In this document: positions 1 through 47,810 of the stretch, piece by piece | How positions within the stretch are numbered: position 1 is the first letter of the stretch | Layout of the letters: each line of letters starts with the position of its first letter | Source: Candidatus Undivivens industriae | GTDB lineage: Bacteria > Omnitrophota > Gorgyraeia > Gygaellales > Profunditerraquicolaceae | NCBI GenBank assembly: GCA_012514745.1 | Contig: JAAYZR010000029.1 | Location: forward strand, 1-47,810 | Reading direction: 5' to 3' | DNA: 47,810 bases | The notes under the pieces: model-generated | What the model saw: the letters and a program-made list of their open reading frames with translations, nothing else | What the model was told of the DNA's origin: nothing | Databases searched by the model: none | Program-made: the position numbers and the translations under genes

Positions 1-2
1 AG

Positions 3-464
3 GCCGCTGAAGAGAGGCAAGCCGCCGAACAGGAACGGAAGAGACAGCTGGCTGCGGAGCGGGCTGAACAGTCGCGGTTGAAGGCAGAGGCTTTAGAAAA
101 GGCAAAGGAAGAAGCGGCGATAAAACACGAAGCCAAGCAAAAGGCCGCTGAAGAGAGGCAAGCCGCCGAACAGGAACGGAAGAGACAACTGGCCGCGGAG
201 CGGGCTGAACAGGCGCGGTTAAAGGCCGAGGCTCTGCAAAAGGCCAAAGAAGAGGCGCGGGAAGCCGCGGAAGAGAGACGTTTAGAGGAGAAAGAGCGCC
301 GGAAAAGGCTGGCTGCGGAGCGGGCTGAACTGGCGCGGTTGAAGGCCGAGGCTTTTCAGAAAGCCAAGGCGGAAGCAGTGGCGAGAATCAAAGCGGAGCA
401 AAAAGCGGCGAAGGAGAATGCGCAGGCTTTGGAAGCAAAACGGCGGAAAGAAACGCAGCAATAG
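3..464 (+). CDS. C-terminal part of an E/K/R/A-rich coiled-coil repeat protein (TolA-like composition), 5'-truncated by the window edge
   Basis: The frame of ORF 78..464 is open back to position 3 (AAEERQAAEQERKRQLAAERAEQSRLKAE). A near-exact DNA repeat starts at 1 and 142 (141-bp period), with a third degenerate copy. Confidence 0.7.
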   Translation, partial: AAEERQAAEQERKRQLAAERAEQSRLKAEALEKAKEEAAIKHEAKQKAAEERQAAEQERKRQLAAERAEQARLKAEALQKAKEEAREAAEERRLEEKERRKRLAAERAELARLKAEAFQKAKAEAVARIKAEQKAAKENAQALEAKRRKETQQ

Positions 465-526
465 GAGAAATAGCGATATACGCGGCCCAACCGGATATTG
501 CTTCTAAACGCGGAACTTCTTAGATA

Positions 527-1741
527 ATGGCGAGCTTTATATATAAGGCCAGAAATGTCCAGGGGGAATCTATTCATGGGATTATCGATGCCGCGGATGA
601 AAACAAAGCGGCTTCAGCCATCGAACATCTAGGCCTTATCCCGATTCAAATATCACATAATACCGGTTCGTATTCCGGCAGCTTTATGCAATTCCGAATC
701 AAACGGATATCCCGCCAGGAATTGCTTATTTTTACCAGACAGTTAAGCACTCTTATAGCCACCGGCGCTCCTTTGATAACGAGCATACAGAATGTCGCCG
801 ACCAGGCCCAAAACCCGAGGTTCAAACAGATACTTGGCAGTATTGTTTCTTCCCTGGAAAGCGGGGTAAGTTTTTCCGAATCACTGGCGCAGTATCCCGA
901 TATTTTCGGCGATTTATACGTGAGCCTTATCAAGGTCGGAGAGGCGGGCGGCCTGCTGGATAAAGTCCTGGCCAGACTGGCTGAGTTGAGCGTTCAGGAA
1001 ATAGACCTGCGCAGCAGGATAACATCGGCATTGGTTTACCCGGCGGTATTGGCTTCGGTGGCTTTCATCATCGTTAATTTCGTGCTGGTGGCGGTACTCC
1101 CGAAATTCACCGCTATTTTCGAGGCATCCTCTGCCAAACTGCCTTTGCCGACCCGGGCGCTTCTGGGCTTGAGTTATCTGGCGCGGAACTACTGGTGGCT
1201 GATGGCGCTGGCGGCGGTTTTCATCCTTAACGCCCTGCGTAATTATTACCGAACGCCCGACGGACGTAGATATTTCGATTCTTTGTTCCTGCGCCTGCCG
1301 CTGTTTGGTCCGTTGACTTTGAAAGTGATGGTCAGCCGGTTGGCCAGGTCCATCGCCGCCCTCACAAAGTCGGGCGTCCCGGTGCTGGAAGCGCTCACCG
1401 TGGTGGAAACTACCGTATCTAATGTGGTCCTGCAGAATATGATAAAGGACACGCGCGCAGCCATCTCCTCGGGGCAGAGTCTCACCGAACCTTTCAAGGC
1501 TTCGGGATTGTTCCCGCCGATGGTCATACAGTTGATCAATACCGGAGAGCGCACCGGCAGGCTGGACAAGATGTTCGACCAGATAGCGGATTTCTATGAA
1601 CCCGAGATAGAATTCACTATCCGTAACCTCACCAGTCTTCTGGAACCTATAATGCTTCTGGTGATGGGAACGGTGGTCGTCTTTATCGCTTTATCCGTAT
1701 TGCTGCCGATATTCAACCTGATAAGCGTTATAAAAAAATAG
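527..1741 (+). CDS. pilC: Type IV pilus/T2SS inner-membrane platform protein (PilC/GspF family)
   Basis: N-terminal FIYKARN..G; two T2SSF domains (FTRQLSTLI..G.PL, GEAGGLLD, ALVYP; KSGVP, FPPMVIQLINTGERTGRL, LLEP). Confidence 0.93.
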   Translation: MASFIYKARNVQGESIHGIIDAADENKAASAIEHLGLIPIQISHNTGSYSGSFMQFRIKRISRQELLIFTRQLSTLIATGAPLITSIQNVADQAQNPRFKQILGSIVSSLESGVSFSESLAQYPDIFGDLYVSLIKVGEAGGLLDKVLARLAELSVQEIDLRSRITSALVYPAVLASVAFIIVNFVLVAVLPKFTAIFEASSAKLPLPTRALLGLSYLARNYWWLMALAAVFILNALRNYYRTPDGRRYFDSLFLRLPLFGPLTLKVMVSRLARSIAALTKSGVPVLEALTVVETTVSNVVLQNMIKDTRAAISSGQSLTEPFKASGLFPPMVIQLINTGERTGRLDKMFDQIADFYEPEIEFTIRNLTSLLEPIMLLVMGTVVVFIALSVLLPIFNLISVIKK

Positions 1742-1775
1742 AGCGGCGTAAAGCCGGAACATACAACTTGAAGAT

Positions 1776-2282
1776 ATGAGGAGCGGATATATGAGAAAAA
1801 CTGTTGAGACGCGCCCTTGCGCAGAAGCGAAAATGACGGCATCCCGCGCGTTCACCCTGCTTGAACTTTTGATAGTGATTTCCATAATCGCGATACTTGC
1901 CAGCACGGTGATCCCCAATTTCATCGGTTTCGATACGGAAGCCAAACTTTCCGCAACCATAACCAACCTGAATACTTTGCGGACGCGCATAACGATGTAC
2001 CGCGCTAAAGAGGGGGAATACCCGGTTTCGTTAAACGACCTGCTTACCAAGACTTACGAAGATATGGGCGTCCAACAGCCGTATCTCGACAAAATTCCCG
2101 CGGAGATGATCTCCTCGAAAAGCGGTAATAATTCGGTCGTGGATATGAAAAGTGACGAGGACCTTTCCGGAGAGGGCGGCTGGGCCTATTATAGCGATAA
2201 AGCTAAAGTAATGGTCAACGTTACGGAACCGCTGGACGGCAAATGGGGTAAAAGCAAAGGGCAGGTGCCGGCGGAATGGTGA
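1776..2282 (+). CDS. Prepilin/pseudopilin, GspG-like
   Basis: Class III signal SRA|FTLLELLIVISIIAIL with Glu at +5; YP.SL.DL and YLDKIP motifs resemble GspG. The true start may be a later Met. Confidence 0.85.
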   Translation: MRSGYMRKTVETRPCAEAKMTASRAFTLLELLIVISIIAILASTVIPNFIGFDTEAKLSATITNLNTLRTRITMYRAKEGEYPVSLNDLLTKTYEDMGVQQPYLDKIPAEMISSKSGNNSVVDMKSDEDLSGEGGWAYYSDKAKVMVNVTEPLDGKWGKSKGQVPAEW

Positions 2283-2686
2283 AGCTACCCGGGGATGCGG
2301 GCAACCGCGGCGCCGTTTTGATGCTGGTGCTTGTGGTGATCTTTACCATATCCATAATGGGCGCCGTGCTGGTGGTTCTTTTTTTTAACGTCTTGACGTT
2401 GAGCGGCATCGAACTGGACAGGACAAGGGCGCTGTATTTGTCCGAGGCCGGCGTTTCTATGGCCGTGTCTGTGCTTAAGTCGCGGGCCGGCGAGGTGAGG
2501 ACCTCCGGCGCGCAGTCTAAGGAGGCCGCGGACGAATCTTCGCGCGGGGAAAAGATAATACCCGTAACCGAACTGGGAGGGGGATATTTCGAAGTTTACA
2601 ACGATTACGCTCAATCTACGATAATATCGATAGGCGTAAGCAACGGGGTAAAAAGAGTGATCCAGGTAAAATACAGCGCGTTCTAA
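2276..2686 (+). CDS. Minor pilin, PilX/GspK-like
   Basis: NRG|AVLMLVLVVIF hydrophobic segment lacking Glu+5; ALYLSEAGV motif typical of the PilX N-terminus. Confidence 0.75.
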   Translation: MVKLPGDAGNRGAVLMLVLVVIFTISIMGAVLVVLFFNVLTLSGIELDRTRALYLSEAGVSMAVSVLKSRAGEVRTSGAQSKEAADESSRGEKIIPVTELGGGYFEVYNDYAQSTIISIGVSNGVKRVIQVKYSAF

Positions 2687-2688
2687 AG

Positions 2689-3087
2689 ATGAAGATGAAA
2701 AAAGGATTCACTTTCGTCGAGATACTTATAACGCTCGCCATCACAGCGGTTTTTTTCATTCCCATGATGCAACTTTTCTCCGGCGCCGTTTATTCGGTGG
2801 CGATCTCGGAAGAAAAGGTTACGGCGGTAAACCTGGCGCGCTGGGAAATGGAACGGGTCAAGAACCTCAATATAACCAAGACCGGGTTAAAAAAGACCGG
2901 CGACCTGTGGATTCCGGAATTATCGGAGCCGCCGTTTGAGATAAACAATAATAAATGGAGGGTCCTGCGCAGAATAAAACCGGAGAGTGATCCTTTGGAA
3001 GTAAGCGTCGAGGTCTATAAGAGCGAAGACTTGAAGACCCCGTTGGCCTCGGTGGTCACTTTGATCGAGGATAATATATGGATATGA
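2689..3087 (+). CDS. Minor pilin, PilV/GspI-like
   Basis: KKG|FTFVEILI prepilin motif; AVNLA..EME helix. Confidence 0.8.
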   Translation: MKMKKGFTFVEILITLAITAVFFIPMMQLFSGAVYSVAISEEKVTAVNLARWEMERVKNLNITKTGLKKTGDLWIPELSEPPFEINNNKWRVLRRIKPESDPLEVSVEVYKSEDLKTPLASVVTLIEDNIWI

Positions 3088-4328
3088 ACATTCCGGCCGG
3101 GGCGAAGGAGCCGATGTCTTTTTCGGTTGAACGGCAGTCTTCACGTGGGTTCACTCTGCTGGAGCTTATTGTCGCGTTGTCCGTATCCGTGATGATCGCC
3201 TCGGCGTTGTATTTCAGCTTGAAGACGGCGTTGGAAAGTTGGGCTGTTTCGCAGGATCAGCTTATCCTGCAGCAGGTTTCATCCAGAATAATGGAAGAAC
3301 TTGTGGAAGGTCCGCTTGGAGGCAACGGTCTTAGGGATGTGCTGGAAGTGGTGGATTGTTCTCCTGTCATGGCGGTGACGGTTATGCCGTGGACGGACGA
3401 CACGCACGACGTCTCGAGCGGCATCAGTGTTTATACCTTGAATAAACACATTAAGCCGGGAACTAACGCCCCTATAGCGGAAGCGCTTCTGCCGGAATCG
3501 AACGAATACAAAGTGGTCCCGGTTACTCTGATAGAGAAAGGGAAATCCGAGGATTATCCGCAGGCCGGCCTGGATATTTCCCTTCCTGCCGCCAGCAGGC
3601 TTAGGTTTACTTATTATCCTGATTATAAGAATGATGTGGATGTCCTGACAACTTTCCGTTACGATCCGGAAGAGCAGGCGGTATTCGTGGAGGATAAGGA
3701 CGGGACAAGAGAGTTATACGCGAATCCTTTTGGAGTGAAGATAACGGAGTTCCGGATGCGTTTTTTCGACAGCGGCAACAATGAGTTGGAGGCCGGCGGA
3801 GATGATGTGTCGGCCGTTACCGGGATAGAGGTGGCTTTCAGGGCAAGAAGCGAGAACGGGACTGAAAGGGAGACAATCACTTTTGTCTCTTTACGCAATG
3901 CGCCGATGCATTCCGGCATCGTCCCTGTGAAAGAAGGCATGCGTTTCGCTATCCCCGATTCAAAAGAGATCAGGGCGTTATCTTTGTGTAATCTTTCTGG
4001 CATAGATAACGGTGACTCTATCATACTGGAAGCGAGATCGGAACACAGCAGAACGTGGCGGCTGAAAGTGCAATTTTCGAAACTATCAAGCGCCGGAAAG
4101 CCTATAATCGAAAGCTATACGGTGGAATATCCTTCCGGTAATAAGGTGTTTTCCGAACGCCCGCGCATACCGGCTGAATTCGGGCTTAACCTGTTGAATC
4201 TCGGACCGAACGGGCGCTATGATTACGGTTTTAACGATATAGACGGGGAAATCCTTCTGACCGGTAAGGTTACCCTGGAGGTAGATAAGATGGATATTGG
4301 GGGAGCGGCGATTTTTGTCCGCCCGTGA
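3078..4328 (+). CDS. Large minor pilin, PilW/GspJ-like
   Basis: SRG|FTLLELIV prepilin motif followed by a large globular domain. Confidence 0.8.
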   Translation: MDMNIPAGAKEPMSFSVERQSSRGFTLLELIVALSVSVMIASALYFSLKTALESWAVSQDQLILQQVSSRIMEELVEGPLGGNGLRDVLEVVDCSPVMAVTVMPWTDDTHDVSSGISVYTLNKHIKPGTNAPIAEALLPESNEYKVVPVTLIEKGKSEDYPQAGLDISLPAASRLRFTYYPDYKNDVDVLTTFRYDPEEQAVFVEDKDGTRELYANPFGVKITEFRMRFFDSGNNELEAGGDDVSAVTGIEVAFRARSENGTERETITFVSLRNAPMHSGIVPVKEGMRFAIPDSKEIRALSLCNLSGIDNGDSIILEARSEHSRTWRLKVQFSKLSSAGKPIIESYTVEYPSGNKVFSERPRIPAEFGLNLLNLGPNGRYDYGFNDIDGEILLTGKVTLEVDKMDIGGAAIFVRP

Positions 4329-4331
4329 GTT

Positions 4332-4387
4332 TTAATCCCCTCACTCAAACCGCAAAAATCTCCCGGTTTTCAAGCCCGGGGAGGTTT
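4332..4387. repeat. Short hairpin element resembling an IS200/IS605-family end; homologous to 47577..47740
   Basis: ttaatcccctc...aaatctcccggttttcaagcccggggaggttt; the same flanks recur at 47577-47616 and 47725-47740. Confidence 0.5.
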
Positions 4388-4390
4388 ATT

Positions 4391-4858
4391 ATGAAAAAGT
4401 TCATCGCCGCATTATCGCTATGCCGCAGGCGCGCCGCGGCGCTTGTTTTCCCGGTTGTTTTATTATTATCCGCGGCCGGCGCGTATGCAGAAGAGAAGCA
4501 ATGGTCCGGCAAATATGACGGTGTTACCTGGGAGAATGATCTTAACTGGTCTCCGCCTTCCGCGCCGTCGGCATCAGACGACGCGCGAGTAGATACCGAC
4601 GGGGCGGATGCGGCGGTAAGAGAGTCTTTCAATCTTAAGTCGCTCACCGTGGGGGGGCATACCGCGGCAATGGTGACGGTTTGGAATTCAGCCGACGGAA
4701 CGCTCCGGCCGGAGAATAGCTCCGTCCCGGCGCTTTATATAAGGAAAGGCGGGAGTGCGGTGTTACGGGGGGCAAGAGTGATTACCTTGACCGGAAGTTT
4801 TAAAAGTTCGGAAGAAACGCTTCCCGCGGAACCCGGGTTTACGTTTGAGGCGAAATAA
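4391..4858 (+). CDS. Small secreted protein of unknown function
   Basis: GGAGG RBS before ATG 4391 (in frame with ORF 4325). Sec signal ends AYA|EE. The W.G....W....NW.....P...DD motif resembles N-terminal caps of surface beta-helix proteins. Confidence 0.7.
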   Translation: MKKFIAALSLCRRRAAALVFPVVLLLSAAGAYAEEKQWSGKYDGVTWENDLNWSPPSAPSASDDARVDTDGADAAVRESFNLKSLTVGGHTAAMVTVWNSADGTLRPENSSVPALYIRKGGSAVLRGARVITLTGSFKSSEETLPAEPGFTFEAK

Positions 4859-4922
4859 GGGCTTATGGATCGCCGGCAAATCCCGAAGTTGAAGATATAT
4901 TAAAGAGAGGACAGCGGAACCC

Positions 4923-7900
4923 ATGAATTGTGAAAAACGGAAGTATATGACAATAAGAGCGTGTGGTTATATTTCCGTCATTTTAATCTTTTTTCTGTCC
5001 GCTTACAGCGTCTATGCCGGACAGCTTAAATTCGAAGGTGTGCCGGTGGATATCACTACCGCCGACAACGAAGACCTCGTCATAGCTCCCGGTTCTGGAG
5101 GGAAGACTCGGATAGGCATAGCCTCGGTAAACGACAATTACGCGGTCTCGCAGAATGATCTGTTCGTCAGCGGTATCCTGGAAACCGGGGGAGCGGGATA
5201 TTTCGATACCACGCTTACGGTAACCGGGCCGTTAACCGCAAACGGCAACGTAATCCTGGGAGACGGTTCATCGGACAAGATCAGCGTGACCGGCCGGCTG
5301 GCATCGGATCTGCTGCCGAATGTGGATTCTTCTTATAATATCGGCTCGTCCATTTTCGCCTTCTCCGGGGTTTACGCCGGCAGAATATCTAGTTCAGGCT
5401 CGGCATTGATTTTATCGCCGGCGTCCGGTTACCCTTTGACTGGTAATGTCTTCAGCAATGCCGCTTCCGGAGACGAAACCGCCTATGACCTGGCTTTGAC
5501 CGTAGATAAATCAGGTTCCGGGAATTATTGCGGTGTGAAATTGGACGTTACGGAAACTCTGGCTCCCGGCAGCGCGAATAAGCTGTTGGATCTTCAGGTC
5601 TCCGGGAACAGCCGTATGCGGGTTTACAGCGGAATGAGTTCGGCCGATTACGGTCTTTTATCTCTTGGAACAGGTTATTGGGACGGGAGCTCTCCCGGAC
5701 ATTTTGCCGGTTCTGCCGACGGAACTATGCTGGCGGTTAACGCTCCGGCCGGTTTTGCCGGGAACTTCATAGATTTGCAGGCGGGAGGCGCCTCCAGGTT
5801 CTACGTTGACTACCTGGGAAACATAGTGTCTTCCGGTTCGCAGATTTATTCCGGCGATATGGTGGTTGGAGGGGATTTAGCCGTCAACGGCGGAAATTTA
5901 ACGACCACCGCCCCCGTCTTTAATTTATTGAATTCCGGCGCCTCCACAGTGAATTTTGCCCAGGGAGCAACGAATCTTAGTATGGGCTCTTCCAGCGGGA
6001 CCACGCTCGTGAACAACAGTTTAACGGCGGAGAAGGGGTTCACTCTTTCTTCCGGCGCGTTGAATCTCAGCGCCAGCTCCGGCGCTTTATCTTTATCCGG
6101 CTTGTCTCCTTCTTACATTTCTACAGGAGAGAACCCTTTTGTCATAACTTCCGGCGGCGAGTCTTCTTGGTCCGTGACAAACGGGAATCTGGCGTTATCC
6201 ACCCTTACCTCCGGTAATCTGGTTTTGACCTCCGCCGGGTCTCTAAACCTTGCCGCCGGAGCTCCCTCTGTTTGGACGTTTCCCGCTTCCACCTCCGCCC
6301 TGAATATCGCCTCCGGGCTATTGAACATCGACACAATAAATTCCAGGATTGGCGTCGGGACTGCGAGCCCGGCGCAGGCGTTCGATGTGGCCGGAACAGG
6401 CAGATTCTCCGCCGGGCTGATCACGCCCAAGCTTTACCCGGCCGCCGATTCCGCCACCGCCGTGCAGATCAATAAAGCAGACGGCACGGCGAATGTGGTG
6501 AATATTGATACTATCAACGGAAGAGTAGGCATCGGGACGACGGCGCCTGCGGCTCCCTTAGATATTATCGGGGCATATACGGATGAATTTGGACAAATTA
6601 GTTTTAGACATTCCGCAGTGGAAACTACGGCTGGATGGATTGGGGCGGGCACTCAAAGTTTGGTAATAGGCGTAAAAAATTCAATATCGAGCGATGGTAT
6701 CCGATTTGAAACGGGAACGAGTACCGGCGCAGAGGCTATGAGAATAACAAGTGCCGGTAACGTCGGTATCGGAACTACCAGCCCCGCCTACACTTTGGAC
6801 GTCAGCGGCGACATCCGGGCTACCGGGACGATCTACGGCGCAAGCGGCACGCAGGTGCCGGTGGGGATCGGCACGGAGAATTACCTCTCCAAGTGGAGCG
6901 CGAGCGGCACTCTGGGGGATTCGGTGGTGTATGACGATGGGACAAAGGTGGGGATCGGGACGACGGAACCTGAAGCGAGTCTTCATACTAATGGAGCAAT
7001 GCTTGTGACTGGTTCTTCTGTCCCTACATCTGCGGCGGGTGTTCGCATGCAGTATTCTGGCGGCCAGGGTGATATTGTTGCTTATGATTGGGGCAGTTCT
7101 TCGTATAAACCATTGGCACTTCGCGGCGCTCCAGTAACAATTACCGGCAACGTCGGCATCGGCACGACGAGCCCGGGGTCTCGGTTGGTGGTGCAAGGCA
7201 CAACAACCGACAGCACAGCTTCTGGTTTGAATGTAATAGATAATAGCGGAGCAAGCATTTTGTTTGTTCGTAATGACGGGAAAGTTGGGATTGGCACGGA
7301 AACGCCAAGCCTTTCTCTTACTATTGATAAATCTTCTAATCCTGCCATTGCCGTTAGTGTATCGGGATCTATTCGCGGGACATTGGCTGCGGCTACAGCA
7401 TCGGAAGCATATTCAAATTTTGCGACTGCGGGAGATGTCATTATACGAAGTAGCAATGAAGACCTAATCTTAACCGCTAAAAACAGTTCCGGGGCCATTC
7501 GATTTGGCGCAGGGAATCCCGATACGGAGAAAGTAACCATATTAAATTCCGGCAACGTCGGTATCGGAACTACCAGCCCCGCCTATACTTTAGACGTCAG
7601 CGGCGATATCCGGGCTACCGGAACGATCTACGGCGCAAGCGGAACGCAGGTGCCGGTGGGAATCGGCACGGAGAACTACCTTTCCAAGTGGAGCGCGAGC
7701 GGCACTCTGGGAGATTCGGTGGTGTATGACGACGGGACAAAGGTGGGGATCGGGACGACGGCACCGAGTTTTCCATTGTCCTTTGGCACAGCACTGGGTA
7801 ATAAGATTGCGCTATATGATTCCGGTTCCGGGAATGGTTATGGATTTGGTATCCAGGCAAGCTTATTACAAGTATTTTCTACAGCATCGGATACTGATAT

Positions 7901-10900
7901 AACTTTTGGTTACGGCAATAGCAGTTCGATGACAAGAAATGTAACCTTCAAAGGAAATGGTACCGTCGGGATCGGGACGACGGTACCCGGGACGAAATTG
8001 CATGTGTATGACGATAATACTGCGGTGTTGAAAATTGAGGGTGGTACCACAAGTACACCGGCAAGAAGAGCAATTTTGGATTTAAAGGGGAATCAAGCGC
8101 GGGCCACCGGTATTCTGTTTGAAAATGCTTATAATCCTTGGTTTTTCGGAACTCCATATTTGGGCGGCGATACTTTGCAAATCGGCAAACATGCTACACA
8201 ACCCGAATATCCTGCCAACGCGTTTGTGACTATAAGTAGTACCGGTAATGTCGGTATCGGGACGACCAGCCCGGCTTACAAGTTAGATGTTAGGGCTGTA
8301 ACGGAGCCGGTTGTTGCAGCGCTTAGCACTACGGCTAATGATCCCAGCAGTGGCCGGATTATTTTTGGTGTTGCTACTGGAGCTGCGATGAATGAAGGTG
8401 GTGTTTTACGCTATGACGGTAGCGCGAATCAAATTTTATTAGGAAGCAACATCAGCGATGGGATAATTAAATATCATCGCGACGCGTCCACGGATACCTT
8501 AATGATATCAAGTACCGGTAACGTCGGTATCGGAACTACCAGCCCCGCCTACACTTTAGACGTTAGCGGTGACATTCGGGCTACCGGGACGATTTACGGC
8601 GCAAGCGGCACGCAGGTGCCGGTGGGGACCGGCACGGAGAATTACCTCTCCAAGTGGAGCGCGAGCGGCACGCTGGGGGATTCGGTGGTGTATGACGACG
8701 GGACGAACGTGGGTATCGGGACGGCCAGCCCAAGTACTCTTTTGGAAATCGCTCAAGGCGATATCGTTGATATGTCTAAAGGATTGAGTATTACTAAAAC
8801 CGGGCAAAACTGGCGTCTCCATATTGATACCAATAATGCTTTAAATATCAGGGATGTAACCGGTACTACAAATAAAATTACTATAGGAAATACAGTTAAC
8901 GGTAACGTGTTATTCAATACCGGCAATGTCGGGATTGGGACGACGTCGCCGGCGGCCAAACTGGATGTATATGGAGCAATTAAACTTGGCGGAGGAACTT
9001 ATGGCGGTATTACCTACAGCGATACACCGATAGCTAATAATACCCAGTTTTTTTCTGGATATGGCAGAGCATTGTTATTTAATGCTGGTGATGTGAACGA
9101 TCCAGATATTACAATTTTAAGCTCCGGCAACGTCGGCATCGGCACGACGAGCCCGACAAAAAGATTGGAAGTGGTTGATAATAGTAGTAATGGGACGGTA
9201 AATTTAGTAAATACATTGGCTTCCGGTTATGCTTCTTTTGATTTTTGGAATAATAGTGGCGTAAAAGTAGGTACGTTCGCTTTTTCAAATCCTTCAGCCT
9301 CTGTTTACCCAAATTCTCTTTGGTTTGGTACAAGAACCAATAATCCAATGTATTTATTCACTAATGATTATTCAAATATAAGGATGGCGATAACAGAGAA
9401 TGGCAACGTCGGCATCGGAACTACGGCGCCAGGTGAAAAATTGCATATTTATGGAGCGACGGGTGTTGTTCGAAGCAAGATTCAAGCTGGCGCGGCAGAT
9501 GGATATGCGACGTTTCAAGCTGCTACTGACGCAGGTGATCTACGGCTTGGTGCTGGTGGGTCTACCGCAACTTCAATAGGTGCTGCAGGACTTGGTTATT
9601 TAGGTACTTTCGTAAATAAAGGATTGCAACTGGTGACGAATGGCAACGAACGTATGCGGATTGATAATTTGGGCAACGTCGGTATCGGAACTACCAGCCC
9701 CGCCTACACTTTAGACGTCAGCGGCGATATCCGGGCTACCGGGACGATTTATGGCGCAAGCGGAACACAGGTGCCTGTGGGGACCGGCACGGAGAATTAC
9801 CTCTCCAAGTGGAGCGCGAGCGGCACGCTGGGGGATTCGGTGGTGTATGACGACGGCACGAATGTCGGCATCGGGACGACCGCGCCGGGGGCGGCGTTGC
9901 ATGTTGCCATTGCTTCGGCAGTTGATTGGATTCGTCTTGAGAGAACTGGGACAAGGACCTGGGGTTTTAATTCATCCAATGGGCATTTAAATTTTTACGA
10001 TGAAACCGCAAGTACTCTTCCTTTTGTAGTCGAAGGAGGTGCCCCAAGCTATAGTCTATATGTTAAAAATAGCGGCAACATCGGCATCGGAACGGCGGAA
10101 CCTTCTGGTAAGTTACATGTTTCGTATCCTGGATTTAATCCGCTTATCTTGGAAAGAAATGACGATAGTGCGTTTGCGCAAGGGTTGGAATTTAGAAAAG
10201 GGAGAAAGGGGGTAGGAGTTCAAGCGGGTGATCAGTTGTTTAGAATGATGGCTTTTGGTGAATTAAACGATGGGACCTATGCTTCCGCTTCGAATCATCA
10301 GGACTTTATGACGGCGGAAGCAACTGATAGTTTTACTTCGGTGGCGCAGGGGCGACAAAGTTCGTTTTATGTTGTTCCTACTGGGAGCATTACACAAACT
10401 CTGGCATTACGATTATTGAATAATGGCAACGTTTATATGCCGGGCAACGTCGGCATTGGGACGACGACGCCAGGAGATAGATTAGAATTGGCTACAGGAG
10501 TAAATCCAGGCTTGCTGATAACCGGCAGTAATACAACGGCGGCAGAGTCCGGCTCCATTTCATTCGCTTCCAATGCTGATAATACTGATACTAGAATTAG
10601 ATTGGTTAATGACGAAGCCGGAAATATCTTAAGATTTGATGTGCGTAATACTAAAGCGAGCGCGTGGACTCCCGCTATGTCGATAATCCGTTATACAGTA
10701 GGGCTTGGCAACGTCGGCATCGGAACAACGAGCCCGGCGTATAATCTGGACGTCAGCGGAGACATTCGGGCTACCGGGACGATCTACGGCGCAAGCGGCA
10801 CGCAGGTGCCAGTGGGGACCGGCACGGAGAATTACCTCTCCAAGTGGAGCGCGAGCGGTACGCTGGGGGATTCGGTGGTGTATGACGATGGGACGAAGGT

Positions 10901-13900
10901 GGGGATCGGGACGACGACGCCAGAAGAAAAATTGCATATTGGCACTGGAAGCATATTAATCGATAATAGCCAATTTTTTAAGCAGAAAGATTCGTCCGGG
11001 ACAGCGCGCCAAGTATTTGTTGCCGATTCTTCAAACAATCTTTATCTTGGTAGTAGCTCTGGATGGACTGGCGGTTTAGTATTGCAATATCCTAATACTG
11101 CAGTTCTAAAAATTTTAAGCGGTGCTTCTGAAAAGGTGCGTATCGACAGTTCCGGTAACGTCGGCATCGGGACGACCGCGCCGGGGGCGAAGTTAAACAT
11201 TGTATCCACAGGAGCAATTCACTCTGGAAGTCCTTCTCTGCTGATTGAGGATACAACATATCGGCCAACTTTAACGCTGAACGCACAAACTGACAAAGCA
11301 CAAGAAATTGTGTTTAAGAATCAGGGGACAACGAAGTGGTGGTTTTCAAATCGGGATGAGGCTGCAGAGGGGAGTCAATTAAGATTCTATTCAGGCGACG
11401 GTATTGCTCGTTTGGCGATTAGTCAAAATGGCAACGTCGGCATCGGGACTACGAGTCCGGCTACGCCTCTGACAATAAACGCGAGTAGTGCTGATCCGCA
11501 ATTTAGAATTACTAGAAGCGCAAGTCCAACGCAAGGAATGACTATAACTGCAGGGGCGGGTACAACAATATTTGCAAGTGTTGAGGGTACTGATTCAGTA
11601 TATGGCCGCTACCAATTTGATAGTACAAAGGGTGCTTCTACGGCAACTCGTATGTATATCGATAGTAACGGCAATGTCGGCATCGGGACGACGGCGCCAG
11701 ATAGACGTTTAACAGTTAAGCAGTCTGAATCAAATGTACCTGCTATTTTAGTAACGCGTTTTGATGAAAATGATATTTCGTATAAAGTTGGTATCGGTGA
11801 GCATTGGGATGCAACCAATGGGGAAGCAATGTATTTATATTCCGCCGCTGGGGTCGCGGGCGGCCTCGATTCTTCCAATGTTAAAATGGCGATTTTCAGT
11901 AACGGCAACGTGGGCATCGGAACAACGAGCCCGGCGTATAATCTGGATGTAAGCGGAGACATCCGGGCTACCGGGACGATTTACGGCGCAAGCGGCACGC
12001 AGGTACCGGTGGGGACCGGCACGGAGAATTACCTCTCCAAGTGGAGCGCGAGCGGCACGCTGGGGGATTCGGTGGTGTATGACGACGGGACGAATGTGGG
12101 GATAGGAACGACGACGCCGCAGGGAACTCTTGATGTTAACGGTATTATTTACATAGGAGGTGCTGACTCAAATATTAGATATAGGTCTGCGGGGGGAACA
12201 TCTTTTGCATTTCACGATGGTACAAGTGCTGAAAGTGTTGTTGCTAGAGATATAAGATTGTCAAGATCATTTTCGACAACAGATGATAATGATCCAGGGG
12301 AAGGAGGTATATACGCTGACGGAATTTTGAAAATTGCAGGTGCGGGGAATAGCTATATTCTTGGCAACGTCGGTATCGGGACGACGACGCCGACGCAAAA
12401 GCTGGACCTTAGCGCCAACATTGCCAACGGTGGATTCTTGGGAACGCAAACGCTTGATACCGGGAGAAGTGAAGGCCTTTTGGTGGGAGTTTATAAAGAA
12501 ACCACCGCTGGTGCTTATACCTTTTCCGGTTTATGGCCGTATGGCGTAACGCCAAGCAACACCAATTATATTTTCGGCACCACCGGGGCAACATCTGATA
12601 CTTATTTTGGGGCGCCGACGGGAAAATCAATGTATTTTCAAGTTGCTGCCGATTCCAAGATGATAATTACCAGTGCAGGCAACGTCGGCATCGGGACGAC
12701 GACGCCGGGACAGGCTTTGGATGTAATTGGCAATGTTAGGATATATAATAGTTCCACGACAGGTAAAGGTTTCTTGGGTTATAACGGTAGCGATACTGCA
12801 CATCGTTTCTCGATGGTGAGATCGGATAGTCCAGAAACAGGTACTTTGTCGATTTCTGCAATGGGCGGTATTGGTCTCACGGGTAATAAGAGTGCTGGGT
12901 ATGAAGGTAGTAATTACCAAATGTATCTAAGTAGTGCGGGCAACGTCGGCATCGGAACAACGAGCCCGGGGACAAAATTGGACGTGTATGGTTCTTTGCC
13001 GAAGATAAGAATTAGTGATTCGAGAGACCAAGATTGGTCAACAAACAATGTTCTTGGTTCTTTGGAATTTTATACTGCCGATACGGTTACAAGCGACCCG
13101 AGAGTAGCGGCATCAATCTCGCAAATTACAGACTATTCTGGCAGCCATAATACGCCACGCGGCGCGTTGCAATTCAATGTATCTACAACGGGCGCAGCTT
13201 CTGAAGCAATGAGGATTTCTAGCGCTGGTAACGTGGGCATCGGGACAACGAGCCCGGCGTATAATCTTGACGTCAGCGGCGATATCCGGGCTACCGGGAC
13301 GATTTACGGCGCAAGCGGCACGCAGGTGCCTGTGGGGACCGGCACGGAGAATTACCTCTCCAAGTGGAGCGCGAGCGGCACGCTGGGGGATTCGGTGGTG
13401 TATGACGACGGGACGAACGTCGGCATCGGGACGACAGCGCCGGGGGCGAAATTGGAAGTGGCTCATGGAGTTGCAAATTTTAAAGTAGAGGATTTGGGTA
13501 CTTATTCAACAAAACTTACGAGTTCAGGAGGGCTAGGTCTAAATGCTAATGGTGGCGGTTCTCTAGTTTTTCTGATTGCTGACACAGAGAAGGCGAGAAT
13601 AGATACTGCGGGCAACGTGGGTATCGGGACGACGACGCCGGAATATGAATTGGATGTGAATGGCGTGATACGGGCGCAGACGGCGATTATTGCAGGTATG
13701 AATGTCGAAACTCTCTCGGCAAATAAAACTTTGACTCCGGGCAGCGACAAAATGTACCAATATCTTGATCCAAATGGAGTTTCTCGCAATATAACTTTGG
13801 CCACTGCGACTGCCGTTACAGGCGATCGTTTCATCTTGCGTAATAATGCGGCTTCTTATAATTCATCTTATTATTTGGCGATCTACCAAAGTACGACGCT

Positions 13901-16900
13901 ATTGGATTATGTTTATGTCGGTTCGATCAAAGAATATGTGTTTGATGGCGTTAATTGGATTTCCGGATCGAATGGCAGTGGAGGGTATGATAATAAGAGA
14001 TACAATATCGCACTGGGGTATAATGCCATCGCTTATGACAGTGGAACCGCGTTGGGTTATGACGCTCGAGGGTATACGAGTGGCGCGGCGGTCGGAAACA
14101 ATTCATACGGATATAATTATGGCGCGGCGTTGGGAAGCGGATCCAAGGGGATGCGCTATGGCGTAGCTATTGGTTACCAAGCCGGTAAGACCCAGACAAC
14201 ATTATTTGATCTTTATAATGTTTTGGTGGGGGCTTATGCCGGTTATCAATTAACCGGAAATTCTGGCGTTGGTTTAGGCAATATTATGGTTGGTTATCAG
14301 TCCGGTTATGACGCAACTTATTCGCCAACCACAGGCTCTAAAAACATTCTTATCGGTTTCCAGGCCGGGGCGCCGAGTAATACCACTTCTAATTTCTTGA
14401 ACATTGGCAACGCGATATTCGCTACCGGCATCAACAATTCCACTTTTCCAGCTATCAGTGAGGCTAACGTCGGGATCGGAATAACAACGCCGAATGCACC
14501 ATTGCATGTAACCGCCGCTAAAACTAATAATATTCTTGCCAGATTTGAAGATACTTCTGCCTTATCAACGGGAGAATTAACCGGGATAAGAATACAAGGC
14601 AAGAATTCAATTGGCGATAGCCAGTATCTTGATTGGTTTTTTGAGCCCAATACCGGCAAATATGGATTCGGTTATGGGACAGGATCAACACATTTGCCTA
14701 TTAGCGCCGGATTATCGTATGCAGATTTAACGGTAGATAATCAAGGCAACGTCGGCATCGGAACTACCAGTCCCGCCTACACTTTGGACGTCAGCGGCGA
14801 TATCCGGGCTACCGGGACGATCTACGGCGCAAGCGGAACACAGGTGCCGGTGGGCACCGGCACGGAGAATTACCTCTCCAAGTGGAGCGCGAGCGGCACG
14901 CTGGGGGATTCGGTGGTGTATGACGACGGGACGAACGTCGGCATCGGGACGACGGATATTACTCGTGGCAAGATAGAGATTAAACAAGGTGTCAATACTA
15001 TAAATGGTGGTATCGGTATTACTAATTCCGGGGTTGCAGGCTCATTGAGATTATGGGTTGATGCCTCAAACATTGCACGTATCAGTAGCGGGGGAACGGA
15101 AGCATCCAATTTGGTGCTTAACGGCGAAGGTATCGGTAACGTCGGTATCGGGACGACCAGTCCAAGCGAGAAATTAGATGTTAGTGGTGCTACTAATACA
15201 TATGTTCGTTCGGTTACTACCGGTGCGAGTGGTTCAGCGGTATTTAAGGCGCAAAATGATGGTACGGCAAGCATTAATATGAGGGCAGATGGGAGTGGCC
15301 TCAGCGCAAATTCTTTATTTGGGTTAAGTCGCGCTAATCTTTTAGAGCTTTTTAGTCAGAATGGTGGTTTAGTGGTGGGGACGCTTGATGCTAATGATTT
15401 GACGCTTGGCACAAATAATACGGCCAATGTAACAATAAAGAGTGCCGGTAACGTCGGTATCGGGACGACCAGTCCGAGTGAATTGTTGCAAGTAGGCGGA
15501 ACTGCCATGGGGTCGGCGAATAGGCACGCAATTTCTTTAGGTGCGGATGGTTGGGGTGTTCCTGGGGTAAGCGGTGTAAATAGCAACGGCGATAAACTCA
15601 TTTTATTTAGGAATGAAACAACGAGTATGGGTCTGGGTGTCGAGAGTAGTAATATGTGGTTCCAGGCAACGCAATCCGGCAGTGCGGGCGGATTTAAATG
15701 GTATCAAAATGGGATCGCGACAATGATATTGAATACCTCCGGCAACGTCGGCATCGGGACGACGACGCCGGCAACAAAACTGGATATATTAGGTGACCTT
15801 ACTCTGTCAACCGCAAAAACTGGTACGGCGTCGCGGCAAATAGGCATGCGCAATGGTAACAATATTAGTTTGATGCAGTTTGACTTTCCTGAAGCGACAA
15901 GTATCCAATCTGATATTAGATTTTTTCGCGAAACCAATAATTCAGTTGCGCCGCAATTGATTATTTTCAAGGCTGATGGCACTAATTCTCCGCAAACCAG
16001 CTTTTCGGCTCGTGGTACTTCTTACATTAACGCAATATCCGGCAACGTCGGTATCGGAACTACCAGCCCCGCCTACACTTTAGACGTCAGCGGCGATATC
16101 CGGGCTACCGGGACGATTTACGGCGCAAGCGGAACACAGGTGCCTGTGGGGACCGGCACGGAGAACTACCTCTCCAAGTGGAGCGCGAGCGGCACTCTGG
16201 GGGACTCGGTGGTGTATGACGACGGGACGAATGTGGGCATCGGGACGACGGCGCCGGCAACAAAGTTGGATATTGACGGAACATTGGGCGTCTCGGCCAA
16301 TTCTTCATACACAACTTCGTCGGGTGCTGGTTTTGTATTTAGGAATTCAACTTCCCCGGATTATGAAATGTATGGCGGCTACGATATGTCGATTGACGGC
16401 GCTTTTTTGCAAGGAGTTCGAGTGGCTTCCCTTATCAAACCTTTTTACATAAATCCGCGCGGAGCCGATGTTAGTCTTGGCGCTATCGGGACGGGAATGA
16501 TCGTCAAAAGTTCCGGCAGCGTCGGCATCGGGACGACGAGCCCCAGTTCTAAATTGCATGTTGGTGGGACTACGGGGAATTCATACATTTCGTTACAGGG
16601 CGGAACAACCAGCTCAGATTACGGGATCGACTGGTTATTTAGTTCAGCTTCGACGAGATACGGTAGCATTAATTTAGATTGGGATACAAGAGCGACAAAA
16701 GGATTACGAATTGCCTCCGGTTATCCTATCTCATTTTATACAGCAGTTACGGACGGTGGCGACAGTGATGCTGATGTAATAATAGATAGTTCCGGCAATG
16801 TCGGCATCGGGACGGCGACACCTGGAGACAAGTTGGAAGTATACAAAGATCAGGCAAGCACAACTCGTATTACTGTAAATAATCCAAGCGTTGCTGATGG

Positions 16901-19900
16901 GGCATTTAAACTTATTTCATTCAAGGAAGGCTCAAATGAGCAGAGTTATATAGGAGTGGCTTCTAGCGGCGATGTGATCGAGCCTCACAGAATGTTTATT
17001 TGGAATACCGAAAACGCGAGATTACAGTTTGGTACGAATGGCACAGAAAAGATGACGATTTTAGGTAGCGGCAACGTCGGTATCGGCACGACGAGCCCCG
17101 CCTACACTTTGGACGTCAGCGGCGATATCCGGGCCACCGGAACGATCTACGGCGCAAGCGGCACGCAGGTGCCTGTGGGGACCGGCACGGAGAATTACCT
17201 CTCCAAGTGGAGCGCGAGCGGTACGCTGGGGGATTCGGTGGTGTATGACGACGGGACGAACGTCGGTATTGGGACGACCAGTCCGAATGCCTTGCTTGAT
17301 ATCTTGAACACAACAATTTCCCACTTAAGATTGTCTTATGATTCATCTCATTATTCCACCATTGGTGTCGATAGCAACGGGTATACCTATTTTGGTGGCA
17401 CATCCGGGAGGTTTTATTTCAATGCTAGTAATAAAAACAATGTATTTTATGTATATGATTATACTGATGGCGCCAGTAGTTACGCTACTTATAACGGGAG
17501 CAGTTATACTCTAAGGAAGCAGGGAAATACCACAGTATCAATACCGAATAATGGCAACGCCTATTTTAATCAAGGGAACGTCGGCATCGGGACAACGACG
17601 CCGGCAAGAAAATTGCATATCTATTCAACAGAATTAGTTTCCGCAATTTTCGAAAGAGATGTTGCTGCTGATGTTGGGATTCAATTTAAAAATCCGGCTT
17701 TTAACTGGACTTTTGGGTTTGATGATAGCCAAGAGACATTTTCTATTGCTGAAGCCTCTGATTTAAATTCTGGTAGTCAACACTTTGTAATTAAATCAGG
17801 TGGCAACGTCGGTATCGGAACGACGACGCCAGGGACACAATTGGAAGTGATGAGCGCTTCCGGAGGCATTGTAAGACTTAAGAGAGACGATATTATAGTA
17901 TCAGGCGGCGAGTTGTTGGGAGAATTACAATTCTATTCCAACGACAATAATTTGGATGCCGAAGGCGTTAGGGCAAAAATATCGGCGTTCAACAAAGAAT
18001 CTGACAGCGATGGCATTAAAACAAACCTTGCCTTCTATACGGTCAATGGGGTTGCGGATAATCTTGCCGAGGCAATGAGAATTGACGAAAGCGGCAACGT
18101 CGGCATCGGCACAACGACGCCCGCCTATAAGCTGGATGTCAGCGGCGACATTCGGGCTACCGGGACGATCTACGGCGCAAGCGGAACGCAGGTACCGGTG
18201 GGCACCGGCACGGAGAATTACCTCTCCAAGTGGAGCGCGAGCGGCACGCTGGGGGATTCGGTGTTGTATGATGACGGGACGAATGTGGGCATCGGGACGA
18301 CGAGCCCCTCCTATAAATTGGATGTTAATACTACCAGCGCTCTTCACTTAGGCAATTTATATGTTAGAGGTACCGGGTATAATCCTGTTCTGGATTCTGG
18401 TGCCAGCGCTGGGTCATTAACATTTGGTAGTGGTGTTAATAATCCGGGTGGAAGAATTGTCTCTTATGGCGGGATGCACGCGACTTTACCGGGAATTATT
18501 ACATTTAGCACAGGTATTGGTGAAACTGTTCCAGAGGTAATGCGTATAGATAGCACCGGTAACGTCGGCATCGGGACGGCGGCGCCAAACGCAGTACTCG
18601 AAGTAAGTAAAGCTAATAGTGGGGCAGAGCAAGTAGCAGGTATTTTTACGAATGCGGCAATTGCTGATGCAACTGCGGTGAGTTTTAAAATGCAAAATAG
18701 TACCGATACTTCTACCAATTACGGAGCGGTGAAATTCAAAAGCTCCCGTAATGTTGGCGGTTCGGCGGATTTGCTTATTCAAGCCTCAGACAATACTGGC
18801 GTATTGCAGGACAGGTTTATTATCGATAAATCCGGCAACGTCGGTATCGGGACGACGGCGCCGGGGGCGAAATTAGAAATAACTCCCGGATCGACTGTCG
18901 GCGATGAGGCAATCAATGTAAAAGATGAGTTTATTATTAAAAAAGTAAGTACGTCTGGATATCGCATAATGGGGCGGGGTTTTAATACGATTTCCGCGGC
19001 TGATTCGTCCGGTTTTGGTTTGTTGACAAGTTCTAATACGGCGCAGTTTTTAAATGCTAAGGGTATATTTTTGGGCGCAAGTTATGCTAGCAGCGCGGCG
19101 AATGAGGGAGAAATTCGTACTGCTGCCGAGACTAATTTAATATTTTCTCCGGCGGGAAGTACCGCGATGACTATTCTTAGTGGGGGCAATGTGGGCATCG
19201 GGACGACGGCGCCGGGGGAGAAGCTCGAGGTGGCCGGGGCAATAAAATCCTTAACCTCGACTCAATACACCGGGTTTTATCTACATAACGGGTCCCATAT
19301 GGTTGCGGACTTGAAAGGATTCGACGACGATAACGATAACGGCAACCTTCAGCTTTATGATAATGGCGTTGTGGGGATAAAAATCCAGGGTGCCGGTGAA
19401 TCTTACTTTAATGGCGGCAACATCGGCATCGGCACAACGGCTCCGGGGGCGACATTAGACGTGGTAGCACGGGCTATAACGGGGCAGGAATCAGTTATGA
19501 AATGGTCTGTGGCTGATGCAGCGGATGCTTATATTGATATTAGAAATAATACTTCTACTGATGGGCAAGCGATGTTAGCTTTTAGGGGTGTTAATGCTAA
19601 TAATGTTGGACCAGCCTTAAGTTTTATTGGGGACGTTACTTCGTCTCGTGATTCTGGAACGTCCGGAGCGATTACATTTCAGGCCCGAAAAGGTTCTGGG
19701 GTGGTAGCTAATCGTCCCGCAATCGTTTTCGATAATTATACGGAAAGATTGATGACAATTTTGAGTTCCGGCAACGTGGGCATCGGGACGACGGCGCCGG
19801 GGGAGAAACTGGAAGTGAGCGGAGCTGTTCCAATGATAAAAATAATTGATCCTTCCTATCCTGACCGTAATATTAAAGTGGGAGTTGTCAATTCGGGCGG

Positions 19901-25715: not shown

Positions 25716-27443
25716 ATGTCGGGCGTAAAACGTTTCACTTTCCTTAGGGGTGTATTCTTCTGCGGGTTCGCGGTGCTTTTATTCTTCCTTGCCGGAATGC
25801 AGCTTGTTAGGGGGAGTAGATTCATCGAGCTTAGCAGGAAGAATTGCATAAAGCTTATCCCGCAGCCGGGGGCGCGCGGTTCCATACTGGACCGTAACGG
25901 AACGGTGCTCGCCGGTAACGTCCTTTCCTACGATGTAATGGTCCTGCCGCAGAAGAACACGCAGTTGGAGAATGTGCTGCGTAGAATATCTCCGGTTTTG
26001 CATATTCCCGTAAAAGAACTGCGTTCCAGTTTCAACAAAGGAGTTGTCGCGCCTTTTATCCCGGTCGCGGTTTGCCGCGACATAACTCTCCAGCAGGCTA
26101 TCGTCGTGGAAGAGCTTAAGACCGAGATCCCCGGAGTGATGGTGCAGGCGCGCCCTGTCCGTTCTTATCCCGGAGGCAAACTGGCGGCCCATGTTCTCGG
26201 GTATCTTAACAATATAGATTATTGGCGTCTTTCCAAGCTGGAGGAATACGGATATACGGAAAGAGATACCGTGGGTTATTCCGGTCTGGAGGAGAAATAC
26301 GATTATTACCTGCGGCCTTCGGACGGCGGCGTTTCCGTTGAGGTGGACCACCGAGGCAGGGTGGTAAGGGTGCTCGGTTTCAAGGCGCCCGAGAACGGAA
26401 GGGACATACAAGTGACGCTGGACTCCGGCATACAGCGTATAGTGGAAGAGGCGCTCGCGGGGAGAAAAGGGGCCGTCGTGGTCCTTGATCCGCAAAGCGG
26501 AGAAATACTTGCCATGGCCAGCAGTCCCGCTTTCGCCCCGGAGTCTTTTATAGCGGAGGACAAAGAAGCCCTGCGTTCTTTAATGCAGGACAAGGACGGA
26601 GTTTTCGTCAATAGAGCCATAAGCGGAATTTACGCTCCCGGTTCAGTGTTCAAACCGGTCACCGCGGCCGCCGCCCTGGAGACCGGGAAGGCGGATTATT
26701 CCACTATCATCGAATGCGGGGGAAGCCTGAAACTGGGGAAGGAGGAGTTCAATTGTTCGTCCGTGCACGGTCCGCAGGACTTGAAACACGCCATAGAGCA
26801 TTCCTGCAACATATATTTCTATAATATTGGCATTCTTGTCGGCGGGCAGACTATGCATGATTACGCTCTCAAGTTCGGTTACGGCAGGCCGTGCGGGGTG
26901 GAACTTCCTTATGAAGCGGCCGGGCTGGTCCCTGATCCGCTCTGGAAGAGGATATACAAGCTCAAGAGATGGTTCGAGGGGGACAGCGTTAATTTTTCCA
27001 TAGGCCAGGGCGATTTGCTGGTTACTCCTCTTCAGGTGGCGCGTATGATGGCGGTCTTTGCCAACGGAGGGGAACTGGTTAATCCTTATATAGTCAAAAA
27101 TATAGGAGGTGTCGATCCGCGCTCCGGGCGGCATAGGAGGCCGGCGCACGCGCCGCTCTCTCCCGGGCACCTGGCGTATCTGAGAGAATCTTTGCGCATG
27201 GTGGTAGAAGAGAACGGCGGGACCGCGCATGTGTTGTCGCCGCTGCCGGTTTCAGTCGCCGGAAAGACCGGGACCGCGCAGGCCCCGGGCGGCAGGTGCC
27301 ACGCCTGGTTCTGCGGGTTCTTCCCTTACGACAATCCGCGTTACGTTATATGCTCCTTTCTCGAGAACGGCGGTTCCGGCTATCAGGCAACGCTGATGAG
27401 CAAAGAAATAATCTCCGGGATGGCGGGGAAGGGGATGATCTAA
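25716..27443 (+). CDS. mrdA: Penicillin-binding protein 2
   Basis: RGSILDRNG; SxxK (PGSVFK), SxN (SCN) and KTG (KTGTAQ) motifs. Confidence 0.95.
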   Translation: MSGVKRFTFLRGVFFCGFAVLLFFLAGMQLVRGSRFIELSRKNCIKLIPQPGARGSILDRNGTVLAGNVLSYDVMVLPQKNTQLENVLRRISPVLHIPVKELRSSFNKGVVAPFIPVAVCRDITLQQAIVVEELKTEIPGVMVQARPVRSYPGGKLAAHVLGYLNNIDYWRLSKLEEYGYTERDTVGYSGLEEKYDYYLRPSDGGVSVEVDHRGRVVRVLGFKAPENGRDIQVTLDSGIQRIVEEALAGRKGAVVVLDPQSGEILAMASSPAFAPESFIAEDKEALRSLMQDKDGVFVNRAISGIYAPGSVFKPVTAAAALETGKADYSTIIECGGSLKLGKEEFNCSSVHGPQDLKHAIEHSCNIYFYNIGILVGGQTMHDYALKFGYGRPCGVELPYEAAGLVPDPLWKRIYKLKRWFEGDSVNFSIGQGDLLVTPLQVARMMAVFANGGELVNPYIVKNIGGVDPRSGRHRRPAHAPLSPGHLAYLRESLRMVVEENGGTAHVLSPLPVSVAGKTGTAQAPGGRCHAWFCGFFPYDNPRYVICSFLENGGSGYQATLMSKEIISGMAGKGMI

Positions 27444-27447
27444 AAAG

Positions 27448-28551
27448 ATGAATCGTTCGGCCCGCCTCTTATTGTTCGTTTCTCTGCTGATCGCGCTCAT
27501 GGGCATCGTTTCCATATACAGCGGCACGTTCCAGAAACAATCCGGCGTTTTCGAGTGGATATACCTGCGCCAGGCGCTCTGGGTTGCCATCGGGAGCGCC
27601 GTCTTTTTCTTATTCTCCAGGATGAATTATCGTCTGCTGTGGGACGCCACGTATTTTCTTTACGCCGGCATGATTTTTCTGCTTTTGCTGGTTTTTACGA
27701 TGGGCATAATCAAACTGGGTGCGCAGCGCTGGCTGCGGCTCGGCCTGTTGAGTTTTCAGCCTTCGGAAGCGGCGAAACTGGTAATGACCGTGTTCCTCGC
27801 GAAATATTTCAGCGATAAGTCGGCGGACAGCATTTCTCCGGCGGCCCAGCGGTTCGGCCCGGTGCGCGCCCTGCTGATCCCGTTGGCATTCGTGATGCTC
27901 CCGGCCGCGTTGATAATCGAACAGCCGGACTTGGGAAGCGGGATGCTTGTGCTGCTTCTGTTCATGAGCATGCTGTATCTTTCCGACATAAAACTGCGTT
28001 ATCCGCTGGCGCTGAGCGCGGTGTTCCTGGCGATACTGCCCATAGGCTGGCATTTCCTGCATGGATACCAGAAGGACAGGATCATGGTGTTCCTTAATCC
28101 CAATATAGATCCTCTCGGCGCCGGATATACGATCATTCAATCAAAGATAGCCGTGGGATCGGGCGGCCTCGCGGGCAAAGGCTGGCTTTCCGGGACGCAA
28201 AGCCAGCTGCATTTTCTGCCGGAGTCGCACACTGATTTCATCTTCGCAACCTTCGCAGAGGAATGGGGATTCGCGGGATGTTTTTTGCTTTTGTTCCTCT
28301 ATTATTTGATCATCAGGGAAGGGTTGCGCATAGCTTCGCGGACGGGCGACTCCTTCGGCAGGCTGCTGGCCGCGGGCATTTCTTTGATGCTTTTCATACA
28401 GGTCATGGTGAATATCGCGATGAATATGGGCCTGGCCCCGGTAGTGGGCGTGCCTCTGCCGTTGATGAGCTACGGCGGGACCTCGGTGCTGGTAACCTTT
28501 ATTTCCCTCGGGATACTCGCCGCCATAAGCAGGGATAGGAAGGCTTATTAG
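27448..28551 (+). CDS. rodA: SEDS peptidoglycan glycosyltransferase RodA
   Basis: GAQRW, FQPSE, QPDLG, LPESHTDFIF, GVPLPLMSYGG motifs. Confidence 0.95.
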   Translation: MNRSARLLLFVSLLIALMGIVSIYSGTFQKQSGVFEWIYLRQALWVAIGSAVFFLFSRMNYRLLWDATYFLYAGMIFLLLLVFTMGIIKLGAQRWLRLGLLSFQPSEAAKLVMTVFLAKYFSDKSADSISPAAQRFGPVRALLIPLAFVMLPAALIIEQPDLGSGMLVLLLFMSMLYLSDIKLRYPLALSAVFLAILPIGWHFLHGYQKDRIMVFLNPNIDPLGAGYTIIQSKIAVGSGGLAGKGWLSGTQSQLHFLPESHTDFIFATFAEEWGFAGCFLLLFLYYLIIREGLRIASRTGDSFGRLLAAGISLMLFIQVMVNIAMNMGLAPVVGVPLPLMSYGGTSVLVTFISLGILAAISRDRKAY

Positions 28552-28552
28552 T

Positions 28553-28576
28553 ATTCCGGGGACACAATACTTAATT
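28553..28576. repeat. Half copy of the REP-like GGGGACAC palindrome
   Basis: attccggggacacaatacttaatt is identical to 46127..46150. Confidence 0.75.
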
Positions 28577-28719
28577 CAAGCGGGGAGATCTATTGTGCAC
28601 AAATGCGTGAGCGCGAAATATAGAGAAAGAAGAGAACAGACAGAGATTTACCGCTTCGCGTCTTTTAGTATATACGCGCGGCTCAATATTCGATACTCGA
28701 ATAACTGGAGACTTCGGCA

Positions 28720-30486
28720 ATGATTGACGATAATTTGCTTGGCATTATGAAGCCGGCGAGGTACATCGGCGGGGAATGGAACTCAACGGTGAAAGATTTC
28801 GAGGCGGCAGAAGTCAGGTTCGCGCTCGGTTTCCCCGATCTTTATGAAGTGGGGATGAGCAATCTCGGGATAAGGATACTTTACGGAGCGTTGAACGCGA
28901 TGGAAGGGGTGGTATGCGAGCGTTTTTTTTCCCCCGCAGCGGATATGGAGAAGCTTATACGTTCCGGAGGATGGAGTATGCGGTCGCTGGAGAACGGCAG
29001 GGGACTGGCTTCGTTCGATATGGTGGGTTTTTCCCTGGGATATGAATTGAATTATCCGGATGTCCTTAATATCCTGGACCTTTCCGGCATACCGTTGAAG
29101 GCGGCGGAGCGGGGAATCGGCGCGCCGCTGGTAATCGGCGGCGGGCCTTGCGCCGTGAATCCGGAGCCGATGGCGGATTTCTTCGATCTTTTCATAATAG
29201 GCGAAGCGGAAGAGGCATTGCCTGAATTGGTTTCGCTTTACCGCGAGCACAGCCGCGATTATAAAGAGGGCCGCATAGCGCGCGCGGCCCTGCTGGAAAA
29301 GCTGGCTTCGATAGAAGGCGTCTATGTCCCTTCGCTTTACGACGTCGGATATTCCTCCGAAGGGCGCATCATTTCCTTTTCTCCCAAGACGCCGGCCGCT
29401 CCGGCGAGAATAAAAAAGCGTTTCGTCGGAGATCTCGATTCCTCTTTTTTCCCCCGTGATTGGGTGGTGCCGTATATCCAGATCGTGCACGACAGGATCA
29501 CCCTGGAGATAATGCGCGGCTGCCCCAATCGCTGCCGATTCTGCCAGGCCAGGCAGCAGTATTACCCGCTGCGTCTCCGCAGCGCAGGCAAAGTTAAAGA
29601 ACTGGCGGCCGAGCTTTACAAGAACACGGGGTACCACGAAATATCTTTCTCCGGGTTGTCTATAAGCGATTATCCCGGGATCGAAGGGCTGGCTTCTTCT
29701 TTAATGGCGGAATTCAAGGATAAATGCGTCGGCATTTCCCTTCCGTCCATCAAGCCCAAGAATTTTCTCGGCGAGCTCTCAAAGTTGATCGCCGCCATAC
29801 GCAAGACCGGGCTCACTTTCGCTCCGGAGGCCGGGACTCGGCGTATGAGAGAAATGATCGGCAAGGATTTCGATGAAGATATCTTCCGGGAGGCTGTCCT
29901 GAAAGCGTACGCCGCCGGTTACCAGCACGTAAAATTATATTTTCTTATCGGTCTTCCCCGCGAGTCTTCGGATGACCTGGAAGGGATAAAAGAGCTCTCC
30001 GTAGCAGTCTCGGAACTCCGCCGGAAGATTTCCGGCAGGCCGGCCGAGGTCCATTTGAGCGTTAACACTTTAATTCCCAAGCCGCACACGCCGCTGCAAT
30101 GGTTTCCCATGGCGTCTCTGGATTCGATGCTGGAGAAACAGGCTTACATCAGGCGCGCGTTGGGGGGTAACCGCAGGGTGAAAACGGTTTTCCATAGCCC
30201 GAAGTTGAGTCTGCTTGAAGGGGTCATTTCGCGCGGAGACCGCAGGCTCGGGAGGGTGATCGAGGCGGTCTTCCGTTCAGGAGTCCGGTTCGACAACTGG
30301 AATGAGGAGGCATCCTGGGAGAAATGGACGGCCGCGTTCGCCGGCGCATCGCTTGAGACGGATTTCTATCTTAGCGGGAAGTCCACGGAAGATATACTCC
30401 CCTGGGATTTTATAGAAATCGGCGTCTCTAAAGAATCCCTCGCTCAAGAATTCAATAAAGTTGTTGCTATGGGAGGGGATGAATAG
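28720..30486 (+). CDS. TIGR03960-family-like B12-binding radical SAM protein
   Basis: KPARYIGGE, FPDLYEVGMSNLG, CxxxCxxC (CPNRCRFC), GLTFAPEAG, PKPHTP, LPWD motifs; this family commonly follows rodA. Confidence 0.88.
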   Translation: MIDDNLLGIMKPARYIGGEWNSTVKDFEAAEVRFALGFPDLYEVGMSNLGIRILYGALNAMEGVVCERFFSPAADMEKLIRSGGWSMRSLENGRGLASFDMVGFSLGYELNYPDVLNILDLSGIPLKAAERGIGAPLVIGGGPCAVNPEPMADFFDLFIIGEAEEALPELVSLYREHSRDYKEGRIARAALLEKLASIEGVYVPSLYDVGYSSEGRIISFSPKTPAAPARIKKRFVGDLDSSFFPRDWVVPYIQIVHDRITLEIMRGCPNRCRFCQARQQYYPLRLRSAGKVKELAAELYKNTGYHEISFSGLSISDYPGIEGLASSLMAEFKDKCVGISLPSIKPKNFLGELSKLIAAIRKTGLTFAPEAGTRRMREMIGKDFDEDIFREAVLKAYAAGYQHVKLYFLIGLPRESSDDLEGIKELSVAVSELRRKISGRPAEVHLSVNTLIPKPHTPLQWFPMASLDSMLEKQAYIRRALGGNRRVKTVFHSPKLSLLEGVISRGDRRLGRVIEAVFRSGVRFDNWNEEASWEKWTAAFAGASLETDFYLSGKSTEDILPWDFIEIGVSKESLAQEFNKVVAMGGDE

Positions 30487-30492
30487 TATAAT
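30464..30492 (+). promoter_or_regulatory. Putative sigma70 promoter of the second pilus operon
   Basis: TTGCTA-17 bp-TATAAT overlapping the end of the radical SAM gene. Confidence 0.6.
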
Positions 30493-30724
30493 TCGTTATG
30501 AAACTCCGCGGGTTGATTCGCGATTATACTCGGGATTAGTTCCCGCAGTTTTGGAGCGTAATTCCGGACCGCGGATCCGGCGGTTTCTTTGAGGCGTGGA
30601 CGTTCCCGGGCGCACGGGTATAGATACCCGGCGATCGGCCGATAGCGCGCAGTCCGCAGACGGTGTTTTCTGCGCTCCTGTTTCCGATCGTTCCGTTCTA
30701 TTCTCCGAGAAAAAGGAGGGGTTA

Positions 30725-32137
30725 ATGCTGTCAGGGCGGAAAAAAAGAGATTTATCTCTATTGTCGCGCGGTTTGAAATACAGGCTTAAGATTTCATTTT
30801 ATCTGATCTTCCTTCTGCCGTTCCTTATCTCCGTTTATCTTCTTTCTAACTACGTCTTTCCCCGCGCCGGCCTTCCCGGAGAGTTGTTTGTGTCGTTGTC
30901 GATAAGCATGATCATCGCCATTATAGGCTTCTTTTTGATAAAAGAAGTGTTCGACCGCGTCCTCACGATCGCTCTGGAGGCCAGACTTATAGCCGCCGGC
31001 GATATCAGCCGCAAGGTGGAGATTGAGCGCAGCGACGAGGTCGGAGATCTCGGCGAAGCCCTTAACCAGTTGACACAGCGTATCCGCAGCAATATGGACG
31101 AGTTGAAAAGTTACGGGCGCAAAACCACCCAGATAAACATGGAGATACAAAAAAGGGTGCTGGCGCTTTCCAGCCTGCTGCAGATCAGTTCTCTGGTTTC
31201 GGAGGGGGCGGAACTTAAAGATATCCTGGATATGGCTGTGGATAAAGCCGGCTTGCTGGCGGAATCCGAGGCCGCTTACCTTTTTCTGAAAGACAAAGAG
31301 AGCGACTCTTTTCTGATTAAATTCGCAGTGGGGCATGGAGGGGATAATCTGCTGGGGATGAAAATAAATGCTTCCGATGCGGTCTTCGGTTCTCTGCTCA
31401 CGAGAGGCGATATCTTCGTGGCCGATGCCGACCATAAAAAAGCCGCCGATTCGTTCTCGCAGCGTTTCCGGTTCCGCAATACGCTCGCGGTCGCCGTGCC
31501 TTTGCGCAATGAGATCACTGCGGTGCTGGGGATCGTCAATTCGAAAGAGGATTTCACTTACGAGGACGATGATGCCGAACTGTTGGATATATTCGGACGC
31601 CAGATATCCATAGCTATCGAGAACGACTTTCTGCTGCACAAGGCGGAAAAGCTTGAGATAAGGGATGCGTTGACCGGGCTGTTCAACGAGAATTACATAA
31701 ACGGCAGGCTGGATGAAGAGATAAAGAGGGCGATATTATGCCAGCGCCCCTGTTCTTTCGTGGTGTTCGATATAGACGATTTTGCCAGGTTCAGGCGCGA
31801 GTTCGGGGCCATAAGCGCAGAGATCTCTCTGAAGAAAGTGGCGGGAGTCATACACGACGTTATCTCGGAGATAGACAGATCCGGGAGGACGGCGGACAAC
31901 GAGTTCTCCGTGATCATGCCGGAGAAGAATAAGCGCCAGTCAAAGGAGATCGCCGACGTTATCCGCGGGAAGGTCGAGGAGATGTTTTCAGCGGAACCGG
32001 AGCCGGGCAGGCGATTGACCATAAGCGCGGGCGTCAGCGAAAACCCGCTGGACGGCATCACGGCGCGGGAGTTGATAGAAAGGGCCCGCAGTTCGGTCAA
32101 CCTGGCAAAAGCGCAGGGAAAGAACAAAGTCGTTTGA
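30725..32137 (+). CDS. 2TM-HAMP-GAF-GGDEF protein with a degenerate active site
   Basis: AAGGAGG RBS before ATG 30725 (in frame with ORF 30596). Two TM helices, HAMP (DEVGDLGEALN), GAF, DALTGL and FDIDDF; GG(D/E)EF is replaced by ADNEF. Confidence 0.85.
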   Translation: MLSGRKKRDLSLLSRGLKYRLKISFYLIFLLPFLISVYLLSNYVFPRAGLPGELFVSLSISMIIAIIGFFLIKEVFDRVLTIALEARLIAAGDISRKVEIERSDEVGDLGEALNQLTQRIRSNMDELKSYGRKTTQINMEIQKRVLALSSLLQISSLVSEGAELKDILDMAVDKAGLLAESEAAYLFLKDKESDSFLIKFAVGHGGDNLLGMKINASDAVFGSLLTRGDIFVADADHKKAADSFSQRFRFRNTLAVAVPLRNEITAVLGIVNSKEDFTYEDDDAELLDIFGRQISIAIENDFLLHKAEKLEIRDALTGLFNENYINGRLDEEIKRAILCQRPCSFVVFDIDDFARFRREFGAISAEISLKKVAGVIHDVISEIDRSGRTADNEFSVIMPEKNKRQSKEIADVIRGKVEEMFSAEPEPGRRLTISAGVSENPLDGITARELIERARSSVNLAKAQGKNKVV

Positions 32138-32204
32138 AGAGGTTTAGCATTCCGTTACCGCCCGCAGGGTGAGCCGTAGGCAATCAGGGAGCAGGATCAA
32201 AGAT

Positions 32205-32651
32205 ATGACCGTAAGAAGAATAATCACGAAACAGCTCGGCGAGCTTCTTCTGGAGAGGGGCGTGATCAGCAAGCCGGACCTTGAGAAGGCTTTGAACATA
32301 CAAAAAGAGCGCGGCGAGAACCTGATAGGCGAGATCCTTGTGGAGATGGGTGTGGCTAAAGAGGAGGATATCGCCCAGGCCATTACCGCTCAATACGGTT
32401 TTCCTTTCCTTCCCCTGACCAATTATGAAATAGCCCGGGAGATAATAAAACTCGTACCGGACCGCGTAGCCAAACAATACATGATCATACCGGTCGATAA
32501 GATCGGCGACAATCTTACCGTTGCCATGTCCAATCCGCTCAACATCCAGGCGATAGAGGACGTGGAGATGCTGACGGCCTGCCATGTCCAGACTTTTGTC
32601 TCGACCTCTTCCGATATAAAGAACGCCATAGAGAAATATTACAGTCAATAA
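32205..32651 (+). CDS. Stand-alone MshEN/T2SSE_N domain protein (putative c-di-GMP receptor)
   Basis: Tandem motifs QLGELLLERGVI...LEKAL..Q and LIGEILVEMG; VAMSNPL; no ATPase domain. ATG 32205 is preferred over GTG 32169. Confidence 0.85.
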   Translation: MTVRRIITKQLGELLLERGVISKPDLEKALNIQKERGENLIGEILVEMGVAKEEDIAQAITAQYGFPFLPLTNYEIAREIIKLVPDRVAKQYMIIPVDKIGDNLTVAMSNPLNIQAIEDVEMLTACHVQTFVSTSSDIKNAIEKYYSQ

Positions 32652-32655
32652 GACC

Positions 32656-34380
32656 GTGAACGGTGATATGATCTCACTCAAAGAACGGCTTAAAAGCATA
32701 CTTATACAAAATAAGCTGCTTACCTCCGAACAGCTGGAGCAGGCCCTGGCCATGCAGAAGGAGAAGGGCGTGCGGCTGAGCGAGATTCTGGTATCCGCCG
32801 GGTTCGTCCAGGAGACCGCATTGATGTCGGCGGTGAGTTCCGGAATAGGGCTGCCGGTCATCGACCTGAAGAGGCTGAAGGTAAATAAGGAAGTGATCGG
32901 CCTCATCCCCAAGGAAGTAGGTAAGCATTATTTGATACTTCCGCTTTCCAAGATAGGAGACACGCTGACGCTGGCGATGGCTAATCCGCTGGATGTCCTG
33001 GCCATCGAGCACGTGGAGTCGTTAACCGGTTATAAGATAAACCCGGTCATCTCCTCCTCCCGAGACATCCTGCAGGCGCTGGAATTGAACCCTGAAGCTG
33101 GCTCCGAGGACGGCGAGATGGACAAGCTGGTCCAGGAGATATCTTCCGGGCCGCTGGAATTCGTCAACGAAGAAAAAGAAATATCCCTCAGCGAGCAGGA
33201 ACTGAGCCTGATCAGCAAACAGGCCCCGGTCATACGCGTAACGGACGCGATACTGATGGAAGCCGTGCGTCAGAGGGCTTCCGACGTTCTCGTGGAGCCG
33301 TTCGACAAAAAGCTTCGGGTGCGGTTGCGCGTGGACGGCATCCTGCAGGAGATAAGCGCTCCTCCTTCCGGCATGCACGCGTCCATAATTTCGCGTCTTA
33401 AGGTAATGTCCGAGCTTAACATAGCGGAGCACCGCCTGCCTCAAGACGGCAGGTTCAGCAGGAAGATAGAGGGACGTGAGGTGGATTTCCGTATCTCCGT
33501 CATACCCACGAGTTTCGGGGAAAAAGCCGCTTTGCGCGTCCTGGATACCTCTCAGGCAACGCTCGATATAGACAAACTCGGGTTTTCGGAATACTGTGTT
33601 TGTTTGTTGAAAAAAGCCGCTTCCGTGCCGCACGGCATGATACTGGTCTGCGGTCCTACCGGCAGCGGCAAGACCACTACCTTGTATTCCATGCTGAAAT
33701 TCGTCGGTAAACCGGACAGGAACCTTGTGACGGTGGAGGACCCCGTCGAATATCAGCTTATCGGGGTCAACCAGGTAACGGTCCATCCGGAGATAGGGCT
33801 TACTTTCGCCTCCGCCCTGCGTTCTATCCTCAGGCAGGACCCGGACGTGATAATGATAGGGGAAATCAGGGATTTCGAGACAGTGGATATGTCCATTAAA
33901 AGCGCCCTCACCGGCCACCTGGTCCTTTCGACGCTTCATTCCACCACTGCGGCAGGGGCTATCGCCAGGCTGGTGAACATGGGAGTGGAACCGTATTTGA
34001 TAAATTCTTCGCTTATTTGTACCGTCTCGCAACGTCTGGTGCGCAGGATTTGTCCTCATTGCCGCGAGCAGTATGTTATGAGCAGGGAGACCGCCGAAGG
34101 GCTTAAAATTAAGCCGGACGGGGAGCTCAGGTTTTTTCGCGGTAAGGGCTGTCAGGCTTGTTCCAAGACGGGATACAGCGGACGTATAAGCATAGCCGAA
34201 GTCTTGATGCTGACACCCGGGATAAAGAACCTTATCTTTAACATGGCCCAGGAACACGTGATAAAGAAGCAGGCGGTGGAGGAAGGCATGCAGACTTTGA
34301 GGCAGCAGGGGATGAGACTGGCGGGGGAAGGAGTGACCACGGTGGAAGAGGTTTTTAGGGTAACTGCGGCCGACGAATAA
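32656..34380 (+). CDS. pilB: PilB/GspE-family assembly ATPase (paralogue 1)
   Basis: Walker A GPTGSGKTT, TVEDPVEY, LRQDPDVIMIGEIRD, STLH; Zn motif CPHC...CQAC. Confidence 0.92.
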   Translation: MNGDMISLKERLKSILIQNKLLTSEQLEQALAMQKEKGVRLSEILVSAGFVQETALMSAVSSGIGLPVIDLKRLKVNKEVIGLIPKEVGKHYLILPLSKIGDTLTLAMANPLDVLAIEHVESLTGYKINPVISSSRDILQALELNPEAGSEDGEMDKLVQEISSGPLEFVNEEKEISLSEQELSLISKQAPVIRVTDAILMEAVRQRASDVLVEPFDKKLRVRLRVDGILQEISAPPSGMHASIISRLKVMSELNIAEHRLPQDGRFSRKIEGREVDFRISVIPTSFGEKAALRVLDTSQATLDIDKLGFSEYCVCLLKKAASVPHGMILVCGPTGSGKTTTLYSMLKFVGKPDRNLVTVEDPVEYQLIGVNQVTVHPEIGLTFASALRSILRQDPDVIMIGEIRDFETVDMSIKSALTGHLVLSTLHSTTAAGAIARLVNMGVEPYLINSSLICTVSQRLVRRICPHCREQYVMSRETAEGLKIKPDGELRFFRGKGCQACSKTGYSGRISIAEVLMLTPGIKNLIFNMAQEHVIKKQAVEEGMQTLRQQGMRLAGEGVTTVEEVFRVTAADE

Positions 34381-34432
34381 CGGCCGCCGGCCAAGGAGCC
34401 CGCGCGGGTGACCGGCGGGATAAACAGAATAA

Positions 34433-36160
34433 ATGGTGTCCATAAAAGAAAATATAATCTCGATACTGGTCAACAGTAAGGCAGTGGAGGCGGAGGCGCT
34501 GCGTAAGGCGCTGGAAGCCCAACGCAGAAAACAACTGCCGCTGCGAAGAGTGCTCTTGGACGAAAAACTCATTACCGAGGAAAAGCTGATAACCGTGTTG
34601 TCGGAGCATCTTTTTATCCCGCTCCTGCGGCTGAATAAATACAAATTCGACGCTAAATTGTTCGACCTGATACCGGAGCGGATCGCCAGGCAATACCGCA
34701 TAATACCGCTTTCCCTGATCGGCGGCACCTTGACGGTCGCACTGTCGGATCCTTTGAATATAGTCGCCATCGACGACCTGAGCGCCGTGACCGGATACGG
34801 GCTGAACCTTGTGTTGAGCACGGAGGAGGACATATCGCGGGCCATCGAGGCGCAATACGGGCCCAAAGAGCAGGAAGCCGACATAAGTTCCATACTGAAG
34901 GAAGAAGGCGGGGCCGAAGAGGAAGAGGACGCGTCTTCCTCCGAGGATATGGATTTGAGTTCCGGTTTCAGGCAAAGCCAGAAACCGCCCATAGTCAAAG
35001 TAGTTGATTTTCTGCTCAGCCAGGCGATACGCAAGCGCGCTTCCGATATACATATAGAGCCCGAGCACGACTGTTTGAAGATACGCTACCGTATAGACGG
35101 GGCTCTGCAGGAGATATTCAAGATACCGAGGATAAACCAGAACGCGGTTATCGCGCGTCTTAAAATAATCTCTAACCTTGACATTACCGAGAGCAGGGTT
35201 CCCCAGGACGGGCGTTTCAGGGTGCGTTTCGAGGGCCGGGAGATAGATTTCAGGGTTTCCTGCCTGCCGACTACTTACGGGCAGAAATTTGTATTGCGCA
35301 TCCTGGACAAGACTTCGCTTTCGGTCGGCCTGGACAAACTGGGTTTCTCTCCACAGCCGCTGGCGGTGTTCAAGGAGACCGCGAAGAAACCTTTCGGAAT
35401 GATGTTGGTCACCGGCCCGACCGGCTCAGGCAAGTCCACCACTTTGTATTCGATATTGAACCAGCTCAACACGCCGGACAGGAACATCGTTACCATCGAG
35501 GATCCGGTGGAGTATCAGGTATACGGTATCAGCCAGGTCCAGGTATCGCACGATATAGGGCTGGACTTTTCCGGCGGGCTGAGGGCTTTATTGCGTCAGA
35601 GCCCGGATATCATAATGATCGGAGAGATCAGGGATTCCGAGACGGCCGATATCGCCATCAAAGCTTCCTTGACCGGACAAATGGTGCTTTCCACTCTGCA
35701 TACCAACGACGCCATTTCCACAATTACCAGGATAATAGACATGGGGGTGGAGCCATTTCTGGCCGCCACAAGTATAGTCACGCTTTGCGCCCAGCGTTTG
35801 TGCCGGCGCATCTGCCCGCGCTGCAGAAAGCCGGTTGAGCCCGACCGCCGGATGCTGGAAAGCGCGGGTTTTTTCGATGGGTGCGGAGCGGACGCGGCGG
35901 AAAAAATTACGCTTTATTCCGCTCCGGGGTGCGAATATTGCAATAACAGCGGTTTTTATGGTAGAATTGCTATAGCCGAGGCGCTGATCATAGACGATAC
36001 CATCAGGGAAATGATCATAAAGAAGTCCCCCGAGGACGCCATCAGGGAATATGCCTTCCGGGAGACCGGAATGCGCAGTCTCAGGCACGACGCGTTCCTG
36101 AAGGTCAGGGACGGTTTGACTACTCTCGAAGAAGCCCTTAGAGCCACGAAGGAGGAATAA
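34433..36160 (+). CDS. pilB: PilB/GspE-family assembly ATPase (paralogue 2)
   Basis: ASDIHIEP, Walker A GPTGSGKST, IGEIRD, STLHTND; CPRC...CEYC. Confidence 0.92.
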   Translation: MVSIKENIISILVNSKAVEAEALRKALEAQRRKQLPLRRVLLDEKLITEEKLITVLSEHLFIPLLRLNKYKFDAKLFDLIPERIARQYRIIPLSLIGGTLTVALSDPLNIVAIDDLSAVTGYGLNLVLSTEEDISRAIEAQYGPKEQEADISSILKEEGGAEEEEDASSSEDMDLSSGFRQSQKPPIVKVVDFLLSQAIRKRASDIHIEPEHDCLKIRYRIDGALQEIFKIPRINQNAVIARLKIISNLDITESRVPQDGRFRVRFEGREIDFRVSCLPTTYGQKFVLRILDKTSLSVGLDKLGFSPQPLAVFKETAKKPFGMMLVTGPTGSGKSTTLYSILNQLNTPDRNIVTIEDPVEYQVYGISQVQVSHDIGLDFSGGLRALLRQSPDIIMIGEIRDSETADIAIKASLTGQMVLSTLHTNDAISTITRIIDMGVEPFLAATSIVTLCAQRLCRRICPRCRKPVEPDRRMLESAGFFDGCGADAAEKITLYSAPGCEYCNNSGFYGRIAIAEALIIDDTIREMIIKKSPEDAIREYAFRETGMRSLRHDAFLKVRDGLTTLEEALRATKEE

Positions 36161-36161
36161 G

Positions 36162-37238
36162 ATGTCCGCTGCTCCGGCACTACTTCTCTTGATAGATGAA
36201 ACCGAGATGGCCAGGTATCTTAAGGAAGAACTCCTTATAGAAGGCGGTTATCCCGTATTTCACGAGACGGACGTGGCAGCCGCCGTTTCCGCTTTCCGTA
36301 ATAATCCCTTTCCGCTTATCATAATCAAACTGGATATGCCCGGGACGGTCATGGGTGATCTTATCCGGGTTTTTCGCGAGATAGACCAGGACTGTATAAT
36401 AATAGGTTTCTTGAACGAGGCCGATCCCCGTATGATGCGCGACGGCATAAAGAGCGGGGTGTATGACTTCATTTTTAAGCCCGTCAATATGGAGAGACTG
36501 ATATTCCTCGTGAAGAAAGGGCTGGAATTGCGCCATATAATGACCTTGCACAGGCAGTTGCTGAACGATATCCAGGAGCACAATCATTCTTTGTATAAGC
36601 AGAATAACATTCTGGCGAGAAGGATAGAAGAATCGACCAAGAACATGGTGAAGCTCTATGAGGACCTCCGGAGTACTTATATGCGCACGATCAAGGTGCT
36701 CGCGCACACCATAGAAGCCAAGGATAAATATACGCGCAAGCATTCGGAGAATGTGGCCTCTTACGCGGCGGTGATCGCCAAGGAAATGGGGCTCAGCGGT
36801 GAAGAGCTGGAAAAACTTATCGAGGCCTGCGAATTGCACGACCTCGGCAAGATCGGGGTGGAAGACGTTATATTGTCGAAACCGGCCGGCCTCACTCCTG
36901 CGGAATGGGAACAGATAAAACTTCACCCCAACACCGCGGTGGAGATACTGGAGCCGTTGACGTTCCTTGAGGACGTCACAAAACTTGTTAAACAGCATCA
37001 CGAGCATTATGACGGCAGCGGGTATCCGGAAGGCCGCAGCGGAGACGACATCCTGCTGGGAGCGCGGATTATACATCTGGCGGACGCCTATGATGCCATG
37101 CGTTCGGCGCGTTCCTACCGTAAAATACCGCTGACAAAAGAAGAAACGGTAGAGGAAATAAAGAAGAATTCCGGCAAGCAGTTCGATCCTAAGGTGGTGG
37201 AAGCGTTCCTGCGGGTCGTAGACAAGGTGGACTTCTGA
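36162..37238 (+). CDS. Receiver-like domain fused to an HD-GYP cyclic-dinucleotide phosphodiesterase
   Basis: HSENV, HDLGKIG, HHEHYDGSGYP, ADAYDAM motifs; N-terminal REC fold with KP motif but Lys at the apparent phosphoacceptor position (IIIKLDMP). Confidence 0.9.
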   Translation: MSAAPALLLLIDETEMARYLKEELLIEGGYPVFHETDVAAAVSAFRNNPFPLIIIKLDMPGTVMGDLIRVFREIDQDCIIIGFLNEADPRMMRDGIKSGVYDFIFKPVNMERLIFLVKKGLELRHIMTLHRQLLNDIQEHNHSLYKQNNILARRIEESTKNMVKLYEDLRSTYMRTIKVLAHTIEAKDKYTRKHSENVASYAAVIAKEMGLSGEELEKLIEACELHDLGKIGVEDVILSKPAGLTPAEWEQIKLHPNTAVEILEPLTFLEDVTKLVKQHHEHYDGSGYPEGRSGDDILLGARIIHLADAYDAMRSARSYRKIPLTKEETVEEIKKNSGKQFDPKVVEAFLRVVDKVDF

Positions 37239-37245
37239 GGCGGTT

Positions 37246-38454
37246 ATGCCTGTATATAAATACCTGGTAAAAGACAAGAACGGCCAGACCCTGGCCGGAA
37301 GCATCGAGGGGCAGTCGGAAACGGAAACTGTCGCCGCCCTGCACAAAAAAGAATTCATCGTGCTGAAGGTGGAAGCGGTGAAGACTATCGCGCAGAGAAA
37401 TGTGTCCGGCGGCAAAGTCAAATCGGAGGACCTGGTTATTTTCTCGCGCCAGCTGGCCACGATGATCGATGCAGGCATTCCGGTGGTGCAGGCTTTGTCG
37501 ATACTTTCCGAGCAGGTAGAGACCAGGGCGTTCAGGGAGATGGTGGAGGCGATAGCCAGGGACATCCGCGCCGGCACCAGTTTGAGCGACGCGATAGCAA
37601 AGTACCCGGCGGTTTTCTCCGAACTTTTCGTGAATATGACCAAGGCCGGGGAAGCTTCCGGTATGCTCGATGAGGTTCTTGACCGGCTGGCTTCATATCT
37701 GGAGAAATCTTTGGCGCTGGCGCGGAAGGTCAAATCAAGCCTTGTCTATCCGGCGGTCGTGGTTACTATGGCCCTGGCGATAACCGCGGTGCTGCTGCTG
37801 AAGGTGGTCCCGACTTTCAAGGGTATATTCGAGATGCTGGGCGGACAGCTGCCTCTTTTGACGCGAATCCTGATCGGCGTCAGCGACGCTCTGAAGCAGT
37901 ATTTCATTCTTTTGGTGATAGCCGCGGCGGCCGGCGGTGCCGCTTTGAAGAAGATTGTTTCTACCGACAAGGGCAGGCGTGATCTGGACAGACTGAAGCT
38001 GCGCGTGCCTATACTGGGAGAGCTTTTTCGCAAAGTGGCGGTCGCAAAATTTTCCAGGACTTTCTCTACTCTCGTCAAGAGCGGGGTAAACGTCTTGAGT
38101 GCGCTGGATATTGTGGCTAAGACAGCCGGCAACAGGATTGTCGAAGAGACCATTATCGATTGCCGGACCGCGGTTCGAAACGGGGAGCCGATCGCGGCGT
38201 CTTTGACAAAAAGCAGCGTCTTCCCTCCTATGGTCTGCCGTATGATAAGCGTGGGGGAGCAGACCGGGCAGCTGGAAAAGATGCTTTCCAAGATAGCCGA
38301 TTTCTACGACGAGCAGGTAGATGCGCAGGTCTCGGGTCTGACCAGTATGATAGAACCGCTGGTCATCGCTTTTCTCGGAGTGGTGGTGGGCGGTATCGTC
38401 ATCGCTTTGTTCCTCCCGGTTTTTCAGATTACTCAACTGGTGGCGGGCAGGTAA
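37246..38454 (+). CDS. pilC: Type IV pilus platform protein PilC (second copy)
   Basis: FSRQLATMIDAGIP, AGEASGMLD, LVYP, FPPMV..MISVGEQTG, MIEP motifs. Confidence 0.94.
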   Translation: MPVYKYLVKDKNGQTLAGSIEGQSETETVAALHKKEFIVLKVEAVKTIAQRNVSGGKVKSEDLVIFSRQLATMIDAGIPVVQALSILSEQVETRAFREMVEAIARDIRAGTSLSDAIAKYPAVFSELFVNMTKAGEASGMLDEVLDRLASYLEKSLALARKVKSSLVYPAVVVTMALAITAVLLLKVVPTFKGIFEMLGGQLPLLTRILIGVSDALKQYFILLVIAAAAGGAALKKIVSTDKGRRDLDRLKLRVPILGELFRKVAVAKFSRTFSTLVKSGVNVLSALDIVAKTAGNRIVEETIIDCRTAVRNGEPIAASLTKSSVFPPMVCRMISVGEQTGQLEKMLSKIADFYDEQVDAQVSGLTSMIEPLVIAFLGVVVGGIVIALFLPVFQITQLVAGR

Positions 38455-38578
38455 TTGCCGCGCTATTTACTTCCGTAGAGACGCGCGATGTTGAATGCGG
38501 CGTCCGTTATTCCGTCTCGCCGCAGATTCTTAACTTGTTAGCAGGCAGGTTGTTGGGATTGTGAACCAGAATAGGCGG

Positions 38579-38628
38579 AAAAAAAATAAAAAAAAGTTAT
38601 TGACAACCAAAGGCATCTTTGGTATAAC
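38579..38628 (+). promoter_or_regulatory. rRNA operon promoter with UP element
   Basis: A-tract at 38579-38595, TTGACA at 38600, 17 bp spacer, TATAAC at 38623. Confidence 0.8.
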
Positions 38629-38910
38629 TTAAAAACCCTGCTAGGACAGCAGTTGATACCATCCTATTTTCGTGAAGAAAATAAAACAGGTTATTGACAT
38701 TATCGACAACTGACAACCGGGCCTATCTGGCGCTTTGTAGAAAGCGTCCCGGAAGGTGCGGGACGCTTTTTTTATTTTAGATAGATTTCGGTATCATCGT
38801 TCTTTGAGAATTTAGGAATAGCCAAGCACAAAAAGTAAGACCCGTAAATCCTTAAGGGATTTATGCGGGTAAAAGTAGCAATAAAGAGCCTTTATACAAA
38901 CTTTTCTAAA

Positions 38911-40503
<1,593 letters not shown>

Positions 40504-40649
40504 ACTTTCCCCCAGGGGATTGTTTAGACCTCAACCGGTGTTCGGACCGGTTGTTGTAGTGCTTGGCTATTCTTTTAAATTCATACGAGTCGTAATGACG
40601 CGAATGCGGAGAAAGACGGTCCTGTTTATGGACCTTAGATTCTTGAATC

Positions 40650-40723
40650 GGGCCCATAGCTCAGTTGGTTAGAGCACAGCCCTGATAAGACTGGGGTCAG
40701 TGGTTCGAATCCACTTGGGCCCA
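40650..40723 (+). tRNA. tRNA-Ile(GAT)
   Basis: GGGCCCA/TGGGCCC acceptor stem, CTGATAA anticodon loop, GGTTCGAATCC T-arm; CCA not encoded. Confidence 0.96.
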
Positions 40724-40846
40724 TTAAATCAGAGCTAAGATTAAGACCCGAGAATTGAGGCGGGCGGCGGAATACCGGTTTCAGTTCTCTGCTCTTTTCC
40801 CGGCCCCTTAGTTCTTTAATCGAAGCGGTAATTCCTTCTGATTTAA

Positions 40847-40919
40847 GGGGATGTAGCTCAGTTGGGAGAGCACTTGATTTGCATTCAAGGGGTCGCGGGT
40901 TCAACTCCCGCCATCTCCA
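40847..40919 (+). tRNA. tRNA-Ala(TGC)
   Basis: GGGGATG/CATCTCC acceptor stem with G3:U70, TTTGCAT loop, GGTTCAACTCC; CCA not encoded. Confidence 0.96.
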
Positions 40920-41005
40920 CTTCTTAAAAAGAAGTAACGCGACGACACGATAGATTCAAGCCGCAAGGGCGCTACATCTTATAAGCGCGCGCGGATTGTT
41001 CTTTG

Positions 41006-41027
41006 ACAATACAAAGGTAACAACTAC
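41006..41027 (+). other. 5' arm of the pre-23S processing stem, directly after boxA-like TGTTCTTTG
   Basis: acaatacaaaggtaacaactac is the exact reverse complement of gtagttgttacctttgtattgt at about 45375-45396. Confidence 0.8.
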
Positions 41028-42783
41028 AATTGATCCGAGTAACGAGAGAACCGGTAAAACGGTAAGTTTTTTGGTCAAGCTACAAAAGGTCTATGTAAGG
41101 ATGACTAGGTTAGATGAGGCGATGAAGGACGGGGTAAGCACCGAAATATTCCGGGTAGCCGCAAACATGCTTTGATCCGGAAGTGTCCGAATGGGGCAAC
41201 CCATCACGAGTAACGTCGTGATATCCCCGCGATGAATACATAGTTGCGGGGAAGCGATACCAGGGGAATTGAAACATCTAAGTACCCTGAGGAAAAGAAA
41301 TCACAGAGATTCCCCCAGTAGCGGCGAGCGACAAGGGAACAGCCTAAACCTCCGTCTTGCTTCCGCAAGGAAGCAGCGGTGGGGTTGCGGGACCTTGATA
41401 TGGGATTGTAGAGGGAAAGCAGAAGCGCTTGGAAAGGCGCGCCGTAGAGAGTGAGAGCCTCGTAAGCGAATTCCCGAAGCACCCTAAAGGTATCCCAAGT
41501 ACTACGGGACACGGGAAATCCTGTAGGAATCCGGGCCGACCACGGTCCAAGGCTAAACACTACATCTAAACCGATAGCGTACGAGTACCGTGAGGGAAAG
41601 TTGAAAAGAACCCCGGTGAGGGGAGTGAAATAGAACCTGAAATCATAGACCTACAAGCGGTGGAAGGCCTATACGTATGCCGCAAGGCGTGCGGATGGCT
41701 GACCGCGTACCTATTGAATAATGGTCCGACGAGTTACTGTGCGGTGCGAGCTTAACCCTTTAAACGGGGGAAGGCGCAGCGAAAGCGAGTCCTAATAGGG
41801 CGATTCAGTACCGTATAGTAGACCCGAAACTGAGTGATCTACCCATGGTCAGAGTGAAGCTTCCCGAAAGGGAAGTGGAAGCTCGAACCCATCAGCGTTG
41901 AAAAGCTGTGGGATGAACTGTGGGTCGGAGCGAAAGACTAAACAAACTCAGAAATTGCTGGTTCTCCCCGAAACAATTCTAGGGTTCGCCTCGGGTAATA
42001 TAAATAACAGGGGTAGAGTAATGAATGGGTTGCGGGGCCTTACCAGGCTGCTGGACCCAACCAAACTTCGAATACTGTTATTCTTAACCCGGGAGTAAGA
42101 CGACGGGGGCCAAGCTCCGTCGTCTAAAGGGAATCAGCCCAGATCGCCAGCTAAGGTCCCTAAGAATAGGCTAAGTGGTAAAGGATGTGAACTCGCTTAG
42201 ACAACCAGGATGTTGGCTTAGAGGCAGCCTCCATTTAAAGAGTGCGTAACAGCTCACTGGTCGAGCGATTTTGCGCCTAAGATGACCGGGGCTCAAGCCT
42301 ATTACCGAAGCTGCGGATTTGAATTTGCCTTCGGGCAAATCAAGTGGTAGGGGAGCGTAGTCCGACGAGAGAAGTCATACCGTGAGGAGTGATGGACGTC
42401 GGACTAGTGATTATGTCGGAATGAGTAGCGAAAACGCCTGCGAGAAACAGGCGCACCGAAAGTCTAAGGTTTCCTGGGGAAGGTTAATCCGCCCAGGGTT
42501 AGTCGGTCCTAAGCTGAGGCCGTTTGGCGTAAGCGATGGATAATCCGTTAATATTCGGATACCGGCTGGATGGCGTTAAAACCGGTGACGTGACGCGGAA
42601 GGTTAGGGGCTGCGCAGTGTTGGATGTCTGCGTTTCTGTACCCGCGAGGGTATGGAGGGATCCTGCGGTTTCCAAGGGAGAAGTGTTCTGATACCATGCC
42701 GCCAAGAAAAGCGTCATCGGGAGTCGTCCGGTCGTCCGTACCGTAATCCGACACAGGTAGACCTCCAGAGAATGGTAAGGTGC

Positions 42784-42815
<32 letters not shown>

Positions 42816-43041
42816 ATAACCCCGTAACTTCGGGATAAGGGGTGCCCCGGCCAGAAACGGTCGGGGTCTCAGTAAAGTGGCCCGGGTGACTGTTTAGTAA
42901 AAACACAGCACTCTGCAAACTCGAAAGAGGACGTATAGGGTGTGATACCTGCCCGGTGCTGGAAGGTTAAGGGAATGGGTTAGTAATCGTGAGATTGCGA
43001 AGCTTTGAACCGAAGCCCCAGTAAACGGCGGCCGTAACTAT

Positions 43042-43720
43042 TGACTGGACACAGTAGTTGTAAAATCTGGCTATATGCTGGAAAATCCTGTTAAGCCGAT
43101 GGTACATTCCGATTCTATCGGAATCGTGACAATTCATCGGATAGGGATAATCAGCAGGAAAGATCCGAAAGGTGGTTCTGTATGAGACCGGAGATAGGTT
43201 ATTATTTAGCTGGTTTCGCCGATGGGGAAGGAAGCTTTAATCTTTCCTTCAGACCTCGGCAAGATTACAAATCACCGTGGAAAGTTTCCCTTTGTTTCAA
43301 TATATCCCAGAAGGATAAAGTCATACTCGCATTATTCAAACACCATTTAGGATGTGGGACATTAAGGTCCCGGCCCGATGGAGTTTGGTATTACGAGGTA
43401 AATAACTTCAATTCTATCAGGGATAACGTGATACCGTTTTTTAGGAGATTCTGTTTTCTCTCTGCTAAGAAAAAGCGGGATTTTGCAAAATTCTGCCAAC
43501 TCGCGGAAATAATAGAGAAAAACGGATATCTTGATGAAACCGGAATCAGGAGAATATTGGAAATAAGAAGGGGAATGAATGACGGTGGAAAACGTAAATA
43601 CCGTGAAAATGAAATCATCGGCAAGTTTCGGAAATCCTCAGAGACTATACGCCAGACCTCTGAAGTTTTAGAGGATGATATAGTCCGGCCTTCCGGGAAA
43701 CCGGAAGATTAACAAAAGCG
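43042..43720 (+). mobile_element. Group I intron at 23S position 1917 (E. coli numbering), 679 nt, with a homing endonuclease ORF
   Basis: Splits CCGTAACTAT|AACGGTCC. 5' exon ends in U and the intron ends in G. IGS gtagttg pairs with exon taactat. P3 tctggc/gccaga; R cagagacta; S gatatagtcc. Confidence 0.95.
43182..43712 (+). CDS. Single-motif LAGLIDADG homing endonuclease
   Basis: YLAGFADGEGSF motif, FNISQKD, LGCG, VIPFF...LSAKK.DF; intron-internal. Confidence 0.93.
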   Translation: MRPEIGYYLAGFADGEGSFNLSFRPRQDYKSPWKVSLCFNISQKDKVILALFKHHLGCGTLRSRPDGVWYYEVNNFNSIRDNVIPFFRRFCFLSAKKKRDFAKFCQLAEIIEKNGYLDETGIRRILEIRRGMNDGGKRKYRENEIIGKFRKSSETIRQTSEVLEDDIVRPSGKPED

Positions 43721-43734
43721 AACGGTCCTAAGGT

Positions 43735-43938
43735 TTTGGATGGAATTTCAAAGCCCTTTATGCTGGCAACGGCATATCGAATCCAACTGTATCGGTGAAG
43801 CCCTTGTAAAAGGGTAATACCGAGGGAAGTCGTAAATGACCCCGTAGAGACTACACGTTGGCCCCTCGTACCTTCTTGCGAAAGCAAGAAAGGGGGTGAA
43901 GATATAGTCCATACCAATAGTAATATTGGAGAAATATG
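43735..43938 (+). mobile_element. Group I intron at 23S position 1931, 204 nt, ORF-less
   Basis: Splits CCTAAGGT|AGCGAAATTCC. U at the 5' site and terminal G. P4 tcggt/accga; R gtagagacta; S gaagatatagtcc. Confidence 0.93.
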
Positions 43939-44507
43939 AGCGAAATTCCTTGTGGGGTAAGTTCCCACGCGCACGAATGGTGTAACAACTTGGGCGCTGT
44001 CTCAACGAGGGACTCGGCGAAATTGTAGTGGCGGTGAAGATGCCGTCTACCCGCATCAAGACGAAAAGACCCCAGAACCTTTACTGCAGCCTGCTATTGG
44101 GTTTTGGTCCAATATGTGTAGCATAGGTGGGAGGCTTTGATGTCCCGGCGCTAGCCGGGGCGGAGCCGCAATGTGAAATACCACCCTTATTGTATTAAGA
44201 TCCTAACTTCCAGCCGTTAGCCGGCGGGAGGACAGTGACAGGTGGGCAGTTTGACTGGGGCGGTTCCCTTCTAAAGAGTAACGAAGGGGCCCAAAGGTTG
44301 GCTCAAGGCGGTCGGCAATCGCCTGTGGAGTGTAAACGCAAAAGCCAGCTTAACTGTGAGTCCGACAGGACGAGCAGATACGAAAGTAGGGGTTAGTGAT
44401 CCGGTGGTTGAAAGTGGAATCGCCATCGCTCAACGGATAATAGGTACTCTGGGGATAACAGGCTTATCGGGCTCGAGAGTTCACATCGACAGCCCGGTTT
44501 GGCACCT

Positions 44508-44930
44508 CAACATCATGGGGTGGTACCGCAGTAATGCGGTGCATGTATTGGCTAATAACGGTGGAGCCCATATTTACGGGTAATACCGTGGGAAGTCTAT
44601 AGAACGAAAGCAGGTTATTCAATTCTGGTCTTTTCTCTTGGTGACAATCAATCCTGATATAAATACACAGATAACTTAACGGTCAAACTGCATATTCGAA
44701 ATGCGTTAATGCTTATCGGGGGTATTTATAAAAAGAATTTTTTGTTGCCGGAGAAAACCATGTTCTGTATGACCCCGTAACGACTGATTGTGTGGATATT
44801 CTATCCGGATATCGTAGTCACACATGAGATAGAACCGGAGGTTTCGGTTTTATCATACGCCAACCCCGCCACTGAAACGCTGGCGGGTGAAGATATAGTC
44901 TAATCCCGTCCGAAAGGACGGATACGATTG
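44508..44930 (+). mobile_element. Group I intron at 23S position 2500, 423 nt, no intact ORF
   Basis: Splits GGCACCT|CGATGTCGGC. IGS gggtg pairs with cacct; P10 acatc/gatgt; P3 ttggc/gccaa; R gtaacgact; S gaagatatagtc; terminal G. Confidence 0.93.
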
Positions 44931-45551
44931 CGATGTCGGCTCATCCTATCCTGGGGCTGTATAAGGTCCCAAGGGTCCGGCTGTTCGCCGGTTAAAAGGG
45001 TACGCGAGCTGGGTTTAGAACGTCGTGAGACAGTTCGGTCTCTATCTGATGTGGGCATTAGGATACTTGAAGGGGAGTTCTCTTCAGTACGAGAGGACCT
45101 AGAGAAACGGACCTCTGGTGTCCCAGTTGTCCTGCCAAGGGCAAAGGCTGGGTAGCTATGTTCGGAAGGGATAAGCGCTGAAGGCATCTAAGTGCTAAGC
45201 CCCCCCCAAGACTAAGTATCCCCTCCCGTAAGGGAGTTAAGGCTGGTTGTAGACTACGACCTTGATAGGCGCAATGTGTAAGACCCGTGAGGGTTTAAGC
45301 TAATGCGTACTAATAAGCCGATCGGCTTGACCTTTTTATACGCCATTTACAGGTTTTACGTTACCGGTTCATGCGTAGTTGTTACCTTTGTATTGTTGTA
45401 TTGCTTCCACAGGGGCTTTGCCCCTATGGCACTTGCTCATTAAAAACATTCGCTCGTTGTAACCCCTAAGACCCGGGGAAGTATCCTTCCCCGAACCCTA
45501 TCGGGAACGGGTGGAGGTCAGCTCTTTGTTGTTGCATAGATTTTTAGCTTT

Positions 45552-45591
45552 AGGAGTATCCATACTGAAGGGGTCACGACCGCGTTCCCAT
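45552..45591 (+). pseudogene. Truncated 5S rRNA 5' fragment (copy 1)
   Basis: Matches the first ~38 nt of 5S with two inserted Gs, then diverges into the hairpin cacggatacatccgtg. Confidence 0.8.
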
Positions 45592-45755
45592 CACGGATAC
45601 ATCCGTGTTTCCACAGGGGCTTTGCCCCTATGGCACTCGCTCATTAAAAACATTCGCTCGTTGTAACCCCTAAGACCCGGGGGAGTATCCTTCCCCGGAC
45701 CCTATCGGGAACGGGTGGAGGTCAGCTCTTTGTTGTTGCATAGATTTTTAGCTTT

Positions 45756-45795
45756 AGGAGTATCCATACTGAAGGGGTCACGACCGCGTTCCCAT
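45756..45795 (+). pseudogene. Truncated 5S rRNA 5' fragment (copy 2)
   Basis: Identical to the copy at 45552. Confidence 0.8.
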
Positions 45796-45959
45796 CACGG
45801 ATACATCCGTGCTTCCACAGGGGCTTTGCCCCTATGGCACTTGCTCATTAAAAACATTCGCTCGTTGTAACCCCTAAGACCCGGGGAAGTATCCTTCCCC
45901 GGACCCCATCGGGAACGGGTGGAGGTCAGCTCTTTGTTGTTACATAGATTTTTAGCTTT

Positions 45960-46075
45960 AGGAGTATCCATACTGAAGGGGTCACACCCGTTCCCATTCC
46001 GAATACGGAAGTTAAGCCCTTCAAGGCCGATGGTAGTGTACTCGTAAGGGTATGTGAGAGTAGGTAGGTACTCCT
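45960..46075 (+). rRNA. rrf: 5S rRNA
   Basis: Helix I aggagtatc/ggtactcct; CCCGTTCCCATTCCGAA, GTTAAGC, CCGATGGTAGT and GAGAGTAGG motifs. Confidence 0.95.
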
Positions 46076-46082
46076 TTATTTT

Positions 46083-46125
46083 AAAACCCGTGTATTTAGA
46101 GATAAATATACGGGTTTTTTATTTT
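46083..46125 (+). terminator. Intrinsic terminator of the rRNA operon
   Basis: aaaacccgtgtattta-gaga-taaatatacgggtttt stem followed by a T tract. Confidence 0.85.
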
Positions 46126-46131
46126 GATTCC

Positions 46132-46174
46132 GGGGACACAATACTTAATTATAATAATTAAGTATTGTGTCCCC
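46132..46174. repeat. Perfect REP-like palindrome
   Basis: ggggacacaatacttaattat-a-ataattaagtattgtgtcccc (21-bp arms). Confidence 0.9.
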
Positions 46175-46233
46175 AGACTATCGGATATTATTTTTGTTGA
46201 TATTTACCGCAAAATATTCATAATATTCATTAT

Positions 46234-47580
46234 ATGAAGAACACATTTTATCTAAATCTTTCTACCGCCGACAGCCTCGGCATAGCGCTCTTCAAATATA
46301 GTATCTTTCCGGACGAGCGTTTTATAATTACTAATTCCGCTCTTGCCTTAATGCTTGGCTATAACGCCAAGTCGGAGATAAAAAGATTTACTTTTGCCGA
46401 TCTCTTCGTCAGCCAAACCGAGAAAGAGGAGTTTCTGGGGACATTGAAACGCAACGGTAACGTCCATTTCTTTGAGACCAGGTTCCGCAAAAGCGACGGC
46501 AAGTCGCTTTGGGTGGCGATCACCGCTTCCGTGATCACCTCGCGCGAAAGGGATAAGTATGTCGAAGGGATCATCGAGGATATCTCCTCGCACAAGGAGA
46601 TGGAGGAGAAACTGGCATTGGAAAAGGATATGCTTCAGAATCTGCTTGATAATATGCCGGACGCCATTTACTTCAAAGACGATACCAATCATATCATCAA
46701 ATTCAACCGTTTTTACGCCAAAGGCGTGAATCTTCCTCCGGATCAGATCTTCGGCAAAACCGATTTCGATTTCTTCCCGGCGGCGCAGGCGGAAGTTATG
46801 TTCGAGGATGACAACAAAGTCCTGGCAACCGGGGAACCTATTGTGGGAAAGATCGAGCGCACAAAACTGCCGAACGGAACGTGGAACCAGGTGATTACCA
46901 CCAAGATACCCATGTATGACGGCAACGGGAAGGTCACAGGCACTATGGGGATAACCCGTGATATGACCGCTTACGCCAATCTGGAGAGGGAACGGGTGGA
47001 TATGCTCATCAGCGCTCTTATGGTGCTTGCCAAGGTGCTGGAGATGAGAGATCCGTATACATTCGGGCATGCCAGGAACGTGGCTGTGATCGCCGAGCGC
47101 ATAGCCGAGAAACTGGGATGGGACGAGAACCGCTTGCTGGGGATGCGCCTGGCGGGGCAGCTTCATGACCTGGGAAAGATCAGTATTCCCCTGGATATCC
47201 TTAATAAACCCGGAAAGCTGAGCGAGCTGGAATACCAGTTAATTAAGGAACATGTCAATAAATGCTACGATCTGATAAAGGATATCAAATTCCCGTTTTC
47301 CCTGGCCGAGACGATCTTGCAGCATCACGAACGCCTCGACGGATCGGGTTATCCAAATAATCTGCGCAGCGAACAGATTCTTCTGGAAGCCCGCATACTG
47401 GCGGTGAGCGACGTCCTTGAATCTATGACCGCCTACAGGCCTTACCGCGAGGCGCTGGGTATAGATAGAGCCCTTGAGGAATTACAGGATGGCGCCGGGA
47501 AGAAATACGATGAGCGCATAGTATCGCTGGTCCGCGATCTCACTTTTTCTTCCCCGAACCGCGAATTCTGGTTGAATTAA
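46234..47580 (+). CDS. PAS-PAS-HD-GYP phosphodiesterase
   Basis: Two PAS/PAC domains (RKSDGKSLWV...EDIS; MPDAIYFKD...GITRD), then DPYTFGH, HDLGKI and HHERLDGSGYP. Confidence 0.93.
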   Translation: MKNTFYLNLSTADSLGIALFKYSIFPDERFIITNSALALMLGYNAKSEIKRFTFADLFVSQTEKEEFLGTLKRNGNVHFFETRFRKSDGKSLWVAITASVITSRERDKYVEGIIEDISSHKEMEEKLALEKDMLQNLLDNMPDAIYFKDDTNHIIKFNRFYAKGVNLPPDQIFGKTDFDFFPAAQAEVMFEDDNKVLATGEPIVGKIERTKLPNGTWNQVITTKIPMYDGNGKVTGTMGITRDMTAYANLERERVDMLISALMVLAKVLEMRDPYTFGHARNVAVIAERIAEKLGWDENRLLGMRLAGQLHDLGKISIPLDILNKPGKLSELEYQLIKEHVNKCYDLIKDIKFPFSLAETILQHHERLDGSGYPNNLRSEQILLEARILAVSDVLESMTAYRPYREALGIDRALEELQDGAGKKYDERIVSLVRDLTFSSPNREFWLN

Positions 47581-47632
47581 TCCCCTCGCCCAGAAATCCC
47601 CGGGTTTTAACCCGGGTGCACCTTGGCCAATC

Positions 47633-47717
47633 GGGATAACACCTTGCCCTTGTGCGGAATTGGGCAAGTGTTCACCTTGGGATAACACCCTGCCTTATTG
47701 GAGAGGCAGGTGTTCAC
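47633..47717. repeat. Tandem pair of REP-like hairpins GGGATAACAC...GTGTTCAC
   Basis: Copies at 47633-47675 and 47679-47717; stems ttgccc/gggcaa versus ctgcc/ggcag show a compensatory change; the loops differ. Confidence 0.7.
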
Positions 47718-47776
47718 TCGTGTGAAGCTCCGGGGAGGTTGCCGGAATAAGCAGCCAGCCGAATAAGCGCTGTGTA

Positions 47777-47800
47777 CCGGCGAAGCATTGGCTTCGCCGG
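47777..47800. repeat. GC-rich perfect hairpin (REP-like or terminator-like)
   Basis: ccggcgaagc-attg-gcttcgccgg. Confidence 0.6.
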
Positions 47801-47810
47801 AAAATAGAAG

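Follow-up and report, generated by a model that had tools for sequence, protein, structure and literature searches.

A single uninterrupted reading frame in the genome of Candidatus Undivivens industriae encodes a giant phage-fibre-like protein of 5282 aa (4923..20771, + strand, in the 47,810 nt stretch analysed here, hereafter the window). Judged by its sequence, the protein is homologous to the MAT fibres of Bdellovibrio; its gene closes a type IV filament cluster, behind the minor pilins. The conserved position of the gene suggests that the pilus machine serves to export the fibre or to bear it, and that the fibre grips other cells. Functional coupling of the fibre to the pilus machine is, in our assessment, probable. 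The fuller reading, in which the giant is a trimeric adhesin of the MAT/phage-tail-fibre type and a dedicated component of one type IV filament machine, we rate as evenly balanced; stable display of the fibre on the filament tip is possible but slightly below even. Omnitrophota are uncultured, very small bacteria that are thought to live on other cells. For the way in which they seize a host the locus offers a concrete candidate, a type IV filament machine with a fibre gene in its own cluster, and it defines a short N-terminal module and a few partner proteins.

Gene content of the locus

The ORF listing for positions 527–20771 places every ORF on the + strand, at the coordinates of a first-pass annotation that had described co-oriented PilC, GspG-, PilX-, PilV- and PilW-like genes, one for a small secreted protein and that of the giant; all of them are present. 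Intergenic spacing from the PilC/GspF gene to the giant ranges from overlaps up to 64 nt. Upstream, the window begins with the Lys/Glu-rich repeat tail of the C-terminus of a secretin (3..464, + strand), the start of the gene lying on the reverse strand of contig C27, which adjoins the window start. A same-genus relative has a single contiguous secretin of 856 aa immediately 5' of PilC, whose residues 1–775 align with the C27 ORF (Secretin, Secretin_N and STN domains) and residues 698–856 with window positions 3–464. With C27 the pilus cluster is complete. Its order is TPR protein, MshQ-like DUF6701 protein, MshE-like ATPase, PilM, PilN, PilO, secretin, PilC/GspF and GspG-like pilin, followed by K-, I- and J-like minor pilins, the small secreted protein and the fibre. 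The PilM_2, PilN and PilO Pfam domains each score above cut-off, and a complete machine with its own secretin, ATPase and PilMNO favours the reading of the fibre as one of its components.

The platform protein of the inner membrane (PilC/GspF family; 527..1741, + strand) matches PF00482 T2SSF in two stretches (2e-59). The GspG-like major pilin or pseudopilin (1776..2282, + strand; N_methyl 4.1e-06, T2SSG 3e-04) has the prepilin motif RA↓FTLLEL and zero cysteines. Next is a PilX/PilK/GspK-like minor pilin (2276..2686, + strand), whose hydrophobic N-terminus is without Glu+5 in an alignment; it has zero matches of its own in Pfam, PHROG and NCBIfam, its homologue in locus L019 gives a weak PilX_N match (E 0.0075), and 30 homologues adjoin fibre loci. 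The GspI/PilV-like minor pilin (2689..3087, + strand) has the motif KKG↓FTFVEI (N_methyl 6e-06) and weak matches to gspI (1.4e-3) and pilV (2.3e-3). A large minor pilin of 416 aa (3078..4328, + strand; motif RG↓FTLLEL, N_methyl 2.1e-06) occupies the PilW/GspJ position; 16 homologues (1e-77 to 2e-269) adjoin fibre loci, the small secreted protein being next in every case.

That small secreted protein (155 aa; 4391..4858, + strand) starts at an ATG at 4391 behind a 5' GGGGAGG ribosome-binding site and always accompanies the 416-aa pilin. Alignment of 16 homologues shows a variable signal peptide and a mature part in which Trp/Asn/Asp motifs and the extreme C-terminus are conserved. It has no family match in Pfam, PHROGs or NCBIfam; a word-index homologue search returned its own 92% cluster only and an Atlas search unnamed clusters only. 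A scan of the gap between it and the giant (4858–4923) for promoters and terminators, which performed at chance level, found no such site. Metatranscriptome contigs from four libraries, 95–99% identical, span 500–4856, and one run also spans 5009–6346, with no contig crossing 4857–5008; DNA carry-over could account for these contigs.

The giant fibre

Read by eye from the translation, the N-terminus of the giant is basic and hydrophobic, ends VYA↓GQ and has no prepilin motif; by eye there is likewise no lipobox and no hydrophobic segment beyond the N-terminal one. All of the fetched homologues (35/35) share this signal-peptide layout, which agrees with the earlier description of a Sec signal without a prepilin motif. 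The mature end begins GQLKFEGVPVDITT. Signal peptide (residues 1–32) and conserved N-terminal module together cover 4923..5630 (+ strand), with 17 invariant columns among 36 sequences. The signal peptide and the invariant motif that follows it define the fibre family, whose members run from 343 to 5282 aa; a constant module with such widely varying length fits phage fibres, which are fixed to the particle by their constant end. Conservation is also much higher in the module than in the body; this implies a partner that is itself conserved, and the module is a candidate docking or export determinant. A monomer model of the module (pLDDT 63.7, pTM 0.36) did not reach the quality that a fold search needs, as is expected of an intertwined trimer. 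Complex prediction of residues 33–152 with the K-like pilin, the 416-aa pilin and the 155-aa protein gave 0.07 (mark 0.32), a value that counts neither way.

The body contains 40 GNVGIGT-type motifs, and the gene holds 11 long direct DNA repeats. Searched against PHROGs, the giant gives tail-fibre matches down to 4.7e-43 (families 9942 and 18345). Against PDB sequences it matches the Bdellovibrio MAT fibres 8ond (5e-08), 8oml (1.9e-05) and 8ol4 (2.5e-04), and its N-terminal third alone matches 8ol4 (3.4e-05) and 8ond (1.1e-04). The first-pass description of a tail-fibre-type repeat body is thus borne out by the motifs, the repeats and the matches. Eleven near-invariant nodes of 70 aa (6756..18302, + strand, from motif and repeat analysis; starts at 6756, 7551, 8517, 9672, 10707, 11904, 13227, 14745, 16041, 17070 and 18093) stand between variable blocks of 195–436 aa. 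Mean amino-acid identity of the nodes is 97.3%, with dS 0.40, dN 0.014 and dN/dS about 0.03; to judge from these values, the nodes are kept near-identical under strong purifying selection despite synonymous divergence. The variable blocks are shuffled in a close relative of 4430 aa (P0003). Since the exact DNA repeats within the gene are up to 98 nt long, the internal order and number of blocks rest on the assembly. An odd block of 378 aa (13590–14762) had no match among PDB sequences.

The giant probably ends in a self-cleaving intramolecular chaperone domain of the phi29 gp12 (Peptidase_G2) type (20436..20768, + strand), as judged from matches to PF11962 (3.5e-05; 23.8 bits, under the cut-off of 25), to the pre-neck appendage family phrog_4775 (9e-05) and, among PDB sequences, to the tailspike chaperone 28nb (5.8e-05) and to 3gqh (0.021). 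A low-confidence model of this part (pLDDT 57) had no Foldseek match at E <= 0.001; the first two rows were phi29 gp12, the best being 3gqh_A (E 2.4e-2, TM 0.37). The giant has no match to PF13884 (S74 chaperone/protease), a family that a short fibre in locus L058 does match (7.4e-11). With the profile of the PilY1 beta-propeller (PF05567), neither half of the giant gave a match at E <= 0.1; a search of the whole genome was also without a match, but is uninformative, control genomes being equally silent. Taken with the conserved N-terminal module and the MAT/tail-fibre homology, a C-terminus resembling an intramolecular chaperone speaks for a trimeric, phage-fibre-like adhesin.

Conservation of the fibre next to pilus genes

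A survey of synteny in relatives found 35 loci with the N-terminal module, and 33 of them have the pilus operon directly 5' on the same strand. The loss of linkage in relatives that would have refuted the first-pass annotation was thus not observed. The related loci come from Omnitrophota, in line with the Omnitrophota-like bacterium suggested in that annotation. Four arrangements occur among the 33 linked loci: W–sec–fibre (15), I–PilB–fibre (14), PilC–PilB–G–fibre (3) and G–X–fibre (1). The position directly after the minor-pilin genes is kept in the 15 loci of configuration A, and in loci L114 and L120 the DUF6701 protein, the W-like pilin and the small secreted protein are all 3' of the fibre. 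The gene set therefore persists through rearrangement, and we estimate the chance of direct adjacency at ~1% per locus against the prepilin-cluster density of the source genome (~17 prepilin ORFs in 6 clusters, 1.55 Mb). In a sample of 401 genomes of the phylum, 19 have a strong match to the N-terminal module, 21 one to the small secreted protein and 18 both, often on separate contigs. Synteny kept through rearrangement and co-occurrence in 18 genomes support the reading of the fibre as a component of the machine; against it, synteny can also mean co-regulation or co-transfer of a cluster, and co-occurrence in kin is not independent.

The tail-fibre PHROG matches and the C-terminus like that of phi29 gp12 could mark the giant gene as a remnant of a prophage or phage-tail-like particle that stands beside the pilus genes by chance. 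Such an origin is rejected as extremely improbable: Pfam scans of the window ORFs show no other phage-type gene, the giant has a Sec signal peptide, and its placement behind the pilus operon is kept in 33/35 loci.

More weight attaches to a purely genetic linkage, in which the fibre takes another route to the surface and its gene stays beside those of the pilus as both act in attachment and share regulation or are transferred together as an island. The spread of the N-terminal module is patchy, at 22 of 401 genomes in the phylum and one of 59 in the family of the source genome, and fits a mobile island. The GC content of the giant gene (0.49 versus 0.53 for the genome) also counts in favour of linkage alone. 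The module is present and the pilus operon absent on one complete chromosome (L112), and two genomes of the same order have a related but distinct operon, PilC–G–X–W–pilin–PilB, with no fibre (W 25–26% identical); these cases, like the patchy distribution, count against the fibre as a dedicated component. So do the short fibres of a second class, with the N-terminus TTYYPxPxGxY, which are found in 231/401 genomes and usually lie away from pilin genes; no prepilin cluster was detected on the contigs that hold the three copies of the source genome. A linkage to pili of all MAT-like fibres in the phylum was accordingly rejected. When the C-terminal part of the fibre was the query, which mixes fibre classes, 22/301 genomes matched, and pilin or T4P genes flank the fibre at 7/20 loci (L055, L058, L060, L062, L063, L069 and L070), the remaining 13 having none or reaching a contig end; this, too, counts against a dedicated component. 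A pilus linkage of the Bdellovibrio MAT genes is also absent from the available text of the report on them (PMC10769870). What speaks against mere linkage is that neither the cluster nor the window holds another export system, that the linkage survives three gene orders and that the N-terminal module is so much better conserved than the body. On balance we regard it as improbable, and read the fibre as coupled to the machine.

Class of the machine and a type II secretion alternative

The first-pass annotation had left open whether the machine is a pilus or a T2SS. A type IV filament-type cluster it is, but it cannot, from these scores, be assigned to T4aP, MSHA or T2SS, because every equivalog model scores under its cut-off. 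The platform protein reaches 397.8 bits with TIGR02120 GspF (cut-off 424) and ~340 bits with the PilC models (cut-off 700); the pilin 46.1 bits with TIGR01710 GspG (cut-off 88.85); the ATPase 569.3 with GspE (cut-off 630.25), slightly above 540.4 with PilB (cut-off 675.65); and the secretin 250.1 with GspD (cut-off 351.35), 251.7 with PilQ (cut-off 284.35) and 157 with MshL (cut-off 250.2). Above their cut-offs are the MshE-type c-di-GMP-binding N-terminus of the ATPase (NF053729, 59 bits, cut-off 38) and DUF6701 in the C27 cluster protein (34.6 bits, cut-off 27).

The platform protein and the pilin fit the GspF and GspG models best, and the ATPase leans towards GspE. Together with the lack of cysteines in the pilin and a Sec signal on the fibre like that of T2SS substrates, this leaves room for an alternative in which the fibre folds in the periplasm as T2SS-style cargo and is pushed by a short pseudopilus through the secretin, to be released or held on the cell surface by an anchor other than the filament, the N-terminal module being a secretion signal. 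The conserved synteny (33/35) fits this alternative equally well, and T2SS-like loci are described, in the available part of the source, 5' of other Omnitrophota giant genes (West-Roberts et al., 10.1101/2023.11.21.568195). Set against it are the sub-threshold scores of all Gsp equivalogs; PilM/N/O, the MshE-type c-di-GMP motif and the MshQ-like protein, which point to a pilus; and the consideration that an adhesin must stay cell-bound, no alternative anchor such as a lipobox or a further hydrophobic segment being seen. No linear N-terminal signal common to T2SS substrates is known, moreover, which counts against this export route. Overall we consider such cargo unlikely, and continue with a filament-borne fibre.

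For MSHA pili, the counterpart of PilY1 has been proposed, in the part of the source available, to be the DUF6701/MshQ family (PMC12918778). The giant is encoded directly after the minor pilins and so in the slot that the first-pass annotation had assigned to PilY1, but the MshQ-like protein of the same cluster is the likelier PilY1 equivalent. Given that proposed role, the fibre appears as an extra constant member of the cluster and not as a mere PilY1 substitute. A candidate tip protein already in the cluster also counts against the fibre as the dedicated adhesin.

Comparison with known systems

The closest resemblance is to the MAT fibres of Bdellovibrio bacteriovorus (Caulton et al. 2024; 8ond, 8oml, 8ol4, 8ojn, 8on4), which recognise prey. 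In both proteins a conserved N-terminal domain stands behind the signal peptide, although the ~130-aa beta-rich post-signal domain of MAT fibres and the module of the giant are likened by layout and not by sequence. Both have beta-helical modules with ...R(I/M)D.SGNVGIGT..P (matches to solved structures from 5e-08 to 1.3e-2), variable mosaic parts and, in many MAT members and by prediction in the giant, a C-terminal self-cleaving chaperone. Each belongs to a bacterium believed to live on other cells. The giant differs in its length (5282 aa versus ~1000 aa), in its eleven internal invariant nodes, in a chaperone that is gp12/G2-like where the S74 subgroup of MAT fibres has S74, and in its gene being regularly part of a type IV filament cluster, for which the available text on MAT genes contains no counterpart (PMC10769870). 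According to that text, the invariant N-terminal domain of MAT fibres presumably binds a surface element of the predator that is as yet unidentified, and type IV pili are mentioned (Caulton et al., PMC10769870). A review of September 2026 reports, in the part available, no identified surface partner of this domain (PMC13689555). Within the literature it covered, our search returned no report of a fibre in a pilus operon.

Like PilY1/PilC and the MshQ tip proteins, which accompany the PilI–J–K (GspI–J–K) complex, the giant is a large Sec-exported non-pilin encoded right after the minor pilins (here in the order K-like, I-like, J-like), and all are proposed filament-tip adhesins (PMC12918778, available part). 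The giant, however, is without the PilY1 beta-propeller, and its conserved end is N-terminal whereas that of PilY1 and MshQ is C-terminal. A C-terminal beta-strand is described for both PilY1 and MshQ, that of PilY1 complementing a minor pilin of the PilK family; the predicted C-terminus of the giant, a removable chaperone domain, could not supply such a strand. The separate MshQ-like DUF6701 protein in its own cluster further sets the giant apart from the PilY1-slot model.

Very long surface proteins that adjoin type II/IV secretion or pilus genes and class III signal peptides, and that are proposed to adhere to prey, are described in the same phylum as the products of Omnitrophota giant genes after T2SS-like loci (West-Roberts et al. 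2023; 10.64898/2026.06.07.730766; both in part), and our fibre shares these traits. Those genes are at least 25 kb long and encode many transmembrane regions and SecA-DEAD domains; the fibre gene is 15.85 kb and encodes a protein of the tail-fibre type with one N-terminal signal and no match to SecA/DEAD profiles. Neither 'tail fiber' nor 'fibre' or 'fiber' occurs in the searched main texts of these preprints, whose supplements may list the fibre family.

Phage tail fibres and tailspikes (phi29 gp12; 28nb) share with the giant the tail-fibre PHROGs, a constant N-terminus, a variable distal part and a chaperone-like C-terminus; the giant differs by its cellular context, its signal peptide, the lack of virion genes and its far greater length. 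The type IVb pilus secreted proteins CofJ and TcpF dock by an N-terminal segment on the trimer of tip minor pilins. They resemble the giant as Sec-signal proteins whose mature N-terminus is the determinant of pilus export (proposed for the giant) and in the trimeric symmetry of the tip, but they are small, soluble and released, belong to a T4b pilus with a single minor pilin and have no known relation to the giant in sequence.

Proposed mechanism

Gene content, homology, conserved synteny, phyletic co-occurrence and the pattern of selection at the nodes were observed; from these we infer trimerisation, autocleavage, docking, the export route and target binding. By homology to MAT fibres the giant is taken to be a homotrimer. 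After Sec export, cleavage behind Ala32 would expose the invariant N-terminus. Three chains would fold starting at the C-terminal gp12-type chaperone domain, which would then cleave itself off, and ~40 beta-helical MAT-type modules would form, their register held by the 11 invariant 70-aa nodes. As its docking site on the machine, the N-terminal module would most likely use the tip complex of minor pilins together with the small secreted protein; filament extension would take the fibre through the secretin and present it, and the variable blocks would bind the surfaces of host or prey cells. Scaled from Bd2133 (150 Angstrom per 370 aa), the fibre would be ~0.2 micrometre long; until its export, a stiff fibre of this length would hardly fit into the periplasm of so small a cell, which speaks against this reading. 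A homotrimeric adhesin derived from tail fibres, borne on or launched by a type IV filament and held through its invariant N-terminal module, not by a C-terminal strand of the PilY1/MshQ type, is tentatively put forward as a new class of pilus-borne adhesins.

Near-identical nodes flanking blocks that are reshuffled between close relatives are an unusual protein design, which may account for the way trimeric fibres of great length keep register and diversify; if this is correct, the eleven nodes would allow whole binding blocks to be swapped. Should the proposed docking hold, the surface partner of the MAT N-terminal domain, long sought in predatory bacteria, would be named as well.

Surroundings of the locus

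Immediately 3' of the giant, a gene for a coiled-coil protein of 292 aa (20969..21847, + strand) is of uncertain membership in the system. Its matches are of coiled-coil type only, all under cut-offs; weak homologues adjoin short fibres in loci L054 (2.7e-13) and L058 (3.3e-05), a similarity that may be compositional. The source genome has a completeness of 94.7%. Elsewhere the window carries aroA, mreBCD, pbp2, rodA, signalling genes and an rRNA operon, with a LAGLIDADG endonuclease inside a 23S intron.

A tail-fibre-type protein at the end of a pilus operon

Seven genes at 527-20771 share one orientation and are closely spaced (ORF calling), the layout described in the first-pass annotation. 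They encode, in order, a PilC/GspF platform protein (T2SSF, 2e-59), a GspG-like pilin (N_methyl and T2SSG), a 136-aa protein whose hydrophobic N-terminus resembles that of pilins but which matches no family, a GspI/PilV-like pilin, a 416-aa pilin, a secreted protein of 155 aa, again without family match, and the giant, a 5282-aa ORF (4923-20771, forward strand). A scan of the 64-nt gap upstream of the giant gene revealed no promoter-like or terminator-like sites. Contigs from RNA libraries span the operon and the 5' part of the giant gene; none crosses the junction between them. In three of these libraries the contigs omit 58 nt (window 4332-4391) between the stop of the 416-aa pilin gene and the start of the small secreted protein gene, carrying 4 other letters instead; this is a strain variant that places the two genes nearly in contact.

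The N-terminus of the giant is a basic, hydrophobic signal that ends VYA|GQ, and a prepilin motif is absent, in keeping with the proposed Sec signal. Its body matches tail-fibre PHROGs (phrog_9942, 4.7e-43; phrog_18345, 4.4e-29) and its best matches among solved structures (PDB sequence search) are the mosaic adhesive trimer (MAT) fibres of Bdellovibrio (8ond, 5e-08; 8oml, 8ol4, 8ojn, 8on4), which bears out the suggested parallel with these adhesins. Forty GNVGIGT-type motifs are spaced at 68-170 aa, the spacing of MAT β-helical modules, with one gap of 378 aa. This only motif-free stretch (13590-14762, residues 2890-3280) abounds in short Tyr/Gly/Ala repeats and matches no Pfam family and no solved structure. 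The final ~110 residues match the autocleaving chaperone family of phi29 gp12 just below threshold (PF11962, 23.8 bits versus 25), and a gp12-type C-terminus is also supported by matches to a tailspike chaperone domain (28nb, 5.8e-05) and to 3gqh (0.021), by phrog_4775 and by a low-confidence model for which gp12 fills the top two Foldseek rows. The giant is probably trimeric and self-cleaving at its C-terminus. Scaled from Bd2133, for which PMC10769870 gives 150 Å per 370 aa, the mature fibre would be ~0.2 µm long.

Downstream of the giant, 20969-21847 encodes a coiled-coil protein with one further copy in its own genome (contig C4); weak homologues adjoin short fibres at two loci in other genomes (L054 and L058), a likeness that may be compositional only.

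Invariant nodes and variable blocks

The giant contains eleven copies of a 70-aa node with a mean protein identity of 97.3% (dS 0.40, dN 0.014; 55 pairs). Synonymous sites have diverged while the protein has stayed near-identical, a pattern of purifying selection on the peptide rather than of recent gene conversion. Nodes are separated by blocks of 195-436 aa that share only 24-59% identity. P0003, a 4430-aa relative, carries this node ten times and is collinear with the giant over the N-terminal region and first two blocks (88-99.6% identity). Later blocks are reordered (giant G4 with H6 of P0003, 92%; G8 with H5, 96%; G9 with H4, 82%), and no close counterpart exists for G6 or G7. Seven near-identical copies of a different node are present in another long fibre, P0113 (3358 aa), so the pattern recurs with unrelated node sequences. 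We interpret the nodes as putative trimer junctions that keep register and as module boundaries.

Linkage of fibre and pilus genes

[quoted passage not shown] This conserved N-terminal module (N-module) was used to scan one genome per prokaryote species, and ORFs at the resulting 35 loci were called and searched with the window proteins. The fibre ORF follows the same pilus operon on the same strand in 33 of these, although the loci are kin and non-independent, one belonging to a same-genus relative; the predicted linkage is conserved. The order PilC-GspG-like pilin-136-aa protein-GspI/PilV-like pilin-416-aa pilin-155-aa protein-fibre is found at 15 loci; at 14 PilB stands in place of the last two genes before the fibre, three have PilC-PilB-GspG-like pilin-fibre and one PilC-GspG-like pilin-136-aa protein-fibre. 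The remaining two loci are L106, on a 1.5-kb contig without flank, and L112, on a chromosome whose sole upstream pilin is a weak one, 4 kb away. At L114 and L120 the 416-aa pilin and small secreted protein genes lie downstream, behind a DUF6701 gene, instead of upstream. Complete fibre ORFs in the survey span 343-2704 aa, the window's being the longest seen. In one phylum sample of 401 genomes, strong matches to the N-module occur in 19 and to the small secreted protein in 21; 18 genomes have both, often on separate contigs.

An island transferred as a unit would give an identical linkage pattern, and the distribution is patchy (N-module in 22 of 401 phylum genomes and in 1 of 59 from its own family). 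The link is confined to the N-module class and is not general to MAT-like fibres, because fibres collected by their C-terminal part have pilus genes nearby at only 7 of 20 loci, two same-order genomes carry a related operon without a fibre, and none of the own genome's three copies of a second class (TTYYPxPxGxY) lies beside prepilin clusters. That class is very common, found in 231 of 401 phylum genomes and reaching 13 matches in a single genome. It comprises signal-peptide proteins whose mature N-terminus reads ..ITxTTYYPSPxGxY, some of them short MAT-like fibres; sites in the own genome include G000:C2:2478-5286 and G000:C30:37760-38809.

The filament machine

The window is the whole of contig C28. 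Its genome (1.55 Mb, 94.7% complete; related public contigs are nearly all Candidatus Omnitrophota) is richly equipped for type IV filaments, with five secretins, nine T2SSE-family ATPases, one prepilin peptidase and ~17 prepilin ORFs in six clusters. A same-genus genome has a single contiguous 856-aa secretin immediately upstream of PilC. Residues 1-775 of that secretin correspond to a reverse-strand ORF that is cut by the beginning of contig C27, and residues 698-856 to window 3-464, so C27 joins the window contig within a Lys/Glu-rich repeat. The cluster secretin (window 3-464 plus G000:C27:1-2423) carries a TPR, and its C-terminal tail is a long tandem repeat rich in Lys, Glu and Ala, inside which the assembly breaks. 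The joined order is TPR protein, 782-aa DUF6701/Big_1 protein, ATPase, PilM, PilN, PilO, secretin and then the window genes.

The ATPase has an MshE-type c-di-GMP-binding motif above cut-off (NF053729, 59 bits versus 38) and falls below the cut-offs for GspE (569 versus 630) and PilB (540 versus 676), as does the secretin for PilQ (252 versus 284) and GspD (250 versus 351). We therefore assign this type IV filament machine, which combines T4aP, MSHA and T2SS traits, to no single class. MshQ, a member of the DUF6701 family, has been put forward in a 2026 study (PMC12918778) as the counterpart of PilY1 in MSHA pili. The giant does directly follow the minor pilins, as expected of the PilY1 slot to which it had been assigned, but the PilY1-like role may already be taken by the DUF6701 protein, with the giant an additional member.

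We favour a reading in which the N-module would be the constant, machine-binding end of the fibre, as in phage fibres; the machine would move the fibre through its own secretin and retain it, most likely at the minor-pilin tip and jointly with the 155-aa protein. Rival readings are that the fibre is T2SS-style cargo, or that fibre and pilus genes are no more than co-regulated. Published Omnitrophota giants adjoining T2SS-like loci are described as multi-TM, SecA-containing proteins (10.1101/2023.11.21.568195; 10.64898/2026.06.07.730766), whereas the present giant is of tail-fibre type. MAT fibres are likewise known; PMC10769870 explicitly states that the partner of their N-terminal domain is unknown, and the accessible text of a September 2026 review (PMC13689555) reports none. 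A literature search of main texts found no report that a pilus cluster counts a tail-fibre-type protein among its constant members.

The window also holds a second filament gene set (32169-38454), encoding a free-standing MshEN-domain protein, a pair of PilB/GspE ATPase paralogues that also carry MshEN domains, an HD-domain response regulator and a second PilC, with a GGDEF protein just upstream (30596-32137). A complete rRNA operon (16S, two tRNAs, 23S, 5S) lies at 38911-46076; a group I intron (43725-43930, 59.2 bits) interrupts its 23S gene and adjoins a LAGLIDADG endonuclease ORF (43182-43712, 7.9e-18).

What the first reader, a model, noticed from the sequence alone, without database searches (positions are those of the whole stretch)
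6963..20360. In-frame cassette array: about 43 unrelated AT-rich modules joined by a nucleotide-conserved GC-rich GNVGIGT junction
Seen: each variable module (mostly ~60-120 aa) begins with a junction close to ggcaacgtcggcatcgggacgacg, conserved even at synonymous positions. The module interiors have different sequences and are AT-rich (19/60 G+C at 9301-9360, versus 39/60 in a constant repeat at 6841-6900). I could see no two alike, so simple tandem duplication does not explain the array. Inference: the ~24-bp junction acts as a crossover site through which foreign binding domains are captured, deleted or shuffled in frame, like a protein-coding analogue of integron, shufflon or CRISPR arrays that stores a library of receptor specificities in one fibre. 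No recombinase or reverse transcriptase is visible in this window.
Basis: partly seen in the sequence, partly recalled or inferred. Interest (0 to 1): 0.9.

Follow-up and report, generated by a model that had tools for sequence, protein, structure and literature searches.

The report
Module-shuffling giant surface fibre gene
One 5,282-residue gene for a long three-stranded surface fibre is built of about 43 dissimilar modules joined by a short DNA-conserved link, and related strains carry the same modules in different orders, joined at that link.

Summary
Window 4923-20771 (+) is one ORF of 5,282 aa. It holds 43 variable modules and 11 copies of a near-identical 62-aa repeat, joined by GNVGIGTT junctions. 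Junction codons are position-specific: third-base identity among 36 module families is 0.63, against 0.33 under codon-usage nulls (0/2000 simulations).

The protein is a secreted fibre related to the solved Bdellovibrio MAT trimeric fibres, with a Peptidase_G2-type C-terminal chaperone domain.

Six alleles at the same locus (flanks 92-98.6% identical) share both ends but differ in module order and content. They hold 87 module families, and 18 of these have two or more different upstream neighbours. In 20 of 20 informative DNA comparisons, similarity stops at the first base of the junction. So the junction is where in-frame exchange, deletion and duplication occur.

I found no reverse transcriptase, no nearby recombinase and no silent cassettes, while RecA is present. 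General homologous recombination is therefore the likely mechanism. Capture of foreign domains is not supported.

Unexpectedly, the same GC-rich 24-mer recurs in fibre genes of many bacterial and archaeal phyla, including AT-rich ones. This is unexplained.

The parts
4923..20771 (+). Single ORF of 5,282 aa: the giant fibre protein (P0001)
   Evidence: The same protein was recovered in other assemblies (P0122, P0245).
4923..6341 (+). N-terminal domain of 473 aa that is conserved among alleles. It begins with a hydrophobic, signal-peptide-like stretch (about residues 1-32, read by eye). It has no Pfam match.
   Evidence: 91-92% aa identity to P0123 and P0124. Present in all six alleles.
6342..20357 (+). 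Module array: 43 variable modules (26-284 aa, median 90 aa across alleles) and 11 constant repeats, each starting with a GNVGIGT-type junction
8517..8702 (+). One of 11 copies of the 62-aa, 186-nt constant repeat (GC 0.61-0.66). The others are at 6756-6941, 7551-7736, 9672-9857, 10707-10892, 11904-12089, 13227-13412, 14745-14930, 16041-16226, 17070-17255 and 18093-18278.
   Evidence: 88-93% aa identity to the query copy, flanks included
12678..12701 (+). Exact copy of the consensus 24-nt junction GGCAACGTCGGCATCGGGACGACG. The second exact copy is at 15741-15764. A further 38 in-frame sites lie within 4 mismatches.
13611..14462 (+). Longest module (284 aa). By eye it has short Gly/Ala/Asn-rich repeats like the heads of trimeric adhesins. 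It has no Pfam match.
   Evidence: The resemblance is recalled, not tested.
20358..20768 (+). C-terminal domain of 137 aa with a Peptidase_G2 intramolecular-chaperone match. It is conserved in the five alleles that reach the gene's end.
   Evidence: PF11962, E 1.9e-6, 27.9 bits against a cut-off of 25. PDB 28nb chaperone domain, E 9.4e-4. Alleles.
527..4858 (+). Upstream context: a T2SS protein F homologue (527-1741), two proteins with the pilin N-methylation motif (1776-2282, 3078-4328) and an unassigned ORF (4325-4858)
   Evidence: The 416-aa pilin-like gene also precedes the alleles in L030 and L032.

Best explanation
The region is one gene for a very long secreted fibre of the same structural kind as the Bdellovibrio 'mosaic adhesive trimer' (MAT) fibres. 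Three chains intertwine into a string of beta-rich segments. Each segment of about 90 aa is delimited by the conserved turn GNVGIGTTxPxxKLxV. The fibre ends in a Peptidase_G2-type folding and self-cleaving domain.

In the natural population the segments behave as cassettes. Homologous recombination, with crossovers in the 24-33-nt junction and probably also in the 186-nt constant repeat, deletes, duplicates, replaces and re-orders whole modules. The reading frame is always kept, and the two ends of the protein stay fixed.

The junction stays nearly identical at synonymous sites because its many copies keep converting one another. This conversion may be GC-biased, or selection may act on the DNA as well. 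That identity in turn keeps the junction usable as a crossover site. The variable interiors rarely pair with anything and drift towards A+T.

The probable function is a variable adhesin or surface coat of a small, probably host-attached bacterium (likely Omnitrophota).

What is shown: the gene anatomy, homology to MAT fibres, allele mosaicism, breakpoint position, and the excess conservation of junction DNA. What is inferred: the RecA-type mechanism, biased conversion, trimer formation in vivo, and the function.
For: Family: phmmer against the PDB hits four Bdellovibrio MAT fibre entries (8OND E 4.9e-8, 8OL4 7.6e-8, 8OML 5.6e-5, 8OJN 1.5e-4). The alignments run through '...MRI..GNVGIGT....KL.V'. 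The paper describing them (PMC10769870; passages and sections 12 and 16 read) reports intertwined trimeric beta-helix segments with conserved capping loops, and tips exchanged in evolution.

Trimer: three copies of residues 1108-1401 scored ipSAE 0.82 (best of 3 controls 0.00). Partner pLDDT was at least 79, and the runs agreed in at least 93% of contacts. In the tool's calibration, 21 of 30 solved same-chain pairs and 0 of 23 single chains reached the mark. This pass may reflect likeness to the solved MAT trimers.

Alleles: six alleles (WIN, P0123, P0124, L030, L031, L032) have flanks 92-98.6% identical to the window. They share modules 1-2 at the start; the five that reach the gene's end share 46-47 there (L032 is cut off). 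Their module strings differ. There are 87 non-constant families: 46 in two or more alleles, 41 private, 18 with two or more upstream neighbours and 21 with two or more downstream neighbours. P0123 and P0124 are 99.3% identical over shared modules yet differ in the distal third. Further fragments add new adjacencies.

Replication: unusual adjacencies recur in independent assemblies. 13>15 occurs in four alleles, 37>33 and 20>51 in L030 and L032, 43>50>73>46 in L030 and P0002, and 39>46 in L031 and P0003.

Breakpoints: 23 comparisons were listed. Three were label artefacts (constant repeat against its split form). In the other 20, similarity ends at base 0 of the junction.

Mismatch density, for pairs with different upstream neighbours (n=32): 0.64 upstream, 0.13-0.23 in the junction, 0.09 in the body. 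For pairs with the same neighbour (n=77): 0.04 upstream, 0.04-0.055 in the junction, 0.02 in the body. The junction thus turns over faster between alleles than the module bodies do.

Junction DNA: z = 21.6 against both nulls. The GC3 island covers codons -1 to +7 (0.71-0.95), against 0.24-0.5 in most flanking codons (three reach 0.69-0.71).

Machinery: RecA and ComEC are present, there is no RVT_1, and there are only two tyrosine recombinases, each with an open frame of about 300 aa.
Against: No rearrangement was seen happening. In Logan contigs of the two runs that hold the window's own sequence (X1, X2) there were no joints. The many joints in X3 and X5 had sides of only 20-27 nt, which is the junction itself, so they cannot be used.

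All alleles come from short-read metagenome assemblies. The 186-nt constant repeat exceeds common k-mers, so the order of the blocks between constant repeats could be mis-assembled in any single contig. Only adjacencies between variable modules and replicated adjacencies are safe. I did not see the DNA of P0123 or P0124.

Conversion within one gene does not explain why the same 24-mer occurs in many phyla. Some relatives have fully AT-type junctions (for example G063 and G104), so the GC-rich form is not required for the fold.

The function was not tested. The recombination pathway is inferred only from what is present and absent in a genome that is 94.7% complete.
Confidence: 0.72

Rival explanations
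1. The junction DNA is conserved mainly by selection on the nucleic acid or on translation, for example accurate or paced decoding of the structurally critical turn, or a small mRNA/DNA hairpin. Module shuffling would then be a by-product of the resulting identity, not the reason for it.
For: The GC-rich form persists in ORFs whose other codons have GC3 of 0.16-0.40. Among 57 non-exact sites from 21 such loci the counts are GGC 48, AAC 48, GTC 48, GGC 38, ATC 43, GGG 37, ACG 44 and ACG 28; these loci were ascertained by one exact match. In 60 genomes of one order that were not chosen by DNA, 16 of 138 sites carry the exact 23-mer, against 0.02 expected under uniform synonymous choice (hand count and own arithmetic). 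The 24-mer folds into a 5-bp hairpin of -6.0 kcal/mol, within the top 3.4% of its 24,576 synonymous versions, and it has the maximal CpG count of 5.
Against: Among the 64 versions in which all third bases are G or C, 31% fold at least as well. Positions 9 and 21 of the stem do not co-vary: G with G occurs 20 times and G with C never. GGG and ACG are not the genome's preferred codons for Gly and Thr. Different Gly codons are used at different Gly positions. A second haplotype breaks the stem. Between alleles the junction is more polymorphic than the module bodies, which fits exchange better than strict purifying selection.
Confidence: 0.2
2. Programmed, enzyme-driven variation: a dedicated site-specific recombinase (as in shufflons or integrons), a diversity-generating retroelement, or gene conversion from silent cassettes drives the changes at high frequency within a clone.
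For: The cassette-like anatomy. Two alleles that are 99.3-99.4% identical in shared modules still differ by several module events, so the rate is high relative to point mutation.
Against: There is no RVT_1 match in the genome. Only two Phage_integrase matches exist, both on other contigs (C13, C29), each with an open frame of about 300 aa. None of the ORFs scanned against Pfam in the window is a recombinase. All 34 junction copies in the genome lie on one strand inside this gene. No module has a second copy elsewhere in the genome by tblastn. No alternative joints appear in contigs of the two runs holding the window's own sequence (weak evidence). The genome is 94.7% complete, so absence is not proven.
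Confidence: 0.05
3. The differences between alleles are assembly artefacts. Short-read assemblers joined pieces of co-occurring strains wrongly at the repeated junctions and constant repeats, and the true gene has one fixed order.
For: The gene has 11 copies of a 186-nt repeat, longer than usual k-mers. The congener G001 has the gene broken at a contig end after 1.3 kb. L030 and L031 come from one metagenome.
Against: The junction shares only about 24-33 nt, shorter than the final k-mers of the usual assemblers (general knowledge, not checked for these records). Fifteen families have two or more different non-constant upstream neighbours. Unusual adjacencies recur in independent assemblies and sources. 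All alleles keep one open frame of 3,299-5,282 aa. Three assemblies of the window's own allele agree, apart from one residue.
Confidence: 0.05
4. This is an ordinary diverged tandem-repeat protein. The junction is simply the conserved core of an old repeat, its DNA likeness is left over from common descent, and there is no special exchange.
For: All modules share one frame, '..MRI..GNVGIGTT.P..KL.V.G'. Such repeats are very common: at least 3,897 and 2,627 database proteins match two sub-fragments, and 424 giant proteins match the array.
Against: Module interiors are saturated: there is no detectable similarity and the codon usage is different. Neutral synonymous sites in the junction should be saturated too, yet they are 0.63 identical. 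Alleles differ by whole-module events with breakpoints at the junction.
Confidence: 0.03

Closest known systems
Bdellovibrio bacteriovorus MAT (mosaic adhesive trimer) fibres (PMC10769870; PDB 8OND, 8OL4/8ONF, 8OML, 8OJN)
   Same: Significant sequence matches run through the junction motif. Both are secreted, trimeric, intertwined beta-rich shafts built of segments bounded by a conserved loop motif. Both end in a chaperone/protease domain or another tip. The paper infers mosaic evolution by exchange of parts.
   Different: This protein is about five times longer (5,282 aa against about 1,000). Here the whole shaft is variable, not only the tip. The end domain matches Peptidase_G2 rather than S74. 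A constant 62-aa repeat is interspersed 11 times. DNA-level conservation of the junction and population-level shuffling of shaft modules do not appear in the parts of the paper I read.
T-even phage tail-fibre adhesins (gp37/gp38): conserved glycine-rich motifs and His boxes flanking hypervariable segments
   Same: [quoted passage not shown] This gives chimeric adhesins (PMC3157838, passages read, citing Tetart 1996 and 1998, which I did not read). It is the same working principle as here.
   Different: That is a phage gene with four short loops in one small domain. Here there are about 43 whole structural modules in a chromosomal gene. I saw no report there of a junction kept identical at synonymous sites across phyla.
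Shufflons (R64 Rci/pilV) and integrons
   Same: Both involve cassette-like alternative parts of a surface or adhesin gene; the shufflon varies a pilus-tip adhesin (recalled).
   Different: Those need a dedicated tyrosine recombinase and specific, partly inverted sites. Neither is found here.
Antigenic-variation cassette systems (Borrelia vlsE, Neisseria pilE/pilS; recalled)
   Same: Short conserved repeats flank the variable cassettes, and exchange is by recombination.
   Different: Those draw on silent donor arrays in the same genome. None is found here. Within-clone switching has not been shown.
Giant proteins of Omnitrophota (10.1101/2023.11.21.568195, passages read; 10.64898/2026.06.07.730766, passages read)
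   Same: A very long secreted protein lies next to genes of type II secretion / type IV pilus kind. An adhesion role in a host-dependent small bacterium is proposed.
   Different: The classes described there (Archaeovorins, dockerin-type, multi-enzyme, tandem Pfam repeats) have other domain content. Neither paper contains 'tail fiber', and the 2026 preprint has no 'S74' or 'mosaic'.

Membership tests
MAT-like trimeric fibre superfamily | Shaft segments homologous to solved MAT fibres | tested here: met
   phmmer against the PDB: 8OND E 4.9e-8, 8OL4 7.6e-8, 8OML 5.6e-5, 8OJN 1.5e-4
MAT-like trimeric fibre superfamily | Capping-loop motif (printed in the paper as V-G-G/N-pi-x-x-P-x-x-x-L) | tested here: inconclusive
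   VGIGTTxPxxKL recurs 57 times and aligns with the MAT sequences. It has one more residue before the Pro than the consensus as printed in the text I read. The supplementary alignment was closed.
MAT-like trimeric fibre superfamily | Homotrimer with intertwined chains | tested here: met
   In silico only. ipSAE 0.82, best of 3 controls 0.00; partner pLDDT at least 79; contacts along the whole 294 residues; calibration 21 of 30 against 0 of 23. The result may reflect likeness to solved MAT trimers.
MAT-like trimeric fibre superfamily | Signal peptide followed by the conserved beta-rich N-terminal domain of about 130 aa found in the Bdellovibrio members | not tested
   A hydrophobic N-terminus was read by eye. 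I held no Bdellovibrio N-terminal sequence. The 473-aa N-terminal domain has no Pfam match.
Peptidase_G2 intramolecular chaperone (PF11962) | Profile match above the curated cut-off | tested here: met
   27.9 bits against a cut-off of 25, E 1.9e-6. The match covers only profile positions 46-98 of 228. The PDB chaperone domain 28nb matches at E 9.4e-4, and phi29 appendage 3gqh only at 0.58.
Peptidase_G2 intramolecular chaperone (PF11962) | Autoproteolytic cleavage | not testable with these tools
   Needs expression and a gel or mass spectrometry.
Shufflon / integron | Dedicated site-specific recombinase next to the array, and oriented or inverted recombination sites | tested here: not met
   None of the ORFs scanned against Pfam in the window is a recombinase. 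There are two Phage_integrase matches on contigs C13 and C29 only. All 34 junction copies lie on the + strand.
Diversity-generating retroelement | Reverse transcriptase with a template repeat | tested here: not met
   No RVT_1 match in the genome, which is 94.7% complete.
Silent-cassette gene conversion (vls / pilS type) | Unexpressed donor cassettes elsewhere in the genome | tested here: not met
   tblastn of all 58 segments finds nothing outside the gene. No junction copy lies outside it. Repeats may be missing from a draft assembly.
Motif-mediated recombination as in T-even adhesins (a way of working, not a protein family) | Crossovers located in the conserved motifs between variable segments | tested here: met
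   20 of 20 informative comparisons, and the mismatch profile.

The most novel reading that the evidence does not exclude
The 24-nt junction is a DNA-level 'universal adaptor' of a fibre family found across prokaryotes. It is kept as one GC-rich, CpG-maximal sequence even in AT-rich Patescibacteria and DPANN archaea because it serves as the crossover site. Through it, whole fibre modules are exchanged in frame within genes, between strains and perhaps between distant lineages. That would be a recombinase-free cassette system for diversifying cell-surface fibres, with its site maintained by selection for evolvability or by biased gene conversion at a recombination hot spot.
Probability: 0.3. 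Interest if true: 0.9.

Novelty: new variant of a known kind. Interest (0 to 1): 0.78.

Why it matters
Mosaic fibres and recombination at conserved motifs are known from phage adhesins and from Bdellovibrio MAT fibres. Here the principle appears at a much larger scale: about 43 whole modules in one chromosomal gene, at least 87 module families in a handful of sampled alleles, and breakpoints mapped to a link of 24-33 nt.

Hundreds of giant relatives exist in Patescibacteria, Omnitrophota and other little-known groups. The same mechanism may therefore shape the surfaces by which ultra-small, host-attached microbes recognise partners.

The junction's identical GC-rich DNA in genomes of very different base composition gives a concrete, testable case for two ideas: GC-biased gene conversion in prokaryotes, and selection on a recombination site inside a coding sequence. 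It also gives a natural design rule for swapping fibre modules.

Tried and rejected
Similarity among modules: BLASTP of the interiors and a profile-profile comparison of two halves of the module set found only the residues next to the junction. I could therefore not show common descent of the interiors by sequence.

Pfam and NCBIfam on the whole protein gave only the C-terminal PF11962 match.

Congeners: the N-terminal domain was found only in G001, at a contig end. None of the modules was found in G001-G004. Module order could therefore not be compared in the held genomes, and I turned to protein clusters and metagenome contigs.

Reads: 22 runs from 17 studies hold parts of the stretch. Laying Logan contigs of X1, X2, X3 and X5 gave no usable joints, because the sides were only 20-27 nt, which is the junction itself. 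The loose ends sit at junctions but could come from other genes. I count none of this as evidence for or against rearrangement or habitat.

Hairpin idea: the 5-bp stem in the junction shows no covariation and is not unusual among GC-ending versions, so I did not adopt it.

Foreign origin of modules: seven modules (private to the window among the six alleles; window 12090-14744) have, outside their own lineage, best matches of 44% identity or less. One 99% match (P0246) is another allele fragment.

Literature: 'NVGIGT' gave 0 papers. 'VGIGT' gave 20 papers; the 15 listed look unrelated by title. Patescibacteria + tail fiber + giant protein + S74 gave 0 papers. When I say the junction is not in print, that rests on these searches only. 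Supplements were closed.

Not used: the search of protein representatives, structure prediction, fold search and the protein-atlas search.

The statements on GC-biased gene conversion in bacteria, on the minimal homology needed by RecA, on k-mer sizes of assemblers, on shufflons, and on vls and pilS are recalled, not read here.

The taxon (Omnitrophota) rests on source names of close homologues (P0005, P0246, P0275). One cluster member is named Syntrophales. No taxonomic tool was run on the 16S gene.
Full report
THE OBSERVATION. Window 4923-20771 (+) is one open frame of 5,282 codons. The motif [VI]G[IV]G[TI] occurs 57 times. It delimits a 473-aa N-terminal domain, 43 variable modules, 11 copies of a 62-aa constant repeat, and a 137-aa C-terminal domain.

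Forty in-frame sites lie within 4 mismatches of the consensus 24-mer. No such site lies elsewhere in the window. At up to 3 mismatches, none lies elsewhere in the 1.55-Mb genome.

Codon choice at the junction is position-specific: GGC AAC GTC GGC ATC GGG ACG ACG, with 22-28 of 33 junctions using the modal codon at each position. Inside the modules the same amino acids mostly use A/T-ending codons; GTC, for example, has a share of 0.08. With one junction per module family (36 families), third-base identity is 0.632. The nulls give 0.335 and 0.330 (sd 0.014), and 0 of 2000 simulations reach the observed value.

The GC3 island covers codons -1 to +7 (0.71-0.95), against 0.24-0.5 in most flanking codons (three reach 0.69-0.71). 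Thirty-nine of the 43 variable modules have GC3 of 0.50 or less, and the constant repeats have 0.74-0.84. The genome's other long ORFs average 0.653.

WHAT THE GENE IS. Pfam finds only a Peptidase_G2 intramolecular-chaperone match at the C-terminus. A sequence search of the PDB finds four solved fibres of the Bdellovibrio MAT family, at E values from 4.9e-8 to 1.5e-4, aligned through the junction motif. The paper on those structures describes secreted, intertwined trimeric beta-helix segments bounded by conserved capping loops. These fibres end in an S74 chaperone or in other tip domains, and their tips have been exchanged in evolution (PMC10769870).

Three copies of residues 1108-1401 (three variable modules and one constant repeat) model as one continuous trimer. 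The ipSAE is 0.82, the best of 3 controls is 0.00, partner pLDDT is at least 79, and the calibration is 21 of 30 against 0 of 23. This may partly reflect likeness to the solved MAT trimers.

The module interiors have no detectable similarity to one another. But modules match segments of one solved fibre family, and the stretch tested models as one trimer.

The family is very large. At least 2,627 proteins of 248-790 aa match the last 451 residues. A further 424 proteins of 2,905-9,244 aa match the array at E of 1e-10 or better. Many carry Peptidase_S74 ends, and source names include Patescibacteria groups, Omnitrophica, Elusimicrobia and Burkholderiales.

The gene follows a T2SS-F gene and pilin-like genes. 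This context is described for other giant genes of Omnitrophota (10.1101/2023.11.21.568195).

ALLELES. The protein collection holds two near relatives, P0123 (4,483 aa) and P0124 (4,430 aa). A metagenome scan gave three loci with DNA: L030, L031 and L032. Their flanks match the window's flanks at 96-98.6% (L030, L032) and 92-94.5% (L031). They are therefore alleles of one locus in close strains or sister lineages.

I cut all six proteins at the junctions and clustered the pieces at 75% identity. The proteins share the first two pieces; the five that reach the gene's end share the last two (L032 is cut off). Otherwise they have different strings. There are 87 non-constant families: 46 occur in two or more alleles, 41 are private, and only 7 occur in all six. 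Eighteen have two or more different upstream neighbours and 21 have two or more different downstream neighbours. Module 39, for example, follows 38, 57, 20, 71 or 89.

The events include single-module deletions (13-[14]-15, 65-[66]-67), a duplication (16-16) and replacements. P0123 and P0124 are 99.3% identical over shared modules, yet their distal thirds differ. L030 and L032 are 99.4% identical in DNA and still differ by two single-module events. Shorter database fragments add further adjacencies.

Identity of shared modules between the window and L030 ranges from 0.82 to 0.99. That is a mosaic of histories.

BREAKPOINTS. I looked at cases where the same module has different upstream neighbours in two DNA alleles. 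23 comparisons were listed, and 3 of them were label artefacts. In all of the remaining 20, similarity stops at the first base of the junction.

Mismatch density in such pairs (n=32) is 0.64 upstream, 0.13-0.23 within bases 0-33, and 0.09 in the module body. In pairs with the same neighbour (n=77) it is 0.04, 0.04-0.055 and 0.02. Crossovers therefore lie within the junction. Even without a rearrangement, the junction differs between alleles about twice as often as the module body does. That is what exchange among junction copies would give.

MECHANISM. The genome has RecA and ComEC. It has no reverse transcriptase. It has only two tyrosine recombinases, each with an open frame of about 300 aa, both on other contigs. 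It has no module copies or junction copies outside the gene.

The simplest reading is general homologous recombination at two kinds of homology: short (24-33 nt) and long (the 186-nt repeat). It would act within the gene (unequal exchange) and between alleles. Uptake of DNA from other strains is possible but not shown.

GC3 rises with conservation: variable interiors about 0.4, N-terminal domain 0.58, junction and constant repeats 0.7-0.95. This fits GC-biased repair of heteroduplex where pairing actually happens. That is an inference, and the concept is recalled rather than read here.

THE UNEXPECTED PART. My own arithmetic gives about 0.004 expected by chance. The records are named as Patescibacteria of many groups, DPANN archaea, methanogens, Gammaproteobacteria, Elusimicrobia, Planctomycetales, Bdellovibrionales, Acidobacteriota and Bacteroidia. 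Some are contigs of 0.4-0.6 Mb.

In the 80 loci returned, the host ORFs have GC3 from 0.16 to 0.76 outside the junctions, while their junction codons have GC3 of 0.59-1.0. The island spans exactly codons 0-7. These loci were chosen by an exact match, so they are biased.

A sample not chosen by DNA is less biased: 60 further genomes of one order, searched with the degenerate pattern. 33 of them hold 138 sites. 16 sites carry the exact 23-mer and 12 a second GC-rich haplotype, against 0.02 expected under uniform synonymous choice. The reversed-pattern control found nothing (hand count).

Other genes in that sample have their own AT-type junction, uniform within the gene (G063, G104). This points to homogenisation within genes, and it shows that the GC-rich form is not needed for the fold.

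Why one GC-rich, CpG-maximal version recurs across phyla is not explained by within-gene conversion alone. Selection on the DNA, a shared attractor of biased conversion, and wide horizontal exchange all remain open.

RIVALS. Assembly error cannot be excluded for the order of blocks between constant repeats in any single contig. It does not explain replicated adjacencies between variable modules. A dedicated recombinase, a retroelement and silent cassettes find no support. 'Ordinary diverged repeat' is contradicted by the junction's synonymous identity and by the allele comparison.

COMPARISON WITH WHAT IS KNOWN. In structure and family this is a MAT-like fibre. In its way of working it is closest to the T-even phage adhesins, where exchanges fall in or near conserved motifs between hypervariable segments (PMC3157838).

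The new elements are the scale, the chromosomal giant gene in a probable Omnitrophota bacterium, the mapped breakpoints, and the DNA-level conservation of the junction across phyla. My searches found no paper with the motif.

LIMITS. No long reads were available, and no rearrangement was observed directly. I did not see the DNA of P0123 or P0124. Function and trimer formation are predictions.

Noticed in passing
window 38911-46076: A complete rRNA operon: 16S (38911-40499), tRNA-Ile and tRNA-Ala, 23S (41073-45334) and 5S (45960-46076). The 23S span is about 1.3 kb longer than the model. It holds a group I intron match (43725-43930) and, just upstream, an ORF with a LAGLIDADG endonuclease domain (43182-43712; E 7.9e-18).
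   Followed up: partly
window 45402-45997: A tandem repeat of 204 nt x 2.9 copies (97% matches) lies between the 23S and 5S genes. Its end overlaps the start of the 5S match.
   Followed up: no
G000 contigs C8 (67128-85338, -), C24 (58309-71629, -), C20 (4889-15323, +): The 1.55-Mb genome has three more very long ORFs (6,069, 4,439 and 3,477 aa). None shares modules or junctions with the fibre gene. The 6,069-aa ORF also has low GC3 (0.51).
   Followed up: no
window 32169-38454: A second pilus/secretion cluster lies downstream: an MshEN-domain protein, two PilB/GspE-type ATPases, an HD-GYP-type response regulator and a second T2SS-F gene. It follows a GGDEF protein.
   Followed up: no
G000:C4:67855-68610: The ComEC (Competence) match has one in-frame TGA inside a 528-aa frame. 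It could be a broken gene, a sequencing error or a recoding event.
   Followed up: no
window junctions; L030-L032: Between alleles with the same neighbours, the junction is about twice as polymorphic as the module bodies (0.04-0.055 against 0.02), although among modules it is the most conserved part.
   Followed up: partly
G075, G063, G104, G103: In other genomes each fibre gene tends to have its own junction haplotype, repeated along the gene. G075 alternates two haplotypes along one contig.
   Followed up: no
P0242: A 580-aa fragment of this gene's N-terminus, in the same 90% cluster, is named by its source as Syntrophales. Other close fragments are named Omnitrophica. This is probably a binning difference.
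   Followed up: no
P0123 and P0124 module family 50 (221 aa); window 13611-14462: A few cassettes are much longer than the rest and by eye carry short Asn/Ser/Ala/Gly repeats like the heads of trimeric autotransporter adhesins. The array may therefore mix different fold types. Pfam gave no match for the window's copy.
   Followed up: partly

What the first reader, a model, noticed from the sequence alone, without database searches (positions are those of the whole stretch)
6756..18299. Eleven near-identical 207-bp constant spacers placed every 3-4 variable modules
Seen: start-to-start spacings are 795, 966, 1155, 1035, 1197, 1323, 1518, 1296, 1029 and 1023 bp, and the intervals hold 3,3,4,3,4,4,3,4,3,3 variable modules. 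This is a two-level architecture (constant + 3-4 unique modules)n. Inference: the constant 69-aa unit is a periodic trimerisation or hinge element re-registering the fibre. At the DNA level it provides homology long enough for RecA-mediated block exchange, and it is kept homogeneous by gene conversion.
Basis: partly seen in the sequence, partly recalled or inferred. Interest (0 to 1): 0.75.

Follow-up and report, generated by a model that had tools for sequence, protein, structure and literature searches.

The report
Giant shuffled surface-fibre gene, Omnitrophota
The eleven repeats are real and lie inside one 5,282-residue gene for a phage-tail-fibre-like surface fibre of a tiny, probably predatory or host-dependent bacterium, and comparison with related strains shows that these repeats and the short junctions between the other building blocks are where the gene swaps, gains and loses pieces.

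Summary
Observation confirmed. Eleven 207-bp units lie at the stated coordinates with the stated spacings and module counts, all in one ORF (4923-20771, 5,282 aa).

The protein is a secreted, predicted homotrimeric fibre. It is related to Bdellovibrio MAT fibres and phage tail fibres, and ends in a phi29-type self-cleaving chaperone domain. It is the last gene of a type II secretion/type IV pilus-like operon in a 1.5-Mb Omnitrophota-type genome.

The constant unit is the shortest version of the ordinary shaft module, not a separate fold. Its protein sequence is held by purifying selection (dN/dS 0.03). Its DNA is only 87-97% alike (dS 0.4-0.5).

Five further alleles show shuffled module order. 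Between two near-identical alleles, orthologous units differ about 10 times more than their flanks, and 97 of 105 of those differences re-assort variants shared with other units. This indicates short-tract gene conversion without within-gene homogenisation.

Linkage breaks across constant units about twice as often as across plain junctions, but both are used. Hinge or re-registering roles are unsupported.

The scan has met this kind of fibre before on other DNA, in CPR bacteria and Omnitrophota. I class it as a new variant of a known kind.

The parts
4923..20771 (+). Single ORF of 5,282 aa: giant MAT/tail-fibre-like fibre gene. The database gene model starts 8 codons later, at 4947.
   Evidence: P0122 is 5,274 aa and starts at residue 9. 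PHROG tail fibre phrog_9942, E 3e-43 to 4e-45. PDB MAT fibres 8OND, 8OL4, 8OJN, 8OML.
4923..5021 (+). Probable Sec signal peptide (residues 1-33, ...SVYAG|QLKF)
   Evidence: Read from the sequence: basic stretch, hydrophobic stretch, small residues. No predictor was run.
5022..6344 (+). Conserved N-terminal region (about 440 aa), shared by all alleles; probable base or anchoring end
   Evidence: 93-95% identical in alleles B and C, 47% to P0021. The fold was not obtained: AF2 pLDDT 34.
6756..6962 (+). Constant unit 1
7551..7757 (+). Constant unit 2
8517..8723 (+). Constant unit 3
9672..9878 (+). Constant unit 4 (residues 1584-1652); included in the trimer prediction
10707..10913 (+). Constant unit 5
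11904..12110 (+). Constant unit 6
13227..13433 (+). Constant unit 7
14745..14951 (+). Constant unit 8
16041..16247 (+). Constant unit 9
17070..17276 (+). Constant unit 10
18093..18299 (+). Constant unit 11 (most divergent copy, 3 residue changes)
20358..20771 (+). Last module plus C-terminal intramolecular-chaperone domain of the phi29 gp12 type. Candidate self-cleavage lies before D5180 (codon at 20460).
   Evidence: PF11962, 27.5 bits against a cut-off of 25. PDB 28nb_A chaperone domain, E 4e-5, and 3GQH, E 0.012, whose first residue aligns to residue 231 of the query, which is D5180. The cleavage site is inference.
527..4858 (+). Upstream, tightly packed secretion/pilus genes: T2SSF/PilC (527-1741), pseudopilin (1776-2282), small membrane ORF (2276-2686), pseudopilin-like ORFs (2689-3087 and 3078-4328) and a 177-aa ORF of unknown family (4325-4858)
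   Evidence: No promoter-like or terminator-like site in 4300-5000. The same genes flank the fibre gene in alleles B, C and D.
20969..21847 (+). 292-aa membrane-anchored coiled-coil protein downstream, conserved in the related loci

Best explanation
The region is the middle of one gene for a secreted shaft protein of about 5,250 residues.

What the protein is:
- It is predicted to form an intertwined homotrimer and is built like the mosaic adhesive trimer (MAT) fibres of Bdellovibrio and like phage tail fibres.
- It has a signal peptide, a conserved base and 56 beta-helix modules, each opened by GNVGIGTTxP.
- It ends in a phi29-type C-terminal chaperone domain that would start trimer folding and then cut itself off.
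- By analogy with Bd2133 (370 residues, about 145 A), the fibre would be roughly 0.2 um long.
- It is the last gene of a type II secretion/type IV pilus-like operon and most likely serves contact with other cells.

What the constant unit is:
- It is the shortest form of the ordinary module, present eleven times.
- Its amino-acid sequence is held by strong purifying selection.
- Its synonymous variants are continually re-assorted among copies by short-tract gene conversion, so orthology between strains is lost but the copies never become identical.

How the gene varies:
- The units (207 bp) and the GC-rich junction strings (24-30 nt) at every module boundary are in-frame homologous recombination points.
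- Single modules are duplicated, lost or swapped at plain junctions.
- Blocks are swapped, and linkage is broken about twice as often, at constant units.
- The result is a strain-variable fibre with a conserved proximal third and a conserved last two modules.

Shown: the anatomy, the homology, the allele mosaicism, the excess re-assorted divergence of the units and the selection figures.
Inferred: trimer formation, secretion route, cleavage site, fibre length, adhesive role, and that recombination acts through RecA.
For: Anatomy:
- One open frame with 11 units.
- 56 modules: 45 variable or terminal, plus 11 constant.

Homology:
- PHROG tail fibre phrog_9942, E 3e-43 to 4e-45.
- PDB 8OND (Bd2133), E 2.7e-10, with the unit aligned to one module, chain residues 124-224; also 8OL4, 8OJN and 8OML.
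- PF11962, 27.5 bits against a cut-off of 25, plus 28nb_A and 3GQH.
- MAT properties were taken from passages of PMC10769870.

Trimer:
- ESMFold2 on three copies of residues 1398-1728 gave ipSAE 0.89 in 3 of 3 runs, against a best control of 0.02.
- pLDDT was 94, with about 1,200 contacts running through the unit.
- The tool's calibration: 21 of 30 solved pairs and 0 of 23 single chains reach the mark.

Context: T2SSF, pseudopilins, then the fibre gene, then a coiled-coil protein, aroA and mreBCD.

Alleles:
- Three syntenic metagenome contigs and two database proteins carry 8, 11, 11 (truncated), 11 and 10 units in genes of 3,299-4,772 aa.
- Their flanking genes are 92-99.5% identical to the window.

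Selection: units have dN/dS 0.03 with dS 0.40-0.59; variable modules have 0.14-0.19.

Conversion:
- B against D: units differ at 100 of 2,046 nt, variable modules at 46 of 9,195 (ratio 9.8).
- A against B, blocks 1-5: 74 of 930 against 55 of 2,931 (ratio 4.2).
- Units 6-9 are identical where the flanks are identical.
- 97 of 105 B-D unit differences use alleles also present in other units. The 8 private ones, 8 of 1,449 nt or 0.55%, match the flank divergence of 0.50%.
- 244 of 435 site pairs fail the four-gamete test.

Exchange points:
- 24 of 39 recurrent module types have more than one successor.
- Constant-spanning pairs differ in 32 of 51 cases, plain-junction pairs in 35 of 125.
- One module is tandemly duplicated in B, the copies differing at 2 of 216 nt, and one unrelated module is inserted at exact junctions.
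- Junction codons are 81-93% GC-ending, against 21-49% for the same amino acids elsewhere in the gene.
Against: - All alleles come from short-read metagenome assemblies, and no long read was seen. Logan contigs of the two best-holding runs cover block interiors without a difference but stop inside the units, so they do not bridge a whole unit.
- No exact donor was found for any converted tract; the closest other units differ at 4-15 sites over the tract. Tracts are therefore composite, or the donors were not sampled.
- Copies within a gene are no more alike than copies between alleles, so conversion does not homogenise the array at this time scale.
- The junction statistics count related alleles more than once.
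- The trimer score may come from the model's memory of solved fibres.
- The N-terminal region could not be folded (pLDDT 34).
- The PF11962 match covers only profile positions 46-98 of 228.
- Nothing here measures adhesion, secretion, cleavage or expression.
- Why this one module type is so strongly conserved is not explained by a shaft role alone.
Confidence: 0.62

Rival explanations
1. The constant unit is a periodic docking site. Its whole surface is conserved because a partner binds at each of the eleven copies along the shaft. The partner could be a side protein, a modifying enzyme, the secretion machinery or neighbouring fibres. Conversion and exchange are then by-products of the repeated DNA.
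For: - dN/dS of 0.03 in the unit against 0.14-0.19 in the other modules of the same fold. A bare shaft role does not obviously explain this.
- The unit is kept at 96-97% in fragments from other assemblies (P0002, P0003, P0015).
- A second unit type (81% identical) is itself uniform in another Omnitrophota assembly (P0021, P0022) and occurs once in allele C.
- Small conserved genes of unknown family flank the fibre gene.
Against: - No partner was identified or tested.
- About four fifths of the unit's residues are predicted to lie in chain-to-chain contacts, as in the neighbouring variable modules, so burial in the trimer could explain part of the constraint.
- Spacing between units is irregular, 265-506 residues.
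Confidence: 0.15
2. The unit is a special trimerisation, hinge or re-registering element that resets the three chains at intervals.
For: - It is the shortest module, 62 residues between motifs against 44-284.
- It recurs every 3-4 modules.
- Full-length Bd2133 fibres are flexible in electron micrographs (passage of PMC10769870).
Against: - It aligns as one ordinary beta-helix module of Bd2133.
- It shows the same predicted strand-to-strand contacts between chains as the variable modules.
- The last eight modules and the first three have no such unit.
- By inference, identical units at eleven places would favour mis-registration.
Confidence: 0.1
3. Assembly artefact. The array, or the excess differences inside the units, come from short-read assemblers joining or mixing repeat copies and strains.
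For: - Every sequence used is a metagenome assembly.
- Allele D ends at a contig end inside the gene.
- Logan contigs break inside the units.
- A path switch between copies in an assembly graph would imitate conversion.
Against: - The first three blocks have the same order in 5 of 6 alleles from separate assemblies, and all complete alleles share the same flanks and ends.
- Four of 11 units are letter-identical between B and D exactly where the flanks are identical.
- The B-D differences lie mostly in the first 80 nt of the unit, next to unique sequence. No position of a 207-nt unit is more than 104 nt from a unique flank, so single 150-nt reads could phase each one. The read length is assumed, so this is inference.
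- Exact runs shared between units are at most 96 nt.
Confidence: 0.06
4. No conversion. The units are simply a mutational hot spot under purifying selection.
For: The units are GC-rich (GC3 0.76-0.79) in an AT-richer gene. Nearly all variation is synonymous: 58 of 73 variable columns are at codon position 3.
Against: - 97 of 105 B-D differences and 78 of 81 A-B differences are alleles already present in other units.
- The private differences occur at the flank rate.
- Linked haplotype blocks, such as positions 30-40, move as a piece between units.
Confidence: 0.04

Closest known systems
Mosaic adhesive trimer (MAT) fibres of Bdellovibrio bacteriovorus, e.g. Bd2133 (PDB 8OND), Bd2439 (8OL4), Bd3182 (8OJN) (Caulton et al. 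2024, PMC10769870; passages read)
   Same: - Secreted fibre of a bacterium that lives on other cells.
- Modules with the xMxIxxxGNVGIGTxxP signature align to the solved beta-helix domains.
- Predicted intertwined trimer.
- One end is conserved and the other parts are mosaic.
- A phage-type chaperone sits at the C-terminus in part of the family.
   Different: - It is five times longer: 5,282 aa against about 1,000.
- It is a single copy in its genome, against 21 paralogues in Bdellovibrio.
- Variation lies in the order of shaft modules between strains, not in alternative tips.
- It has eleven copies of one conserved module.
- Its chaperone is of the Peptidase_G2 type, not S74.
- It sits in a secretion/pilus operon.
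- Homology of the N-terminal domain to the MAT N-domain was not tested.
Phage tail fibres and tailspikes with C-terminal intramolecular chaperones: phi29 gp12 (PDB 3GQH), Dpo31 tailspike chaperone domain (28nb), S74-type fibres such as the Thermus phage phiFa distal tail fibre
   Same: - Same module family: phrog_9942 and phrog_18345; P0027.
- Same kind of C-terminal domain.
- The 23-nt junction string occurs in at least 129 stretches of viral contigs.
   Different: - No phage genes are nearby. The neighbours are secretion, aroA and cell-shape genes.
- A signal peptide is present.
- The 207-bp unit core was not found in viral contigs: 0 matches.
Gp38 adhesins of T-even phages: conserved glycine-rich motifs between hypervariable segments, proposed as recombination hot spots for modular shuffling (Tetart et al. 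1998 and Trojet et al. 2011, as cited in PMC12032242; passage read, originals not read)
   Same: Conserved in-frame motifs separate variable segments and mark where related genes exchange segments.
   Different: - Gp38 is a small monomer with five motifs.
- Here there are two sizes of handle (24-30 nt and 207 nt) in a trimeric shaft of 56 modules in a cellular genome.
- No sequence relation was tested.
Giant proteins of Omnitrophota next to type II secretion-like loci (West-Roberts et al. 2023 preprint, 10.1101/2023.11.21.568195; 2026 preprint 10.64898/2026.06.07.730766; passages read)
   Same: Same phylum, a very long extracellular protein, and a neighbouring secretion system with T2SS/T4P-like parts.
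   Different: - Those papers describe proteins of 30,000 aa and more of other architectures: Archaeovorins, dockerin-type and multi-enzyme proteins.
[quoted passage not shown]
- Their supplements were not seen.
Programmed cassette variation of surface proteins (Neisseria pilE/pilS, Borrelia vlsE); recalled, from no call
   Same: Gene conversion through conserved segments changes a surface-exposed protein in frame.
   Different: No silent donor cassettes. The unit and the modules occur only inside the expressed gene in this genome. Variation is seen between strains, not shown within a clone.

Membership tests
MAT (mosaic adhesive trimer) fibre superfamily | Fibre region homologous to the solved MAT beta-helix/prism domains | tested here: met
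   phmmer against PDB: 8OND E 2.7e-10, 8OL4 E 1.9e-6, 8OJN E 1.9e-5, 8OML E 2e-4 for the unit with its flanks. 8OND E 4.6e-8 for the C-terminal third.
MAT (mosaic adhesive trimer) fibre superfamily | Homotrimer | tested here: met
   In silico only. ipSAE 0.89 in 3 of 3 runs against a best control of 0.02, pLDDT 94. The score may reflect likeness to solved fibres.
MAT (mosaic adhesive trimer) fibre superfamily | Signal peptide followed by the conserved beta-rich N-terminal domain of about 130 aa shared by all 21 Bdellovibrio MATs | tested here: inconclusive
   A signal-peptide-like N-terminus was read. The N-terminal 581 aa found no MAT chain in PDB, but the deposited MAT chains matched here are C-terminal parts. 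The AF2 model was unusable (pLDDT 34).
MAT (mosaic adhesive trimer) fibre superfamily | C-terminus is an S74 chaperone/protease or an alternative tip | tested here: met
   There is no PF13884 (S74) hit. PF11962 (Peptidase_G2 chaperone) scores 27.5 bits against a cut-off of 25. It therefore falls in the non-S74 group with a different phage chaperone.
MAT (mosaic adhesive trimer) fibre superfamily | Displayed on the cell surface and binds prey surface molecules | not testable with these tools
   No experiment was possible.
Phage tail fibre (part of a virion or prophage) | Encoded among phage structural genes | tested here: not met
   The neighbours are T2SSF, pseudopilins, aroA, mreBCD, PBP2 and rodA. 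The same cellular flanks occur in three related contigs.
Peptidase_G2 intramolecular chaperone (phi29 gp12 type) | Pfam model above the gathering score, and likeness to the released chaperone fragment | tested here: met
   PF11962 27.5 bits against 25, but only profile positions 46-98 of 228. 28nb_A E 4e-5 and 3GQH E 0.012, starting at chain residue 1.
Peptidase_G2 intramolecular chaperone (phi29 gp12 type) | Self-cleavage at the start of the domain | not testable with these tools
   The site before D5180 is inferred from the alignment only.
Repeat array under concerted evolution | Copies within one genome are more alike than copies between genomes | tested here: not met
   Mean differences per 207 nt: A-A 18.1, A-B 19.4, B-B 19.5, D-D 20.3, C-C 25.7, A-C 26.3.
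Repeat array under concerted evolution | Exchange among copies: orthologous copies diverge faster than flanks through shared variants, with incompatible site pairs | tested here: met
   Ratios of 9.8 and 4.2. 97 of 105 differences are shared variants. 244 of 435 site pairs fail the four-gamete test.
Cassette-based antigenic variation (pilE/pilS type) | Silent donor copies outside the expressed gene | tested here: not met
   All 11 full DNA matches and all 19 protein matches of the module query lie inside this one ORF of the 94.7%-complete genome.

The most novel reading that the evidence does not exclude
The 207-bp units and the GC-rich junction strings form a selected, DNA-level 'grammar' for in-frame recombination.
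- The short string is written almost letter for letter in fibre genes of many bacterial and archaeal phyla and of viruses.
- Any two fibre genes that meet can therefore swap modules without breaking the frame.
- The long unit adds a lineage-specific, high-frequency handle for block exchange.
- Populations of these tiny predatory or epibiotic bacteria would then retune a 0.2-um contact fibre, and thereby the range of cells they can attach to, on the time scale of 1% genome divergence.
- The unit may also double as a periodic docking site along the shaft.
Probability: 0.3. Interest if true: 0.8.

Novelty: new variant of a known kind. Interest (0 to 1): 0.56.

Why it matters
- Omnitrophota are uncultured, very small bacteria thought to live on or prey on other cells, and how they recognise those cells is unknown.
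- This locus gives a concrete candidate: one very long, strain-variable contact fibre made of phage-fibre parts and tied to a secretion/pilus operon.
- Several alleles from closely related strains are available, so the locus also gives a rare quantitative view of how such a gene evolves. About half of the modules differ between strains that are 1-3% apart. Single modules are gained or lost at exact junctions, and one conserved module is scrambled by conversion at about ten times the background rate.
- The same junction DNA string in distant phyla and viruses suggests a shared pool of fibre modules across cells and viruses.
- Practical value: the unit and the junction strings are ready-made markers for finding and typing these genes in metagenomes. 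The modular, in-frame design is of interest for engineering fibres.

Tried and rejected
1. AF2 monomer model of the N-terminal region with a 4-row alignment: mean pLDDT 34.1, so no fold search was made.
2. ESM Atlas look-up of the same region: best score 0.91, to unnamed fragments. Lower rows named phage hyaluronidase, a pectate-lyase Ig domain and bactofilin. These are leads only.
3. Pfam on the four pieces of the protein found only PF11962. Pfam at E up to 1 found nothing for the 284-aa Gly/Tyr-rich module or the 177-aa neighbour.
4. Laying Logan contigs of four runs:
   - The contigs stop inside the units, so they neither confirm nor refute block order.
   - The many 'joints' in X3 and X5 have sides of only 20-27 nt, which is the conserved motif itself, so I did not count them as rearrangements.
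   - Loose ends at junctions (for example 11 contigs at 11669 in X5) fit modules having other neighbours in those samples, but I did not rely on them.
6. Four of the 7 contigs from the metagenome scan (L021, L028, L029, L034) share only the 20-mer with the gene (0 blastn hits). I dropped them as chance matches.
7. The search for an exact donor of each converted tract found none.
8. The unit was searched in 40 relatives (protein) and in 400 genomes of the phylum (DNA). Only weak or partial matches turned up: the best was 47% over the whole unit in G031, plus a 51-nt DNA match in G243. No orthologous allele is therefore held among the species representatives searched.
9. Considered and rejected:
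   - A pilS-like silent-cassette system: no copies lie outside the gene.
   - A prophage: the neighbours are cellular.
10. D was left out of the five-allele junction count because it nearly duplicates B. The divergent unit C8 was left out of the unit statistics.

Full report
OBSERVATION

The repeat finder returns one family of eleven direct copies between 6728 and 18326, with start-to-start spacings of 795, 966, 1155, 1035, 1197, 1323, 1518, 1296, 1029 and 1023. In register, the 207-bp cores start at 6756, 7551, 8517, 9672, 10707, 11904, 13227, 14745, 16041, 17070 and 18093.

The cores are 87.0-97.1% identical as DNA, mean 91.3%. As protein, 66-69 of 69 residues equal the commonest form. Similarity stops sharply a few codons outside the core.

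All copies are in frame in one ORF, 4923-20771, of 5,282 codons with no stop. Three modules lie before the first unit and eight after the last.

The unit occurs only in this gene in the 1.55-Mb, 94.7%-complete genome.

WHAT THE GENE IS

The window is cellular DNA. Upstream lie a T2SSF/PilC gene, a pseudopilin, two small ORFs (one with a pseudopilin-like N-terminus), a 416-aa protein with the N-methylation motif and a 177-aa ORF. These overlap or nearly abut, and no promoter-like or terminator-like site lies before the giant gene. Downstream come a membrane-anchored coiled-coil protein, aroA, mreBCD, PBP2 and rodA.

Earlier notes of this scan on other pieces of the same genome call it an Omnitrophota-type bacterium. 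The names of the closest database hits agree.

The protein starts with a signal-peptide-like stretch; this was read and no predictor was run. The database gene model starts 8 codons later.

Evidence for the family:
- Pfam sees only a Peptidase_G2 intramolecular-chaperone domain at the very end: PF11962, 27.5 bits against a cut-off of 25, profile positions 46-98 of 228.
- PHROGs places the body in tail-fibre families: phrog_9942, E 3e-43 to 4e-45.
- Among solved structures, the modules match the Bdellovibrio 'mosaic adhesive trimer' fibres: 8OND/Bd2133 at E 2.7e-10, and 8OL4, 8OJN and 8OML.
- The C-terminal domain matches a tailspike chaperone domain (28nb_A, E 4e-5) and the phi29 pre-neck appendage chaperone fragment (3GQH, E 0.012).

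Passages of Caulton et al. 2024 (PMC10769870) describe those fibres. They are surface-exposed, intertwined trimeric beta-prisms or beta-helices of a predator. One end is conserved and the other diversified, and part of the family ends in a phage chaperone/protease.

Three copies of residues 1398-1728 (two variable modules, unit 4, one variable module) were folded together with ESMFold2:
- ipSAE was 0.89 in 3 of 3 runs, against 0.02 for the best of three controls.
- pLDDT was 94, with about 1,200 contacts.
- The runs agreed in at least 98% of contacts.
- In the tool's calibration, 21 of 30 solved pairs and 0 of 23 single chains reach the mark. That calibration used two copies, not three.

Similar fibres have been solved, so the pass shows likeness and does not show that the protein trimerises.

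By proportion with Bd2133 (370 residues, 142-150 A), a shaft of about 5,150 residues would be about 0.2 um long. This is inference.

It is the only gene of this kind in the genome. At least 405 proteins of 2,905-9,244 aa in public data match the region at E of 1e-20 or better, among 1,398 scored candidates. Many carry PF13884, and those that bear a source name are from Patescibacteria, Omnitrophica and Burkholderiales.

WHAT THE CONSTANT UNIT IS

The unit with its flanks aligns to one short beta-helix module of Bd2133, chain residues 124-224. Its last strand, DSVVYDDGTNVGIGT, takes the place of the xMxIxxxGNVGIGT strand that ends every variable module. In the trimer prediction, the best-determined contacts inside the unit link the YTLDV strand of one chain to the VSGDIR strand of another. 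The same kind of contact is predicted at the starts of the neighbouring modules.

The unit is therefore the shortest version (62 residues between motifs) of the common module, not a separate fold. Related fibres carry their own recurring connector of the same type. For example, P0004 has four longer copies (read by eye), and a 3,039-aa fibre next to a GspE-like gene in a genome of the same order has three copies of a different 300-nt repeat.

A second unit type, 81% identical, is found in P0021 and P0022 and once in allele C.

ALLELES FROM RELATED STRAINS

A scan of metagenome contigs with a 20-nt core of the unit returned 24 loci from 7 contigs. Four short contigs share nothing else with the gene and were dropped as chance matches.

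Three contigs carry the same locus with the same flanks:
- B: 4,772 aa, 11 units.
- C: 3,299 aa, 8 units, one of them the second type.
- D: cut by the contig end, at least 3,867 aa, 11 units.

Flanking genes are 95.3-99.5% identical between the window (A) and B or D, and 91.7-97.0% between A and C. Two further full-length alleles came from the protein database: P0123 (4,483 aa, 11 units) and P0124 (4,430 aa, 10 units). Fragments P0002 and P0003 carry the same unit at 96-97%, with modules of A in another order.

Module maps (modules joined at 75% identity or more) show:
- All alleles share the N-terminal region, the next module and the last two modules.
- Five of six share the first three blocks in the same order.
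- The rest is mosaic.
- A shares 25 of its 45 non-constant modules with B and 14 of 45 with C.

IS IT KEPT HOMOGENEOUS BY CONVERSION?

Three results answer this together.

(1) Selection. Among the 40 units of type one, 73 of 207 columns vary: 58 at codon position 3, 10 at position 1 and 5 at position 2. dN/dS is 0.03 with dS 0.40-0.59. Shared variable modules and the N-terminal region have dN/dS of 0.07-0.22, and 0.14-0.19 for the variable modules alone. The constant protein sequence is therefore held by purifying selection, and the DNA is far from homogeneous.

(2) No concerted pattern. Copies within a gene differ as much as copies in different alleles: A-A 18.1, A-B 19.4, B-B 19.5, D-D 20.3, C-C 25.7 and A-C 26.3 differences per 207 nt.

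(3) Exchange among copies.
- B and D are nearly the same allele. Their variable modules differ at 46 of 9,195 nt (0.50%), but their orthologous units differ at 100 of 2,046 nt (4.9%), a ratio of 9.8.
- In the colinear first five blocks of A and B the figures are 55 of 2,931 and 74 of 930, a ratio of 4.2.
- Where the B-D flanks are identical (units 6-9), the units are identical too.
- Of 105 differing sites in the seven differing B-D units, 97 use two alleles that both occur in other units. The 8 private ones (8 of 1,449 nt, 0.55%) match the flank divergence. For A-B the figure is 78 of 81.
- 244 of 435 pairs of biallelic informative sites show all four combinations.
- The 5' parts of D1-D3 carry a linked haplotype (positions 30-40) that B1-B3 lack, while their 3' parts agree.

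This is the signature of short-tract gene conversion that re-assorts a standing pool of synonymous variants. No exact donor was found for any tract, so tracts are composite or the donors are unsampled.

Assembly mixing is the main caveat. Against it:
- The B-D differences lie next to unique sequence.
- Units are identical where flanks are identical.
- No position of a unit is more than 104 nt from a unique flank.
- Exact runs shared by two units are at most 96 nt.

The phasing argument is inference, because I did not see the reads.

ARE THE UNITS THE EXCHANGE POINTS?

Partly. Among five full-length alleles (D left out as a near-duplicate of B), 24 of 39 recurrent module types have more than one successor. 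Pairs of occurrences separated by a constant unit have different successors in 32 of 51 cases. Pairs at plain junctions differ in 35 of 125. In 20 further pairs one allele has a unit where the other has a plain junction.

An earlier count on three alleles gave 32 of 38 constant-spanning junctions broken against 56 of 94 plain ones. Both counts use related alleles repeatedly and overstate significance.

Whole blocks bounded by units are inserted or replaced between A and B. The most recent events, those separating B from D, are of another kind: a tandem duplication of one module (copies differing at 2 of 216 nt) and one unrelated module present or absent, both at exact plain junctions.

The plain junctions are themselves conserved as DNA:
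- Within the gene, the codons of the motif are 81-93% GC-ending, against 21-49% for the same amino acids elsewhere. For example, Val GTC is used 24 of 29 times in the motif against 30 of 253 elsewhere.
- GC3 is 0.76-0.79 in the units and 0.42-0.45 in the variable modules, against 0.58-0.72 in neighbouring genes.
These include Patescibacteria, Omnitrophica, Elusimicrobia, Gammaproteobacteria, Planctomycetes, Acidobacteriota and several archaea.
- The same string occurs in at least 129 stretches of viral contigs.
- By my arithmetic from the stated collection size, about 0.02 matches would be expected by chance in the genome collection.
- The 20-nt unit core was not found in viral contigs. The full unit was found in none of 400 other genomes of the phylum and in none of 40 relatives. 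The long handle is thus lineage-specific and the short one is family-wide.

recA is present (456 bits). That recombination runs through RecA, and that 20-96-nt exact runs suffice for it, rests on general knowledge recalled from no call.

READS

Twenty of the 24 listed runs, from 17 studies, hold part of a 10-kb stretch of the gene, and five hold half or more of its words. I laid four.

In X1 and X2, contigs without a single difference cover the block interiors and run 28-83 nt into the units, where they stop. This confirms the unit edges of A but not the block order. In X3 and X5, many contigs at 92-99% likeness end or turn unlike at the junctions. The listed 'joints' rest on only 20-27 nt and were not used.

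The evidence against a chimeric assembly is that six gene models from separate assemblies agree.

MECHANISM, WITH ODDS

My best reading (0.62) has five parts:
- The product is a secreted trimeric contact fibre, folded from a self-cleaving C-terminal chaperone.
- It is exported or mounted by the neighbouring secretion/pilus system.
- Its shaft modules are reshuffled between strains through in-frame homologous recombination at two classes of conserved DNA.
- The 69-residue unit is a strongly constrained minimal shaft module.
- The unit's copies undergo frequent short-tract conversion.

Rivals:
- The unit is a periodic docking site for a partner (0.15). This would explain the tenfold stronger constraint and is compatible with the rest.
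- The unit is a hinge or re-registering element (0.10).
- The pattern is an assembly artefact (0.06).
- The units are a mutational hot spot without conversion (0.04).

COMPARISON AND NOVELTY

The kind is known: MAT fibres (2024), mosaic phage tail fibres, and the idea that conserved motifs act as recombination sites in the gp38 adhesins. That idea is cited from Tetart 1998 and Trojet 2011 in a passage of PMC12032242; I did not read the originals.

New here:
- The size of the protein.
- The two-level set of handles.
- The single-copy, strain-variable design in Omnitrophota beside a secretion/pilus operon.
- The measured conversion signal.

I found nothing in print on this. A search for 'giant genes' with 'Omnitrophota' listed 8 papers. 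In the two most relevant preprints, 'tail fiber'/'tail fib' and 'trimer' occur 0 times in the main text. The string 'NVGIGT' occurs in 0 papers of the library. Supplements were not seen.

This scan has reported the same kind of fibre, with periodic conserved units and a DNA-conserved junction, on other DNA: CPR bacteria, another Omnitrophota genome and Bacteroidales. My verdict is a new variant of a known kind, with interest 0.56.

Noticed in passing
window 41073-45334, with 43182-43930: The 23S rRNA gene spans 4,262 nt against a 2,925-position model. It carries a group I intron (RF00028, 43725-43930) next to a LAGLIDADG homing-endonuclease ORF (43182-43712).
   Followed up: partly
window 32169-38454: A second secretion/pilus gene set lies 11 kb downstream: an MshEN-domain protein, two T2SSE/PilB-type ATPases, a response regulator with an HD-GYP-type domain and a second T2SSF/PilC. 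A GGDEF-GAF-HAMP protein precedes it.
   Followed up: no
window 13611-14462: One variable module is 284 residues long and holds Gly/Tyr/Ala-rich short repeats (xGYxAxA-like) that recall adhesin head repeats. No Pfam family matched at E up to 1. Fragment P0003 has a similar insert in another context.
   Followed up: partly
window 6963-18092 (variable modules) against neighbouring genes: The variable modules have GC3 of 0.42-0.45, well below neighbouring genes of the window (0.58-0.72) and below the N-terminal region of the same gene (0.58). This could mean a foreign or shared module pool, or relaxed codon selection.
   Followed up: partly
loci L035-L114 and L193-L272: The exact 23-nt spelling of the module junction occurs in at least 158 stretches of genomes from many bacterial and archaeal phyla and in at least 129 stretches of viral contigs, including two giant-virus bins. 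Many of these lie in arrays a few hundred bases apart.
   Followed up: partly
L025, unit 8 of allele C: One of the eight units of allele C is of a second type (41-55 of 207 nt different from all others). It matches the unit of P0021 and P0022 from another Omnitrophota assembly, which suggests import of a block from a more distant lineage.
   Followed up: partly
L322 (G031:C1:262000-278000), ORF 4699-13818: A genome of the same order has a 3,039-aa fibre of the same family directly after a GspE-like ATPase gene and a 499-aa secreted protein. It has its own 300-nt repeat in three copies (71-100% identical) and an S74-like C-terminus.
   Followed up: partly
window 6681-7555 and 19617-20288, minus strand: Three ORFs of 157-223 codons lie on the opposite strand inside the giant gene. 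They are most likely chance open frames in GC-skewed coding DNA.
   Followed up: no
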